Origin: Mobula hypostoma | Lineage: Eukaryota | Assembly: GCF_963921235.1 (NCBI RefSeq) | Contig: NC_086097.1 | Location: forward strand, 47,184,001-47,248,000 | Reading direction: 5' to 3' | DNA length: 64,000 nt | Shown: positions 1 through 64,000 of the stretch, piece after piece | Position numbering within the stretch: the first letter of the stretch is position 1 | How the letters are laid out: every line of letters starts with the position of its first letter | The notes under the pieces: model-generated | Told to the model about the DNA's origin: nothing | Seen by the model: the letters and a program-made list of their open reading frames with translations, nothing else | The model's database searches: none | Translations under genes and position numbers: made by a program

Positions 1-1169
1 GTTCCCTCATTAACTGCAAGTTGTCCAGGCCCTGAGGCAGCAAAGCAGCCCAAAACCATGATGCTCCTTCTACCATGCTTCACAGTTGGGATGAGGTTTT
101 GGTGTTGGTATGCAGTGCCCTTTTCCCTCCAAACTTAGCGGTGTGTATTTCTGCCAAAAAGTTCAACTTTTGTCTCATCTGTCCGGAGAACATTGTCCCA
201 GAAGCATTGTGAAGCATCCAGGTGGTCTTTTGCAAATGTAAGACATGCAGCAATGTTTTGTTTTTGGAGAGCAGTGGTTTCCTCCATGGTGTCCTTCCAT
301 GATCACCATTCTTGTTCAGTGTTTTCCTTATAGTAGGCACATGAACAGACAACAAATTCTAGAGATTTCTGCAGGTCTTTTGCCATTACTCTTGGGTTCT
401 TTTCACCTCCTTCAGCATTGGATGTTGCATTCTTGGTGTGATCTTTGCAAGACACCCGCTCCTAGGAACAGTAGCAACAGTACTGAGTTTCCTCTATTTG
501 TAGCCAATTTCTCTTACTGTGGACACTCAGGTCTTTAGGAATGTTTTTGGAGCCTTTCCCAGCTTCATGTGTCTTTAAACAACTTCTTTCAAGGTCCTCT
601 AAAAGTTGTTTTGGTCAAGGCATGGTGCATATAAACAGATCTTTCTTGAGAAGAGCAGGCTCTGTCAGTAAGCTGACTTTGTTTGTCTTTTTCATAGGGC
701 AGGCCACCTCTATAACCCACATCTATATACCTCCCATCTCATCTCATTAATAAGAACACCTGACTCCGAATAGCTTTTGTAGAAGGCATTAGTTAAGTCA
801 AGTCAAGTCACTTTTTATTGTCATTTTGACCATAACTGCTGGTACAGTACACAGTAAAAATGAGACAATGTTTTTCAGGACCATGGTGCTACATGAACAA
901 TACAAAAACTACACTGAACTACGTAAAAAAACAACACAAATCTGCACTAGACTACAGACCTACCCAGCACTTCATTGAACTTAGACTGTGATTGTTTAAA
1001 TGGTGTACTCAGTATTGACAAGGAGTACAATTGCTTGTGTGTTATTAGTTTAGGCAGATTGTTTTTGTCTATTACTGTGACTTAGATGAAGATCAGACCA
1101 TATTTAATGAGTAATTAATGCAGAAAACCAGGTAATTGTGAAGTGTTTACAAACTTTTTCTTGCAACTG
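1..1169 (-). mobile_element. Tc1/mariner DNA transposon, 5' part, degenerate (runs off the window edge)
   Basis: Minus-strand ORF 80-355 has the Tc1 transposase motif TIRKTLNKNG.HGR.PWRKPLLSK. The terminus at 1169 reads TA|CAGTTGCAAGAAAAAGTTTG on the minus strand (Tc1-type TIR with TA target). A LINE tail interrupts it at about 792-975. Confidence 0.85.
792..975 (-). mobile_element. LINE 3' tail fragment with (AAGTC)n terminal repeat, inserted in the Tc1 copy
   Basis: AGTTAAGTCAAGTCAAGTCA followed by TTTATTG (AATAAA on minus), then 3'UTR-like sequence. Confidence 0.55.
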
Positions 1170-1845
1170 TATATTCAAGAAGCAGAATTATAATTTAATT
1201 TCTCTATTGTTGGTACCTGTTCCTTGAGCTTTTCATGCCCTAGGCTTTGCAATTCTATTTCTTAAACCTCAGCGCCCCTTTATCTCATTTTTGCCTATTA
1301 ATTCAAAATCCTCGTTTGTCCAATCTTTTGGTTGTTTATCTTATTGTTACCCTTAAGTGAGCTGGTGTCAATTTTTTGGTTAGGTGACACTCCTGACAGT
1401 ACCTTGGAACAGTTTGCTATATTAAGTGACTTTGTTGCCTTCTCGCTATTAACATTTGGAAAAGAAATACAGTTAAAAGTATTTCCTTCAAATTATTTTA
1501 TTTTGAAACTAATCTCCAGCTAAGTGAATTTTCCAATTACAACATTTAAATGGAGTATTAATTATGAGCTCACGCAGTTCTACTGCATTAAAATATTAAA
1601 ACAATTTTTCCTAAAACTCTGTCATGTTAATGAAAAAGGTGACATTTTAATATGGAAGCCCCAGACTGTGTATAGCGATTAATTAATTTTTAATGACATA
1701 ATATCAGGAGAGGTTCCATAATCCAGTGTGAATTACAAAATAGATTCTTTGAAAACAAGAGCTCTGCTTTGTCATCATTTCCAAAAGATTCCAAGCCTTG
1801 CATTTGAATTATAAAATTGCAAATGTTATTATTCACTAAGAAAAG

Positions 1846-2464
1846 AAGATGGCGGCGCAACGCAGCGCGCGGCCGTTCCGAATGATATCGTATCTGTGAA
1901 GTAGGATGCCTTGCACAATCCGGATTTGATGGAGGCAGACATGAAGAAGCACGGAGGAACATCTGGAGTAACTTCTGAAATGCCTGCTTCACTGCCGCTG
2001 CTACTGTGCAATCGAGAATCTCCGGAGGGGAAGGCCCTAAGACCTCAACCTTGCCTATTGCCTGTTGCCGGGGCCGGGGTCAAAACACTCAGCAGAGATG
2101 GTGCTCGGTGCTCGATGACGGAGAGCTGGTCAGAGGCTCGGAGTTGGGCTGTGGTTGGATGCTTCCGGGATGCTGCATCGGCAAGTTTGCGGCGCTGGAA
2201 GTTTACTGTCTGTGTGAGATGATGGGACTTTCGAGAGCCTTCAAGACTGTACCGTGCCCATGGTCTGTTCTTATGAAATTACTGTATTGCTTTGCACTGT
2301 TGTAACTATATGTTATAGTTATGTGGTTTTCATCAGTTTTTCAGTCTTGGTTTGTCATGTGTTTCTGTGATATCATTCTGGAGGAACATTGTATCATTTC
2401 TTAATGCATGCATTACTAAATGACAAAAGAGGACTGCGTGTCCTCATAATCTAATCTAATCTAA
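1846..2464 (+). mobile_element. Non-autonomous LINE-derived retroposon, about 620 bp, copy 1
   Basis: Starts AAGATGGCGG (YY1-like), has a CpG-rich 5' half and ends in (AATCT)n. It is colinear with a second copy at 14193-14851 on the minus strand. Confidence 0.75.
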
Positions 2465-3705
2465 AAAATGATAATCTTGAAATTATAGAAATCGTAGTTT
2501 GATACAAATTGTGAAGAAAGTATTGGATTCAATCTTCAAACCAATTATGAGCTTGCCAAAAGAAAGTCAATATTAATGGCACTATATCAGGAGGCATCTT
2601 ACGTAATATGGCAGCAGGAAGTTGCAGAGCTAAATTAAGTATGGAAGCAAGCTGTTATATGACTGTTGTCGGGAAATGTGAAGTCAAATCAGAAAATTTT
2701 CTGAATGCCAAGGCATAGGTTGCACAAACTTATATTTCTTTGAATTTAAACCTTTGTGTTAAATCTAGTTGAGACAGAAAAGACTTCAGATGCTGGAGTA
2801 CAAAGCAAAAAAAAACAAACTGTTAGAAAAGAGTTGCTCTGCCTTCAGAGGTGGTGCCTGACCTACTTAGATCTAGTGGAGTTGTTCAAAAATAGAAAGA
2901 TTCTTTTAGGCTATCAATGTGTTCTTGCATCCATCTACAAGACCTAGATTCTACCACTAGTTAGCACAATGGTATCAATTTTACTTTGTGATAGCAGGAT
3001 TTGTAACTTCTTGCTCGCGTAAGATATCTATAATGGGACTTTGTTTTAAAATTAGCATCAGACCACTGACATAAGTGTTTTTTCATGCAAAGGAGAGTAG
3101 AAATATGGGACATTTCTGTTAAAGGGCTGTGAATGCTAGGCCATTTACAGTATGAACAAGACCAATGTAACTCTCGGGTAAATACTTAAAAGGGTTTGGA
3201 CAAGGCAGGGTAATGGAGTTAAAGTCACCCATGGTTTAATTGTGAGATGGAAAACCCCTTCAAGAAAGAGGTTGGAAAGGTTTCTGGCTGGATTGGAAAT
3301 CATTTCATACAAGGGACACTAACACATAATATAAATCAAGGTTGATGTAAATCTCTTGGAGTAATTTAAATGCCCCATTGTAGCTTATGATAAATCTTCA
3401 GGCTTTTAATCTAATTGACCTGTGCGACTGTGCATGGTTACGAGCATGGAATACTGGTTATGATTCATTAAACTTCACAACTCCAGGTGACAGATTAAGT
3501 TGTCCATGGAATCATATGAGGCATTGGATTGAGAATAGCTCCTATCTCTCGGTTTTCTTAATACTAAATGGAGCATTTGTATGCAAGGCATTACTTTAAA
3601 CTTCCTTCCTTGAAGATTCATTATTCTTCGTGGATTTAAAGCTGGAGAAGAGGAAGACGGTAATGATAAGGGGGAGTAGGGAGGCAGAACAATCTTTCTG
3701 ATGGA

Positions 3706-4151
3706 CTATAATAATGTGGGTGAAACTGGGAGTTGTGGTAAGGCAAGGGTTAAAAACACCGGCCAGGCGAGGATGACTGCGTGGTGTGTATCAATCAGAT
3801 AAGCAAGACTGGAGCCACCCTAGTTTACTACAGACGAGATAGGCAAGGGTGACTGCCTACTTATTCAACTAGAAGAATGGGGCCTCTGAAGTGAGAACTT
3901 TTCTAGAAAGATCCTTGAAGATGTAGTTTCCCTTTAGACGAGAGGGAATACCAAAGAGAAATGAGGTGGGAATAATGGAAGAATGTGAATCACACATAAC
4001 AACTAAGTGACAATTGCTTTACCAACTTCAAAGTGTATTCGGTTGTCTGCTTGTAGTCTCTATTGACCTTTAATACTTCAATTGTGAATGAGATTGATCT
4101 TGCAAGTAAAGGAACTCATACATAGTTTACCAGTTGGTCAATATCATAACA
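3706..4151 (+). mobile_element. Possible old solo LTR
   Basis: Compositionally distinct block ending ...AGTAAAGG...CATAACA. No convincing TSD found. Confidence 0.25.
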
Positions 4152-4394
4152 GATAGGCCAATTCTGTATAAAAATGTCAGTTTTCTGTCCAGGCTTCAGA
4201 ACAAGTGTGGTGACGGGCCACATTGTTCTCGTTGTGCACAAGTAAAATGAACTGTGATTCAGTCATCAGTTTGCCTGTGTTCTGGGTCCAGTTACTTTAT
4301 TATCGGTGATGACAAGACTGCATAGAAATATGATGCCACTCTATGATTCACCATCCTTGATCTTATCTGCTGTATCACGCCTTGAAAGGGAGAA

Positions 4395-4534
4395 TAAACT
4401 GTGTGAATCCCTGCAGCATCTGGTGACCCTGTGATCTCTGTCTTAGAAGCTGACCATCTTTTAAGAGGGTGAACCCTCACAAGACATCAGGCCCTGATGG
4501 TGTACCTGGTATGACTCTGAAAACCTGTGCCAAC
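4395..4534 (+). mobile_element. Rex1/Babar-like LINE RT fragment, left part (host of the LTR insertion)
   Basis: Encodes ..KTSGPDGVPGMTLKTCAN, which continues after the LTR element at 8322 as Q..FKDIFNLSL. Confidence 0.75.
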
Positions 4535-4732
4535 TGTTGTGTATGTGGCCGGGTTACACAACAAAGCTATAAATAAAAACGCTGGAGATGGGAGCTAAGT
4601 TAACCGGGTTCTTGACTGACTGAAACCGAACTGAACACACACGCACAGATCAATATGCGCCTAATAGTGCATGCAATGATGTGTCCCTACAACATAAAGT
4701 AGTCCCATATGATACAGTAGCTATACAGTACA
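4535..4732 (-). repeat. 3' LTR (198 bp) of the cargo-carrying element
   Basis: TGTACTGTATAG...CACAACA on minus, preceded by PPT AAAAGGGGGAGGAG. Aligns with 8141-8316. Confidence 0.9.
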
Positions 4733-5777
4733 CTCCTCCCCTTTTATTTTAATAGTGTATCAACTTTTTTTTACTGGGGCACTACGCTAAACAAATATGT
4801 TTACCCTTTACATACAAATGCCTACCAATTGTTTACTTAGTAATTTAATAATATCAAATTACAAATTAATGTAATAATATCAAATTATAACAAGCCTTTT
4901 TTTTACTTTTGGTCTAAGACCCATTTATAACTCAAGTCCCTGGGGGGACTCTGCCCACTATGCTGTACTTCTCTAGATGATTATGTACCAGCGGTAACAG
5001 AAGAAATCAGTGAAGCTGTAGCAAAATTAGTCATATTGCTCAAGAGGCGTGATGCATTTTTCGTAGCTTTGGTTTCCATGGTCTGCTTCAAAGATGACTT
5101 GCCGCCAATAAAAGAAATGGTTGGTGATCTGCCGTCTCTGCTAGTTATTCAAAAGTCGGGGCAATCCAAAGACTCACAGAAAGAACAGTACTTTACCAGT
5201 AATCTTTCACCGTTTGATGAAGCAGTTGATCGAAATCCTGTTGTTCATTCCGCTGTTCTTAAACTGCAGTTAAAGTACAGTGTTGCTGATATTAAGGATG
5301 ACCTGCAGTGCTATCTGTCTGGCCCAAGAGGGAGAGTTCCTTCAGATGCACATTCAGCCACAAGTGTGAAAATACAACAATAGAAACCTATTGTTTTATT
5401 TGTTTTCCTGTCATGGGATGGCTGTGTAAATATGCTGTACTGTATCTGCTCTATGATATGCTGTGCTGCTTTGTAAAATAAGAATAATAATAAAAATTTG
5501 AATTATAAAAACAATAGAAACCTTACAGTTTGTTGCCAGAATTCGCCTCTGTTTTGATGCTGTTTCCCAACCTCTTTGTGCAGAACGAGACACATTGCTG
5601 AGGATTCAAAATATGTACGTGCAAAAGAAACTTCTCTGCAAAGGGTTAAGTGTATGATTCTTAATGGAGGAAATGATTAGTTTGAGATTTACCGTGTGGG
5701 AAAGCTGTTCTGTTTGAATGGAATTGATTTTGTCCAAGAGCTTTTAAGGGATGACCAATTTTCATCGATCTTTTCCA

Positions 5778-6625
5778 AGGAAATTGTTCAGGAGAAGATG
5801 GAGATGCTGGTCTTTTCGGAGATTTATACTAATTGAGAGTTTACAGATCTTCCATTATCTGTTCATCTGTTAACAAGTAATTTAACTGCGCAGGTACAGG
5901 TTTTTGTCTTTTGTCTGTAATTGGAACAGGGTCATTAGGAATCCTCCTTAGTTTCCTTGTTATTATTGGCTTTACCTCCATAGATTCTCCTGTGAGTTCC
6001 ATTGTTAGCATCTCATTCTCAATCATCTTTTTCTTTTTTTCTAACTCAATGTTTTTAATCTTCAAATTCCTTCACTGCTGCTTTCTTCTCTTTAATATAA
6101 TTCCTTTCTCCTTGTTCTGTCTCCAGTTGCAGAAAAAACTCTATTTCATATTCTTTCCTTGTATTGTTGATCTAGTTTCTTCATCCTTTTCTGATACTCC
6201 TGCAAAGTGCCTTCCTGTTACTACCCTTTTGCCTATCACCTGTCCAGCTCTTGGCTCTATCCCTCCCCCTCCTGTCTTCTCCTATCATTTTGCATCTCCC
6301 CCTCCCCCTCCCACTTTCAAATCCCTTACTCACTCTTCCTTCAGTTAGTCCTGACGAAGGGTCTCGGCCTGAAACGTCGACTGTACCTCTTCCTACAGAT
6401 GCTGCCTGGCCTGCTGCGTTCACCAACAACTTTGATGTGTGTTTCCTGTTACTACTGTAGCTGTCTTTTGAGAGATGTCAATTTCTTCTGGTACATCTGC
6501 TCTTTTACTTCCAGGTAGTCTTCATCATCCTGCTTATTAGCAATATCTGTCTCCCTGTCGACGCTGTCCAGTTCCTCGTCGTCATTGTAATAGTCGACAA
6601 TGGGTGAGAGGAGAGCTGTGGACAT
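5778..6625 (-). pseudogene. SUDS3: Processed (intronless) pseudogene of Sin3 HDAC complex subunit SDS3
   Basis: Reads [158 protein letters not shown]. This matches vertebrate SUDS3 as recalled. It has several stops and deletions, one TE insertion, no introns and lacks the C-terminus. Confidence 0.93.
6225..6442 (+). mobile_element. Penelope-like element 3' end fragment inserted in the SUDS3 retrocopy
   Basis: Same sequence as the 3' end of the Penelope element at about 41135-41355. 13-bp TSD TTCCTGTTACTAC at 6212-6224 and 6443-6455. Confidence 0.9.
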
Positions 6626-6649
6626 CTTCCCCACCGAGCTGCCCTCCTT

Positions 6650-7811
6650 CGTTGATACATCTAGTGCCTTGATGGTGTGCCAATCCAACTGGATTTTCCT
6701 GAGCCATTCACATTCCAGCAATGGTGGTCCTCCATTTTTCAGTACCTAGAGGCTCAGTTGCTATGTTTTATCTCCGTAGGTCACTGTCACTTCAATTTTG
6801 CCTTTGGGATGCACTTTCTGTCCTGTGTAGGTTTTTAGTAGAAGTTTCGTTCGTATCAGAGGTATGTGCAAAAACAGTTGTTTGTAGTCGTGTACAGAGA
6901 TCACTGTTAAAGCTGAGCCTGTGTCCAGCTCCATTTTCAGTCTCACACCTGCCACTTGTGGAGTGATCCATATTACTCTTCGATCATCTGTCTCCTTCAT
7001 GCTGTGAAGTTGCAGACAAGACAATTCACTTTTGTCAGATTCATTTTCATCAGAACTGCCTTCTTTCATTTTGTGCACATTGTTGTATTTTCCTTTCTGG
7101 GGTTTCTTGTTTCTCTGTATTTTGACCTTTTTCTGCTGTTTACTAGCTTTGCATACTCTGCCAATGTGGCCCTGTCTGCCACAGTTTCTGCATTCTTTAT
7201 CTTTAAACCAACAGTCATCTGGGTCATGTGACCTATTTCTTTCCTTCATTTCTGTTCAGTGACATATTTGTAGCATATTCCAGAGATTTTTGTTGTATCC
7301 CGGAAGCACCTCGTGTGGCTGTTTCCGTTGATATTGCAATGTTCAGCGCCTTCTCTAATGTAAGGTACCTTTCACACAGAAGCTTCTTCTGTGTGGTTTC
7401 ACAGTGCATGCCACACACTAGCCTGTCCCTCAATGCATCCGATAGACCCGTTCCAAATTGACAATGTTCTGATAATTTGCGCAATTCAGCACAATATTCA
7501 GAAATGCTTTCATTTTTGCTCTGATTCCGATTGTGAAATTTAAATCTTTCAGCAATGCCCAGCGGTTTGGGGTTTAAATGCTGTTGCAGAGTGTCTACTA
7601 TTTGCTTGAACGTTTTGTCAGCTGGCTTTTCAGGGGTTAACAAGCTCCGTAGCAGGCCGTATGTTTTTGCTTCCATAATACTAAGTAAGACGCTGATTTT
7701 CTTTTCATCATTAACATTGTTAGCATCACAATATAACTCCACTTTTTCAATGTAAATTACCCGGTCTTCAATGCTACTATTAACTGCTGTAATGGTTCCA
7801 ATCATCATCAT
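6650..7811 (-). pseudogene. Retrotransposon gag-protease (frameshifted, with stops)
   Basis: ORFs 7233-7811 and 6761-7249. Gag motifs ERFKFH.R.Q...ESISEY.AELR.L..HC.FG..L.DALRDRLVCG, zinc knuckle CRNCGRQGHIGRVC, aspartic protease LDTGSA, and protease end GGPPLL..EWL..I.LDW. Confidence 0.9.
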
Positions 7812-7924
7812 CTTTGTTACGTTAATTTAGCCCTGTTCTCCCTTTTTTTTGATTCACGTGACCTTTTTGCTACCGCCACAAGCGCACTCCATCTAGATGT
7901 TTGTGTCGCTCCTTTTTATCTCCC

Positions 7925-8125
7925 TTCTGGGGCAGGCAGACCCTCAGTCCCTGGGGGTCAGCGCCGGCTGTGGTCTCGGCTGGACATGCTGTGGCTCCGA
8001 CTGTGTCCCTTGGTCTCCCGACGTTCCCGACCCTGACTGTGCTCCCGCTTCCTTTCGGACTCGCGGCCTCGCTCTGCTTCCTTCTCCCGCTCCTTGGCTC
8101 GTTCCTTGTGCTCTTCCTCTGAGTG
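7925..8125 (-). pseudogene. ACIN1: Captured 3' fragment of an Acinus-like mRNA (RS/RD-rich C-terminus, stop codon, start of 3'UTR)
   Basis: 8122 to 7958 reads SEEEHKERAKEREKEAERGRESERKREHSQGRERRETKGHSRSHSMSSRDHSRR*. This resembles the recalled ACIN1 end (..KEREKEAERER...KRREHSRER...[28 protein letters not shown]). The sequence is low complexity, so the call is less certain. Confidence 0.7.
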
Positions 8126-8140
8126 TCGTTATCAGTTAAA

Positions 8141-8316
8141 CTGGAGACGGGAGCTAAGTTAACAGGGTTCTTTACTGACTGAAACCGAACTGAACACAGA
8201 TATACAGATCAATAAGCATCTAGTAGCACATGCTCAATACGTGCCTAATAGCACATGCACCGACATGTCCCTATAACATAAAGTAGTTCCATATTATACA
8301 GTAGCTATACAGCACA
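8141..8316 (-). repeat. 5' LTR of the cargo-carrying element, truncated at its 3' (U5) end
   Basis: Aligns with 4582-4732 with about 19 substitutions in about 150 bp (hand count) plus a ~25-bp internal duplication. It lacks the last ~47 bp present in the other LTR. Confidence 0.88.
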
Positions 8317-8665
8317 CCAACCAATTTGAGGAGCGTTCAAGGACATCTTCAATCTCTCTCTGCTGTAGTCGGAGTTTCCCACCTACTTCGAAAGGGCGAC
8401 TATCATACCAGTACTAAAGAAGAGCGGCTTGAGATGTCTCAATGACTATCACTCAGTGACACTCACATCTGCTGTGAGGAAGTGCTCTGAGAGATTGGTC
8501 ATGGCTAGAATCATATCCTGCCTAAGCAAAGACCTGGACCTGTTGCAATTTGCCCATCACCACGATCGGTTTGTAGTGGATGCAATCTCACTGGCTCTCT
8601 CTACTTGGCCTTGGATCACCTGGACCATAGCAATGCCCACATTAGCCTGCTGTTTATTGATTTCA
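8317..8665 (+). mobile_element. Rex1/Babar-like LINE RT fragment, right part
   Basis: FKDIFNLSL..S..PT.F....IIPV.KK...CLNDY..V.LTS...KC.ERLV....LD.LQFA is a typical Rex1/Babar RT N-terminal region. Confidence 0.8.
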
Positions 8666-10610
8666 ACACTTCATATTGTAAGATGTTGAAGAGATTGAGA
8701 GATTGCAATCCAATTCACATTAGCATGCTATCTGTTTTGAGAAAATGCAATTGCAAACTAAGGATTTGAAAAACTAGGACTGAAAAGCAAAAGTGACAAA
8801 TGCTGGAAATCTGAAACAAAAACATGAATCGTAGGGATGCTCAATAGTGGCTCGGCATCTGTGAAGGGAGAAGATCTGGCCTTGAAGGTCAGTTCCTGAA
8901 ATGTTAACTCTGACATTATTTCTCTCTCTGCAGGTAGTGCAGCACAGTAACGTACAGTGATGTGGTGCTGCTAGCAGAGCTGCTGCCTCACAACTTCACC
9001 AACACAAGTGCAATCCTGAGCCTTAGCATGAATTTTGCCCTCTCTGTGTGACGGCATGGGTTTTCCCCAAGGAGTTCAATTTCCAACCACATCCCCAAAA
9101 CAAGTTAGTAGGTTTGGAGGTGTAAACAGGAATATGGAGCAAATAAAATGAGTTTCATGTAAGTCGGCGGTTCAAGGCTCACTGAGTCTGTGCTGACCAA
9201 AAGAGTCTGTTTCCAAGCTGTATGACTGGATGGCCACTTGACCTGCTGAGGATCCTTAATATTTTCATATCTAATTTGGAAAGTGGGGATGCTTTCTGTA
9301 GACACTAGGTAATTTGAGCAGTTTAAAATTAAGCAATAAAACAAAATGCAATGAGGCAGACAATTCATCATGATTGCAGGATCTTAAGCAAGGTGATAAC
9401 GGGTAAAGGTTAAATGCAATGTAAGTGGAAAAGTACTGTAGATAAGAATCTTATTTTTGTACAGAGTTTCTGGCTGAAATGGAGATGATGTCAGCACTTG
9501 AGAACAAGCTGAGCTCTTCAATGAAAAGGAAGTAAAAATATCTGCGAATAGAGTGGGCAAACATGATCATAATTATTAATCATATTTGGTTAAACATTAA
9601 TATGGACAGTTTGGATAAATCACCATTTTTATGATTTTCTATGCCCGAAGAGACAGAAGAACGGGCTGCCTTTAGCTTTGGAGTCCTGGGGCACACAGTT
9701 CCTGGAGGTGTACCAGAAAACAATGGGAACATCAGATGCAGTCTCTAAGGATTGCCTCTAAAGATTCGTGACAGCTGACAGGTGTGGATCTCAAATCGAC
9801 AACATCATATGCAGCAACATCCTAAAAGTGCTTCCTGTGTCTGGCAGGCATTAATGAAACCTTTATTGGAATCTGTGATAAACTCCCACATGCCACCTGT
9901 TTAAATAAAATACTGACAGAGGCCATGTTGACAACAGAGACTGGTTTAGGAAGTGTGTTTTACTTTAAATTACTCAGTGTTGTGGATATGCAGGCTGGTT
10001 TTGCCGGGTTTTCGAGATCTGATCACCGCCCACTGACAATGAAATATACAGATCCCAGTGAAATAGCTTGCACTGGCTATGGAGACTTTGCATTATTCTA
10101 AAGCTTTATTGTGGCACAGAAAAGCCAAAACAAGCTCTAGTACTGACTCCTTCATTGTATCCTTTTCAAACTTTTGTACACATTTTGTTACAAAGGCTTC
10201 TGATAACCCTCACTACTCTAACCCTCTGTATGAAGCAGTAGTAAAGGAGATAGGAAAAAAGTGATTAATAACAACTTAATTATAACATTTCATTTTGTAA
10301 AGGTTAATTGGACTCGAGGTCCTTTTGTGTTGTAACTCTTCTGCTTTTGTTTCTTCAGATTGGACTCTGACTGACAGCTAGTACTCTTTCATTTTATTCT
10401 ACATGACCAAAATATTGAAGTTTGGAAGGTCACAAAATACATCCTCCCATCATAACCTATGGTACTGTAACATCAGTTAACATCCTTAAATGGTAATATA
10501 CAAGTACATGATGGAACATTTCAATTCCAGAATACATATCCAAAAATATCCAAACACTCATTTTGAGGCACAAATTTTCATAAACATCAACTAAATTTAG
10601 GCCTATGTTG

Positions 10611-10952
10611 CAACACACATAAAAGTTGCTGGTGAACGCAGCAGGCCAGGCAGCATCTCTAGGAAGAGGTACAGTCGACGTTTCAGGCCGGGACCCTTCG
10701 TCAGGACTAACTGAAAGAAGAGATAGTAAGAGATTTGAAAGGGGGAGGGGGAGATCTGAAATGATAGGAGAAGACAGGAGGGGGAGGGATGGAGCTAAGA
10801 GCTGGAAAGTTGATTGGCAAAAGGGATATGAGAGGATCATGGATAAATAAATAAATATAATGGATGGAGTGTGAGGGGAGGTGGGGCATTAACGGAAGTT
10901 AGAGAAATCAATGTTCATGCCATCAGGTTGGAGGCTACCCAGACGGAATATA
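10611..10952 (-). mobile_element. Penelope-like element 3' fragment with hammerhead motif
   Basis: Matches the family at 40730-41398. 12-bp TSD AGGCCTATGTTG at 10599-10610 and 10953-10964. Confidence 0.85.
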
Positions 10953-11442
10953 AGGCCTATGTTGTTTCACTCTCAACATTTTAACCTTGTGCTGGAATAA
11001 TACTGTTCCCCACAAGGGGGTGCCACAAACTGCATTGTTCTTGTTTTCTGACCTTATTGCTGATTTTTTAAAAATCTAAATAGGGAATAACATTACTGTT
11101 TTAAACTTTATTTTCCTCACTGTCTCCCTGACAACCTTAACTAGAGAGGTCATGAAACAGAAATAGGCCATTTGTTCCACAATCTCTGTGCTGACCTATC
11201 CCCTGCTCCCTGCAGAATGTGCCATTCACTGCACCTCTAGGGTCAGACTTTGAATCCAGTTGAAATAAACAATAGGGGTAAAAAAACAAACTTCAAATTG
11301 TCATATATGCAGTAAATTGGTGTTATGGTGTTGGTTCATGGCTTATCATAAACGACTGGAGATGGAATTTATGAAGGGTGCTCTGAATAATCCTATACTT
11401 GTGCTGTTCTTCACCAGGCAGTCCACTTGTGTTACCAATATA

Positions 11443-13172
11443 ATGTTGATTATGGGGAGCAAGGACATGGCAGACCAATTGAATAATTACTTTGGTTCTG
11501 TCTTCACTAAGGAGGACATAAATAATCTTCCGGAAATAGTAGGGGACAGAGGGTCCAGTGAGATGGAGGAACTGAGGGAAATACATGTTAGTAGGGAAAT
11601 GGTGTTAGGTAAATTGAAGCAATTAAAGGCAGATAAATCCCCAGGGCCAGATGGTCTGCATCCCAGAGTGCTTAGCCCAAGAAATAGTGGATGCATTAGT
11701 GATAATTTTTCAAAACTCTTTAGATTCTGGACTAGTTCCTGAGGATTGGAGGGTGGCTAATGTAACCCCACTTTTTAAAAAAGGAGGGAGAGAGAAACCA
11801 GGGAATTATAGACCAGTTGGCCTAACATCAGTGGTGGGGAAACTGCTAGAGTCAGTTATCAAAGATGTGATAACAGCACATTTGGAAAGTGGTGAAATCA
11901 TCGAACAAAGTCAGCATGGATTTGTGAAAGGAAAATCATGTCTGACGAATCTCATAGAATTTTTTGAGGATGTAACTAGTAGAGTGGATAGGGGAGAACC
12001 AGTGGATGTGGTATATTTGGATTTTCAAAAGGTCCCACACAGGAGATTAGTGTGCAAACTTAAAGCACACGGTATTGGGGGTAAGGTATTGATGTGGATA
12101 GAGAATTGGTTGGCAGACAGGAAGCAAAGAGTGGGAATAAATGGGACCTTTTCAGAATGGCAGGCAGTGACTAGTGGGGTACCGCAAGGCTCAGTGCTGG
12201 GACCCCAGTTGTTTACAATATATATTAATGACTTGGATGAGGGAATTAAATGCAGCATCTCCAAGCTTGCGGATGACACGAAGCTGGGTGGCAGTGTTAG
12301 CTTTGAGGAGGATGCTAAGAGGATGCAGGATGACTTGGATAGGTTGGGTGAGTGGGCAAACTCATGGCAGATGCAATTTAATGTGGATAAATGTGAAGTT
12401 ATCCACTTTGGTGGCAAAAACAGGAAAACAGATTATTATCTGAATGGTGGCCGATTAGGAAAAGGGGAGGTGCAACGAGACCTGGGTGTCATTATACACT
12501 AGTCATTGAAAGTGGGCATGCAGGTACAGCAGGTGGTGAAAAAGGCGAATGGTATGCTGGCATTTATAGCAAGAGGATTCGAGTACAGGAGCAGGGAGGT
12601 ACCACTGCAGTTGTACAAAGCCTTGGTGAGACCACACCTGGAGTATTGTGTGCAGTTTTGGTCCCCTAATCTGAGGAAAGACATCCTTGCCATAGAGGGA
12701 GTACAAAGAAGGTTCACCAGATTGATTCCTGGGATGGCAGGACTTTCATATGATGAAAGACTAGATGAACTAGGCTTATACTCGTTGGAATTTAGAAGAT
12801 TGAGGGGGGATCTTATTGAAACGTATAAAATCCTAAAGGGATTGGACAGGCTAGATGCAGGAAGATTGTTCCCGATGTTGGGGGGGGGGTCCAGAACGAG
12901 GGGTCACGGTTTGAGGATAAAGGGGAAGCCTTTTAGGACCGAGATTAGGAAAAACTTCTTCACACAGAGAGTGGTGAATCTGTGGAATTCTCTGCCACAG
13001 GAATCAGTTGAGGCCAGTTCATTGGCTATATTTAAGAGGGAGTTAGATATGGGCCCTGTGGCTAAAGGGATCAGGGGTATGGGGGGGAAGGCTGGTGCAG
13101 GGTTCTGAATGGCGGTGCAGGCTCGAAGGGCCAAATGGCCTACTCCTGCAGCTATTTTCTATGTTTCTATGT
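11443..13172 (+). mobile_element. CR1 LINE, 5'-truncated, disrupted ORF2 (copy 1)
   Basis: RT motifs KSPGPDG, NYRPV.LTS, GVPQGSVLGP and ADDTK. Has a frameshift and a stop. Tail TTTCTATG repeats. Confidence 0.95.
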
Positions 13173-13381
13173 TACCCTTGCTTCACCTGTCTGCTCTGCA
13201 ACTCACTGAATAGTTCACTGTATCTGATATAGGTAGCCATCTGTACTCTTTGTTTTTCAACAGAATTCCCAGGAACTTCATGGAGATGATTCATTACAGG
13301 TTCAGTTTATCTCACATATCCAACCAGAGCTAATAATGGGAAAGAGTTTTGGGAGTTTAACTTCCTCAAACATAACTCAAA

Positions 13382-13481
13382 AGTCCTGACGAAGGGTCTC
13401 GGCCCGAAACGTCGACTGTACCTCTTCCTGTAGATGCTGCCTGGCCTGCTGCATTCACCAGCAACTTTGATGTCTGTTGCT
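13382..13481 (+). ncRNA. Penelope-derived 3' end consisting almost only of a minimal type I hammerhead ribozyme motif
   Basis: AGTC-CTGACGA-AGGGTCTCGGCCC-GAAACGTC-GACT: conserved CUGANGA and GAAA boxes, helix II GGGU/GCCC, helix I AGUC/GACU, palindromic ACGU helix III. Confidence 0.75.
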
Positions 13482-13486
13482 CAGTT

Positions 13487-14180
13487 ATTATTTATTATCA
13501 AAGTATGTATACTGTATACAACTTTGAGGTTTGTCTTCTTGGAGGCAGCCACAAAACAAACACACAATAGAACCCATTAAATAAAACCCACAAGGTAAAG
13601 ACTGTCAAACACTGAATGTGTGAAAAAAAGAGGCGAGTGGCCATGGTAGCAGGCCACAGCAGCCGAGTCAGTTCAGTGCTGAGGCCAGTAAACCTTGCAG
13701 AATAGTGAGCTCTTGACCTTGATGCCTTGATTAAATCACACAAATAGTTTAAAAAAACATAAAGGAAAGCCCATGGGATGTGAACTGCAGTGTCCCCGAA
13801 AGTGAGCCGACACTGCAGAGTCCGTTCGGCACCCAGGCAAGTGAAGCACGTCCAGGAGCCCGATGGCTGCAGAGTGATGACTACTCCCAAACCTGGTCGT
13901 GCGGGACCCAGGAGCCCTGCACTCCCCACCCAACAGTAGTAGTGAGAAGAGAGGGAGACCGATCGAGCACACACAGGTGGCACTGAACACCTGTTGGTTT
14001 TCTTGATGATTTTAATCTTGCTTGCCGCTTTAATCAGCATGGAGCAATGAAGCTGACTATGGGTTTGTCTTCCGTTATCAGGTCTTGATAACCTGATGAC
14101 GGATATCAGGTTGCTTTGGTCGTACCTGCATTCTTGAGAGTCTAGTAGTTTTGTGAGCTGTCTGCACAGAGTCACCATTG
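13487..14180 (-). mobile_element. Degenerate LINE-derived retroposon (3'UTR-like)
   Basis: Minus strand ends ...TACATACTTTGATAATAAA, the same tail as the LINE ends at about 17190-17238 and 21425-21490. Confidence 0.5.
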
Positions 14181-14192
14181 GTCACTGGCACC

Positions 14193-14851
14193 ATTAGATT
14201 AGATTAAATTATGAGGACACTCAGTCCTCGTTTATTGTCATTTAGAAATGCATGCATTAAAAATGATACAATGTTCCTCCAGTATGATATCACAGAAACA
14301 CAAGACAGACCAAGACTAAAACTGACAAAAACCACATAATTATAACATATAGTTACAACAGTGCAAAGCAATACTGTAATTTGATAAAAGCAGACCATGG
14401 GCACAGTAAAAAAAATTCCCAAAGTCCCGATAGCCCCAACATCTCACGCAGATGGTAGAAGGGAGAAACTCTCCCTGCCATGAGCTTCCAGCGCCACAAA
14501 CTTGCCGATGCAGCACCCTGGAAGCACCCGGCCACAGTCCGACTCTGAGTCCGTCCGAAAACTTCGAGCCTCAGATACCGAACACCAAGCACCATCTCTG
14601 CCGAATGCTTTGACCCCAGACCCAGCCGCTAAGCAACAAGCAAAGCTGTGGGTTCGGGGCCTTCCCCTCCGGAGATTTCGGATCACACAGTAGCAGCTGC
14701 AGCAAAGCAGGCATTTCAGAAGTTTCCCCAGATGTTCCTCCGTGCTGTCACATCTGCATCCATTAAATCAGAATTGTGCACGGCCTCCTACTTGACAGAT
14801 TACAGATATTCATCACCGGAGAGGCCGCGCATGCTGTGTCGCGCCGCTATT
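14193..14851 (-). mobile_element. Non-autonomous LINE-derived retroposon, copy 2
   Basis: Reverse-complement match to 1846-2464, including the (AATCT)n tail. Confidence 0.75.
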
Positions 14852-14852
14852 A

Positions 14853-15051
14853 CCTCTACCACCTCCACCTCCACCTCCACCTCCACCTCCTCCTCCTCCT
14901 CCTCCTCCTCCTCCTCCTCCTCCACCTCCACCTCCACCTCCACCTCCACCTCCACCTCCACCTCCACCTCCACCTCCACCTCCACCTCCACCACCACCAC
15001 CACCACCACCACCACCACCACCACCACCACCACCACCACCACCACCACCAC
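14853..15051. repeat. Compound microsatellite (CCTCCA)n-(CCT)n-(CCTCCA)n-(CCA)n
   Basis: Directly visible. It explains the homopolymeric ORFs in all frames. Confidence 0.98.
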
Positions 15052-15271
15052 AAAACATCTTGACTCTTCTACATGTTTTCAGCCAATCTGACAACTTCAC
15101 ACTCACTGCTCCTACTTAATGTCCACTGCCTTCTTCAGGGCTTTTTGTGTCAAAGTCACAATGGGAAGATTTTACACCATGTGTATGAAGATTTCTATAA
15201 ATCATTGTTGGAACAGCAAAGACACTGCAATGAACTGACAACTTCAATTTTCTTCTGTCTGCATATTTCCC

Positions 15272-15487
15272 ACCATTGCCTGTGAGAAGTTCGTACGTTC
15301 TCCCTGTGACCACATGGGTTTCCTCTGGGTGCTCTGGTTTCCGCCCACAGTCCAAAGACAGACCAGTTGGTAGGTTAATTGGTCATCGTAAATTGTCCTG
15401 TGATTAGGCTATGATTAAATCAGGGGATTACTGGGGCAGAGTGGCTCAATGGGCCTATTCTGCACTGCCTGTCAATAAATAAATAAA
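15272..15487 (+). mobile_element. V-SINE/HE1-like SINE fragment
   Basis: V-domain-like core GTTCTCCCTGTGACC..GGGTTTCCTC.GGGTGCTC.GGTTTCC..CCACA.TCCAAAGA and an (AAAT)n tail. An older copy lies near 8960-9230. Confidence 0.7.
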
Positions 15488-16579
15488 TTTCAATTATTTA
15501 TGGAGTCGTGAACTTGGTTGGATATTGCCTTTAATTCAAAGGGAAGATCGTTGTGATTGTTTGATAATGTAAACCAGGTGCAAGTGTAGCAGTCAGTCCT
15601 CAGTCTTTCTTTTATACCCATGTACCCAGGTTTCAGTGAGTTCCGGGTACAATATGATATTGACCTTTTCCTGCATCACCTTCACCTTTATGCTCACTTC
15701 TTTGGCACGAAATTCTCAGCAGCACCACCACCTCCACTGGTGACTGTCTCATCTCCAGCTCTTAGAAAATGCTGGAGATGTGAGATCATCAATGTTCTCA
15801 ATTCCGGGCTTGTACTTTTTCATTTCTAATTCTTGATGTGACATTGCCTTTGCCTCAACACTCCCCTCCCCCAACATCCCCTCCCCCCCCATGCTACACC
15901 TGGCTCCATCTACCCGCAGCCTCACCCCTGTCCCTCATCTGGTTCCTCCTACTGGCTACCGGCCTCTGCCTCACTCCTCCTCCTCATTTCCAGATATTGT
16001 CTGACTTGCCTCCACACTCAGTCCTGGTGTGGGGTTAACCGTCCATTTGCTTCCACGGTTGCTGCGTGACCAAGTTCCTCCAGGAGTTTAGTTTTTTGCT
16101 AGAGTACTAGACTGATTTTCATAACCTGGTTTTCACTTCTATTCAGACCTCTAAATCTGCCAAGCTAGAAATAATTGTGATGTTTCTTCTTCCAAACAAG
16201 CAACTTGAATATGGATTTTAAACACTACCTAATTTAAAACGGTACGTAGTGCTGGAACGGGTTTAGTTCTGGCAACCTGTGTTGAAATTCTAGTTAGCTT
16301 CTGAAAGGAACCTTTTCACACCAGGGCTAACTGAATGATTATCAATGAAAATTAAACCAGGGCTTTCCATTTGTTTAGAGTTACGATTTTTTTGACCATC
16401 GATCCTTTGGATACTATCAGATTCCAGTACCTCGTCGCAGCACTTCAATGTTATATTTTAGTTAAACTATTTTAACTTGTAAAAAGCCACTGCTATTTCA
16501 AATTTATTAAATACTTCAGTGTCACATTAAGTAAGTTATTTGGGAGCCATTGATTTGACCTTAACACAAGACTTTCAAA

Positions 16580-17238
16580 GAACTTACGAAGAAAGCATGA
16601 CAGTGCCTCTACTTCTTTAGGAGTTTGTGCAGATTCCACATGACACCTAAAACTCTGATAAACTGCTATAGACATGTAGTGCAGAGTATATTGACTAGCT
16701 GCATCACTGCCTGATATGGAAACAACAAAGCCTTTGAATGGAAAATCCTACGAAAAGTATTGGATACTGCCCAGTCCCTCACGGGTAAAGCCCTCCCAAA
16801 CATTGAGCACATCTACATGAAGCATTGTGACAGGAAAGCAGCATCCATACAGGAGAGGCACCCTTCTCGCTGCTGCCACCAGAAAGAAGGTTCAAGAGCC
16901 TCATCGCACGCCACTAGATTCAGGAACAGTTATTACTCCTCAACCATCAGGCTCTTGAACCAAAGGGGATAACTTCACTGGTCCCATTATTGAAGCGTTC
17001 CCACGAACAATGGTCTCACTTTCAATGACTATTCATCTCATGTTCTCCATACTTACTGATTATTTATTTCTTTTTGTATTTCCACAGGCTTCGGCACTCT
17101 GGTTGGGCATCCTTTCAGTGACTCTGTTATGCTTTTTATTCTATAGATTTATTGAGTATGCCCACATGAAAATGAATCTCAGGGTTGTATATGGTGACAT
17201 ATACGTACTTTGATAATAAATTTGCTTTGAACTTTGAA
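16580..17238 (+). mobile_element. Rex1/Babar-like LINE 3' end
   Basis: Degenerate ORF end (ESIL..CIT.WYG, T.RFRNSY....IRLLN), followed by 3'UTR and a TTTGAAC tail. Confidence 0.75.
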
Positions 17239-17943
17239 GTGAAAGAGGTGATCAAACACAATGCAAAGCTCTTGTGAAATTAAGTGCACAGTTCCTGATT
17301 TGCATGTATGTACTTATCCCTAGCAACAAATTCTCCTCGTGTTTGGTCACAGACTATACAATACAGGAGCTTACCTGTGATTAAAAATTAACCCAATGGA
17401 TCATTATTGTTTAGTGAGTTCTCAAGTCACTCAAAATGTGTGATATATCAATAGACATTTTACTTTGGAATTATATAAACGTGATGCATCGAAATAAAAT
17501 ATTAAAAGGTGGTGAATATTACATTCATTTTAGAGGATGTAGGTAAGGCAAACACTTATTCTTCATTGCCAATTGCTCCTGTGAAGTCTGTTGTGAGCCC
17601 ACTTACTGAGAAACTGCAAACTCTTTGTTAGGATGCTCCCACGCTGCTATAGGTTAGTGAGTTGCAGAACTTAGGACCAATCCAAAAAAGAACGATGATT
17701 TATTTCCAATTCAAATGGATGTGATGTTTGGAAGGGAACTTTTATGGGGTGGTATTCCCAAGTGATTGCTGTCTTTGTCCTTGGGTCATAGGTTTGGGTG
17801 GCAAAGTAGTCTTTGAACAACACTCCCTCCATCGAGAATATCTTCCAGAGGTGAAACCTCAAGAAAGTGGGATTCATCACTAAGGATCCTTTCCTTTCAG
17901 AACATCCCCAATTCTCATTATTACCCACACTCAATGAAACAGA

Positions 17944-18236
17944 GTGTGGCGCGTGGCCAAGTGGTTAGGACGTTGGACTAGCGATCTGAAGGTCGTGGGT
18001 TCGAGCCTCGGCCAGGCAGCAAGTGTGTCTTAACCACACAATGCTCCAGTCTACCCAGCTGAGAATGGGTACCGGCAAAAATGCTGGGGGTTAACCTTGC
18101 GATAGATTGATGTCCTCTCTGGGGGGGGGGGGGGGTCAGTCTCATACTCTCAGTCTCTCAGTCACTTCACGCCACGGAAACCAGCATAAGCACCGGCCTG
18201 ATGGGCCACAAGACTTGTGACAGACTTTAATCTTAA
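17944..18236 (+). mobile_element. tRNA-derived SINE, full length
   Basis: A box TGGCCAAGTGG and B box GGTTCGAGCC. 13-bp near-perfect TSD TCAAT(G/A)AAACAGA at 17931-17943 and 18237-18249. Confidence 0.85.
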
Positions 18237-19942
18237 TCAATAAAACAGAAGCAGCTTCTTCTCCTCCACCATCAGATTCTTAAATGTCATTACTATGACA
18301 TTACTGAATAATGACTTACTATGTTATTATTCTTTTTTGTGTACCATTTATTTTGGAATTTATAGTAAATTTATGTCTTTGCAATGTACTGGTGCCCCAA
18401 AACAAATCTCACATGTGAGGTAATATTCAGTTGACAGAAGTCCAATCGAGCAATTAGCATTTGTAAAACTGTGCAACGTTAGTCATTGCTGGAGAACTGC
18501 ACGATCGTAATAAAACAAGAAATTAGATGGAAAGCTATTAAATAATTAAATAAATTAAATTGACGAGTATGCTACTGTGTACTTTCAATAAGTTGGCATT
18601 AATTTCTCCTGCAGGGGATTTTAAGGCATAGAGTTCACTGAAGTGAATGCTTTTATAAAGAAGTATCAGTGAAAATATAAGATTAGATTTCCTTGAAGTA
18701 GTGAAATCTAATTTTAATTTCAGAGTTCTCAGAAATCTATGATTTGGAAAACTTTACCTGGTTTTCTGACAAGTACATCATAACGTACGTGTTGAAATTC
18801 ATTGTAGTATCACTTGGTAAAAAGTCACTGACAGCGACGACGATAATTCTGTCAACCTTGTCATCTTCTCTATTGTCACAGTAAACGAATGTCCTTTTAA
18901 ACTTGAAACAAACTGAGTTCTGCATTCTTTTGCTATCCTGTATTCCTACGGTTGATGTAACACAAACCAGTTTAACAGGCTAGAAGTGCATTTGGAGCCA
19001 AATAAGGGACAAAACCATTTTGTTTTAATACAGAGATGAGAAGATCCCAGTGTTGGCCTTGAGCCATTGTTCCCATAGCAACTGGCCAAGATACAATTGT
19101 AGAAGAGAACGATGTTGAGGTTATTTCATTTGAGTCTTTTTTTAAAAGATCATTAAGGTATCATGTACCTTACTAAAGAATTTGAAGTAAGTGAAAATCA
19201 GATTTAATTAAAAATTAAACAAAGATGTTTAATTGCTTCCAAGTTTTAACATCTGTGAGGAAATTTCAATAAATTGGTTGCTTTTGTACAAAATTTCATA
19301 TTTTTAATCAATGTTGTAAAGTGATGTTTTCTTTGAAATGTATGCAAATAAATATAATCCTATAACTGCAGCAAACTTGGTCAACAAATACTATCTTTAA
19401 CGATCATCTCTGAGAACTTGCCATAAAATATCATCCACAGCCTTGTTCATTCCTGCCATTTCCTAGGTTCCTTATCACAAATCTTACCAGAAGTTTCAAC
19501 ATTATTGATTTAAATGTTTTAGGAAAATTTTATCCTAGGTGTAGTATATTGCTAAGCAGATTTTAAAAGGAATATTTTATGTTACTCTTAAAAACATTGT
19601 TTTAAAAACCAACAATAGTGCTGAACCTGCATCTTTAGTACCTCTCAACCAACATAATGTGAGAAATTCTGGACCTCAATCAAGGATTCAGTCTCCATGG
19701 CATTATCTTTCAAACGTCTTCACTTCCTGCCTATGACTTCATTCAACTTAGTATAAATTTGAACGTTCAGTGAGGATAAACATGTAAATGTATAATCCAT
19801 CTAATTAAAACACCATAAGACACTTTTTAAAAATGTCTAAAGTATAATTGATGACTGAATCCCACAACATGGTAGTTTGTTTAATTAATATAATTACCAT
19901 TCAAAACCCTCCCAGCATGAGGAAGAATGCAACTGGGTAATA

Positions 19943-21127
19943 CAGGTCGACCTTCACTAATCCGGCACCATTGGGACCTGAGGAGTGCCGGATTAGTGAA
20001 AATGCCGAATTAGAGAAGGATCACATTAAGCAATAGCTAACCGCCTCATCATACCTTTAAAATACCATGTAAATCAGTACAAGTTAGATAATAATGAAAC
20101 AGAAATATTAAATGAGTAGCAAGTGATATTTTAATGAAGTAATATACTGTACAGGCACAGATAAAATAAAGGGTACAGGTAAATGTACAGGAATTAACTT
20201 ACACAGAAAAGTTGAACACTTCTGCTTCTAAAGTGAGATGTTTAATATACCCTCAGGCAAAGTTACATGTCTGCAAGTGTGGGGTTGTCAGGATCATCAA
20301 CATCTTCATCTTGAAAAATAAGTGAAGCATCAGGAACTGGTGCTGAAACAGGCATAACAGTTTCTTCAAGAACTGTCGACGTTGGTAGCAGCACATCTGG
20401 GTGAGCAGAGGTTGATGGCACTGGATTTTGAAGAGTAACTGCATGAAACTGGAAACCATGACGCTGCTTGAACTGATGAAGCCAGCCTATAGTCACACTC
20501 ATAATCTAGTCCTAGTTCTTCATGAAATACTTTTGCTTGTTCCTTCACCATATCTCCAGATAGTTCAACACCTTCACTTACACGAAGATTAAACCACGTT
20601 ATCAGTACTTTATCTAGTTCGGAACTAGATAAGTGAACTCTTTCATTGTTTTCCTTACGCACATCTGTTTCTTTGAGCCACTATCAGCAAAAAAAGTAGC
20701 AGTTTTTCTTTCTGTTTCTTTATATCGTACACTGTGGAAGAGCCAATGTTGTAACACTCGCACAAGCTTTTCACTGATACACCACTGTCCAGTTTTCTCA
20801 AGAGTTCAACCTTATCGTTAATGGATAATGTGCGATGTTTTCACTTCACAGCACGAGGTGCATTTCCTTTACTCACTGGGGCCATAATTGGGGCTAAAAA
20901 GAGAGCAAATGATATTAATAACTGCAGGAAAACAAGCAGGAATCACCTGTCTGTGCTTACGAGGGCGTGCAACACATGAACAGATCTAGCGCAACCAAAA
21001 CCATGTGCAGCAGATTGGTATGGTGGCCCAGGAAATTTGAAATTACAGTTGCGCGGAAAATTTGAAATCAGTGCCAGATTATGGAGGGAACCGGATTACA
21101 GGTGGTCGGATTAGAGAAGGTCAACTG
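19943..21127 (-). mobile_element. Tigger/pogo DNA transposon, internally deleted
   Basis: TA-flanked TIRs CAGGTCGACCTTCACTAATCCGG and CGGATTAGAGAAGGTCAACTG. CENP-B-type HTH LDKVLITWF....GVELSGDMVKEQA.....GWLHQFKQRHG. No DDE domain. Confidence 0.9.
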
Positions 21128-22251
21128 TACAATATTAAAACAAAGAAGTCTTGAGTGATGTGGTGCAATTGCATGTGGCACCTTCCACTCCGGGACATTT
21201 TACAGATCCTGCTCTGACCTGTGAGTGGAAAGATTCCTGAGTTCTGAATGCTTTCAAAAGACTGATGGTTTGTGAAGAACAGTTTAATGCATGGCACTTG
21301 AGGAAATGTAATCCCTGAAATTATGCCCTAGAAAAATAAACCGGTGCATTCCACCTTTCCGCCATTTGGTGGGAACAATTTGATTTATATGTGATTACAG
21401 TATTTGTTTTAAGTCTTGGTAAAAAATCTCAGGGTTGTATATGGTGACATATATGTACTTTGATAATAAATTTCTTTGAACCTTTGAACCCTTTCTTTTG
21501 AGAAACATGTAATTACCCCTAAATTGTCTACTTCAATTATCCTTCCTGGGCAACTGATTTTGTAACAATCGGATCTTTAAGAGGAACCTCCTGTATTCCA
21601 CTTCTAACCTTCTAATCGGAGTGCTTGGTTCTTTGAATGATTCATCATTATAAGCAATTTAGCTGAACTAATTTGTCAGATTCTTTTGTAACTGGAAACT
21701 TTAGTTAGGTCACTTCAAAGTCTCCCTTCCAAATTGGACAAGCCTAATTTCCTCAATCTATCTTCACTAATTAAATTGCTGACACATGAAATTATTTTTA
21801 ATGCTTATGTTAACTGTAATAGCACTTTCCCCGTGAGGATAATTGACCAAAGACTTAAACTGGATAAGAAAACTGCAATAATCCATTTTGCTTTTTTTCT
21901 TTTAACTTTAGCTGCGCTGACTAGACTACTGTGGATATTTTATGATCATTACATATTAACGACACACACCTTGTTTTTAACACGTTGCTCTCTTCCTAAC
22001 TGCAACAAAGAAAACATTTAACAAATAGACTTTGTTAGTCCAATTAACACCCTCATCAAAAGTAAACAAATCCAATTGAAGTTAGAGATGAAATCAGACG
22101 CACATCAGGTTTGACAGGGTTTTATCATGCCATTACTTTCTACAAGCTGAAACTTAACATCGTGAACAGCTGTGATGCTCCACGCCCAAATGAGCTCACC
22201 ACTTGTTATGCATGCTTTGAAAAGGAGAAAATAAAACTACATTTGTAAGAA

Positions 22252-23015
22252 TCGCCGCAGCATCTGGTGACCCTGTCATCTCTGCCTTGGAGGCCGATGT
22301 CAGAAGGTGAACCCTCTCAAGGCATGCAGCCCTGACAGGGCATTAAAACTCTCACTGCTGCAGTCAGAAGTTCCTAGCTACTTCAAAAGGATGACAACCA
22401 TACCAGTCTCCAAGAAGACTAGCCCAGTTGCACTCACATCTGTGATGAGGTGCTTTCAGAGGTAGGTCATGGCCAGAGAGATTATGGACTTCGGGAAGGG
22501 GACGTCGAGGGAACACATACCAGTCATCATGAAGGGATCGGGATCAGCATCAACAGTGGAAAGGGTGAGCAGTTTCAAGTTCCTGGGTGTCAGCATCTCC
22601 AAGGATCTATCCTGGGCCCAACATAGTGATGCAATTACAAAAAAGGCATGACAGCAACTATATTTCATTAGGATTTTGAGAAGACTTTGTTATGTCACCA
22701 AAAGCTCTCACAAATTTCTACAGATGTACCATGGAGAGCATTCTAACGGGCTGCATCGAGGAGCCACTGCACAGGATCGGAAAAAGCTGCAGAAAGTTGC
22801 AAACTCAGTCAGCGCCATCATGAGCACCGGCCTCCCCAGCGTTGACGACATCTTCAAAAGCGATGCCTCAGATGATGCAGCATCCATCATTTAGGGCCCC
22901 CATCACCAAGGACACGGCTCTTCTCATTCCTACCACCAAGGAGGAGGTGCAGGAGCCCGAAGACACACACTCAACATTTTAGGAACAGCTTCTTCCTCCT
23001 CCACCTTCAGATTTC
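22252..23015 (+). mobile_element. Rex1/Babar-like LINE, fragmented
   Basis: VERVSSFKFLGV.IS.DLSW motif in ORF 22469-22651, plus remnants homologous to 4400-4500 and 16600-16970. Confidence 0.75.
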
Positions 23016-23019
23016 TGAG

Positions 23020-23583
23020 GGGGGAACAGAAATGGGGAATGGTGAAGGCCAAATACCGGAAGTTTGACAAATCAATGTTCATGCCATCAAGTTGGAGGCT
23101 ATAATTCAGATGGAATATAAGCTGTTGCTTCTTCAAACTGGGTGTGGCCTCATCGCAGCAATAGAGGAGGCCATGGACTGATTCCTGTTTCTTCCTTTCA
23201 TCTTAACTTCTTACCTGCCTATCACCACCCTCTGGTACTCCTCTTTACTTTTCTTCCATGGGGTCCTACCCTCTCCCATCTGATTCACCCTCCCCCAGCT
23301 CTTTATCTCTTTCACCAATCAACTTCCGAACTCTTTACTTCTCTTCCCACTCTCCCTCTCCTGGTTTCACCTATCACCCACCACCTTATACTCCTTCCTC
23401 CCCTTCCTTCCCCGTCTTCTTACTCTGTCTTCTCATCTTTTTTCCAGTCCTAGTGAAGGGCCTCTACCCGAAACGTCGACTGTTTACTCTTTTCCATAGA
23501 TGCCGTCTGGCCTGCTGAGTTCCTCCAGTATTTTGTGTGTGTTGCTTTGGATTTCCAGCATCTGCAGCTTTTCTCATGTTTGT
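23020..23583. mobile_element. Older Penelope-like fragments (inverted 5' piece plus plus-strand 3' end)
   Basis: 23060-23180 matches the GIY-YIG C-terminal region in reverse. 23190-23583 matches the pyrimidine-rich 3' end, with a decayed hammerhead at 23447-23482. Confidence 0.7.
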
Positions 23584-24319
23584 ATATACAGGATGTTGAA
23601 AATTTGTTGGTGTGCTACACAATTTTACATTCAATGTCAAACTTGATATTGTACTTGACTTTTACATGCTTCTGCCTGTCATTGTAATTTACCTTTCAGT
23701 GCATTGATAGTATCTGTAGAAGGTACTGACTCATGAAGGTTACATTCATTATCAAAGATCCCCACCCTCTGGGCTATTGTATCTTTACACAGCTACCATT
23801 GGACAGGAGGTACAGAAGTTTGAAGTCTCACTCCACCAGGTTCAAGGACAGCTAGTTCCCTCACTACAGGGGAGCAACTTTGTCATCACTTTGACAACTT
23901 TGCACTAATTTTGTTCTAATTGTATTCTTTCTCGTAAAAATTGTGTGTGATTTATGTTTCATTTTTTTTTCTTCTGAACACTGCTCATGTGATCCCACAG
24001 TATGTATTTGTGATTCTGCTGCAAGTAAGCTTTTAATTGCACCCCAGCATGCATTTACTTGTGCATATGACAAGGTTGACTGCTTACCTAACTACTTGAG
24101 CACAGATAATGAATTTAAACATTTGGGCAAGGCGCTTGCAAACATCTTCAATGTTAAGGTGTAGGTGTGTGCATTTTTTAAATGTTAAGATGAAAGTGGG
24201 TGGCAGGGCAAGGGGACAGATGAGACTTTGGCCCTTCTACTTAACTCCAAATTATCTTCACGATTCAACACTGTTTATTGTTGTTCTTCAGTAGTCAAGT
24301 GTAAAGAGCAAAATGATTG

Positions 24320-25030
24320 TTACTCTGGATCTGACACAGCACACAAAAAGAAAATAAGCATAAAACACAATAAATAAAATATAAAAGCAATTCTATAAAA
24401 CCTGAACTGTTGTGTGTGGTCGTATATACATAAGATTAGCTTCAATACATGGACTGATTGTAAGTACATAAAGTGATGCTGGGTGCAGGAGTATCTGTAC
24501 ATAATGTGACTCTGACAGTAAATGGTAAAGTGATTCTTGGCAGGAGAAACTCTCCTAGGTAACAACAGGACATATGAAAGCTCAGTAGGACAGTGACTGT
24601 GTCAGTGTAGGTGTGAGGTGTGGAGTGTAAGTTTAAAGTGGCAGTGCATGATGGGGGAGGAGGGTTGAAGGATGATGATTGGCTGATGTGGTGGTGGAGT
24701 GGGGTAATGGGTAGAGGTGTTGATCAGCCTGATGGCTTGGGAAAGTGACTATTTTTGAGTCTCGTGGTCCTGTCGTGGACACTACATAGCCTTTTTCCTG
24801 ATGAAAGAGGGGCAAACAGTCTATAAGCAGGATGAGTGGAATCCTACATGATATTGCTGACCTTTTTATGGCACCTTTCTGTATAATATATCCTTGATGG
24901 TGAGTAATTTGGTGCTAGTGTGTTTGACAGTTTTAACTACCGGTTGTAGAGCCCTTCTATCGATCTCAGTGCAGCATCCACACACACAGTGATGCAGTAT
25001 GTTAGGTTGCACATCTGTAGAAGGTCATGA
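24320..25030 (-). mobile_element. Rex1/L2-like LINE 3' end, degenerate
   Basis: Minus strand has remnants of the ..T.RLKNS.FP.AIR C-terminal motif, followed by a long 3'UTR. Confidence 0.55.
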
Positions 25031-28000
25031 TCATTTATTTCAATGTTTTATAAAATTGATCTTAATGTTCAAAACCTGCCTGTTATTATTCTAATTATGA
25101 TGTCTTCAGGACAGACTACTGCAGAATATCCTTTAATTAACATTAGAATGCATTGTTTGTAAGGGCAAAGCATCGCTGTAGAAAGCTAAACTGGAAGAAG
25201 TCTATAATGTAATTTTAGTCATGGGTGTAACCAAGCACTCTGACAAAGAACCATACAGTTGATAATGAAAGTGTGAAGAAAATTGACACAGTCAGCCAGA
25301 ACTGGAGGAAAAAAGAGGATCAAAATTCAGGTTTAAAGTGCCACGGGGATGACTGTAGGCACATTTGAACATGATTTTTTTTTAATTAAGCTATTGGAAA
25401 TTATTAAGGCTTAGCATTTTCTATAGGAGCTTAGAACATTGGAGACAATATATTCTTTTCATTTAAAAGTTACTGGCCTTCTTTTACTAATCAAAAGTCA
25501 ATTAAAGCCATGATGAGTTCATGATATTTTTCAATCGTATGATTAATCACAATTTTTCTAAATTTCTTGACAGACTGAATTTGAAAGCAGACTTTAATCT
25601 TCATGAATGGCAGTGGGATTCTCATCTAAAGTGTTAAGGAATTGCCACACCTTTGCATTCCTCGGCTGAAATCCATGAGAACTCCCTCTGAGAAGGGGAG
25701 CAACCAATTTTTAACCCTCAGTCAAAATTTGTGTGCCCTCTCAGTGTTTATGTGGAGAGAGGAAAAAGTAAATAAATCATCACAGAATGTGTTTCTTTTT
25801 CAACTCACATTTTTTGAAACATGCACAGTGACATTGCTTCATGTTATGAAAAATCATGTTAGGACCCATTTTCTAGGAATATGTCCCAATCCCCCCTCCA
25901 TGTAATCTGAGGAACCCCTGTGTAGTTCAATGGTTATTCACAGTTCATCTGTACTAGTCACCATTTCCTAGCAAGAGATTTCTGTTGTTCATTTAAAATA
26001 AAATGCATTCATGCCAATTGATCTTATTTGCAAAATATTTTAACTGAATTTGGATAAATTATTAGTTTTCATTAGCATTGTAAGAAATAATGCTGTCTTT
26101 TATAAATTGTAGAGAATCATCAACATTTTAATATATTTCGCTGAAGTCTGCAACATTAACATTGTTTTTATAAATTTTTATGTAAATGATTTGTAATATC
26201 AGAAATTATATTAATTGTTCTTGTCCTCCTTTTGAGATAATCTGCTACAGATTCCATTCCTGAATATTTAAACCTCAGCTTGTGATCAAAAGGCGTCATT
26301 TTTTACTATAAGCAGAAAAGTTTTGTTAGATAAGCCGTCAATCCCTTTTAAGTGTTCTACAACTGAACTATATTAGCTGATGCACAGAAGTTGATACCAT
26401 AGCACCGCGTCCCTTGACAGATAGGACACCATCTGTTAGATAAATTTCCAGTTAGCATTATATTAACCCAATTAGGAAACTCGAGCTCACTGAAGCAGAT
26501 GCACAAATGGGTCCTCTTGAGTCATTGTGAGCTCTACACAACATACAGGATCCCTTCTTTCTGCACGGCCATGACATCTGCATTTATATTAGCGAAAAGT
26601 CCTGTCCCTATTGCTCTGGACAAAAACGTTGCAAGAATAATTTAGGGGGTGGTCTTAACACTCCTTCAAACATCAGGAGGCGGGGAATTAAACATCCCCA
26701 AGCAATCTGCCAGTTCTGGAATCAACCAGACACTATTGACTGTGACTTTCAACTCACCGTCCAGAGAAATCAGCAAGGATGCTGGGTTCTTTTGCTAGGA
26801 AGGTATCTCGTGCCCAGGCAAGCAAGTTGATTCTGCTGTGTGCATAGCAATGAGCAGTCTGACTTCCTGTTTGTTTGGTAGCCAAAACTGTCGGGAGATT
26901 GACCAGCATCATAGCGTAACTGCTCAAATCACTTTAGTTTTGGCCTGATCTTTGTGACCCTAGAGTAGATTTTTAATTCTCCTCACCACCTGTAATCTGT
27001 ACTGGGTCAGATCATCTGCAGAATCTCTTGTGTTTGGGTCAGATATTGTAAGGCAAAGTTTAGTTCTCCATGCTGCTGCTGGACTGTACAAAAGTCAGCA
27101 GGTTTGAGATTTTTGCACACAGGTGCCGAACTTGCAACAGGTGTTCAGGTGATTTCCCAATTTTACCTCATTTGGACATCCCATGCAGTTTGTCAAGCAC
27201 AATGTTCCTGCAACTCCCTATCTCTACATTTTGGAAACTCAGCTCAACAACTGAAAACAGACAGTCATAATTTGGGTAAGTATTATCATTTCTGATATTT
27301 TGATTCTGAGTTTTTCAAATGTTAAGTGTTTTAAAATAATTTCCCACCATTTAAATGTTTCTGAATGTCTGAAATATTCTAAATACTTTTATCAGCCAGT
27401 AATTCCCAATCATGTCCATTCACATCATTGTTTCATGCAGCCACCAAAGTGGCATCACGTGAGGTGGTCAAGTCTAACCTTGCGCACAAGATTGGGAAAT
27501 AAGTCTGACAGTAGGCTCTGGCAGTATCAGATATAAGTTGAACTACTAAGAGTATAAAGCACTTAAACTTTTTTTTACAAAACCATCAAAGTCTAAGTTA
27601 ACAACTGACTGGAAAGAGACTTTTTTTTAGATTTTAGCAACCAGAAAAGTAAAAATCTTTCTGAAGTAACATGCTGCTTATAATCTTCTGTCTGTGAGAA
27701 AGGGCTCTTTGTTCCTCCTCGTACTTGGTGCAGATGGTTTTGTACCAAAGTTTTGTGTTTGTCAACTTTATAAATATTCAGCAATTAGCAGAAGTCCATG
27801 CTCCCTCACCAAATCATACTGACTTTAATGTCAGAACACACCCTGTGGATTTACGTTGAATTGCTGATTCACAGCTGCAGAAATGTTAAAATTGCTGTCA
27901 GCTCATTTTTGTCATAAAATGCAGGTCATTCATTAATTTCATTATTATAACATAAAACCTTGAACCCTATTGATTAATGAGTTTTGTATTTCAACTTCAG

Positions 28001-29523
28001 TGACAGAAAATTACCCTTGGTATTGTTGGATTCAGCCATTATTGTGTATATTAGTAATCTATACTTTATTATTAGTTAATATTATTATTATATTTATTAT
28101 TTATTATTATTGCTGTGTGTTTTTAAACGTTACTGCTGTAACAAAATAATTTCCCACTCCGGATCTATAAAGTACTTCTTCTTCTTCTTATTATTATTAT
28201 TATTATTACCCAGGCCATTAACCATTATTATGGTGTGTGGATGAATTGAAATGATGCAGACAAGCTTTGACTTAATAAATTCATTTTAATTAGTAATACC
28301 CAGAACAGAACAATAAATCCAAATTTCAGAATGTTCGTAAAAAACTAAATGTCTTCCACATTTGATTGCAAAAATGTGTATAAAAATAAAATTAAATACT
28401 AATAATAGAAAAATACACCAGCTATCAAATTTAGCACTGTTCTACAGTATAAAAAGAAATGATCTGAACAAAGATTCACACACAAAATTAATTTTAAACA
28501 TTATGTGATTCACCAAACACAATGTTTTTAATCAGAAATACAAATAGAAATAAGTTATCTGAAAAATTTGGGTGGTTAATAACTCAGGTTTGGAGCAGGG
28601 GGGAGATAAAATATCAATTAGGAAACTTGGATAAGTTTTCAATGGTATACCTGTAAAATATTGAATATTAATTCCAGGATTGGACCTGTATGTCACAGTA
28701 TCGATTGGAATATTTAAAGAAATAGTCCAAAGTTGGAATTTGCGGGAATTGAGAGAATTAAGATTCTTTGTGGATTTAAGGTGGACAAGGCTCTCCTCAG
28801 TTTCAAAGATGTATTGCTTAATGCAGTGAGGATTTGGAAAGAGATCACTTCCATACATTATGATAACTATGTTTGCTGTTGTACCAAATACAATGTGGTT
28901 GAGTAGCCATGAAGCTTGATCTATAAAACATGTGCCACTGTAGAACATCTATAGAAATCCGGGATTTGGAGCACCAGATTGTAATGACCTGGCTGACTGA
29001 GAACAATGAATACAGTGACAGGTGTCTGTATCCTGTCGTGCACATGGTCCAACCTCACCCTTCCACAACACTGCCTTGTCAATTCCATTCCATCAACAAA
29101 TTCCTCAAACCAGCTTATCTTGCAAACACAACCACAAGTGCCCTTAGAAACTTTTCTTATATCTCTTTGTTTGACCTTCCTCGAATCTCTGTTCGTGAAT
29201 TTGCTCCCAGCACTTGATCTGATCCTCATACAGTCTGTTGCATTTTGCTGCTGTTCTGCCTGACCAATTGTACAGCACTCATTAGAAGAACATGTACTCT
29301 TACACTCTCCAAAAACCCGTTATTTCTCCCAGGAGCAACTGGCAAAGCAGGAGAGAGGTGAAGAAATCTTCAGCTGTGGAGAATAGCATAAAAGAGAGAG
29401 CTGGAGATTTGTGACACTTTGCCAACAGAGTTGGAGAGATTGGAATGTCTCAGTGATCCATGCTACACAACATTGTCATGTTGACTTGATTTTTCACCAT
29501 GAATTTGGAACACCTTAATTACT

Positions 29524-30153
29524 TGACATCAGGTACAGAGGAGATGTCAGGGGTAAGTTTTTTACGCAGAGAGTGGTGAGTGTGTGGAATGGGCTGCCGG
29601 TGGTGGTGGTGGAGGCGGAAACGATAAGGTCTTTTAAGAGACTCCTGGATGGCTACGTGGAGCTTAGAAAAATTGAGTGTGTGACAAAGGCCCATCATTA
29701 ACTACGGACGGCACATGGTGCACTCGGTAAAACACTCATCCCCAGCAGTAATAGTGACTGGGTCTGAAATAGAGGCAGCAGCAGCAACCTGCACAGGTGT
29801 GTTGATGGTGGAGGATACCATAATTAGCTTTTGGTTAGTCTAGGGGGAGGGCTTAGCAGTTATAAGCCTCAGGTTACCAAGACTTTGGGGTTAGTTTTCT
29901 TTGGTGTTTAGTCTGAGGTTGACTATATATATAGTTTTTCCCCCAGTTTTTGTCTTGTTTTGAGGTAAATAAAAGTACCTCAACTTATTTTTGCGACTCA
30001 AGCCATCTGGTTATTTTTCTTAAACAATTGACCCACAGTTTTTTGTGACAGAGGGCTATGGGTAAGCCTAGGTAGTTCTAAGGTAGGGACATGTTCGGCA
30101 CAGCTTTGTGGGCCAAAGGGCCTGTATTGTGCTGTAGGTTTTCTATGTTTCTA
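29524..30153 (+). mobile_element. CR1 LINE 3' end (different subfamily) split by a solo LTR
   Basis: FFTQRVVSVWN.LP motif. Continues after 30050 to a TTTCTATG tail. Confidence 0.8.
29680..30050 (+). mobile_element. Solo LTR, 371 bp
   Basis: TGTGAC...GTGACA ends, near-perfect 5-bp TSD GAGTG/GAGGG, internal TATAA and AATAAA. It interrupts a colinear CR1 tail. Confidence 0.75.
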
Positions 30154-33100
30154 TCTCTTTATCTTCCCTCCAGAGCCTTCATACACATATTAGTAGTCAG
30201 GGGTTTGGAAATTCCATTCAAAGTACTCCTACTTCTCAACCCTTGATCTCACTTCCACCATCTGTGCAGGCTGAATCTCCTCAGGTGCTGGTGGAGGAAT
30301 CTGCAATGATGCATCCACAAGTTGCTCCACCCAGTGGGGGGCCGCAAGCATCTTGAGCAGAGACTTGAGAAGTTTGCTTTAATCTTCGCTGAGTCCACAA
30401 GGGTTGAACTACAGGGGACGGTTGGAAAAGGAAGAATAAAGCCTTGTAGGTGCAAAGGAATTGCTTATGATAATTTTTGAGTGGATGCATGTCTGCTGAA
30501 TAACGTTGCTGTTGAACCGCTTACTGTTCATGAATTCTCCTGGTTTATGTGAGGGAGCGCAGGATGTTACTTATGTTGTCCATGGCACCCTGCCCCAGTG
30601 GAAGTCAATCAGGGGTACAAGTGGTCATGGAATTGTCCATCCTAACGTTGAATATTGGAACTCAAGTGCACAAAACATACTTGCATCACAAGTATTTTCC
30701 ACAAACTCTTTCCCAGAGGTAACTAAGAAAATGATTGTGAGGGCTTAATATTAATTGCTGCTATGGATCTGTCCTTTACTGAAGACTATGAACTGGTTTT
30801 TCATTCCAATCTTGCTTTCAAAGACAACCATCCACAAGTTTGGGGAAAACCAAGCCACTGGCATTCAATTTAAATGCAAGCTAAATATTATTGCAATACA
30901 TTACTTTAGATATTCCAATTGATAACCCAGCTCTCTGGAGGGTGTTGCACGCACACAGCCAAATTTGCTCATATCAATTGGGGTAGATTCTCTATGTCCT
31001 GATGTTCTTCAGTTCATTTAACCTTCTACCCACCTAAAACATGTGCTCATCAATGTTAAAATTCTTCACAAACCCTCTTGCCAGATCTGTATGGTTGAAA
31101 GTGCTTGGTGTATGTTAAGATTGAACAATCAGAGTAAGCAGGTTCAGTGGTCTGAGTTTGACCTACAAACCTCCGAGAGGTAGATATAATTGTTCCAAAC
31201 CCCAGTGATGCCAATAGGTCTTCTCCTGCAAATTTGCATCTTTAGTTCAATTCTGTGATCATCAAACCTACATATTAAATCTACAGAAGCAGTTTAATTT
31301 ACCAGATATTATTAAAAATTGAATATATTTCCAGTAGATTGAGATTTAATTTCAGAATCAATTTTTGGATGAAATCTGCAAAATACAAGAACAATATTAA
31401 TTTCTAGTGCACTTTTGTTTTCTTATAGCTCTTTCCTTCTAACTCTCAGTCAGCTGAAATAAAACAACAAACTGATGTTCGAAGATAAGATAAATTGTGA
31501 CCGTAGGTTACAAAATAATCTCTTGTGCTAGAGAATTCCCAATCTCAGTTGAGTTCTTCTGTAAAGGAACAAAAAAGTAGCCAAAACCTAGGTATAAAAG
31601 AGGGCAGGGTTCAAATTCTACATGGGTAGTTTGTATGGAAAGCTAATGTTAAAACAATAACAATGAGCTTAGTGTAAACACAGAGGCTGGAAATCTGGAG
31701 CAACATGTTAAAAGGGTCGGGCATCATCTACAGAGAGAATTGGACAATTGTTTAAGACATCATCAGGACTGGAAAGAAACGGACAAAAGAGCCAGTAACT
31801 AAAAAAGTGGGAAAGAGGTGGAGCAAGAGCTGGTGGGTGTATCATAGGTGGATCCAGGTGAGCGGTCGCATTTAATATGTTTTGTTTTGGCTGCAAGTTT
31901 TTGCGATTTGTTATACAGACCTAGCAAAGATTGGGCAGCTGAGAGGCACTTAATACCAAGGCCTCCTATTCTCCTAGTAGCTGACTTGGGATGGCATTGC
32001 CAAAGGACCGCAAACTAAATGCTCATCAGACTATCCTATCATCCAGAATAAATGCAAAATTTAGATGAAACGTTTGCATTAGCACACACAATATTGAACA
32101 TTTTCACAATTACATCATAAACAAAAGACTTTGGTGCATTGAGAACAACACATTTGTTCATATCAAGCTTGTTTAACATAAGCATTCAAGCACAATGTGA
32201 AATGATTTTATTACGATAACTAGATTTAACAAAATGTGGAATCAATAAATCTATAGCAACCTAACTAGGTTTGTAGGAAATGTTCTCCCTATCCCCTTCA
32301 TTGCTTTTGAAAATGGGCTTGCTCCACACATCATGTTTAAAAATACACTGCAACAAGAAATATAATCCAACTTTGATGATTTTGATCTTGTATAAATATG
32401 CTATAAAGTGTTCTTTTATAGTGTCGGGAAAAAGTACCGCCTCTCCATTCCTACATCTTAAATGATCATAAATCAGTTTCCCTCAGAGTAAAAGGAACAT
32501 TAAGCTTTTCTACTGAGAAACTGGGCACTCATAAATAGGAGCACAAGATCTGTGCCTGTGCATGCAGGTATACATTAGAAGCAGTGTTCAACACGCCCGA
32601 TGTGCCTGTTGTGTTTGGAATGTTACCTTAAATGGCAACTTATTTGTGTCTGAACATTTTTTACTTGGATTAAAAACAACTGCAGGCTCCTTCCTGCCAC
32701 AGCTGATATCTAAGGCTCCAAATCTTAAGTCAGGGCACTGGTTGAAAGGCATTTTGAAGGAGGGAGGGAGCAGAGATCCATTTTTAAGATAAACTTTATA
32801 GGTATGTGGATTGCAGGGAGGCATGTCCTCCTGGCTGGAGAGGAACAGACAGCCTGCCAGTCAGAACTGATGCGAGAGAAGATGGCAGGAGATCTTCTGA
32901 GGTATCCTCCTGCAATTAAACATACCGCAGCTGGGAGCAACGTCAGGCAGGACTCCCTGACTGGACAAGAAATGTCAAGATGAGTGTTCAAGGCTGGGAA
33001 ATGTATCTGCTTGCACTGTCTCTAAACACAACCAGCCGCAATCTTCATCCCTATGAGGGCATATATCATCTAGGTTTGAAATTCTCCACTGAAATGTTAC

Positions 33101-35388
33101 CATTTACCCGTATTGCACAAGTGTGCTAGCTATTCCACAAATTCGCAACAACTACTTGGAAAGAAAATCGTTTAGGACTCAGAACCAGTTGGGTTGGAAT
33201 GATGAAAGAGCAGAAATAGGAAGCTACTGTGCCATTGCAAATTGCATTAAAGTCTTAGCTTTAATATCGGTATTGCCAGGCCGAAACAAGTTGGACTATA
33301 GAAGAGGCAGAGAGGCTGCAGGTGGACAAAGACATTTGAAAGCTAGTGTTTGATCTCCATAGAGGAAGAAATCACACCTATATACTGCCCTCATGGACTC
33401 TGGTGGAGGCTACAGATGAAAACAGTGATATGGTTGCCTGGCTGAGAAAATCCCAGGGTGATCAAGAAGCATGGGAGCATACTTCTCCAAACTCTCACAG
33501 GAGTCTCTGCAGAGCTGGGAATGTAATCCTGATTCTGATTGGGATTTTGGTATTGTCATTCCCAATGGGCAATGGGTCAGAGTAATACAGTATGGAAACA
33601 GGCCCTTCAGCCCATCAGATTCATGCCAGTCACAGCATCTTCCCTGCTAGTCCCAGTGCCCACATTTGGCCTGTAACTCATCAAGGACACCGCCCCCCCC
33701 AACACCGCCATTTACCTATCCAAATGCCTCTTAGCAGCTTTCTACTACCATGAAAGCACAAGAGGAAGCCATCCAAAAGCTTTGGGTTTCTGCGAATTCT
33801 CAGGACACTTCCATTAGAATTCATCTTAGCACTACCCTAGTAGGTAGTTCTTAACCAAAGGTAATGTAATAGCTGCTGGGAGCAGGCTTCTGCAAGAACA
33901 AAAAGTCCAAAGTGGGTGCTGTTCGTCCTGAGCACAGCAACTGTCCTGTTGTGTTGTTTAAAAGTTTTAGTTTCTAGATCTACGTGCTCTGGATTGTTTA
34001 TTCATGATGAAGCTAGAGGTAAAATCTTCTAGAAATAAGTTCCCACTTGTGTTCTGACATGAAAAATCAACTCTCATAATCTAATCTAATCTAATCTTTC
34101 TCTTTCCACAGATGTTGCCTAACCAGCGTGTTTCTTGCACTCTTTTTTAATTTTCAAGTTCCCAATTTTACTTTCAGCAGAAGAAAGCAGAAGCCTAAAT
34201 TCAATAGTCGTTAAAAAAACAAGAAAGCGGAGAATGCTGGACAAGTAAACTCTGTCTGCTCATTGAAGTACAAGCCAAACTTCTGCTGTTTTATAATGTT
34301 GGCAAGATATATGGAGTTCCTCTAAATAGATATTCAGAGGTGGTGTTATGAGACTCTTGAATACAAAACCTATCACTATATCCAAAATAGATTTTTAGAC
34401 TTAAGGTTTTGTAATTAATATAATATACACTTTGTTGTTATATAATTAACTATGACATATGTTGGAAAAAGAAACAGCTACACATTTTAGCAGCTCTCTG
34501 AATCTTTTCTTGCTTTGTCCACTTTAGAAGGAGGAACACAAGCACATTACAAATCTGCTGAAAGGATAGGAGACCAAGAAAGAGAATGTAAGTCTTTGAG
34601 TCTGTTGGTGTGCATGGGTAAAGAGTTTATGAGATGAGTCTGGTTGCAATGTCTTTTCTGGTAATAAAATGGGAGCCCAACCTGACTGTGGCCATTATGG
34701 GCCCAGGTGGTTATGAAATTGCTTCCGTGCCCAACTCAGTTATTGCTGGGTGTATAGCATTTAAAAAGTGCTGTTTGGCCAGGGAGCTCACTCTATTCTA
34801 GATGCCTCTGACCACTTTTTCTAACTTAAATTAATGCAAAGATTAATTTCAGTCAATAGCAAACGCTATATCCTGAAAGAAATAATAATCAGATAAAAGC
34901 ACAGGAGAAGTCAAGAGTGTAACAGCATGAACAGGACAAAATAACAGCTCACACTTAAAGTGCATGTGCTCTTAATTTGTATATGGACAGGTGCGTGAAC
35001 CTTTCAAACAGAAAGCACAGAAATGTATTTTTCTTTCAGCAAATAATATAGTGAAAGTGATGATATTCCTGCACAATGGATTGTTAGAAATCTATTCTAT
35101 CTGAATAGATTCTGATTTATACATTCCATTAGCAAATATTTGATGGTAAGCGAGTAATAATCTGCTTGGGAAAGTAGCGCAAAAGTTATAAGATAATTTT
35201 AATAGCTAAGACTTCTGAAATTAGGAGATACACCAATGGAGAACTAGGAATTAGACGTTCGTCGAGGCTCTGAGTGAGTATACGTTTGTGTTGAAAAAAG
35301 TGTCTCAACGTGGTTTTGATGTTTTATCAATATTTTCTGATTCTCCAAAGATTTTCGATCTTGATACAAAATTGTGATATCTAAGGAA

Positions 35389-36845
35389 TGGCTAATGTAA
35401 CCCCACTTTTTAAAAAAGGAGGGAGAGAGAAACCGGGGAATTATAGGCCGGTTAGCCTAACGTCGGTGGTGGGGAAACTGCTGGAGTCAGTTATCAAGGA
35501 TGTGATAACAGCACATTTGGAAAGCGGTGAAATGATCGGACAAAGTCAGCATGGATTTGTGAAAGGAAAATCATGTCTGACGAATCTCATAGAATTTTTT
35601 GAGGATGTAACTAGTAGAGTGGATAGGGGAGAACCAGTGGATGTGGTATATTTGGATTTTCAAAAGGCTTTTGACAAGGTCCCACACAGGAGATTAGTGT
35701 GCAAACTTAAAGCACACGGTATTGGGGGTAAGGTATTGGTGTGGGTGGAGAATTGGTTAGCAGACAGGAAGCAAAGAGTGGGAATAAACGGGACCTTTTC
35801 AGAATGGCAGGCGGTGACTAGTGGGGTACCGCAAGGCTCAGTGCTGGGACCCCAGTTGTTTACAATATATATTAATGACTTGGATGAGGGAATTAAATGC
35901 AGCATCTCCAAGTTTGCAGATGACACAAAGCTGGGTGGCAGTGTTAGCAGTGAGGAGGATGCTAAGAGGATGCAGGGTGACTTGGATAGGTTGGGTGAGT
36001 GGGCAATCTCATGGCAGATGCAATTTAATGTGGATAAATGTGAAGTTATCCACTTTGGTGGCAAAAATAGGAAAACAGATTATTATCTGAATGGTGGCCG
36101 ATTAGGAAAAGGGGAGGTGCAACGAGACCTGGGTGTCATTATACACCAGTCATTGAAAGTGGGCATGCAGGTACAGCAGGCGGTGAAAAAGGCGAACGGT
36201 ATGCTGGCATTTATAGCGAGAGGATTCGAGTACAGGAGCAGGGAGGTACTACTGCAGTTGTACAAGGCCTTGGTGAGACCACACCTGGAGTATTGTGTGC
36301 AGTTTTGGTCCCCTAATCTGAGGAAAGACATCTTTGCCATAGAGGGAGTACAAAGAAGGTTCACCAGATTGATTCCTGGGATGGCAGGTCTTTCATATGA
36401 AGAAAGACTGGATGAACTGGGCTTGTACTCGTTGGAATTTAGAAGATTGAGGGGGGATCTGATTGAAACATATAAGATCCTAAAGGGATTGGACAGGCTA
36501 GATGCGGGAAGATTGTTCCCGATGTTGGGGAGGTCTAGAACGAGGGGTCACAGTTTGAGGATAGAGGGGAAGCCTTTTAGGACCGAGGTTAGGAAAAACT
36601 TCTTCACACAGAGAGTGGTGAATCTGTGGAATTCTCTGCCACAGCAAACTGTTGAGGCCAGTTCATTAGCTATGTTTAAAAGGAAGTTAGATATGGCCCT
36701 TGTGGCTACAGGGGTCAGGGGGTATGGAGGGAAGGCTGGGTTCTGAGTTGGATGATCAGCCATGATCATAATAAATGGCGGTGCAGGCTCGAAGGGCCGA
36801 ATGGCCTACTCCTGCACCTATTTTCTATGTTTCTATGTTTCTATG
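35389..36845 (+). mobile_element. CR1 LINE, 5'-truncated, young, with uninterrupted RT/C-terminal ORF (copy 2)
   Basis: 452-aa ORF 35388-36746 with LDFQKAFD, GVPQGS and FADD. Tail (TTTCTATG)3. Imperfect TSD TGATATC(T)AAGGAA. Confidence 0.96.
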
Positions 36846-39142
36846 AAATGATATCAAGGAAAATTAAAGAATTTCATATTGTGCAAACTACAAAAATGAC
36901 AAATATTTATAGGAACGGAATATCAGTGAGGGCGAGAGTTCCAAAGCAGAGTCGGAGATAAGTAAATAAAACTGCTGTGAACTGCTCTTCTTTCTGTAAT
37001 AGTCTCCATTTAAATCCGATTAAAACAGTACAATGTTCTATTCCAGAATAAAGGGCACTTATCCTCAGCAGTGAGCAGTTAACCAAAGCAACTCCTGCAG
37101 TGTGAATTTTTCTAACAAGAAGCCTTGGAGAGCAAGTAGGTGAAGCCAGTGTGAACAATAGAGAATTGGGCTGACATCACGTTCATACCACGAAAGTATA
37201 TGGAACTCGAAAATGTATTCAGGCAAAAAAATTGAAGACTTTAGGCCAGGCGAAACATTAGTTACATCACAAGTGTAGTAGCTGATTATACTAATCTATC
37301 ATCATCAAAGGCCAAAGATTGGCTCAGAAAGGTAAAGCTAGACTAGGAAAATGCGTCCAGCGTGTGTGCTACAAAATGGCATTTACACTTACAGTTAGAA
37401 AGGTCTGCAGAACTGCTCACAAACCTTACACTTTATCCATATGACCCAAGGCCGACCTAATGTACACCTTAGGTCTCAGTGTAAGCATTGAAGGTCCAAA
37501 GAAAGAGTTAGATAAATCTGAGTGACTGGGCAACACCAACTGTGGCAATGCCAAACGTGGACATTCCTGTTTGACACTGGACCAAGAGGTTGATGGTGAG
37601 CACCGTCTATTGCCTACTTTGTAGGACTTGCGTATAGAGCTGGCATGAGCCCAAGATTTCACCAAACTAGAACTTCCCAATGTAGCTATTTTCTGCTCAG
37701 CTGAATATAGATTTTTTAAAAAGAGTGAAAAATATGTGGCTATTAATAAATTTCAGAAAATGTACACTAATATAAAACTACTTTATGATATGAAATTATT
37801 ATCAGAGATATTTTCAATCAAAAAAGAGAAGGTACTACAAGATATAGAATGCTATCTATATAATCAAGATAATATAGCCATATGCACCAAAGAAAATCTT
37901 CAAACGTTCAAAGTTTTCCAATGGCAAGAGAAGCACAATAGAAAATTCTAAAGAAGTATGTACTTTCATATAGAATGTGGTTAGCCCTGGATTTATAAAT
38001 GCAAAGGTATTGCAACCAGTTAAAGAAAAAGTGGAAGCAATTGCTAAGAGAGGAAATGACGACTTAGATCATTTTATGGTGCAATCCAGACTGTTGCTGC
38101 ATCTTCCATCTGTGGTGATGCCATTATGAGTTATTAAAGACAACAAAAAGAACTGGGGCAAAGAACAAAAAAATTATTTTGACTTGTACAATAGAAAAAT
38201 AGGAAGTGATTTGGTAATTTAGTACAAGCATGCTGAAACTAGTTCTGTATTATTGAGATGTTCTAAATAGTTTGCCTGACTGCCATAAAAAAAATCAAAC
38301 ACATTCACAAAGAGTGTTAGAAATGCTCAAAGTGAGAAAGAGGCATCAGGACTTATCTTTGAAGTTAAAATAAACATCAACATACCTGCTTTGGGCTGAG
38401 GAGGGGAGAAAAGGATCAGCCATGAATGAATGGCGGAACAGACTCGATGGGCCAAATGGCCTAATTCTGCTCCTATGTCTTATGGTCTTAAGTCACAAAC
38501 CGTAATTCTTTTGTTAACAATCTTTGGTGCAAAGTCAGCAGTGCCAATAATGATTGCATTGAGAATACAAAGGTGCACTCTTCTCTTAGCTCAGTATGGT
38601 GCACAATCAAGTCTACAACAAAATTCCAGTTCAGGTGTGTTGTAGGAGGTTTTAAACGAGAATTCAGTCGCAGGAGGTACAGTAAATCTTCATGTTGAAA
38701 GAAGCAGAGGATGGACTTTCTGTTTACAGCAACAGGAGAGAGCCAGGGAGGCACAAAGATACTATTTCCAAAAGAGTATGCAGGAAAGTTTGGAAAGTAC
38801 GGACAGTAGTTCAGACGAAGTTGAAGAATGTAGTACAGTATCCACAGAATGTAGTATCCATGACGAAATGAGGTGTTGAAGAACAAGATTGTGTTAAGTT
38901 GGGACACTGATTGCATAACATCTCAATAGATAAATCAAGATGACAATTTTTTGAAATGTTTCGCTAAAGTTCAATCAGAAGTTTTATTGCCTGCAATTGG
39001 GCAAAGATTTTAAATCATTAATCAATTAGAGTACTAAGCAGCATTGACATCTTTACAAACCCGGAAATGGCCAACGGGTCTTTTCATAAGTGCACATATC
39101 AATTGTTGTGAGGAGGGATACTGATAATTTCTTAATAGAAAA

Positions 39143-41398
39143 AATGCTGGTGAACGCAGCAGGCCAGGCAGCATCTCTAGGAAGAGGTACAGTTGATGTT
39201 TCGGGCCAAGACCCCTCGTCAGGACTAACTGAAAGAAGAGCTAGTAAGAGATTTGAAAGTGGGAGGGGAAGGGGGAGATCTGAAATGATAGGGGAAGCTG
39301 TGATAGCGAGTCTGAGTCAAAATGTGGTAGAAAAGTTGAAGAGTCGAAGAAATTACAGATGGGGAGCAGTGAGAGATGGTTTCACTGAACTCCCGTTGAA
39401 GAAAACATTTAAACTTCTTCAGTGTAGGCATCACCGGAAGAGGCTTCGCAGTAGTGAATTTAAAAACGCAAACACGGGGAATTCTGCAGATGCTGGAAAT
39501 TCAAGCAACACACATCGAAGTTCATCTCTAGGAAGAGGTACAGTCGACGTTTCCTTCGAGATCCTTCGTCAGGACTAACTGAAAGAAGAGATAGTAAGAG
39601 ATTTGAAAGTGGGAGGGGGAGGCTACCCAGACGGAATATAAGGTGTTGTTCCTCCAACCTGAGTGTGGCTTCATCTTTACAGTAGAGGAGGCCGTGGATA
39701 GACATATCAGAATGGGAATGGGACGTGGAATTAAAATGTGTGGCCACTGGAAGATCCTGCTTTCTCTGGCAGACAGAGCGTAGGTGTTCAGCGAAACGAT
39801 CTCCCAGTCTGCGTCGGGTCTCGCCAATATATAGAAGGCCACATCGGGAGCACTGGACGCAGTACATCACCCCAGCCGACTCACAGGTGAAGTGTCGCCT
39901 CACCTGGAAGGACTGTCTGGGGCCCTGAATGGTAGTGAGGGAGGAAGTGTAAGGGCATGTGTAACACTTGTTCATCTTACAAGGATAAGTGCCAGGAGGG
40001 AGATCAGCGAGGAGGGAGATGGGGGGAACGAATGGACAAGGGAGTCGCGTAGGGAGCGATCCCTGTGGAAAGCAGAGAGAGTGGGTAGGGAAAGATGTGC
40101 TTAGTGGTGGGATCCCGTTGGAGGTGGTGGAAGTTACGGAGAATAATATGTTGGACCTGGAAGCTGGTGGGGTGGTAGATGAGGACAAGGGGAACCCTAT
40201 TTCTAGTGGGGTGGTGGGAGGATGGAATGAGAGGAGATGTGTGTGAAATGGGGGAGATGCGTTTGAGAGCAGAGTGGATGGTGGAGGAAGGGAACCCCTT
40301 TCTTTAAAAAAGAAGGACATCTCCTTCATCCTGGAATGAAAAGCCTCATCCTGAGAGCAGATGCAGCAGAGACAGAGGAATTGTGAGAAGGGGATGGCAT
40401 TTTTGCAAGAGACAGGGTGAGAAGAGGAATAGTCCAGATAGCTCTGAGAGTCAGTAGGCTTATAGTAGACATCAGTAGATAAGCTGTCTCCAGAGACAGA
40501 GACAGAAAGATCTAGAAAGGGGAGGGAGGTGTCAGAAATGGACCAGGTAAACTTGAGGGCAGGGTGAAAGTTGGAGGCAAAGTTGATGAAGTCAATGAGC
40601 TCAGCATGCGTGCAGGAAGCAGCGCCAATGCAGTCGTCGATGTAGCGAAGGAAAAGCGGGTAACAGATACCAGAATAGGTTTGGAACATAGATTGTTCCA
40701 CAAAGCCAACAAAAAGGCAGGCATAGCCAGTAGATTGTTCCGCTGAACACCTTCGCTCTGTCCGCCAGAGAAAGCAGGATCTTCCAGTGGCCACACATTT
40801 TAATTCCACATCCCATTCCCATTCTGATATGTCTATCCATGGCCTCCTCTACTGTAAAGATGAAGCCACACTCAGTTTGGAGGAACAACACCTTATATTC
40901 TGTCTGGGTAGCCTTCAACCTGATGGCATGAACATTGACTTCTCAAACTTCCGCTAATGCCCCACCTCCCCCTCGTACCCCATCCGGTATTTATTTATAT
41001 ACACACATTCCTTTTCTCTCTCTCTCCTTTTTCTCCCTCTATCCCCCTCACTATACCCCTTGCCCATCCTCTGGTTTCTCCCCCCTCCCCCTTTTCTTTC
41101 TCCCTGGGCCTCCTGTCCCATGATCCTCTCATATCCCTTTTGCCAATCAACTGTCCAGCTCTTGGCTCCATCCCTCCCCCTCCTGTCTTCTCCTATCATT
41201 TTGGATCTCCCCCTCCCCCTCCCACTTTCAAATCTCTTACTAGCTCTTCTTTCAGTTAGTCCTGACGAAGGGTTTCGGCCCGAAACGTCGACTGTACCTC
41301 TTCCTAGAGATGCTGTCTGGCCTGCTGCGTTCACCAGCAACTTTGATGTGCGTTGCTTGAAATTCCAGCATCTGCAGATTTCTTCATGTTCACGTTTT
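39143..41398. mobile_element. Penelope-like retroelement complex: RT plus GIY-YIG endonuclease on minus strand, with inverted and partial-tandem terminal repeats
   Basis: RT motif FLRYIDD and GIY-YIG motif GVMYCVQC..C.LLYIGET.R.L..RF.EH in ORF 39460-40809. Inversion point near 40730, with a plus-strand 3' end to 41398. A tandem 5' ORF start lies at 39298-39460. Confidence 0.92.
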
Positions 41399-41515
41399 TA
41401 TATTCCTGCTGAGTTACTGATGTGTAAAATACTCAACATGATTGAGCTTCAATTCGGTAAAATTTGAAGATAGAATGCAGAAGAGGCCATTAAAAAGGAA
41501 ACTAAATTATGGCTC

Positions 41516-41885
41516 GGGGTGGCAAGGCGGAGATGCATCTCTACCAAAGGAGGTGTAAGGCACTCCTTCCCTCTGCTAGCCTGCAGGTCACCCTTGGGCA
41601 AGGTTTTGTACCTGCTTAGCCTCTCGATCAGGGTCATGTGAAACCAGTGGAGCGGGTAGTGCATATTATAAATCCTGGTTATGTGACCACTGACGCCAGG
41701 TGGACAACGTCTGAAGAGTATTGATAATGGCTGGGGTTACCCGTCTTTCAAAGGCACCGCCCAGAAGACAACACTTCTGTAGAAAAATTTGCCAAGAACA
41801 ATCTTAGTCGTGGATAGAGACAGATTAAAGACAGATGGAAAATCATGATCGCCCACGCAATATGACACAGCACATAACAATGATG
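41516..41885 (+). mobile_element. Short non-autonomous retroposon, probably RTE-derived
   Basis: Perfect 12-bp TSD AAATTATGGCTC at 41504-41515 and 41886-41897, and a short (ATG)n tail. Confidence 0.75.
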
Positions 41886-42319
41886 AAATTATGGCTCAAA
41901 CTATGGAGAGGAACAGCTTAAACAATATGATAGATTGCATGTTATCATGATTTAGGAAACCTAACATTCAGAAAGGAGATATTTTGTGGTTTGTGGAATA
42001 TGAAGTATAGAAACTCCTTGTGCATGGGAAATAAAGTCAAAGCACACACATAAATTACTTAATTCCTACAAAGAACACTCAACAGAATATGACAGAATTT
42101 TGTGATTGAGTGCATTCCAGAATTTGATCCACTGGAAACTGCAAAAAAAATGACACAACACTCTACTGACATCTTCATCAAGTTAACAAATGGATACAAT
42201 CCACTTAACACACATTCCTTTGAGATTAAAGAAAACCTGTGAATTGCTTAAATCTGTAAATACTACATAGGTATGAACCAGTTGTTCTTTTCAAAAAGGA
42301 GAAAGCAATGTAGGCTGTA

Positions 42320-43410
42320 CAGCCAGTGGCCACTGAATTAGGTCCAAGAGTGGAACCTGCTGTGGTTTTTGGCCACTGCAGCCCATGCACTGAATTCAAG
42401 GTTTGATACGTGCATTCAGAGATGTTCTTCTCACACCATTGTTGCCACGTGTACTTACTTGAGTTACTGTCACGTTCCTGTCAGCTTGAACCAGTCCGGC
42501 CATTCTCTTCTGACCTCTCTCATTAACAAGGTGCTTTTTTGCCTACAGAACCACCATTCACTGGACACTTTTCATTTTTCACATCATTCTCTGTAAACTC
42601 TAGAGACTGCTGTGCGTGAAAATCCCAGGAGATCAGCAGTTTCCTAGACACTCAAACCACCCCATCTGGCACCAACAATCATTCCACGGTCAAAGTCACT
42701 TAGATCACATTTCTTCCCCACTCTGATGTTTAGCCTGAACAACAACTGAATCTCTTGACCATATCTGCATACTTTCTATGCTTTGAGTTGCTGCAACACG
42801 ATTGGCTGATTAGATATTTGCATTAACAATCAGGTGTTAAGGTCATACAGTCATAAAAAAGTAGAGCACAGAAACAGGCTCTTTGGCCCATCTACTACAT
42901 GATGAATTATTTAAATGCCTACTCCTTTCGGCCTGCACTGGGACTGTAGCCCTCCATAACCCCACCATTTATGTACCTATCCAAACTTCTCTTAAACATT
43001 GAAATCGAGCTTGCATGCACCACTTGTGCTGGCAACTTGTTTCACACTCTCACAACCCTCTGAGTGAAGAAGTTTCCCCTCATGTTCCCCTTAAATGTTT
43101 CACCTTTCACCCTTAACACATGACCTCTTGTTGTCATCCCACCCTACCTCAGTGGAAAAATCCTGCTTGCATTTATCCCCTCATAATTTTGTATACCACT
43201 ATCAAATCACCCCTCAGTCTTCTACATTCCAAGGAGTCAAGTCCAAACCTATTCAATCCTTCCTTATAACTCAGGTCCTCCAGTCCCAAGAACATCCTTG
43301 TAAATTCTCTCTGTACTCTTTCAACTTTATTTACATCTTTCCTGTAGGTAGGTGACCAAAATCATGTGGACACTTTTTTAAGGTATATTTAATAAAGTGA
43401 CCACTGAGTG
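42320..43410. mobile_element. Non-autonomous Tc1-type element interrupted by a CR1 3' fragment (about 42840-43365, minus)
   Basis: TA-flanked TIRs CAGCCAGTGGCCACTGAATTAGG and AATAAAGTGACCACTGAGTG. The inserted piece carries the FFTQRVV and RL.RLGL motifs on minus. Confidence 0.75.
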
Positions 43411-46400
43411 TATGTACATAGTGGAAATACATCAAAGTTTTTTAAAAATCCCATGGCCAAAGTTCTGGCAGCACTAGTTGGTTGATGTTCCTATATTATC
43501 TGCATTGTTTGGTGCAAAATAAGGAATGTGTGAGCACACAGACACATCACAAACAGCAAACATTTTACACTATGGGGATAAAATATTTGAACTTACTCTT
43601 AGATAATACTACATGTCTTTGCCTGATTTCTGGAAGGTTCTGGATCTTCTGTAGGTACAGGTTCTCTGTGGGAAAAGTGAAAAACTGAAAATGCAACCTG
43701 TTCTGCGCTAATTAGGTCGATTTGTTGGTCTATAATACACAAATAAATTGGAACATGATAGAAGGTAGGTGTAACACCCTTGGGAGGAACACGTAACTTT
43801 GAACACAAGTATCCACAGCTTTCAGCCTGCTTAGTTTTCCTTCTTAAGTTAGACGTAAAACCCTTGTAAATTGATTGCCATATATAGTCACCAACTCAGT
43901 TATGCAAACACTAGCGACAAAGCAGCCAAATGCGATGGACCTTGGTCTTTCCTCATTTATTTATTGTCTAGAGCCTCTACGATTCACAAGCTCTCGAACT
44001 CTATTGGAAATGTTTGTTCTATCTCATAATTTACCAGCTTTAATAAGTATTTAAAACAAACTTAGTTTTTCCAGAGCAGGAACTAAACCTAACTGTTGAA
44101 GGACTAAGGTGATTTATAATGATCATAACTCCTGTGTTTGATTGCCTGCAGCTCCTTATAAAAACGAATTTATTAAAATTCAATTTTATAAGGTCCCATA
44201 TATAAAATTAATTTTAATTTATCATCTCAGTTTGACATGAGAATAGTCATTATTGTTGATAATCCATAAATTCATTGTGTTACTCCAAATTGATTTTATG
44301 ACTAAAAACACGGGATCCAACTTTATTCTGAAGGAAATCACATTATTTTACCTCTAAGGTAAACCATCAACAATTCAGTCCTTGACAGCATGATCACACA
44401 AGGATCTGATTATATCATAGATGATCTTCAGAGCATAAAAATGAAACATTTTGATATGGAAAAACTGGATGGTACAAGGAATCAAGAGTTCAGGGTCTGA
44501 AACAACACAATCTTTAAGTTGCAGCCCTCCCCTCACAGTAATCAGAAAAATGAGAGCTGAAGGTAAACCACATGACTCCCCCGGCTCTTCTCTGAAAACT
44601 CAATTTACTTTCTCTATTATTATGTTTTGCAAATGAGACAAATGCTCAAAACATGCAAAATTATGTAAATTTGTACTTTATATAATAGCAACATAATACT
44701 GATGATGCAAGAATTCTTGGTCAATGAATGTGTGCAACAGAGAGAAGATCAAAGCTTACAGGAAAATAAATTTCCAGATTGTTGGAATAAACTGTATTTA
44801 ATACTGTTTATTCAACTGATTAATTGCAAAGAGTACATTAGTATGTATACGCATGTGGTTAGTTGAATTTTCTGCATTTTCCCCCAGTTTTACTTGCTCA
44901 TTTTCTGCAAGTAAAGCTTGGAAGTTTAGGACAACAGGCACACGTACAATCCAAAAGCTCTCTAGGCAGTCAAAGGAGTAATGTGTGGAGGTAATTATAT
45001 TTGTTAGGCCATGACAAAATTCATCTCAACCTTCAGGAGTTTTGCTTGTCCCTTTCTGAAGTTGGAATTAGTTAAAATTTAGTTTATTTTTAAATTGTTG
45101 CAGTATATTAATTCTTCAGGTTTTAATTCTACAAATTATTTTGTAAGCTTATCTTATTGCCATATCCAATAGAGAGAAGAAAAAAATTGGGATATGAAAT
45201 AGTTGGGAGCCACGTTAAAATGCCATTCATGTTAATGGCAATTAATTGTAAAATAATGTTAGGGCATTTGATTTTGAATGCTGTTGAGATAAATAATAAC
45301 ATTAAGATAGTCAAGTGGAAGCTATCTATTTCTCTGGTCACAATAATTGTTGCAGGGAAGTTTCCAGAATCCAAGTTTCAAGGAAATCATTCACTGAAAG
45401 AACTGGCTTGTAATTGTATTTAAAAACTAGTGTTGAGAAACAATATACTACAGTAATAGAGCAACCAAATTTGCAAGAGTCAACACAATGATGAGAAATA
45501 CAGATATCACAGAAGATTTGTGCAATTTGTTCAGTTTAAATAACTGAAACCTATATACTGTACTATGTAATAATAGGCTAGAAGCATAGAGGTCATATGA
45601 ATCTTGATCAATGAATCCAGGTACATACAAGTTGTGTGTATTCTATACATGGAAAGGAATATTTTTGCCACATGATCAAAAATAAATTCTAATCTACAAA
45701 GTTTAATAATGCTAAATAGGGGCCAACTTGTAATGAAGTAGTTTAAGATTTAGAATTATATGGGCAAAACACTACCTGTTAACCCGTCACCAGTGTAACT
45801 TTAAATTTTTAAATAAAATGCCTGTTAGAAAAACAAATTGCTTCTTGTGCTCTTTAATCTACTTTTGAATACTATTGTACATCCTCCAGTCTTTAAGTAT
45901 GATAAATTCTTGCTACAGGATTTCTTGATTGAAGAACAAAGAAAATGTGGTTTAAACTGAAAGCTATGTCACCTTACAATTAGCACAGAAGTGAATGATT
46001 TACTTTAATAAACCTGTGATTAGTTAGGCCATCATGCAGCCGGGGTGGTGGGATAAGAAAGGGGCAGGCTAACCAACTAGAACTAAGGAGGGAACTGTAC
46101 ATTAAGATCAAGCTAGAGAAATGGTTTCCATATTTGACGGCACAAGGTGGTGTGATTATTGGGGAATTTCATAAATACAAGTCAATGATAATTAAACAAA
46201 AATGATCTTTTCAGAGAGCAAGACAATCTTCCTTCCAAGAGTAGTTAAGTTGAATATCAGAAGGGAAGTTAGTGCAACAGACGAGGGAGAAAAGAACAAT
46301 GGATTGCAGTAGTAGGGAGACACAAATTAACATGTTAGAGGTAACATATGGAATATCAGCACTCAGACCAGTACAGTGAATGTCCCATTTCCATGTTGTT

Positions 46401-46627
46401 AATATACTGCCTTCATTACAGGCAGCACTTGTGAAGACAGTTTAGAAAGCTCAAAGGTTAATTATGGTTTAACACTGACCATTGTTAGACAGGAAGCAGT
46501 TTAAACATAGATGCTAACACCACCAAGTGTTTAGTTGCAAACACTAACAGCAGATTAACCACCAAGGATAGGTTAACCAAGTGTCTAAGAAAATTACTGT
46601 GCACTCATTTGTACAGACCAAAGTATA

Positions 46628-46633
46628 TTTATT
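46628..46633 (-). terminator. ckb: Probable ckb polyadenylation signal AATAAA (a second candidate at 46753-46758)
   Basis: AATAAA about 180 nt after the stop codon, followed by a GT/T-rich downstream region on minus. Confidence 0.6.
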
Positions 46634-46814
46634 CATTTTTAATTCATCATCAGCAACAACAATGCAATGATTATATCTTCAAGATTTCTACTACATTTAT
46701 GTCAAAGACCAGGCTCACCCCCCCCCCCCCCATTCCAGACTGGCATCTTGGATTTATTTTAATATATTATACAATATATCCAGTGAATAGGTTAGAAGTT
46801 GAGATAAAGTGACT

Positions 46815-46993
46815 TTACTTCTGAGCTGGGATAAGGCTGTCAATGGCCTGGCCTTTTTCAAGGCATTTCTCCATTTCAATTAGCAGCTTTACACCATCGA
46901 CCACCATTTGAACCAATTCAACTTCAGAGAAGCCTAGGCGGTCAGCATTGGAAATATCAAAAATACCACCAACTGCAGCTGTGTCAACTCCAC
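46815..46993 (-). CDS. ckb: Creatine kinase B-type, last coding exon (exon 8, 179 nt including TAA)
   Basis: tag|[64 protein letters not shown]. Confidence 0.98.
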
Positions 46994-48072
46994 CTAGCAA
47001 GAAAGGAACAGCAAACCGTATTAGTATACTTGTAGCTGCTTTACAGAAGCCACTTCAATACAAAAGAAATACTAAAAATTGTCATCTAAAGCTATGCACA
47101 TGAATTTTATCTTAAACCTGGATGATTTGCATGTTAAAACAACATACCAAAAGTGAAAGTTAACAAATGGCAAGTGTATTTAAAAACATTCCATGTTCCT
47201 TACTTGTACTGTAGTGAATGCCAGCAAAATTTGAAATAACTTATCTGCAGTAGGTTTTGTTTAAAAATGATGTTTAACTACCCCAGTTAACAATTGGGGA
47301 ATTGTGTTCTTCTGCTGTATTCAAATCATCTTGTGCTAATGTACATGAGCACAGGTAGGAAGAGCAAAGAATATTTGAACTTTTGAGCTCCAATGTTTCC
47401 TAATGTAGGCAGAAATGCATCACACTTTAAACATGTGTATGTTTAAGCACTGGAAACAAAAATAGCAACTAATTTATAACAAGTCAGAGTTATGGTGGGA
47501 TGAATGCCAGAACTCGTGATAATCCAAACAGAAGGGGTTTTGATCTATTTAACAAAGTCCAAATTTGGCTGAAAAGCTAACCGCTTTTTTTTGTTAAAAT
47601 CTTGAAATACAAAGATGGTATTTGGAGAATGGCAGAGCATGATGTGTCCAGGCTACTTGCACACAACTGAGGTTTAAAGTCACATGAAAGTTTGATTTAC
47701 TCCTATGCACACACAAAAAGCTACAATTTTCCTTCTTAAAGTTAGAGCAGTATTTTAGGTCCTTAATTGTTCCAAGAAAATCGAGCAAACCAAGAATATC
47801 ATTGAGACATTAGTAAGACAGATGTAATCTGGAACCAGATTTATGGGTAATTTTGAAAGGTTATGTGTATAGATTACATCTGTCCAAAAATCTTCCTAAA
47901 AAAAAAAACAGTAGTTAAAGTTGTGCTTCTGACAGAATGCAGGAAATCAACTGTTCCAGCTTTTCATGATCAAGAAAATAATTTAGAGTGGTGATCCAGT
48001 CATTTACTGCCAAAACAAGTGCCCTGCATCAGAACATACTGCACTTCCACTGTCAGGTAAAATCCAACTCAC

Positions 48073-48262
48073 CTGTGCCACGCTTCTGCAGTCGCAGTCG
48101 TTTCAGAACCTCGCCAAATTTTTCGTGTTTGCTGAGATTGGGCAGTTTCACATGAACACCAGCACGCAGGCCAGTCCCCAGGTTAGATGGGCATGTCAAG
48201 ATGTAGCCAAGGTGCTCATTCCACATAAATGCATGGCCATTGCTTTTGAAGAGATTTTCAAT
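48073..48262 (-). CDS. ckb: Creatine kinase B-type, exon 7 (190 nt)
   Basis: IENLFK...[52 protein letters not shown]. Active-site CPSNLGT intact. AG/GT borders. Confidence 0.98.
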
Positions 48263-48344
48263 CTATGATTTAAAAGAAATAGTTCAAAGAAAAATACAAA
48301 GTAGTTTTAGACAATTACTGACTCTCAGTAACACTCAATTGTAC

Positions 48345-48468
48345 CTTTGATAGTCCAGTGCAGAAACGGGTGAAGACTTCCTTCATGTTTCCACCTTTCT
48401 GCATGGAGATAACACGAAGATGATCTTCTTCATTTACCCAAACGAGGAAAGTCTTATTGTTATTATGC
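48345..48468 (-). CDS. ckb: Creatine kinase B-type, exon 6 (124 nt)
   Basis: [41 protein letters not shown], with the NEED box. AG/GT borders. Confidence 0.98.
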
Positions 48469-49068
48469 CTGGAAAACAGGTTCAATTTGGAACAAGCCAA
48501 TTAATATCCTGGACCAAAAAAAAGTAATTTTGCTTTATTAAGAGTGTAAGCTTTGACAAAAATTCTATTACATCAAAATACAATTCCTTCAGGCATTATT
48601 TTTATCTAAATTTGTATCACACTAGAATTCTTTGGCCAAAAGACGGTCCTCAATTTGCCAACATAGCCAAGGCTGATTGAAGAAAGTGAAGAGAAGATAG
48701 CTACTTTGTCTTAATATGACAAAAATTAAAATCCATTAAGGAATGGGCTACATGTTTGGGCACAGAACTTAATACAATTGCCCAGGAAGTGGAGTCATCT
48801 AAATAGGTTAGGTACAGAAATATCATCTTCCACATAAAGCCAACCTAGTGGAAGTCATCAATTAGCTAATTATACAACAGCTAACTGAAGTTAAACAGAT
48901 CTGTGAAATCCAAAAATAACTCTTCTTGCTGAAGCTGAACCATACCACTTTCCACCACCCCACCCAAACCAACCAAGATCATAACATTAAAAACCTTCCA
49001 AGAATTATAAAAAATGTACTCATTCAGTAAAGGGAATATATATATTTTTTTAATATAAATAAAGTTGT

Positions 49069-49140
49069 TTGTTGACCTTTCAAGAAAAAAGGACTCCCAA
49101 CTAATTGTTGACCTTTCAAGAAAAAAGGACTCCCAACTAA
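49069..49140. repeat. Perfect 36-bp tandem duplication in ckb intron 5
   Basis: TTGTTGACCTTTCAAGAAAAAAGGACTCCCAACTAA twice. Confidence 0.95.
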
Positions 49141-49253
49141 TTTCACCCCAGCTGGTCAATCAATTTATCCTCATCAGATGCAAAGCTTCCAGCATGCTGC
49201 AATATTGTAAACAAAGCCATTCTCAATCTTTTACTCCCAAGCCAGGAACCAAC

Positions 49254-49425
49254 CAAATGCCTCTGCCATCAGGCCAGTCACGAGCCATCCCAGAGGCCAG
49301 CAGCAATGGAGACACAGGCTTGTCAAACAGGAAGTGGTCATCAATTAGGGTCTGCTGTTCCTCGTCAGTCATGTTCTTCAGGGCATAGTATTTTCCAGAA
49401 AATTCACCATCTAGACTTTTCAAAC
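49254..49425 (-). CDS. ckb: Creatine kinase B-type, exon 5 (172 nt)
   Basis: [61 protein letters not shown] borders. Confidence 0.98.
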
Positions 49426-49999
49426 CTAGAGAAAAGGAAAGTTACATTGCAAGAACTGTTTTTACAACTTGATAAGTTAGTTCCTCCAAAAGGAAGTTTT
49501 CCTTTAGTTTAGATAAAAGGAGTTGCATTTATATGAAATGATTTGTGATTTTCTAAACATCTAGATATACTTATAGCTTAAAGTATCTATGAAGTCTCCT
49601 GAGATCGAGCCAAGCAGGCACCAAAACAACAATGTGACAATGATCTGTTGAAGAAATGTTGAGAGCACATCTTAAAAATATATTTCTATAGGGAATTAAA
49701 GAGCTTCACTGAAATAACACTGAACCTGTATATAATGTACACCTTGAAAGCCTGTATTTAGGTAACATTAGATAAATTAGTCAGATCTCAGGATTGGTTT
49801 ATATCAAAATTGTAGAGATTATGTGCTTTTAAAAAAAAATCATAATCACCAGGGTCATCAGCAGTATACTGAGGGCAGTTGTGACCCTGAGGAAGAGCAG
49901 ACGCACATGCATCTACAACTTATTATGTGGCAAAAGATTGCAGCGACAGGAATGGGCTCTTTTGTGCTTGGAAATGAGGAAGTTCACATCAGTATATCA

Positions 50000-51343
50000 T
50001 GGAGTCAGTTATCAAGGATGTGATAACAGCACATTTGGAAAGCGGTGAAATGATCGGACAAAGTCAGCATGGATTTGTGAAAGGAAAATCATGTCTGACG
50101 AATCTCATAGAATTTTTTGAGGATGTAACTAGTAGAGTGGATAGGGGAGAACCAGTGGATGTGGTATATTTGGATTTTCAAAAGGTCCCACACAGGAGAT
50201 TAGTGTGCAAATTTAAAGCACACGGTATTGGGGGTAAGGTATTGGTGTGGGTGGAGAATTGGTTAGCAGACAGGAAGCAAAGAGTGGGAATAAACGGGAC
50301 CTTTTCAGAATGGCAGGCGGTGACTAGTGGGGTACCGCAAGGCTCAGTGCTGGGGCCCCAGTTGTTTACAATATATATTAATGACTTGGATGAGGGAATT
50401 AAATGCAGCATCTCTAAGTTTGCGGATGACACGAAGCTGGGTGGCAGTGTTAGCAGTGAGGAGGATGCTAAGAGGATGCAGGGTGACTTGGATAGGTTGG
50501 GTGAGTGGGCAAACTCATGGCAGATGCAATTTAATGTGGATAAATGTGAAGTTATCCACTTTGGTGGCAAAAATAGGAAAACAGATTATTATCTGAATGG
50601 TGGCCGATTAGGAAAAGGGGAGGTGCAACGAGACCTGGGTGTCATTATACACCAGTCATTGAAAGTGGGCATGCAGGTACAGCAGGCGGTGAAAAAGGCG
50701 AACGGTATGCTGGCATTTATAGCGAGAGGATTCGAGTACAGGAGCAGGGAGGTACTACTGCAGTTGTACAAGGCCTTGGTGAGACCACACCTGGAGTATT
50801 GTGTGCAGTTTTGGTCCCCTAATCTGAGGAAAGACATCTTTGCCATAGAGGGAGTACAAAGAAGGTTCACCAGATTGATTCCTGGGATGGCAGGTCTTTC
50901 ATATGAAGAAAGACTGGATGAACTGGGCTTGTACTCGTTGGAATTTAGAAGATTGAGGGGGGATCTGATTGAAACGTATAAGATCCTAAAGGGATTGGAC
51001 AGGCTAGATGCGGGAAGATTGTTCCCGATGTTGGGGAGGTCCAGAACGAGGGGTCACAGTTTGAAGATAGAGGGGAAGCCTTTTAGGACCGAGATTAGGA
51101 AAAACTTCTTCACACAGAGAGTGGTGAATCTGTGGAATTCTCTGCCACAGCAAACTGTTGAGGCCAGTTCATTGGCTATGTTTTAAGAGGGAGTTGGATA
51201 TGGCCCTTGTGGCTACAGGGGTCAGGGGGTATGGAGGGAAGGCTGGATTCTGAGTTGGATGATCAGCCATGATCATAATGAATGGCGGTGCAGGCTCGAA
51301 GGGCCGAATGGCCTACTCCTGCACCTATTTTCTATGTTTCTAT
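50000..51343 (+). mobile_element. CR1 LINE, 5'-truncated (copy 3), antisense inside ckb intron 4
   Basis: 395-aa RT ORF nearly identical to copy 2, with a TTTCTATG tail. Confidence 0.96.
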
Positions 51344-52894
51344 ATATAAAAGAATATCAAGGAACTCCAGTTTCAGGTAGTGCCAGAGCACCTCTTCAAG
51401 CACCTCAAGAAATATTTTTAAATTATGCAACCAGTCCATGATCCCACTACTGGGACTCAGATGTGGGCCATTTGTATTATTAGGTTAGCTACCTGTAATT
51501 ATAGGTTCAGTCTGAGCATCTCTTGGTGGCCAGAAAAGTAACCAAAATAAAAAACTCATCTCAAAACACCAAAATGGCAATAGTCAGGTTAGGGTGGAGT
51601 TTGGACCAGAATTCCTGGTGTATACTGGGATGCACCATGTGGGTTTTAACAATGCACATTGGAGATGCTGTTTTGAGGAATTTTACTGTCTGATGCACTG
51701 TGAGGCTTAAACATTCTGAAATATATTATTCTTGTTAACTTTTGCCAGAGTCATAATTTGGGGAAAAACTGTTACATTTCCCCTAGACCTTAAAGTTGAA
51801 GTGTCTCAAGCAGAAGATAAGTGAAGATTACAAGTTGGTCTTGTAAAATCCTTTCTTGCCAAAATAGCACATTTAAAAATGCCAAAATATACATAGTTTT
51901 GAAAGACAGTATAATGAGAAACTAAGATGTAGTGAGATATCATCCCCTCAAAGCTTTCCGCACAACTTGATTTTATAATCTGAAACATATGGTCCAGAAA
52001 TTTTCCTGAAGTTCTACAATTAGTCCCTCCTCCCATGAGCTACAGTAACACGTGGCAGTTTACAGTTAATCCCACAATTGCAATGTTACTGGACACATAC
52101 TTGCAATTCAGAGTGTAAAGTTTTATGGTACTGACTCATTTTCTGGACAAGAGGGAGTACTTGGTGAGAGCCCAAGTCTTCATTTAAAGGCAACATTTCA
52201 GTCTCTCAAAACTAATTTCCTTTCGAACATTAAAACAATATGTAATTGAGATGTACACTTCCTTGCTCAGTCTTAAAAATGAAACCCCATTAGTTTGTAT
52301 ACAAAATTGGAGCCAGTAGCTGATATTTTAAACACTACAGAATTTGACAAGAGGTCACAAGTTAACAGAATAGAAGTATTCATTTCCATAAATGGTTCAA
52401 CTATGCAAGTTACTTTCCACAGACAAATGGAAATAGCATTACCAGTAAAGCTGAAACACTAGATTAGCTTGAAGCTTGTGGGTTTTGTTTAGGGAAATGA
52501 AATAACTTAGTTCCCATTTCAGGCAAGAAACACCTCGTGTTCAGAGATGAGTCAGTTAACAGGACTTTAGTTTCTTTGGCAGAAATAATCCTTGTGTGGG
52601 GCTGGGAAAAGGGTGCAGTATGGCAATTCAAGAGCTGTCGATTGTTTATGAAGATAACACAATAATGTAAAATCTTCAGGCAAAAGGAAATGTAGAAAAC
52701 AGAATAGACATTACTGTAAATATTCAGTAAGAATACAAACAAGTTGATGTCACAATTCTCTTCTGAATTATCAGTGCTCATTCTCCAGAAGTGTGTGAAA
52801 ACAAGGTCTTGGATTCTGTTTTGAGGAAACTTGATTTTCAAAAACTTTATCAGCTATTTAAAGGTTAAAGCATATTATGCCCTTTTGATCTTAC

Positions 52895-53027
52895 CGTCCT
52901 CTGAAAGTTTCTCAATAGCACGGCGCTCCCCTCGGCTACAGTGAGGGGGAAGGCAAAAGCCACGAATACTGCGGCCAGTGCGGACTCTGCTACTCAGCAC
53001 ATAGTTAGGATCCAGGTCATCACCACC
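52895..53027 (-). CDS. ckb: Creatine kinase B-type, exon 4 (133 nt)
   Basis: [44 protein letters not shown]. tag|GG and G|gtaag borders. Confidence 0.98.
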
Positions 53028-53089
53028 CTAAAAGACAAATCACATTTACTATTTCACTTTCATTAACGAAAAAACTATTCAAATTTTCT

Positions 53090-53145
53090 TAACCACCAAA
53101 GGGCATACAATTGTCCATAACCACCGAAGGGCATACAATTGTCCA
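53090..53145. repeat. 28-bp tandem duplication in ckb intron 3
   Basis: TAACCACC(A/G)AAGGGCATACAATTGTCCA twice. Confidence 0.9.
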
Positions 53146-54512
53146 TAATTTCAGATCAGATTCATCTTGGACTATTGCCCAGATTATAGTACACCATAAT
53201 CGTGTAGGGAAACAATAAATTGGCAAGTAACATACTTTAAGGCATCTTTGCATTTGGCACAAAAGTGAGTTTAAATATTCATTGCAGCTTCATTTGGAGT
53301 TGGAATGCAAGCTCAGACCTGAACAGAGCAGGTGCACTTTCCATATTATTTGACAAATGCCAATAAATGCAGTTGTTGGTCAGAAGGAGAAGAACAAATC
53401 CAAGACATGCTACTTATGAGACTGGTACAATGTTGACACAAGGGCACCTTGAGGAAGGGCACCTTGTATTCTCAAAATGTCAAAACCAGATGTGGGGAGG
53501 GGGAAAAAAACAGGGACAGTTAAATCTAATGACAGTCAAAACAACCACTACTAGGCAAAATATTGGGGAGAGGAAAAAAGGCTTCCGAAGTCTGTGGATT
53601 TGATAATATAATGAGAGCCTTAATTTGTATCATAATTGGAGATATTTTAGGATTCCATTTATTAAAACAAGTTTTCTACAAATTAGACTATTATCTTCCT
53701 ATCACAAGCAAAATTTTTTAGTGAATGGAAACTCATTATCAAATTGTTCAAGGGTATTTAAATCCAATCATCCTATTTTACAAGGCAAAATAATGTTAAA
53801 GTATTGAATTGAGAATCCTGGCTGGATTCAACAGATAATTACTGGGTGTTAAAACACTTCCCATAGTTTTATTTTTACTAAGTCACCTTTCATAATCTCA
53901 GGATGCCATAAAACATTTACATCCAACCCCACACTTCAATATGGTCACAACTGCAGGAAATGTGCATCTAAATTAATGTGCAGCAAATTCTCATGGAAAA
54001 CAAAGTAATATTTATAGAGGTAGATTCTAATGTTTTATTGTGCTCCCTGCAGAGATTTATTTCTTGTGCTATGCATTCCAAATATCAACGTGGAGCATAA
54101 ACTGATAACTACAGCACTTCATTTAAAGTTTATTCTGAAACCACTCCCCCCTCCAGGAGTGGAATGGGGCAGCAGGGTTACTTGGAAGGGGAGATTGAAA
54201 GGCATGTATGGTTAGGGCACTCAACTCCCCGGCTTCACTTCAAAGTAGAGTCCCAAGATCTTTCAGGAGATCACAACCACATGAGAATTTCATGTCCCAT
54301 GGAAAAGGGATGCCTTCTTCCCCTTCTGCACTAAAATGTCAACCAGATTTTTGTGTGCTCAAGTCTTTGGAGAGTACTTGAACCCACGATTTTATGACCG
54401 AGGCAAAAACTAGATCAAGACCACTAAGGCTAGTATGTTAGTTTATTCTTTAAAATGCATTGGAATTCAACCTATACTTGTGTTTAGTAAAGAAATGAAC
54501 CCATTGTCTAAC

Positions 54513-54667
54513 CTTGAGCTTCTCCGAGTGAAGGTCAGTTTTGTGCTTGTCACTAGGTTTGTAGCCACCATGGCGGTCCCGAATAACTGGATCAAAAAGA
54601 TCTTTGAAAACCTCGTAGCTTTCTTCATCTCCAGCAACACAACCTACTGTCATAATAAATGGGTGAC
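54513..54667 (-). CDS. ckb: Creatine kinase B-type, exon 3 (155 nt)
   Basis: [55 protein letters not shown] borders. Confidence 0.98.
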
Positions 54668-55129
54668 CTAGATACAAAAAGAACAATTACAGGTAGCGCT
54701 TCTTTCACCACATCCGCTTAGAATGTCAGACAATATCCGCTGACTTTTGAAAGGAGTACTCAGCTGCATTTATTTTACAATGGGAGGGAAGGAAAGAAGA
54801 AGGGGGAAGGGGTCACATCATTCAGTTCTTTTGCCTTACGAGTTATTCAAGTTAAATCTTGAGAGGAAACATTCTGCAATATGAGTATTACAATAATGAA
54901 CAGAGACAAGCATCTTAAAAACGATTAATTAATAGACCAATTTAGTGGGTTATTTCAGGAGTACAAAAATAACAGGCAGTGTGCTTAAATCAACGGCAAT
55001 CGGTTTTGGTCACGGTGCTGATTTACGGAGGGTCAAACCAATCCACAGTCCCGCATTCTAACTGGATTAGTATATTTTGCGTCAAAGTAGAGGGATTTCG
55101 TACTATTCCAGGCAATCTAAGTGTTTTAG

Positions 55130-55317
55130 CAGGATTACCAATCCATCACACAAGATGAAGCCAGTGGGGATTGACTTGCCTTCCCGCTTCTTGCAAAGGT
55201 CGGGAGAGAGCACTAACCATAACCATGTGGCCATCGTGCTGACTCAAAGCGGGAAACTCCTCTGCTGGCCACCGCCTCTCTAGCCAAGCAGCAGCGACGT
55301 GCGAGGAGTCACAACTA
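55130..55317 (-). pseudogene. ckb: Decayed duplicate (alternative) exon 2 of ckb
   Basis: Reads LERRWPAEEFPALSQHDGHMV / VLSPDLCKKREGKSIPTGFILCD / G..NP across two frameshifts. The polypyrimidine acceptor is intact. The donor reads G|CTAAA instead of G|GTAAA, and there is no ATG at the expected start position. Confidence 0.85.
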
Positions 55318-55602
55318 CTTTAAGGAAATAAAACGCGGAAAATGAGCAGCAGCACCCACCAACCCCAGCACAGAAAGCCCTTGGCTGTAATCCATTCTAG
55401 CAGATTTATTGGAGAGCGGAAAGCCAGGATACTGGCTGCTTTACTTACTATTTATAACATTTTCCGTAGCTTTGAATCAATGATGCCCTTTATTCTGTGG
55501 TGGGCTGGATAACAACCAAGCGCCAAGTTGATGTTAAAAATTTCCCTAAACTAACTTGTGCCCACCTTATAAAGCAACACTTCTCCACGGAGGAGGGTTT
55601 AC

Positions 55603-55795
55603 CTGGGTTGTCCACTCCAGTCTGAATGATATCGTCAAGGGTAAATCCGCTGGGGGTCTGCTTATCTCGCAACTTGCTGTACATCTCCGGGGTCAGGACT
55701 TTGGCCATGTGGTTGTTGTGCTTGCTCAAATCTGGAAATTCGTCCTTGGAAGAATATTTCATTTTCAGGAGGTTGTGACTGTTGCTGAAGGGCAT
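55603..55795 (-). CDS. ckb: Creatine kinase B-type, first coding exon (exon 2; 193 coding nt, exon starts at 55807)
   Basis: CACCATG start. [42 protein letters not shown] is a B-type N-terminus. Coding exons 193+155+133+172+124+190+179 = 1146 nt = 381 aa plus stop. Confidence 0.98.
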
Positions 55796-56948
55796 GGTGA
55801 CGCTTTACTGTAATGCAAACAGCTTCAGGAGTTAGGTTTGATCGCCGAAAGAAATGGCTTCTCGAAGCGCGGATTTGATTGAACGCATTGGGTCCAGTTT
55901 ACCAGAGATACACTGAACGCTATACGACGAACACGAATTCATCTCATTTGCAGATTTTTACTTAAAGAAAATAGGCCATTTAGCGCGAACTTTGAAGCTG
56001 CACAATTATTCGAAATTATCAAAGTGATTGGCGTCCGTGATCGAAATAAACTTCTGCGCGAGTATGGTAAAGTCTCTTGCACATTTTAGACACTTTAATA
56101 TATTGCAGGACGACGTAGGTCATGGCAGTACTCCAACCCGCAAAACTCAATACAGTATAAAGGATGCTTTTAAACGAAAATCCGACTTTTGACATTAAAG
56201 TCCCTAACTGATGGTCATTTCCGACATTTGAAAGAAATACATGTTCTCGATTAACTGCCAGCATTTCCTGGGTAATTTTACAATTCTTTGGCGTGGCTGA
56301 AAACCACGGGATTCTCAAATAGCGTTACGATTACGTAAATTTCTCATCCTTCGTGACCCTATCGCGCTGTATTTCATACAAGATTTATGAAGGACAATCC
56401 AAGTACATTAAATCTGTGATAACGTCTACAAATCTTGGATTAGAAACAAAGCATTTACTCTCAACAGATTAGTGCAGGCATCATTCACAATTTTTAACAA
56501 ATATCTTATTCGCAGTTTAAGTGTATACTATGATACAAGGTTATTAATAAAGATTAAACTCATTCTATTGGCACTGATAAATTGTGTGGATTTTCATCTA
56601 ACGCGCATTCCTTCAATATTGTATTAGAATGCAAAGGTTGATTTACCAATCAGTAAATACTCCGGCTAATCCTTACATTTAACGATGCATTTAAATAGAT
56701 GCTTCAAGATTAGGCTTAACCACTATTACATTTAATACACGTCTTATTCCAACTGAACTTCGTTATGATGTTCCTCTTATTTCGTCTACTCGTGCTTTTG
56801 TCTTAAGGCAAGAAATTGCATTTAATTTGCATTAGGTTACTTTCCACTTAATCCAAAAACAGCGTTGAAATCTTTCCCGAAGCAAAATAAATAAAAAATG
56901 TTTTAATTTTAGTTTACTAGCTGATTTTGATTTTCATAAAGACATTAC

Positions 56949-57040
56949 CTGAATAAGCAAGGAAATTGAGGCACCAATTTAATTCTAAGCCCGTGCTTCC
57001 CACTTTATCCCGATCTCCGCACCACCCTGATTGGTGTCCG
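56949..57040 (-). other. ckb: Probable non-coding exon 1 of ckb (start approximate)
   Basis: Donor CAG|GTAAT at 56949, located just downstream of the TATA/CCAAT/MEF2 cluster. Vertebrate CKB has a short non-coding first exon. Confidence 0.65.
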
Positions 57041-57119
57041 AGCGATGGGTGAGCTCCCATTGGATTATATAGTGCAGAAGGGCCGCCATCTCATTGGCCG
57101 CTAAATTTAGTCCCATTCA
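57030..57119 (-). promoter_or_regulatory. ckb: ckb core promoter: MEF2-type box, CCAAT boxes, YY1-like site, TATA box
   Basis: CTAAATTTAG at 57101-57110 fits YTAWWWWTAR. CCAAT at 57093-57097, 57059-57063 and 57030-57034. GATGGCGG at 57083-57090. TATATAA at 57065-57071. CpG-rich context. Confidence 0.8.
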
Positions 57120-57169
57120 CGGCGCGATTTGTCAATCAAAGGGGTGCGTGTCGAAGAGGATGTGTCGAA

Positions 57170-57252
57170 CGTCATCGGCATGCGACTAATTGAAGAAGGT
57201 CGAGACGTCATATTCTCGCGTCCGGACCCGGGGTGCATGTGTGCGTTTGTCG
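57170..57252 (+). other. Candidate non-coding first exon of a divergent gene
   Basis: CpG-rich stretch with CRE-like GACGTCA (57204-57210) and a strong donor CG|GTGAGT at 57253. No downstream coding exon found in the window. Confidence 0.4.
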
Positions 57253-57590
57253 GTGAGTTTCGGTTCTTGTTGAAAGATCCTCCGCGATTTAAAGTTATTT
57301 CAGGTTTGATTGTGTGTTGTCCGGTCGTCGGAGCTTGTGTGCTGAGTCTGGCAGGAACAGATCAAGGCTAGTGAATGTACCAGCGTGTTAATGGCCGGCA
57401 TCGCGTGCGGCTGCTGTCCCGCCTTTTGTATAAAAGTGCATTACTTGATGAACTAAGTACAGCAGCATTTCTCCACACAGCATGTCGTAGAGCGCAAAGT
57501 GTACTCTGCTGTTATTCAGTTTAAATGTCTTTCATTCTGCTATTAAGAGATCATTCGAGTACAAGAAATTCTGTACTTGCGGGCAGTTTT

Positions 57591-57771
57591 GAGCAACACA
57601 CACAAAATGCTGGAGGAGATCAGCCTCTGTGGAGGGAAATGAATATTCGACTTTTCTACCCGAGACCCTAGTACTGATTGAAGAATCTGGCCCGAAACCT
57701 TTACTGTTCATTTCCTTCTATAGATGCTGTCTGACCTGCTGAGTTCCTCTAGTATTTTGTGCATGTTGCTC
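57591..57771. mobile_element. Old hairpin made of two head-to-head Penelope-like 3' ends
   Basis: GAGCAACA...TGTTGCTC inverted termini, with two decayed hammerhead boxes in the centre. Confidence 0.6.
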
Positions 57772-57914
57772 ATTCTTCCTTCAAGATTATGTTCCCACTT
57801 GAGGTCATTATAAAATTACATTCTGCTTAAAGAAAAAGCTGGTGATTAGAATTTTGTTTGCAGGCCTGTGCCAAGGAATACAGCATCGCGAAAAAACAAG
57901 CCCCTATCACTACT

Positions 57915-58268
57915 GCAACACACATAAAAGTTACTGGTGAACTCAGCAGGCCAGGCAGCATCTCTAGGAAGAGGTACAGTCGATGTTTCAGGCCGAGACC
58001 CTTCGTCAGGACTAACTGAAAGAAGAGCTAGTAAGAGATTTGAAAGTGGGAGGGGGAGGGGGAGATGAGATGACAGGAGGGGGAGGGATAGAGGTAAGAG
58101 CTGTCTTCTCCTATCATTTTGAATCTCCCCCTCCCACTTTCAAATCTCTTACTATCTTTTCTTTCAGTTAGTCCTGACAAAGGGTCTCGGCCCAAAACAT
58201 CGACTATACCTCTTCCTATAGATGCTGCCTGGCCTGCTGCGTTCACCAGCAATTTTTATGTGTGTTGC
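57915..58268. mobile_element. Inverted pair of young Penelope-like 3' ends
   Basis: 57915-58099 (minus) and 58100-58268 (plus) are near reverse complements, and each has a hammerhead-like box. Confidence 0.85.
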
Positions 58269-60188
58269 TGGTGATTAGAATTTTGTTTGCAGATTTGCAG
58301 GCCTGTGCCAAGGGAAGCAGTATCGTGAAAAAACAAGCTCTTTGACCTGAAATTCTTCTCTTCGTAGGAATTGCCTGACCTGACCATTTGCAGCACATTC
58401 TTTAATTTTTTAAAGCATATAATGTGCCACCTTTATTTTCACACTGTAAGAGCTTAGTATTTTTGTTTAACCTTCCTCCCTTTGATTTGAGTCATCTAAA
58501 ATTAAGTAAATTTTGTCTGTACCCACGTGTATATCATTGAAATGTACATTAAAGATGGCACTGGTTCTAGAACTGACTCTTGGACTACTCTGCTGTGCAC
58601 TTTTCTCCAGTCTTTCACTACTACTTGGGGACAGTAATTCCTCAGTGTAATGAAAGGTGATCTTTGTGCCTTCTTGAGATAGCAGACAAGGTTTTAGTTT
58701 AACCGGTTTCATGGGATGTCATTATAGGTTATGGTCCTTGAGTATTTGGAGTGGGAGTTGAACCCACACCTTCTGATTCGGAAATGAGTGCTCTATCAAG
58801 CTCTTAGTGTTCTGGCGATTCAGTTGTTAGAATTGGCCAACACTCAATTACTTTGTGTGTGAATCAGAACAAGACCTTTTGGTCTCGTGCCAGTGCTGGC
58901 ACTTTTAAGTGAATCGTGTTGCAGAAAATCAAACCTCAATGGCTCTGATTCTGTGAGTTGTGCTTTCAATCATAGAAAAGCAGAGCACACAAGGAACTAA
59001 TGGAGCATCACATTCACACCGGTCAAAAAAAAAATGCTGGCCTAATCTTATTTGGTCTTGGTCTGTGTTACGTACCCCGTAACTGGGTTGCCAAACCAGC
59101 AGAAATGGATCACTCAGTTGGAGTCTGGATTACTAGAACTAAGAAAGTTTTATTAAAGAAACAAGCAACACAGTACTCTAATCAAAAGGATAATGAATGC
59201 AACAGTTCAGCAATGATAAACATACATGTACGCAGAATTCAGATAACAGGATCAATCAAGCTCTATCGTTGTCTAGGGGTAAATGACCAGTTTCAAAGTG
59301 ACGCAAAGTTCAGTTCAATTTAGTTCAGTTCAGTTCGCAGTAATCGCTGCCGTGGGAGATGGACAGTGGGGGGAAGGAGAGAGAGAGCAAAACGAATGAA
59401 TATTCAAAACGGCTTCCACACAGACCTTCGCAGTCAGCTTTCGGGCGAGTCCTTTGTGATGTTATCTGAGGTCACCGACCGTGACCCCTCCGTTTCCAGA
59501 TACGATCGTTTCCCTGCGGTGAACCTGGCACCCAGGCAAGGGTGGACACACACCAGGTTCCCGCCGATCGTGCCTTTCCACCCTGTGCGTCTATGGCCCG
59601 GTACTTCCCACCGACTTGTGAGAGACGCACCGCTTCCAGGGTCTTGTTACCTCGGGTGTCGTGTGTGTCCTGCCTTAGCGAACCTGTCCCTTTTTATCCC
59701 CCTGCTGGGGTATCGCCTGTCCATCACTTCAAACAGTTCAGGGTTCAAAGGGGGAGCTGATCTTGACAGCTCTCCTTCCCCTTGATTAACATCTCCAAAT
59801 GCTGCTCCTCCATTGTTTTCCTTATCTCTCTCTCTCCTGAAGACAGGTGGCAGACCAACTGCTGATTCCACTGGTGCCGGCCCAGGCCAGCTACATCTTA
59901 ATCTATGTGTATTCTTGTCACACTTCCCCCCTTTAAGGATTTTTACCGGGGGTAAAAATTACAAACATGAATACATTATTTGATACACACAAATATACAT
60001 CTTTATCAGGTATTTGGCTAATACAGCGAGTTTGAAGTTGTCAACACCTGACAGACAGTCAGCCATCACATTTCCTGTTCCTTTTATATGTGTTATTAAT
60101 AATCCCTTAGACCAGGCTCCAACTTAGCAAACTTCATAGTAGCCAAAAACACTGATGAATTGCGATCAATGTAACCTCTCATTGGGTT

Positions 60189-61346
60189 TCATCCCGGACC
60201 ACAATAACAAGGGTCGTCCCATTCCGACTTAGTTTTCTCTCGCAAGGGCTTAGTAGGAGGGGGAGGGGTAGTAAACGCAGAGTTATTGCAAAATTTCCTA
60301 CAGTACCCCACCATCTCCAAGAGCCTTCTGAGGGCCCTCTTGTCTGTCGGGGTTGGGATGTCAGCGATAGCCTGCACTGTAGCTTGCATCGCTGCCAGCT
60401 GCCCCTGTGTCACCACAATTCCCAGGTAAGTGACCTTCGTGTGGCCGAACTCATTTTTTTCAAGGTTCACTATCAAGCTGGCTTCAGACAGCCGTATTAC
60501 ATCGCCAATACACTCCTCTGTGTTCGTCAGCCCTTTTGTCACCGAATTGCTCATTTGCTCGCTAGGCTGACCTAGTGTAACAGACACCACCCAACGTCCC
60601 ATTTCTTTGCATCGCCTCGGGACAATCAAACACACGTGTGCGAGTCGTTTAATTACTTCTCCTAAAGAGTCGCTTTGTTCGGGGATTAAGGGAGAGACCT
60701 TATCAGCAGAGCTGGCCAAAACAATAGCCTTCTCCCATCTGGTTGATACCATACTCATCTTTTCAAAATGGTTTTTTTCTCTTATCAGGGGGACCCTAGC
60801 TTCATTGATTTCCGCGCTAACACCGACTAGGTTTGTTAGCATATCAAAAGCCTGTGACCGTCTCAGTTCGTGTCGGCCATAATCAATAACATCCTTCCTC
60901 CGGTGCAGCCGGTAAACCTCTTTCATGATTCCACCAACTGTTCCCTCCAGTACTGCAAAATGTCCACCGGGGGATACCTTGTGGGCTGGGTTAAAAACCT
61001 CATCCCCATAACTCTTTTGCACCACCTCCCATTCCTCATCTGCGGGCACGGTACTTGGTCTCCCTTTCTTCCTTAGCACTTCCTCCTCCACCAAAACCAT
61101 CAGCCCCTCGTCTCGCTCCTGTGCCTGCACAAATTCCTTCCTGGCTAATGCTAAGTCTGTCTCAGCTCCCTCACTACCTCTTATTTCACTACAATCCTTC
61201 TTTTCACTTTCTACCCCCTTCTCGTACAAGGCTGGCAGAAACATCTCAGCTAAATTTACTACCGCAGTCCCGTGATGAACCTGTGAGTCCATGGGCGGGG
61301 CCTCAATGCTGGCAGGCTGGCCTGTCAATCTCACTGCTTCGAACAC
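60189..61346 (-). CDS. Collapsed pol remnant ORF (integrase N-terminal piece followed by RT pieces)
   Basis: AH....GGHF.....KDV..Y integrase zinc-finger remnant precedes RT remnants (CIGD in place of YIDD; L.VNL.K.EF....VTYLG; P.PT.KR.LRR.L.M.GY.RKF). Confidence 0.7.
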   Translation of the reverse strand: MFEAVRLTGQPASIEAPPMDSQVHHGTAVVNLAEMFLPALYEKGVESEKKDCSEIRGSEGAETDLALARKEFVQAQERDEGLMVLVEEEVLRKKGRPSTVPADEEWEVVQKSYGDEVFNPAHKVSPGGHFAVLEGTVGGIMKEVYRLHRRKDVIDYGRHELRRSQAFDMLTNLVGVSAEINEARVPLIREKNHFEKMSMVSTRWEKAIVLASSADKVSPLIPEQSDSLGEVIKRLAHVCLIVPRRCKEMGRWVVSVTLGQPSEQMSNSVTKGLTNTEECIGDVIRLSEASLIVNLEKNEFGHTKVTYLGIVVTQGQLAAMQATVQAIADIPTPTDKRALRRLLEMVGYCRKFCNNSAFTTPPPPTKPLREKTKSEWDDPCYCGPG

Positions 61347-62925
61347 GATTCCCCGGCAAGGTCATTACCGAGCAAGACTTCCATGCCTTTCATCGGTAAT
61401 TCGGACCTCACCCCGATCGTGACTAGTCCAGAGACCAGGTTGCTTTGTAAGTGTATCTGGTGCAAAGGGACTGACTTTGTCCCTTCCCCCACACCTTTGA
61501 CCTTTATCTCCCCAGTCTGGGTCTCTGAGCTAAACTCTAATACACTCTTCAGTATCAGTGACTGACACACTCCCGTGTCTCTCCAGATCCGCACTGGAAC
61601 TGGTTTTAACCCCTCCTTCACTGACACCAATCCGGCCGAGATAAACCTCTTGTGCCCTTCCTGAACTTTGGCAGACCTGTCCTTCCCTAGCGGTTCGTTT
61701 ACCAGCTCGATACAGCCAGTCAAAATCGCCGTTTTTCCTTTTCCCGTCTCCTTCTTTGGGGCAAAGCACCTGGACGCAAAGTGTCCGACTTTCCCGCAAT
61801 TATAACAGATGACCCCAGGAGACTTCCTACCAGACTGCTCCCGGTCTACCTTATCCTTTTCACTAGTCCCCAGCTTACTTTCTGACTTTTCTGGCGGACT
61901 CTCCCCACCGTCCTGACTACCCTTCTGGTAGCTTTTACTCGGGGCAAACTTCATTTTATGCGTCAACGCATACTCATCCGCTAACTTAGCGGTTGCGGCT
62001 AACGTGGCTGCCTCTTTCTTATCTAGGTAGGGTCTCATACCCTCAGGGACACAACCTTTAAACTGCTCGATCAGGATCAGCTGTAGCAGTCTGTCATAAT
62101 CCCCCTCTACCCCCTTCGAGGCACACCAACGCTCACAATATGTCTGCATCTCACGGGCAAACTCTAAATACGTGCGGTCCCACTGCTTCCTCGCATTCCG
62201 GAACCTCTGCCGGTATGCCTCCGGGACCAACTCATAAATCCTGAGGATGGCCTCTTTCACCACCTCATACCTCTGGGTATCTTCCGCAGACAAAGCTGAG
62301 TAAGCTTGTTGGGCTTTCCCTTTCAGTACACTCTGAAGCAAAACAGCCCACTTATCCCTCGGCCAGTCCTGACTTGTAGCAACTTTTTCGAAATGGAGAA
62401 AGTACCGATCCACGTCGGTATCGTCAAATGGGGGAACTAGCCTAACCTCCTGGGTCGCCCGGAACCCTCTACCATGGTTCGGCACGGGCCCCTGCTCAGC
62501 CCTTATCTTTAACTTCTCCAGCTCAAATTTCCTTTCCCTCTGCCTCTCTCTCTCTTCTCGCTCCCATTGCCTCTCTTCTCTTCTCTTTCTAACTGTATCT
62601 CTCTCTCTCTCTCCTGCCTTTCTAACTGCTTCTCTTCGTGTTCTAACTGCCGTAACCGGAACTCGTGCTCGAGTCTCAGTTTTTCAAGCTGCACCTGTAC
62701 TGCGTCTCCAGCAGGTTTTTCAATAGACACCACCTCCAGCTCGCCTTGGGGAAACACACCTTTAGATACATAGTGCTCTACGATAGCTCTGTGTATCTCC
62801 TCTCTCCTCATTGTCGACTTCCCCTTAGCAAGATTCAACCGTTTGGCCACAGCTACCAATTCCGATTTCCTAGCATCCTCTAATGCCTTCAAGGTCGGCG
62901 CCTTTATAATTTGCTCAGCCTCCAT
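61331..62925 (-). CDS. Gag (SCAN-like capsid, CCHC knuckle) and protease, split by a frameshift near 62500
   Basis: ORFs 62509-62925 and 61331-62485: YF.HFEK.A....WP...W..LLQS.L.GKA, YELVPEAYRQRFR, CYNCGKVGHFASRC, RDTG, LLGNDL. Confidence 0.88.
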
Positions 62926-64000
62926 TTCTGCTGTTTGTCTTTTCTTTCTTTCGGGAATTTTGACCCAATCATTTACTCCGTCCCAAATTTAGCGTTCAAA
63001 AACGCGGACGAGAACCCCACTTATGTTACGTACCCAGTAACTGGGTTGCCAAACCAGCAGAAATGGATCACTCAGTTGGAGTCTGGATTACTAGAACTAA
63101 GAAAGTTTTATTAAAGAAACAAGCAACACAGTACTCTAATCAAAAGGATAATGAATGCAACAGTTCAGCAATGATAAACATACATGTACACAGAATTCAG
63201 ATAACAGGATCAATCAAGCTCTATCATTGTCTAGGGGTAAATGACCAGTTTCAAAGTGACGCAAAGTTCAGTTCAATTTAGTTCAGTTCAGTTCGCAGTA
63301 ATCGCTGCCGTGGGAGATGGACAGTGTGGGGGAAGGAGAGAGAGAGCAAAACGAATGAATATTCAAGGCTTCCACACAGACCTTTGCAGTCAGCTTTCGG
63401 GCGAGTCCTTTGTGATGTCATCTGAGGTCACCGACCGTGACCCCTCCGTTTCCAGATACGATCGTTTCCCTGCGGTGAACCTGGCACCCAGGCAAGGGTG
63501 GACACACACCAGGTTCCCGCCGATCGTGCCTTTCCACCCTGTGCGTCTATGGCCCAGTACTTCTCACCGACTTGTGAGAGACGCACCGCTTCCAGGGTCT
63601 TGTTACCTCGGGTGTCGTGTGTGTCCTGCCTTAGCGAACCTGTCCCTTTTTATCCCCCTGCTGGGGTATCGCCTGTCCATCACTTCAAACAGTTCAGGGT
63701 TCAAAGGGGGAGCCGATCTTGACAGCTCTCCTTCCCCTTGATTAACATCTCCAAATGCTGCTCCTCCATTGTTTTCCTTATCTCTCTCTCTCCTGAAGAC
63801 AGGTGGCAGACCAACTGCTGATTCCACTGGTGCCGGCCCAGGCCAGCTACATCTTAATCTATGTGTATTCTTGTCACAGTCTGAAACCTTCTATCTTGCA
63901 CTCTGTCAAGTGCATATCCAGTGACTTTTCAAATATGTTGAATTTTTCTGCCTTCTCCATCCTTGACACATGATGTCTGTGACACATGGAGCCAATGCAG

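What the first reader, a model, noticed from the sequence alone, without database searches (positions are those of the whole stretch)
4535..8316. LTR retrotransposon whose pol is replaced by a spliced host mRNA (SUDS3): retrovirus-style gene capture
Seen in sequence: on minus the order is LTR, gag, protease, intronless SUDS3 coding sequence, ~1 kb of unrelated sequence, PPT, LTR. The whole unit is flanked by a clean CCAAC TSD inside a Rex1 LINE whose reading frame resumes across it. RT, RNaseH and integrase are absent. The SUDS3 copy is co-oriented and has no polyA tail or TSD of its own. Established knowledge: LTR elements and retroviruses can template-switch onto co-packaged mRNA, as in oncogene transduction, and SDS3 is part of the Sin3-HDAC co-repressor. 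Inference: the chimera formed during reverse transcription and integrated as one unit, so this is LTR-mediated rather than LINE-mediated retroposition. A retroelement carrying a truncated subunit of a silencing complex also raises a speculative decoy or anti-silencing idea.
Basis: partly seen in the sequence, partly recalled or inferred. Interest (0 to 1): 0.88.

Follow-up and report, generated by a model that had tools for sequence, protein, structure and literature searches.

The report
Gypsy retrotransposon family carrying captured SUDS3
This is one dead copy of a ray retrotransposon family, present at several hundred places, whose enzyme genes were long ago replaced by a spliced copy of the host gene SUDS3.

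Summary
Window 4535-8316 (minus strand) is an LTR element with a 5-bp duplication of its target site (TSD, CCAAC), inserted in a LINE-like repeat. It carries gag, protease, an intronless SUDS3 piece and a polypurine tract (PPT), but no RT, RNase H or integrase.

It is not a capture at this locus. It is a decayed member of a non-autonomous Ty3/gypsy family: the SUDS3 segment has at least 409 candidate places in the same 3.5-Gb genome. An autonomous partner with about 90% identical LTRs is present.

Comparing that partner, the intron-containing parent SUDS3 gene and 28 other copies points to one old capture. About 2.67 kb of pol was replaced by SUDS3 mRNA, from 12 nt before the ATG to 112 nt after the stop. 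The cargo is in frame with gag-protease. Microhomology is 7 nt at the 5' junction and 5 nt at the 3' junction. There is no poly(A).

The "~1 kb unrelated" stretch is an antisense RNF213 fragment that later entered the SUDS3 cargo. A deletion then removed the SUDS3 C-terminus.

Variant counts show constraint on gag-protease but none detectable on SUDS3, so the decoy idea is unsupported. The mechanism, LTR-mediated retroposition, is already known. The copy number and the full-length in-frame cargo are unusual.

The parts
8317..8321 (.). Target-site duplication, CCAAC on the + strand (upstream side of the minus-strand element)
   Evidence: sequence. Paralogs L045 and L046 carry CCAAC once.
8141..8316 (-). 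5' LTR. It carries a 25-bp tandem duplication. Its last 47 bp and the following ~47-bp primer-binding region are deleted, about 94 bp in all.
   Evidence: 86% identity to the 3' LTR. (comparison with L012, L025 and the autonomous copy L043).
7827..8140 (-). Leader between LTR and gag. It contains an arginine/serine-rich ORF and is native to the element, not captured.
   Evidence: window 8140-6638 aligns as one block, 86.6% identical, to autonomous copy positions 529-2036.
7233..7826 (-). gag (capsid-like) reading frame, 197 codons, decayed
   Evidence: (weak DUF7083, Ty3_capsid and Retrotrans_gag hits). (sister-copy gag-protease against Ty3/gypsy polyproteins, E 3e-143).
6761..7255 (-). Zinc knuckle (CX2CX4HX4C) and aspartic protease (LDTGSA) frame, shifted relative to gag in this copy
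   Evidence: In L012, gag through protease is one 461-codon open frame.
6638..6760 (-). End of protease and linker up to the 5' switch point. The microhomology GGGCAGC lies at 6644-6638.
6444..6637 (-). SUDS3 cDNA, first part: 12 nt of 5'UTR, ATG at 6625-6623, codons 1 to about 81, in frame with protease. A private 57-bp deletion lies at 6557/6556.
   Evidence: One search shows that other copies have the 57 bp.
6224..6443 (-). 220-bp SINE-like repeat inserted into the SUDS3 cargo, private to this copy. It is flanked by a ~12-bp duplication, TAGTAACAGGAA.
   Evidence: absent from the other 15 type-C copies. (8 more copies in the window). (no Rfam match).
5779..6222 (-). SUDS3 cDNA, second part, to about codon 234. 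It has several stops and frameshifts and lacks 24 bp (KENLIAEL) that lie inside a parent exon.
4947..5778 (+). Fragment of RNF213-like coding sequence, antisense to the element. It includes a 120-bp insertion at 5390-5509, shared only with L021. It is truncated at 4947 by the deletion that also removed the SUDS3 C-terminus and 3'UTR.
   Evidence: ORF 4931-5383(+) against RNF213 residues 4071-4195, E 1e-26. (RING part in L034, E 7e-32)..
4733..4946 (-). Native 3' internal end of the element, with the polypurine tract at about 4733-4745
   Evidence: window 4888-4535 aligns to autonomous 4787-5144...
4535..4732 (-). 3' LTR, 198 bp, complete
   Evidence: (39 other scored places, 89-93% identical).
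4530..4534 (.). Target-site duplication, CCAAC
4200..4529 (+). Upstream part of the interrupted LINE-like repeat (peptide ...VNPHKTSGPDGVPGMTLKTCAN)
   Evidence: (3704 candidate places)..
8322..8720 (+). Downstream part of the same LINE-like repeat, with a reverse-transcriptase-like frame
   Evidence: (1491 candidates).. (nearest Atlas clusters carry RVT_1, score 0.97).

Best explanation
Window 4535-8316 is a dead copy of a high-copy, non-autonomous Ty3/gypsy LTR retrotransposon family of a ray genome.

The founder arose once. During reverse transcription of an autonomous element, synthesis switched at a 5-nt microhomology (CAGAC) from the end of the integrase region onto a SUDS3 mRNA. It copied the mRNA from 112 nt past the stop codon up to 12 nt before the ATG. 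It then switched back at a 7-nt microhomology (GGGCAGC) just after the protease. The switching itself is inferred from the junctions.

This replaced about 2.67 kb (RT, RNase H, integrase) with about 1.05 kb of spliced SUDS3, in frame with gag-protease. The chimera kept its LTRs, primer-binding region and PPT, and it was multiplied in trans by the autonomous family. That dependence is also inferred.

A later master copy gained about 1 kb of antisense RNF213 sequence inside SUDS3. A further deletion removed the rest of that insert, the SUDS3 C-terminus and its 3'UTR. This produced the subfamily found in the window, which went on transposing.

After insertion into a LINE, this copy lost the end of its 5' LTR and its primer-binding region. 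It also took up a SINE-like repeat and accumulated stops and frameshifts.
For: Family size. The SUDS3 segment has 409 candidate places; 39 of the 40 scored are non-self and 92-94% identical. The SUDS3 C-terminal 86 aa has 384 candidates; all 150 scored are contiguous at 85-97%. The LTR has 1494 candidates.

Architecture. 28 fetched copies share one architecture.

Autonomous partner. L043 has LTRs about 90% identical to the window's and a gag-PR-RT-RH-IN frame covering residues 1-1311 of P0123.

Breakpoints. Window 8140-6638 aligns to autonomous 529-2036. L025 4224-4700 aligns to autonomous 4705-5151.

Parent gene. It lies on contig C78 with 11 coding exons, and the window piece aligns exon by exon.

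Junctions. The junction sequences and microhomologies are shown. The rough chance of that much microhomology at a random junction is 5e-4 and 6e-3.

One capture event:
- The same 5' junction is present in 27 of 28 copies.
- The same 3' junction is present in 13 of 13 copies that keep the SUDS3 end.
- An 8-codon gap at KENLIAEL is present in 29 of 29 copies.

Open frames. L012 has a 461-codon frame and L024 a 501-codon frame.

Independent insertions. In 9 of the 13 copies with both outer ends located, there is a 5-bp TSD with at most 1 mismatch, and each TSD is different.

Age. LTR-to-LTR distance is 0.047-0.151 in 21 copies, median 0.091, and 0.10 in the autonomous copy.
Against: - Template switching is inferred from junction anatomy only. 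A DNA-level microhomology-mediated join would leave the same scars.
- Copy numbers are first-look candidate counts, not a census.
- How the antisense RNF213 piece entered is unexplained. It is flanked by a 24-bp duplication of SUDS3 sequence and has no poly(A).
- Whether the RNF213 piece is spliced was not tested.
- No data on transcription were obtained.
Confidence: 0.82

Rival explanations
1. Fresh capture at this locus: the chimera formed in the reverse-transcription round that produced this insertion. This is what the first reader implied.
For: The element has an intact TSD and integrated as one unit.
Against: The same junctions and the same 24-bp gap occur in all other copies examined. 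There are hundreds of copies 92-94% identical. The window copy belongs to a derived subfamily that carries two later rearrangements.
Confidence: 0.01
2. A LINE-made processed SUDS3 pseudogene landed inside an LTR element. A deletion then removed pol, and the composite multiplied.
For: LINE-like repeats are abundant in this genome. A 2026 preprint attributes vertebrate retrocopies mainly to non-LTR elements (passages seen).
Against: There is no poly(A). Only 112 nt of 3'UTR and 12 nt of 5'UTR are present. No duplication flanks the cargo. pol is replaced precisely, with microhomology at both ends and the same orientation and frame.
Confidence: 0.04
3. A DNA-level event joined element DNA to SUDS3 cDNA or to an existing retrocopy, for example microhomology-mediated end joining or replication template switching. 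Retrotransposition followed.
For: Junction microhomologies of 5-7 nt also fit DNA repair. The later RNF213 insert is antisense and flanked by a 24-bp duplication, which looks more like a DNA-level or filler event.
Against: The cargo is spliced and co-oriented, and both ends fall inside the mRNA. This is the pattern described for LTR-mediated retroposition: 25 of 29 junctions with microsimilarity, median 6 bp (PMC5131818, passages seen).
Confidence: 0.1
4. The cargo is functional. A Gag-protease-SDS3 fusion, or the truncated SDS3 with its dimerisation and Sin3-binding parts, interferes with Sin3-HDAC silencing and helped the family spread.
For: The fusion is in frame. The family makes up a sizeable share of its lineage: 409 candidates against 1164 for the autonomous RT segment. 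The part retained in the window subfamily covers the regions that match the PDB SDS3 chains 4zqa and 2n2h.
Against: Subfamily-level variants in SUDS3 have a non-synonymous:synonymous ratio of 49:20 against 356:112 for private variants (odds ratio 0.77, 95% CI 0.44-1.35, p 0.37). The same test on gag-protease detects constraint: 78:55 against 579:196 (odds ratio 0.48, p 2e-4). The cargo was broken by an insertion and a deletion, and the broken form went on transposing. In-frame fusion has a 1 in 3 chance.
Confidence: 0.06

Closest known systems
LTR-mediated retrocopies of metazoans (Tan et al. 2016, Genome Res, PMC5131818; abstract and passages seen)
   Same: A spliced host mRNA piece replaces part of the internal ORFs of an LTR element. 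It is flanked by the discontinuous element, with microsimilarity at the switch points (median 6 bp there; 7 and 5 nt here). The mRNA ends are truncated, and there is no poly(A) or duplication. Some chimeras are re-mobilised as non-autonomous elements.
   Different: Those cases are single or few-copy loci in fly, mosquito, zebrafish, chicken and mammals. Here a complete coding sequence, fused in frame to gag-protease, reached at least several hundred copies in a cartilaginous fish and then diversified into subfamilies.
Maize Bs1 retroelement (as summarised in PMC5131818 and PMC13317346; passages seen)
   Same: An LTR retroelement carries host gene pieces from more than one gene. [quoted passage not shown]
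   Different: Bs1 has 1-5 copies and carries partial exonic fragments of three genes. Here there is one full coding sequence plus a later antisense fragment of a second gene, at hundreds of copies, in an animal.
Replication-defective transducing retroviruses with Gag-onc fusion proteins (recalled from general knowledge; no call)
   Same: pol is replaced by a spliced host gene, read in frame with gag. Spread depends on a helper that supplies RT and integrase.
   Different: There is no env, no evidence of infectivity, and no evidence that the cargo gives any advantage. This is a genomic Ty3/gypsy element, not a retrovirus.
Non-autonomous LTR retrotransposons that keep gag but lack pol (general class; recalled)
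   Same: LTRs, primer-binding region, PPT and gag are retained. The enzymes are supplied in trans by an autonomous partner with the same LTRs.
   Different: The internal filler here is an identifiable host cDNA rather than anonymous or deleted sequence.

Membership tests
LTR retrotransposon, Ty3/gypsy type, non-autonomous derivative | Two direct LTRs ending TG...CA, flanked by a short target-site duplication | tested here: met
   A 5-bp TSD with at most 1 mismatch was also found in 9 of 13 copies examined.
LTR retrotransposon, Ty3/gypsy type, non-autonomous derivative | Primer-binding site next to the 5' LTR | tested here: not met
   It is deleted in the window copy. Sister copies and the autonomous copy have ...ACA AAT TGGCGATGAGG... 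at that position. Complementarity to a tRNA was not tested.
LTR retrotransposon, Ty3/gypsy type, non-autonomous derivative | Polypurine tract next to the 3' LTR | tested here: met
   AAAAGGGGAGGAG lies directly upstream of the TG of the 3' LTR.
LTR retrotransposon, Ty3/gypsy type, non-autonomous derivative | gag-protease homologous to Ty3/gypsy polyproteins, whose domain order is PR-RT-RH-IN | tested here: met
   (E 3e-143, 58% identity). (order in P0123: PR 294-384, RT 509-649, RNase H 712-843, integrase 955-1115).
LTR retrotransposon, Ty3/gypsy type, non-autonomous derivative | An autonomous partner with matching LTRs in the same genome; RT, RH and IN absent from the derivative | tested here: met
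   (L043). (its RT segment has 1164 candidates). All scored autonomous copies carry stops.
LTR-mediated retrocopy (criteria of PMC5131818) | Intronless copy of an intron-containing parent gene | tested here: met
   The parent on C78 has 11 coding exons. The window piece aligns to 8 exon blocks without introns. In 8 of 10 full-cargo copies, aa 1-327 aligns in one stretch.
LTR-mediated retrocopy (criteria of PMC5131818) | The retrocopy replaces an internal segment of the element, with microsimilarity at both switch points | tested here: met
   Autonomous positions 2037-4704 are replaced. Microhomology is GGGCAGC (7 nt) and CAGAC (5 nt).
LTR-mediated retrocopy (criteria of PMC5131818) | No poly(A) tail and no duplication bounding the retrocopy | tested here: met
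   The 3'UTR stops after 112 nt.
LINE-made processed pseudogene | 3' poly(A) and a flanking duplication of variable length | tested here: not met
   The only duplication, 24 bp, bounds the later RNF213 insert, not SUDS3.
Transducing retrovirus | Retroviral genome with env, and infectious spread | not tested
   The autonomous copy (4862 bp between its outer LTR ends) is filled by one gag-pol frame up to about 170 bp before the 3' LTR, which leaves little room for env. No env search was run.
Rex1 LINE (the insertion target) | Reverse transcriptase and 3' end of the Rex1 clade | not tested
   Only general reverse-transcriptase likeness and high copy number were found. Pfam found nothing in the 106-aa frame.

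The most novel reading that the evidence does not exclude
The family is a vertebrate 'transducing' retrotransposon whose cargo mattered. A Gag-protease-SDS3 fusion, keeping the SDS3 dimerisation and Sin3-binding parts, would blunt Sin3-HDAC silencing of the element. The later acquisition of antisense RNF213, an antiviral ligase gene, would put hundreds of LTR-driven antisense copies of a host defence gene in the genome. Together these would be a two-step counter-defence carried by a selfish element.
Probability: 0.06. Interest if true: 0.88.

Novelty: new member of a known kind. Interest (0 to 1): 0.58.

Why it matters
1. It gives a concrete cause for a census oddity. A 2026 preprint lists SUDS3 among the five genes with most retrocopies in cartilaginous fishes and discusses retrocopies in terms of non-LTR elements and selective retention (passages seen). 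In this genome the SUDS3 copies ride in an LTR element, so they count transposon copies, not repeated retroposition of the gene.

2. Gene models named 'SDS3-like' are element reading frames. By eye, P0002 is identical over its last roughly 300 residues to the open frame of L024.

3. LTR-mediated retroposition, known from a handful of low-copy loci in animals, can yield a family of hundreds of copies that carries a whole host coding sequence.

4. The contrast between constrained gag-protease and unconstrained cargo suggests the non-autonomous element needed its own Gag.

Tried and rejected
- **Pfam on the window's own ORFs.** Only sub-threshold hits were found, and nothing for the SUDS3 pieces. 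Better-preserved sister copies were needed (Sds3 E 3.5e-8, above the cut-off).
- **A third captured gene in the leader.** The arginine/serine-rich ORF at 7958-8128 was rejected as a capture because the stretch is also in the autonomous copy.
- **The 3' region as an independent repeat family.** One search showed hits without LTR. These places are copies of the intermediate subfamily, with the SUDS3 C-terminus following.
- **The missing KENLIAEL as alternative splicing.** Rejected, because it lies inside one parent exon.
- **Empty site from two top-40 lists.** The lists shared no locus. Fetching two paralogs solved it. A paralog within the window (22217-22477) lacks 54 bp around the site.
- **Rfam.** No match in 4300-8600.
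- **PDB searches of the outer parts of the RNF213 insert.** No significant match.
- **Earlier notes of this scan.** Nothing was shown.
- **Sequencing runs.** No RNA holder is listed and all runs laid were contigs of unrecorded type. Nothing can be said on expression.
- **Last protein search.** Only P0002 combines element-derived sequence with SDS3, and its coverage of the query region was 52%. No listed protein covered more than 62% of that region, so the family's range across species stays open.
- One search's distance for the window's LTR pair (0.20) is inflated, because the script extended the truncated 5' LTR into non-LTR sequence. The two 86% blocks are the better figure. One search's automatic tally misfired (threshold too strict). 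The per-copy rows show 19-20 of 28 codons aligned in 29 of 29 copies.
- **Copy-versus-parent dN/dS (0.36) and 'fixed' differences (5:12).** These are not used as evidence of constraint, because half of that path is the parent gene's own lineage.
Full report
**What is at the locus.** On the minus strand, window 4535-8316 is bounded by GTTGG (CCAAC on +) at 8321-8317 and 4534-4530.
- The 3' LTR is 4535-4732 and the 5' LTR is 8141-8316. They are 86% identical in two ungapped blocks, offset by a 25-bp tandem duplication in the 5' LTR.
- Between the LTRs lie a leader, a gag frame (7826-7233), a zinc-knuckle plus protease frame (7255-6761) and SUDS3-like sequence from 6637 to 5779. The SUDS3 part is split by a 220-bp repeat.
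- About 830 bp follow whose only long frame runs on the opposite strand. Then comes a purine tract, then the 3' LTR.
- The flanks belong to a high-copy repeat, with 3704 and 1491 candidate places. It has a reverse-transcriptase-like frame.
- Two uninterrupted paralogs read GTGCCAAC|CAA with CCAAC once. The 5-bp duplication and the insertion into a LINE-like element are therefore confirmed.
- The name Rex1 was not tested.

**Identity of the coding parts.** The window's own frames are too decayed for Pfam's cut-offs.
- Sister copy L012 has a 461-codon open frame running from gag through zinc knuckle and protease into SUDS3. L024 has a 501-codon frame from protease to the SUDS3 stop.
- The gag-protease part matches 1311-aa 'K02A2.6-like' or gypsy-integrase-like polyproteins at E 3e-143, 58% identity. 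Their domain order is PR-RT-RNase H-integrase.
- The window's 76-aa SUDS3 frame hits SDS3 proteins at E 4.5e-29, 87-88% identity, and PDB SDS3 chains. L024's frame passes Pfam's Sds3 cut-off.

**Not a single event but a family.** The window lies in a 3.48-Gb assembly.
- The LTR has 1494 first-look candidates; 39 scored non-self places are 89-93% identical.
- The SUDS3 segment 5778-6225 has 409 candidates; 39 scored are 92-94% identical.
- The SUDS3 C-terminal 86 residues are absent from the window copy. They have 384 candidates, and all 150 scored are contiguous at 85-97%.
- I fetched 28 other copies and mapped them onto the window element and onto SDS3 protein P0036.

The copies fall into three forms:
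- **Type A (10 loci):** LTR, leader, gag, protease, the whole SUDS3 coding sequence plus 112 nt of 3'UTR, a short 3' end, LTR.
- **Type B (3 loci):** type A with an insert of about 1 kb inside SUDS3 near codon 234. The insert is flanked by a 24-bp duplication of SUDS3 sequence.
- **Type C (15 loci and the window):** type B minus about 760 bp, namely the rest of the insert, the SUDS3 C-terminus and the 3'UTR.

Among the 13 copies where a simple pattern located both outer LTR ends (12 type C loci and the window), 9 have a 5-bp duplication with at most one mismatch. Each duplication is different. These are therefore separate integrations, including integrations of the truncated form.

**The parent gene.** A degenerate pattern for KENLIAEL found one place in the genome, on contig C78. 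These eight residues are present in bona fide SDS3 but absent from the element.
- Around that place P0036 aligns in separate blocks for residues 38-327. Exon 1 lies 27 kb further upstream. That makes 11 coding exons.
- The window's SUDS3 DNA aligns to eight of these blocks back to back.
- KENLIAEL lies inside one exon, so its absence is a deletion of the element lineage and not a splice variant. All 29 copies show an 8-codon gap there.

**The autonomous partner and the junctions.** A search with polyprotein P0123 found many decayed gag-pol copies.
- One of them (L043) has LTRs about 90% identical to the window's 3' LTR and a frame covering P0123 residues 1-1311.
- Window 8140-6638 aligns to its positions 529-2036. 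In type A copy L025, homology resumes at autonomous position 4705.
- Positions 2037-4704, roughly polyprotein residues 402-1290 with RT, RNase H and integrase, were therefore replaced by about 1.05 kb of SUDS3 mRNA.
- At the 5' junction the element reads ...AAGGAGGGCAGC|AAGG, the parent 5'UTR reads ...GGCGGGCAGC|TCGG, and the chimera reads ...AAGGAGGGCAGC|TCGG. This is 7 nt of shared GGGCAGC, followed by 12 nt of 5'UTR and the ATG, in frame.
- At the 3' junction the parent 3'UTR reads ...TTGACAGAC|TGAAG and the element reads ...GGGCAGAC|GTTACC, sharing CAGAC.
- There is no poly(A).
- A rough chance estimate for that much microhomology is 5e-4 and 6e-3.
- 27 of 28 copies align across the 5' junction; the exception, L017, has lost gag-protease. 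13 of 13 type A/B copies align across the 3' junction.
- This is one capture, and its anatomy is that described for LTR-mediated retroposition (PMC5131818). That the switches happened during reverse transcription is inference.

**The 'unrelated' kilobase.** The frame on the + strand (4931-5383) matches RNF213 residues 4071-4195 at E 1e-26. The part of the insert lost from the window encodes the RNF213 RING finger in L034, matching residues 4009-4128 at E 7e-32.
- Window 4947-5778 is therefore an antisense fragment of a second host gene. Only 4733-4946 is native element sequence.
- How it entered is not explained. It is antisense, has no poly(A) and has a 24-bp flanking duplication.
- Whether it is spliced could not be tested, because the RNF213 parent was not fetched.

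**Private damage to the window copy.**
- About 94 bp spanning the end of the 5' LTR and the primer-binding region are deleted between CCAG repeats.
- There is a 57-bp deletion in SUDS3 at 6557/6556.
- The SINE-like insertion at 6224-6443 has 8 further copies in the window.
- A 120-bp insertion at 5390-5509 is shared only with L021.
- The SUDS3 part contains five stop codons.

**Age.** LTR-to-LTR Kimura distances are 0.047-0.151 (median 0.091) in 21 copies and 0.10 in the autonomous copy.
- L017 (0.31, rearranged) is set aside, and 6 loci gave only one LTR.
- The window pair is about 14% different.
- Only 17 differences from the parent are shared by at least 70% of copies over about 966 nt. The burst therefore followed the capture fairly closely.
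- No substitution rate is known for this lineage, so absolute dates are not given. The family is old and no scored autonomous copy is free of stops over its full length.

**Does the cargo matter?** I used private variants (seen in 1-2 copies) as a neutral baseline. All ratios below are non-synonymous:synonymous.
- In SUDS3, private variants stand at 356:112. Subfamily-level variants stand at 49:20 (odds ratio 0.77, 95% CI 0.44-1.35, p 0.37).
- The same test on gag-protease gives 579:196 against 78:55 (odds ratio 0.48, CI 0.33-0.70, p 2e-4).
- The two intermediate classes differ only at p 0.09.
- Master copies were thus under constraint for gag-protease, while no constraint is detectable for SUDS3. 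Moderate constraint is not excluded, and recurrent CpG changes may blur the classes.
- The broken cargo of type C went on transposing.
- The decoy idea is therefore unsupported, though not excluded.

**Context.** The best SDS3 hits, and several proteins named 'SDS3-like', come from two Mobula species.
- By eye, P0002 is identical over its last roughly 300 residues to the L024 frame.
- P0001, from the other species, begins its match in the element linker upstream of the SUDS3 Met and also lacks KENLIAEL. The family therefore probably predates their split; this rests on one protein.
- Five literature searches found no description of a SUDS3-carrying retrotransposon. Only the 2026 preprint's listing of SUDS3 among top retrocopy parents in cartilaginous fishes came up. 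Its supplements are closed and may hold more.

**Verdict.** The locus itself is an ordinary dead copy. The interest lies in the family.

Noticed in passing
window 6224-6443; also 41135-41354, 10612-10825, 57917-58103, 58101-58266, 39145-39297, 13382-13478, 39523-39622, 23446-23543: A 220-bp SINE-like repeat has 9 copies in the 64-kb window. It reached by far the greatest contig depth in the runs laid. It has no Rfam match.
   Followed up: partly
LTRs of window (8141-8316 against 4535-4732) and of L009-L036: LTRs come in a short form (~199 bp) and a long form (~224 bp, with a 25-bp tandem duplication). All four 5'/3' combinations occur within single elements. This is unexpected if both LTRs are copied from one template. 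It suggests recurrent slippage or recombination.
   Followed up: no
gag-protease of 28 copies (reference frame L012:1130-2329): Subfamily-level variants in gag-protease show a deficit of non-synonymous changes (78:55 against 579:196, p 2e-4). This suggests the non-autonomous element depended on its own Gag and protease.
   Followed up: partly
L024 (G000:C52:75512500-75520500), frame 3226-4728 minus: A public gene model named 'SDS3-like' (P0002) is built from this element copy. Its N-terminus comes from the element leader and its body from the captured SUDS3. Other 'SDS3-like' models sit on contigs whose lengths match C36, C22 and C21.
   Followed up: partly
window 5390-5509: A 120-bp insertion lies inside the antisense RNF213 piece, flanked by a ~13-bp direct repeat (GGTTTCTATTGTT). 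Among the fetched copies it is shared only with L021.
   Followed up: no
window 22217-22477: A second copy of the same LINE-like repeat lies here. It lacks 54 bp exactly around the place where the LTR element sits in the first copy.
   Followed up: yes
G000:C78:8380641-8439640 (loci L037-L042, L044): The parent SUDS3 gene spans about 59 kb with a first intron of about 27 kb. One 148-bp intron is read through in protein P0036, which gives the extra residues GIDCVFLI.
   Followed up: partly
bioRxiv 10.64898/2026.06.26.734816 (passage seen): Besides SUDS3, the other top retrocopy parents listed for cartilaginous fishes are MIPOL1, SDF2L1, SLU7 and ZNF276. They might likewise be transposon cargo.
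   Followed up: no

What the first reader, a model, noticed from the sequence alone, without database searches (positions are those of the whole stretch)
7920..8140. Second cargo in the same element: ACIN1-like mRNA 3' end replaces the U5 end and primer-binding site
Seen in sequence: the 5' LTR stops at ..CTCCAG, about 47 bp short of the other LTR. It is followed by ~220 bp of GC-rich sequence encoding an RS/RD-rich peptide plus stop and UTR, and then the gag leader. No TGG-type PBS remains. The peptide resembles the Acinus C-terminus (from memory). Inference: this was an extra template jump at the point where minus-strand synthesis reaches the PBS and must transfer, giving at least two different cellular mRNAs in one integration. 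Acinus binds SAP18 (established), which was first described as Sin3-associated, so both cargoes touch the Sin3 network; this may be coincidence.
Basis: partly seen in the sequence, partly recalled or inferred. Interest (0 to 1): 0.72.

Follow-up and report, generated by a model that had tools for sequence, protein, structure and literature searches.

The report
ACIN1 fragment riding a Gypsy family
A 192-base piece from the end of the host gene ACIN1 sits in the front end of a defective jumping gene in a ray genome and was copied many times along with it, so it is an old family passenger and not a one-off accident that destroyed this copy's priming site.

Summary
The ACIN1 call is right; the proposed mechanism is not. 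Bases 8119-7928 (minus strand) are the last 53 codons, the stop and 30 nt of 3'UTR of ray ACIN1. The peptide matches 45 of 56 residues ungapped up to the same stop. Contigs of two RNA-type runs leave the window at 7928 with the same further UTR. But the block is a family trait. In two DNA runs it is covered as deeply as the leader and LTR, by 85 and 76 contigs at one site, and copies about 10-14% diverged join it to the gag leader. The 47-bp U5 loss is real but separate: this element's 3' LTR and 35 contigs keep that end. The 21 nt between LTR and ACIN1 (8140-8120) also occur in other copies and hold a weak PBS-like word. So ACIN1 lies between the PBS position and gag; it replaced neither. The element also carries SUDS3 and an antisense RNF213 piece. 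The block lacks the SAP18-binding motif, so the Sin3 link looks like coincidence. This is LTR-mediated gene capture with later amplification, a known kind; the leader position and the scale are unusual.

The parts
8317..8321 (.). 5-bp target-site duplication, copy beside the 5' LTR; the host sequence is a LINE reverse-transcriptase remnant (LINE identity recalled)
8141..8316 (-). 5' LTR, lacking the last 47 bp of U5 and holding 25 extra bp (a tandem duplication by eye); 18 mismatches in 151 aligned columns to the 3' LTR (K2P 0.13)
8120..8140 (-). 21-nt linker between LTR and ACIN1 block; also present in other copies; the expected place of the primer-binding site
   Evidence: table 8: X1 record 6 ungapped 7934-8140, X1 record 8 to 8141, X5 record 32 to 8130
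8125..8134 (-). decayed PBS-like word, 6-7 of 10 letters alike to the PBS word of four related Gypsy elements (weak)
7958..8119 (-). ACIN1 cargo, coding part: last 53 codons plus stop; 47 of 53 residues identical to Mobula ACIN1 with one 4-residue gap; no start codon upstream in frame
7928..7957 (-). ACIN1 cargo, first 30 nt of 3'UTR; no poly(A)
   Evidence: table 7 (X16 and X18 loose ends at 7928)
7812..7927 (-). rest of the element's leader up to the first gag ATG (7811)
   Evidence: joined to the ACIN1 block in other copies
6638..7811 (-). Ty3/Gypsy gag, zinc knuckle and protease of the K02A2.6-like group, broken by a frameshift near 7236 and stops near 6750-6760; 65% and 56% identical to fish polyprotein P0063
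5790..6637 (-). SUDS3 cargo in place of RT-RNase H-integrase, in frame with the protease; split by a SINE-like repeat (6442-6225, 13-bp duplication); ends near 5790
   Evidence: (PDB SDS3, E 4e-8); join at 6638 from the X1 loose end
4937..5795 (+). third cargo: RNF213 coding fragment, antisense to the element, collinear with about 290 residues of RNF213; ends approximate
   Evidence: (E 1e-26)
4733..4750 (-). polypurine tract
4535..4732 (-). 3' LTR, complete (198 bp, TG..CA); alike to the LTR of autonomous relative L001 (0 of 1000 shuffles reach the score)
4530..4534 (.). 5-bp target-site duplication, copy beside the 3' LTR

Best explanation
An ancestor of this Gypsy family took up 192 nt from the 3' end of the host ACIN1 transcript into its 5' leader, between the primer-binding site and gag. 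Most likely reverse transcriptase switched onto a co-packaged ACIN1 mRNA 30 nt past the stop, copied 192 nt and switched back just before the PBS (inferred). Because LTR, PBS and the rest of the leader survived, the chimera stayed mobile in trans and multiplied with the block aboard (shared block and junction shown; mobilisation by autonomous relatives inferred). SUDS3 and RNF213 are further captures in the same lineage; their order relative to ACIN1 is not shown. The 47-bp U5 loss is a separate lesion of this copy, made during its own reverse transcription or after insertion: U5 of both new LTRs is copied from the parent's 5' U5, and this copy's 3' LTR is complete (established retroviral mechanism, recalled). 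The block is untranslated passenger sequence here and is decaying.
For: Identity and ends of the block. Family trait (means): summed DNA depth over the block is 9,986 (X1) and 29,223 (X5), against leader 5,803 and 15,160, LTR 4,461 and 15,676, gag-protease 21,729 and 56,177. At 8008, 85 and 76 contigs read one letter other than the window's (99% of depth), the same letter as the RNA contigs. Of the 10 listed records that overlap the block, 5 bridge the 7928 junction with 31 or more letters on each side (X1 record 4; X5 30 and 31; X16 16; X18 24), and they differ from the window at 18-29 letters. Three records run from the block into the linker. The U5 end is present as a loose end at 8141 in 16 (X1), 19 (X5) and 3 (X18) contigs. 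Seven X1 contigs leave at 6638 into letters that, read by hand, continue like the polyprotein of P0061, so pol-bearing relatives exist. Decay: 4 of 6 residue differences (CAC, CAG, CAC, ATG opposite R, R, R, T) are what CpG transitions would give (host codons not seen). Sense orientation, no poly(A) and no duplication around the block fit template switching (PMC5131818, section 5).
Against: No whole second copy was seen: no genome is held, and Logan contigs are short. Only 32 of 9,140 records and 24 of 687 loose ends were shown. The tool warns that summed depth is no copy number and that 'RNA' is a guess. No listed record meets the 31-letter rule at the 8119 junction (21, 22 and 11 letters). 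No exon junction was shown inside the block, so RNA origin is not proven. Junction microsimilarity could not be scored without the parent leader. The PBS match is weak. The runs may not be from the window's species: at 6569 and 6650 all X1 depth differs from the window.
Confidence: 0.76

Rival explanations
1. One reading: in this one integration the minus strand jumped to ACIN1 mRNA at the PBS and then onto plus strong-stop DNA inside U5, so ACIN1 replaced the U5 end and the PBS.
For: The 47-bp gap and the ACIN1 block are only 21 nt apart; no TGG follows the LTR stump; outer ends and the target-site duplication are intact.
Against: The block and its leader junction occur in many diverged copies; ACIN1 identity stops at 8119, not 8140; the 21-nt linker is in other copies; the U5 end is kept in 35 DNA contigs. 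A PBS-less product could not have founded a family.
Confidence: 0.04
2. The block entered the founder at DNA level (break repair or gene conversion from the last ACIN1 exon, or a cDNA patch after integration) and was then amplified with the family.
For: No exon junction is shown in the block; that it lies within the last exon is my recollection from mammalian ACIN1. The RNF213 cargo is antisense, which simple minus-strand switching does not explain.
Against: The block is in sense orientation inside a retroelement that took up at least two other host coding pieces; RNF213 is collinear with about 290 residues in about 860 bp. Template switching is the documented route for such chimeras (PMC5131818).
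Confidence: 0.12
3. The high depth over the block is mostly spurious: purine-rich simple sequence laid at 80% likeness, or an independent ACIN1-derived repeat, and only a few element copies carry it.
For: The block is 68% purine in its coding part; depth there exceeds that of the flanking leader by 1.7-1.9 times; a protein search for short products of other copies found nothing.
Against: 99% of depth agrees on one letter at 8008 and 98-99% at 8078; long records of 175-215 aligned letters fit with 10-16% differences; several bridge into the leader.
Confidence: 0.06

Closest known systems
LTR-mediated retrocopies of animals (Tan et al. 2016, PMC5131818; 12 passages and section 5 read)
   Same: Partial host transcripts inside an LTR element; no poly(A) or duplication around the cargo; several parent genes in one element (a Pao BATUMI two-gene chimera; a 'Super' retrocopy with four genes and an Alu); further rounds of retroposition as a non-autonomous element.
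   Different: In the 15 Drosophila cases the cargo replaced part of the internal ORFs; here the ACIN1 piece sits in the leader upstream of an untouched gag start. Two of their retrocopies had more than one insertion site, whereas this block shows dozens of distinct contigs per run in two organisms. Microsimilarity was not testable here.
Maize Bs1 (three cellular genes inside an LTR element; seen only as cited in PMC5131818)
   Same: Pieces of three unlinked host genes in one LTR element.
   Different: Bs1 is described as a hybrid ORF; the ACIN1 block has no start codon, lies outside the gag-protease-SUDS3 frame, and RNF213 is antisense.
Ty3/Gypsy elements annotated 'K02A2.6-like' (Mag group by recollection), e.g. 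P0063 and L001
   Same: Gag and protease 65% and 56% identical to P0063; LTR about 190-200 bp, alike to L001; same type of PPT; PBS a few nt behind the LTR in L001, L003 and L004.
   Different: RT, RNase H and integrase are absent; the leader holds the ACIN1 block. L001's leader has no clear match to the block (14 of 1000 shuffles reach the score; 48 of 200 against all of L001), but it does not align with the window's own leader either (425 of 1000).
SUDS3 as a top retrocopy parent in cartilaginous fishes (bioRxiv 10.64898/2026.06.26.734816; 8 passages read, supplements closed)
   Same: Notes SUDS3 among the five leading parents of retrocopies in this lineage.
   Different: It ties retrocopy counts to non-LTR elements and expression bias; its main text never names ACIN1 or RNF213. 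An LTR carrier family would be another explanation.

Membership tests
ACIN1-derived sequence | Protein match to the ACIN1 C-terminus ending at the same stop | tested here: met
   45 of 56 ungapped, shuffles at most 24; E 1.9e-8
ACIN1-derived sequence | Nucleotide match continuing into the 3'UTR | tested here: met
   X16 and X18 contigs fit to 7928, 30 nt past the stop, with the same loose end; the X16 loose end at 8119, translated by hand, gives the ten residues that precede the block in P0004
LTR-mediated retrocopy | Cargo flanked by parts of one LTR element with both outer ends and a target-site duplication | tested here: met
LTR-mediated retrocopy | No poly(A) and no duplication around the cargo itself | tested here: met
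   read from the sequence at 7928 and 8119
LTR-mediated retrocopy | Loss of introns (RNA origin) | not testable with these tools
   no ray ACIN1 gene sequence held; the block may lie in one exon
LTR-mediated retrocopy | Microsimilarity between mRNA and element at the switch points | not testable with these tools
   no block-free parental leader was seen; L001's leader does not align
LTR-mediated retrocopy | Cargo replaces part of the internal ORFs (all 15 Drosophila cases) | tested here: not met
   the ACIN1 block ends 116 nt upstream of the gag ATG; met only by the SUDS3 cargo
Amplified non-autonomous LTR family | Many diverged copies share the cargo and its junction | tested here: met
   tables 2, 3, 8
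Amplified non-autonomous LTR family | PBS kept between LTR and cargo | tested here: inconclusive
   the linker is shared with other copies, but this copy's word matches relatives at only 6-7 of 10 letters; the letters of other copies were not shown
Ty3/Gypsy, K02A2.6-like group | Gag, zinc knuckle and aspartic protease homology | tested here: met
   the Pfam hits are all below curated cut-offs
Ty3/Gypsy, K02A2.6-like group | RT-RNase H-integrase order and RT phylogeny | not testable with these tools
   these domains are absent from this copy
Functional Acinus module (SAP18/RNPS1 binding) | RSB motif present and translatable | tested here: not met
   RSB at 370-464 of P0004, block at 480-536; two stops and no ATG just upstream

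The most novel reading that the evidence does not exclude
The ACIN1 piece was the first capture, perhaps already in the pol-bearing parent, and was kept because it works in cis on the element's RNA: a purine-rich host exon sequence next to the PBS that recruits SR-type or export factors or aids packaging. It would be a host-derived regulatory module that made this lineage an efficient, serial collector of host mRNAs. Not excluded: block depth is about equal to SUDS3 depth and above leader depth, and no loose end for a block-free leader was among the 12 DNA rows shown (663 rows hidden).
Probability: 0.12. Interest if true: 0.75.

Novelty: new variant of a known kind. Interest (0 to 1): 0.42.

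Why it matters
It shows that an LTR element can take host mRNA into the leader that holds its priming and packaging signals and still amplify widely, in more than one organism (A and B here). With SUDS3 and RNF213 it makes a three-gene chimera whose many copies could order and date successive captures. Such copies can also inflate retrocopy counts credited to LINEs in cartilaginous fishes. There is a dating clue. Almost no DNA depth at 8085 carries the 12-nt repeat unit that Hypanus and Mobula ACIN1 both have (X1: one contig, depth 9.9 of 5,378; X5: none), while the X16 RNA contig has it. So the capture either predates that duplication or the founder lost the unit; the aligner may also split such contigs. 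The more dramatic claim, a strand-transfer accident caught in one integration, does not hold.

Tried and rejected
No whole genome is held, so copies could not be counted directly. No second family copy lies in the window. An LTR pattern found nothing in metagenome contigs, and gag found nothing in viral contigs. A search for 30-98-residue products of other copies found no candidate. Pfam has no family for the peptide. The LTR-to-gag leader folds no better than shuffles (z 0.99), so no structural role is shown. The run search listed no holder on record as RNA; this says nothing on expression. Alignment of the window leader to L001's leader, meant to map what the block replaced, was not significant. 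Splicing as the cause of the 47-bp loss was rejected: the lost stretch lacks GT..AG ends on either strand (read). The Sin3/SAP18 link was rejected (RSB motif absent). The second LTR element at 59066-63878 is another family. Literature: searches listed no paper on this family or on ACIN1 in an LTR element (ACIN1 occurs 0 times in the 17 papers). The library lacks most subscription journals and repeat databases, and the bioRxiv supplements, which may list ACIN1 retrocopies, were closed. Earlier scan notes held no ACIN1 or Acinus finding.

Full report
Setting. The finding lies in a 3,782-bp LTR element on the minus strand (8316-4535) with TG..CA ends, a polypurine tract and a 5-bp target-site duplication. 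The two LTRs differ at 18 of 151 aligned columns (K2P 0.13), so the copy is old. Its gag and protease are 65% and 56% identical to a fish 'K02A2.6-like' Gypsy polyprotein. RT, RNase H and integrase are missing. In their place lie SUDS3 (PDB SDS3 hits, best E 4e-8) and, antisense, about 860 bp of RNF213 coding sequence (E 1e-26; collinear over about 290 residues when read with X at stops). No genome was held. The host is a ray by inference from the closest ACIN1 proteins.

Observation. The 5' LTR does stop at CTCCAG, 47 bp short of the 3' LTR. The following 221 bp are 62% GC against 40-42% around them. The 56-residue frame (8128-7961) hit Hypanus sabinus ACIN1b at E 1.9e-8, one of 2 hits among 37 candidates; its cluster of 5 holds Hypanus and Mobula ACIN1. 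Laid ungapped from the stop codon, 45 of 56 residues match, and 2000 shuffles reached at most 24. With one 4-residue gap, 47 of 53 match.

Ends of the ACIN1 piece. I laid four runs on 6500-8345 at 80% likeness: X1 and X5 (DNA, organisms A and B) and X16 and X18 (RNA by the tool's guess). In both RNA-type runs a contig fits down to 7928 and leaves with the same 30 letters, which is further 3'UTR by inference. An X16 contig leaves at 8119; translated by hand, its loose end gives the ten residues that precede the block in P0004. X16 also shows 12 extra nt at 8085, the 4-residue unit the window lacks. RNA depth over the block is 7 and 38 times that over the leader, as expected if the host transcript adds to it. 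So the cargo is 8119-7928: 162 nt of coding end and 30 nt of UTR.

The block is a family trait. In the DNA runs, mean summed depth over the block is 9,986 and 29,223, against 5,803 and 15,160 for the leader, 4,461 and 15,676 for the LTR, 9,680 and 20,530 for the SUDS3 start, and 21,729 and 56,177 for gag-protease. The tool warns this is no copy number; I use it only as a like-for-like order of size. At 8008, 85 and 76 contigs carry one letter other than the window's, 99% of the depth, and the RNA contigs agree with them. Of 32 records shown (9,108 hidden), 10 overlap the block. Five of these bridge the block-leader junction with 31 or more letters on each side, and a sixth misses by one letter. 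They differ from the window at 18-29 letters, so they are other copies; X1 alone shows five different records over 7954-8077. Earlier AI notes on this genome describe the same SUDS3 family as multi-copy, some with RNF213 or RPS8; these are leads only, and none of the notes shown names ACIN1.

The U5 loss and the PBS. Loose ends at 8141 in 16, 19 and 3 contigs (X1, X5, X18) read like the U5 end of this element's 3' LTR. By the established scheme of LTR reverse transcription (recalled), both new LTRs take U5 from the parent's 5' end. A complete 3' LTR therefore means the parent RNA had a complete U5, and the loss arose in this copy, during its synthesis or later. The 21 nt from 8140 to 8120 are not ACIN1. 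X1 record 6 runs ungapped from 7934 to 8140, and two more records enter the linker. None can meet the 31-letter rule, because this copy has only 21 such letters before its gap. Four metagenome relatives (L001-L004, of 8 loci) show a PBS word, 1-3 nt behind the LTR end in the three where that end is read. The window's 8134-8125 matches it at 6, 6, 6 and 7 of 10 letters. That is weak alone (0.12-0.16% of positions reach 7 of 10), but it is the right place, and a family that multiplied must have kept a priming site.

Mechanism. Shown: identity and ends of the block, its sharing among copies, its place between linker and gag, and the separate U5 loss. Inferred: capture by two template switches onto a co-packaged ACIN1 mRNA in an ancestor, then spread in trans. 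Seven X1 contigs leave at 6638 into letters that read on like the P0061 polyprotein, so pol-bearing relatives exist (read by hand). Not shown: RNA origin by intron loss, junction microsimilarity, the order of captures, and whether pol-bearing copies also hold the block. The block has two stops and no ATG just upstream, lacks the RSB motif that binds SAP18 and RNPS1 (370-464 of P0004 against 480-536), and the leader folds no better than shuffles. I read it as a decaying passenger, and the Sin3 link as coincidence.

Against my reading. I saw no whole second copy. The tables were cut to the best rows. The runs may not be the window's species, since at 6569 and 6650 all X1 depth differs from the window. 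L001's leader aligns neither to the block nor to the window's leader, so what the block replaced, if anything, is unknown.

Comparison and novelty. Tan et al. 2016 (PMC5131818; 12 passages and section 5 read) describe partial, multi-gene retrocopies inside LTR elements and secondary retroposition, and cite maize Bs1. It works like those. It differs in that all 15 of their Drosophila cargoes replaced ORF sequence while this one sits in the leader, and in its apparent scale. A 2026 preprint (8 passages read; supplements closed) lists SUDS3 among the top retrocopy parents in cartilaginous fishes without naming ACIN1 or RNF213. Searches listed nothing on this family; searches were seen as listings and abstract starts only. 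Verdict: real, correctly named, wrongly explained; a new variant of a known kind; interest 0.42.

Noticed in passing
window 4937-5795 (+): RNF213 coding fragment, antisense, inside the same element: a third host cargo. The middle (about 5320-5500) aligns poorly.
   Followed up: partly
window 6637-6625 (-): SUDS3 joins in frame to the protease through 12 nt ahead of its ATG, so the ancestor could have made a Gag-protease-SUDS3 fusion; pol-type contigs diverge at 6638.
   Followed up: partly
window 6442-6225 (-): SINE-like repeat inserted into the SUDS3 cargo with a 13-bp duplication; several more copies lie in the window.
   Followed up: partly
window 8085: Element copies lack a 12-nt unit that Hypanus and Mobula ACIN1 have twice; unnamed protein P0003 has it once. 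A possible clock for the capture.
   Followed up: partly
window about 8242-8218 (-): 25 extra bp in the 5' LTR, a tandem duplication by eye, absent from the 3' LTR.
   Followed up: no
window 59066-63878 (-): A young, different Gypsy element: LTRs about 99% alike, 5-bp duplication, SCAN domain and zinc knuckle in gag, and a pol region with no Pfam hit that looks internally deleted.
   Followed up: no
window 11400-13170, 35400-36850, 50000-51350 (+): Three copies of one LINE-like repeat, mostly 95-97% alike over 300-nt blocks, with long ORFs; CR1 type by recollection.
   Followed up: no
window 14847-15050: Compound CCT/CCA microsatellite of about 200 bp.
   Followed up: no
L001 1-4586: Circularly assembled autonomous Gypsy (one LTR, PBS, full ORF; best segment 80% identical to P0063) in a metagenome; its LTR is detectably alike to the window's.
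   Followed up: partly
one search run list: Words of the element occur in runs of 8 coded organisms (shares 0.07-0.45); only A and B were laid.
   Followed up: partly

Follow-up and report, generated by a model that had tools for sequence, protein, structure and literature searches.

To our knowledge, the alternative use of two N-termini, Ba and Bb, in B-type creatine kinase (B-CK) is known only from chicken. Wirz et al. reportedly described these N-termini in 1990 (J Biol Chem 265:11656, PMID 2365692). A single CKB gene carries two tandem start exons, Bb followed by Ba, which give rise to subunits of 381 and 376 amino acids that are identical after exon 2. A literature search on Ba/Bb outside chicken found nothing, although most work on creatine kinase (CK) evolution sits in subscription journals beyond the search; the string 'splic' is absent from PMC3080659. 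According to parts of two surveys (PMC4494069; Martinez-Gomez et al. 2021, PMC8373072), most tandem homologous exons arose no later than in the jawed-vertebrate ancestor; neither CKB nor creatine appears in their main texts and searched supplements (2/3 files and 1 file, respectively). As set out in sections of the former, paralogs may keep both exons or divide them among themselves, a course termed 'splice isoform separation' and exemplified by CACNA1C/D versus CACNA1F/S (Abascal et al. 2015, PMC4494069). Tandem exon duplicates lying in introns are missed by annotation, as stated in parts of a further study (Ivanov and Pervouchine 2022, PMC9013439), and CKB is not mentioned in those parts.

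The window analyzed here, i.e., the whole stretch of 64,000 nucleotides from Mobula hypostoma, carries a complete creatine kinase B gene (ckb) on its minus strand. The spliced CDS equals P0425, the Mobula hypostoma creatine kinase B-type record, and 3 residues differ from M. birostris. Four runs (X5, X17, X19, and X20) were placed on positions 54450-57150, their RNA nature being the tool's guess, backed by spliced joints. The non-coding exon 1 (56949..57031, minus strand as are all ckb features below; 5' end approximate, with contigs extending to 57031-57039) is followed by a GT donor and joined to the working exon 2b (56949 -> 55807) at a depth of 11,111 in X5 and 46 in X17. Exon 2b (55603..55807), with its ATG at 55795, contributes 64 codons plus one base and is of the Bb type, in agreement with the sequence-only reading that preceded this analysis. 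Its joint to exon 3 (54513..54667) reached depths of 14,308 (X5), 78.5 (X17), and 1,167 (X20), and exons 4-8 follow at 53027-52895, 49425-49254, 48468-48345, 48262-48073, and 46993-46815 (span 46815..53027). A rare later donor lengthens exon 1 (joint 56677 -> 55807, depth 7.2 versus 11,111 in X5; window 56677-56978). Elsewhere in the window, open frames at 5841-6745 (minus) and 4931-5383 (plus), which we take to be SUDS3-like, look like parts of a cellular gene that a short repeat interrupts and are possibly retrocopies; they gave no Pfam match, with only a weak BRE match (E=0.083) for the plus-strand frame. Positions 11627-13108, 35385-36746, 39460-40848, and 6761-7826 presumably represent retroelement remains, namely LINE-type reverse transcriptases, a Penelope-like frame, and a gag-protease-like piece.

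Between exon 2b and exon 3, on the same strand as ckb, lies a 188-nt segment (55130..55317) that, judged by its sequence, is very likely a decayed, non-functional orthologue of the CKB Ba-type alternative exon 2 (hereafter exon 2a or dead exon). Place and strand are as the sequence-only reading had given them, and its estimate of about 290 bp downstream of exon 2 was close, the exact distance from donor to acceptor being 285 nt (55318..55602, from sequence and boundaries); another 462 nt separate the segment from exon 3. On its upstream side, a pyrimidine tract and AG are present (55318..55342), with a second AG 3 nt on, the exon starting at 55317 or 55314. On its downstream side, the boundary check found CT for GT at the donor (55128..55129), so that the two splice sites are not both intact; the kept acceptor and the GT>CT change had both been recognized before. 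Codons 1-25 of the Ba exon can be followed without a gap (55224..55298), mostly with single-base changes versus shark Ba, and GTC occupies the start position (55298-55296). In the alignment to Ba exons, codons 26-27 are replaced by 10 nt (55214..55223), a net +4 frameshift, after which codons 28-50 (55145..55213) still show Lys35 and Ser41, both Ba-type; reading on in the frame of codon 1 leads into TGA at 55148-55146. Through a 13-nt deletion the exon end, the Gly-Ile-Asp-Asn-Pro region, is reduced to 15 nt (55130..55144), versus 28 in exon 2b. With GTC, the +4 shift, TGA, and the 13-nt loss, the dead exon has neither a start codon nor an open frame in phase with exon 3. The sequence-only reading had correctly seen a frameshift, a 3' loss, and the absence of ATG, and needs amendment in the particulars: an ATGGTT duplication, being 6 nt, would alone keep the frame, and what is found is 10 nt for 6 after His-Met; the loss comprises 13 nt, not the four codons for IIQT; and the ACG considered as a start remnant is located at 55300-55298. 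We rejected this ACG as a certain remnant of the start, since it misses the frame by 2 nt; such an origin is possible if a 2-nt insertion came after. Likewise rejected was the notion of the two indels (net -9) as a compensated frameshift, owing to the stop between them and the dead donor. A genome search found the DNA of the dead exon as a single copy, and in a second M. hypostoma sample (X5) the whole intron was recovered as a 991-nt contig with 0 differences from the window, so that the lesions are no assembly error.

As DNA, the dead exon aligns locally with the working exon 2 at a score of 66, the window background having a mean of 27 (sd 5) and a maximum of 55. When codon distances to the Heterodontus Ba exon were scanned, 55298 gave 30, compared with a mean of 75.9 (sd 4.3) and a minimum of 56 among 126,801 other positions; the latter were permitted a free gap of 0-15 nt, and the register had first been chosen by eye. 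The protein-level signal is weak, the best dead-exon piece reaching E=0.004 against the Ba profile; profile search alone barely told Ba and Bb apart (7.9 versus 6.6 bits), and a Pfam scan of both pieces returned no match. Counting minimum base changes over 48 codons, the dead exon lies 30-33 changes from 7 chondrichthyan Ba exons and 41-46 from 12 Bb exons, the Ba exons of coelacanth and birds being 36-41 changes away; 9 sites are fully diagnostic, among which 7 are nearer Ba, 1 is nearer Bb, and 1 is tied. Hence the likeness to Ba noted in the sequence-only reading is real, with the nearest relative being shark rather than avian Ba. The avian Ba exon cited there is present in database proteins, but the gapped register against avian RLPPEEEYP was one residue off: without a gap, ERRWPAEEFP corresponds to shark KRLSAEEEFP.

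The DNA alignment of the 3' three quarters of the dead exon with the ray's own exon 2b, together with the long branch of the dead exon in the tree, would also be in line with an exon 2 that was duplicated in tandem independently in this lineage and then decayed, its Ba likeness being convergent or due to chance. The first 39 nt do not fit such an origin: 31 positions differ from the ray's own exon 2b, versus 12-14 changes from chondrichthyan Ba over these 13 codons (19-22 from Bb), and a distance of at most 12-14 changes was equalled at 126 of 127,961 window positions. In a 53-row exon-peptide tree, Ba exons from birds, turtle, lizards, coelacanth, teleosts, and chondrichthyans came together in one clade of 20 rows (support 99/97), in which the dead exon falls among those of sharks; its exact place there is soft because it is a very long branch (2.56) of odd composition on 59 columns, for which the tree tool warns of unsure placement. 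An AU test on 24 of the 53 rows rejected uniting the dead exon with exon 2b of the same ray (p=0.003) or with five Bb exons of batoids (p=0.022). As sharks and chimaera moreover have intact Ba isoforms, we consider an independent duplication very improbable; the outcome that the sequence-only reading had named as refuting its view did not come about. Orthology with the Ba exon is further reflected in the 59-codon layout of the dead exon, with a Ba N-terminus and Ba-diagnostic residues, and the single Ba clade bears out the earlier proposal that the exon switch is older than the split of cartilaginous and bony fishes. As in a unitary pseudo-exon, the orthologue is intact in outgroups, the lesions are found here, and the gene has no working copy elsewhere.

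Ba-type proteins of 376 amino acids were found in Scyliorhinus canicula, S. torazame, Heptranchias, Heterodontus, Mustelus, Pristiophorus, and Callorhinchus (RefSeq/UniRef; P0397, P0399, P0401, P0403, P0404, P0434, P0412, and P0413), that is, in seven chondrichthyans other than this ray, and the isoform of the coelacanth Latimeria comprises 375 amino acids (P0417); further Ba-type records come from one turtle, two lizards, several teleosts, and birds. The intact shark and chimaera isoforms are named 'isoform X2' or 'testis isozyme', and among the names seen none points to Ba. Where both isoforms were listed, Ba and Bb do not differ beyond exon 2 in Scyliorhinus canicula, Heptranchias, Mustelus, Pristiophorus, Latimeria, and two birds (0 differences), and differ by 0-1 in Callorhinchus; they are therefore products of one gene, the exon structure in sharks being deduced from protein records. 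The chondrichthyan isoforms were taken from cluster listings that covered 15/22 and 15/21 members of two large clusters; of three homologue searches, the mixed-profile one reached sharks and rays, the other two being crowded by double-match proteins. Among the 120 matches listed in the first search, 117 were bird records in which a single model has the Bb start followed by that of Ba. Bird models reading through both exon 2 copies and lacking exons 3-4 made up 111 of the 120 matches listed (P0003-P0121), an annotation artefact explained by the tandem arrangement of the exons. The Bb-then-Ba order also appears in one lizard and one teleost model (P0187 and P0190) and is implied by a shark hybrid model with a Bb 5' and a Ba 3' part (P0398). 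Isoform X2 of possum CKB (P0250) was tried as a Ba candidate and rejected, as it groups with mammalian Bb in the exon tree; it has a different, shorter start exon, which is either a Ba exon altered by conversion or a duplicate of more recent origin. Teleost models with separate Ba-type CK genes exist (P0104, P0295, P0203, P0207, and P0294), with whole Ba-type genes that follow a Bb-type gene in tandem (Albula, Bagarius) or lie next to each other as copies (Aldrovandia), which suggests that in some teleosts the two isoforms were split into separate genes.

The sequence-only reading had spoken of a loss in this lineage; the lesions are indeed present in this ray, and the loss seems wider. None of the 10 named batoid records listed (9 species: skates, sawfish, electric ray, stingrays, and devil rays) is Ba-type and all are Bb-type, a soft count because annotation can miss isoforms, S. 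torazame being listed with Ba only, and because a diverged batoid isoform could sit in a cluster outside those listed. On the basis of this annotation, the count suggests that exon 2a was lost early in batoids. The four carpet-shark CKB records (P0405, P0406, P0407, and P0312) are likewise Bb only, without an isoform label, and carpet sharks have perhaps undergone a second loss.

Sequence divergence among rays bears on the timing of the loss. Runs X19 and X20 are taken to stem from other rays in view of 90-95% intron identity. Over the dead exon plus flank, X19 differs from the window at 35/391 letters, compared with 6/201 in exon 2b; over the whole intron, X20 differs at 96/926 letters, compared with 7/201 in exon 2b; intron 1 differs at 63/1,172 and 66/1,152 letters. 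The dead exon thus shows no sign of purifying selection, with a divergence of ~9-10% to X19/X20 versus ~3% for exon 2b, where the counts refer to exon plus flank. Compared with the window, the X19 contig shows deletions only (391 letters on 401, 10 gaps), and the 13-nt loss is therefore common to X19 and the window. Depth dips in the bin 55178-55268 indicate that ~9 (X19) and ~22 (X20) further letters are missing within the exon; most lesions in X19 and X20 are deduced from such dips, and the X20 insertions could include the 13 nt. One listed difference, common to X19 and X20, restores the consensus Ser at codon 44, indicating that decay continued in the Mobula line. Taken together, exon 2a would have died well before the split from the X19/X20 species, perhaps on the batoid stem.

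Exon 2b was used in all four runs. None of the five joints listed in them involved 55317, 55314, or 55130, with contigs dropping rare variants; in X5, where the intron contig had a depth of 11.3 versus 14,308 at the exon 2b-3 joint, minor joints were still detected at depths of 7-10. These data also bear on the reading that the segment is dead as coding sequence but rarely used as a poison or start-codon-less exon by way of the surviving acceptor and a cryptic donor, turning CKB output down in some tissue. The apparently intact pyrimidine tract and AG, a loose end in X19 at 55337 with similar sequence upstream, and a donor-like GT (55138-55137) 8 nt ahead of the dead donor would all accord with such a use. 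However, no joint was found at either site in any of the four runs, and the divergence of the segment is at intron level, not below that of intron 1, so that we rate a regulatory use as highly unlikely.

For a decayed orthologue of the Ba exon, the following course of events is the most likely. In the ancestral jawed-vertebrate gene, as the isoform pairs show, exon 1 was joined to either of two start exons lying in tandem. Both had a start codon of their own and entered exon 3 in the same phase, with exon 2b leading to the 381-aa Bb subunit and exon 2a to the 376-aa Ba subunit; the two subunits differed only in their first ~60 residues. In the ray, where start codon, frame, and donor of exon 2a are gone, the stretch would be removed with intron 2 and only Bb would be made. 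The surviving acceptor defines no exon, the donor being absent, and skipping of exon 2a, seen in the four runs, is expected to occur in all tissues. We infer that its decay was neutral.

Two further cytosolic-type CK loci are present in the genome, CKM on contig C40 and a divergent gene on contig C22 (G000:C22:42085000-42116000, L005-L008), which has one additional coding exon upstream and a second exon resembling Ba, and which matches the carpet-shark 'creatine kinase M-type-like' protein and teleost zgc:172076. With its Ba-like start and a Thr-Pro-Arg at similar acceptor spacing, this second exon brings up yet another origin of the dead exon, namely insertion of a copy from another CK gene such as the zgc:172076-like paralog. 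Over 144 nt, though, it differs from the dead exon at 77 positions, versus 71 each for exon 2b and CKM; the Asn-Asn-His-Met-type and Lys-Ser-type residues found in the dead exon are those of CKB Ba rather than of the C22 gene, and the dead exon occupies exactly the position of the Ba exon in other vertebrates. The probability of such an insertion appears next to nil, and descent in place from the CKB Ba exon is the reading we retain.

The same loci allow a tentative look at deeper history. The aligned zgc:172076-like proteins, four in number, all lack R96, R130, H191, E231, H296, and R320, and three of the four also lack R132 (hamster CKB numbering). We take these positions to be catalytic or substrate-binding. 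From such alignments, the family probably represents a conserved pseudo-enzyme; a literature search, at the level of listings, found no paper on the zgc:172076-like gene. All three CK loci are arranged tail to tail with a KA1-domain match 10-63 kb away (G000:C1:47168041, C22:42126380, and C40:37953195), accounting for three of the five KA1 matches in the genome, and a fourth strong KA1 match is on contig C82, on which no CK match was found. These neighbours are presumably MARK-type genes, as judged from the human synteny of CKB and CKM, and the pairing at three loci is as expected of ohnologues beside MARK kinases. Another candidate synteny marker, Pfam PF09311, gave a match at a single locus, on contig C71, and was uninformative. 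In the exon tree, whose 53-row version did not include the C22 row, zgc exons grouped with Ba (82/93) and CKM with Bb (90/88), both under the tool's star threshold. If the zgc exon is Ba and that of CKM is Bb, the two-exon state would be older than at least the later duplication. Neither the 9.9 kb surrounding CKM exon 2 nor 49.6 kb of the C22 locus yielded a relic of a second exon, and a search of the Atlas with the C22 exon gave a single match at 0.75 and was uninformative. Six unnamed environmental or raw-assembly proteins with a Ba-length N-terminus (P0497, P0579, P0452, P0449, P0459, and P0554) join the Ba side of the tree and may be CKs of invertebrate chordates. About 60 kb before the mitochondrial-type CK locus, a second CK-like exon set (G000:C63:63463247-63475379) was noticed, a tandem copy or relic. 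On balance we lean, by a small measure, towards the view that the Ba/Bb pair predates the cytosolic CK genes and at least the last vertebrate genome duplication, with CKM keeping only Bb, zgc keeping only Ba, and CKB keeping both, and with the Ba exon of CKB later being lost several times (in rays and skates, perhaps carpet sharks, and most mammals) or, in some teleosts, ending up in genes of its own.

As to its significance, the fossil exon together with the intact isoforms of sharks, chimaera, and coelacanth pushes the origin of the switch to the jawed-vertebrate ancestor or earlier. The loss of exon 2a becomes datable, and common lesions could mark relationships among batoids. Binding of CK to the M-line depends partly on N-terminal lysines, and N-terminal residues help isoenzyme targeting in M-CK, as stated in a portion of PMC2175123; with the residues swapped between Ba and Bb lying in this CK targeting region, sharks versus rays provide a natural comparison for the role of Ba. 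A fossil alternative exon is of a known kind and involves no new mechanism, and the intact isoforms were already in RefSeq, albeit unnamed.

Compared with the systems outlined at the beginning, CKB, CKM, and the zgc:172076-like gene appear to follow the splice isoform separation described in sections of PMC4494069. The surveys of PMC4494069 and PMC8373072 begin from human genes, and the ray case adds to them an exon that is lost yet readable. Like the cases in the portions considered of PMC9013439, the dead exon is an unannotated exon-like paralog in a neighbouring intron; unlike the young duplicates and candidate new exons dealt with there, it is the relic of an old functional exon. The Ba isoforms of sharks, chimaera, and coelacanth are its direct orthologues, but intact. 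With chicken B-CK, finally, the ray shares the layout of one gene with tandem start exons, Bb then Ba, and differs from it in that its Ba exon is dead and shark-type in sequence.
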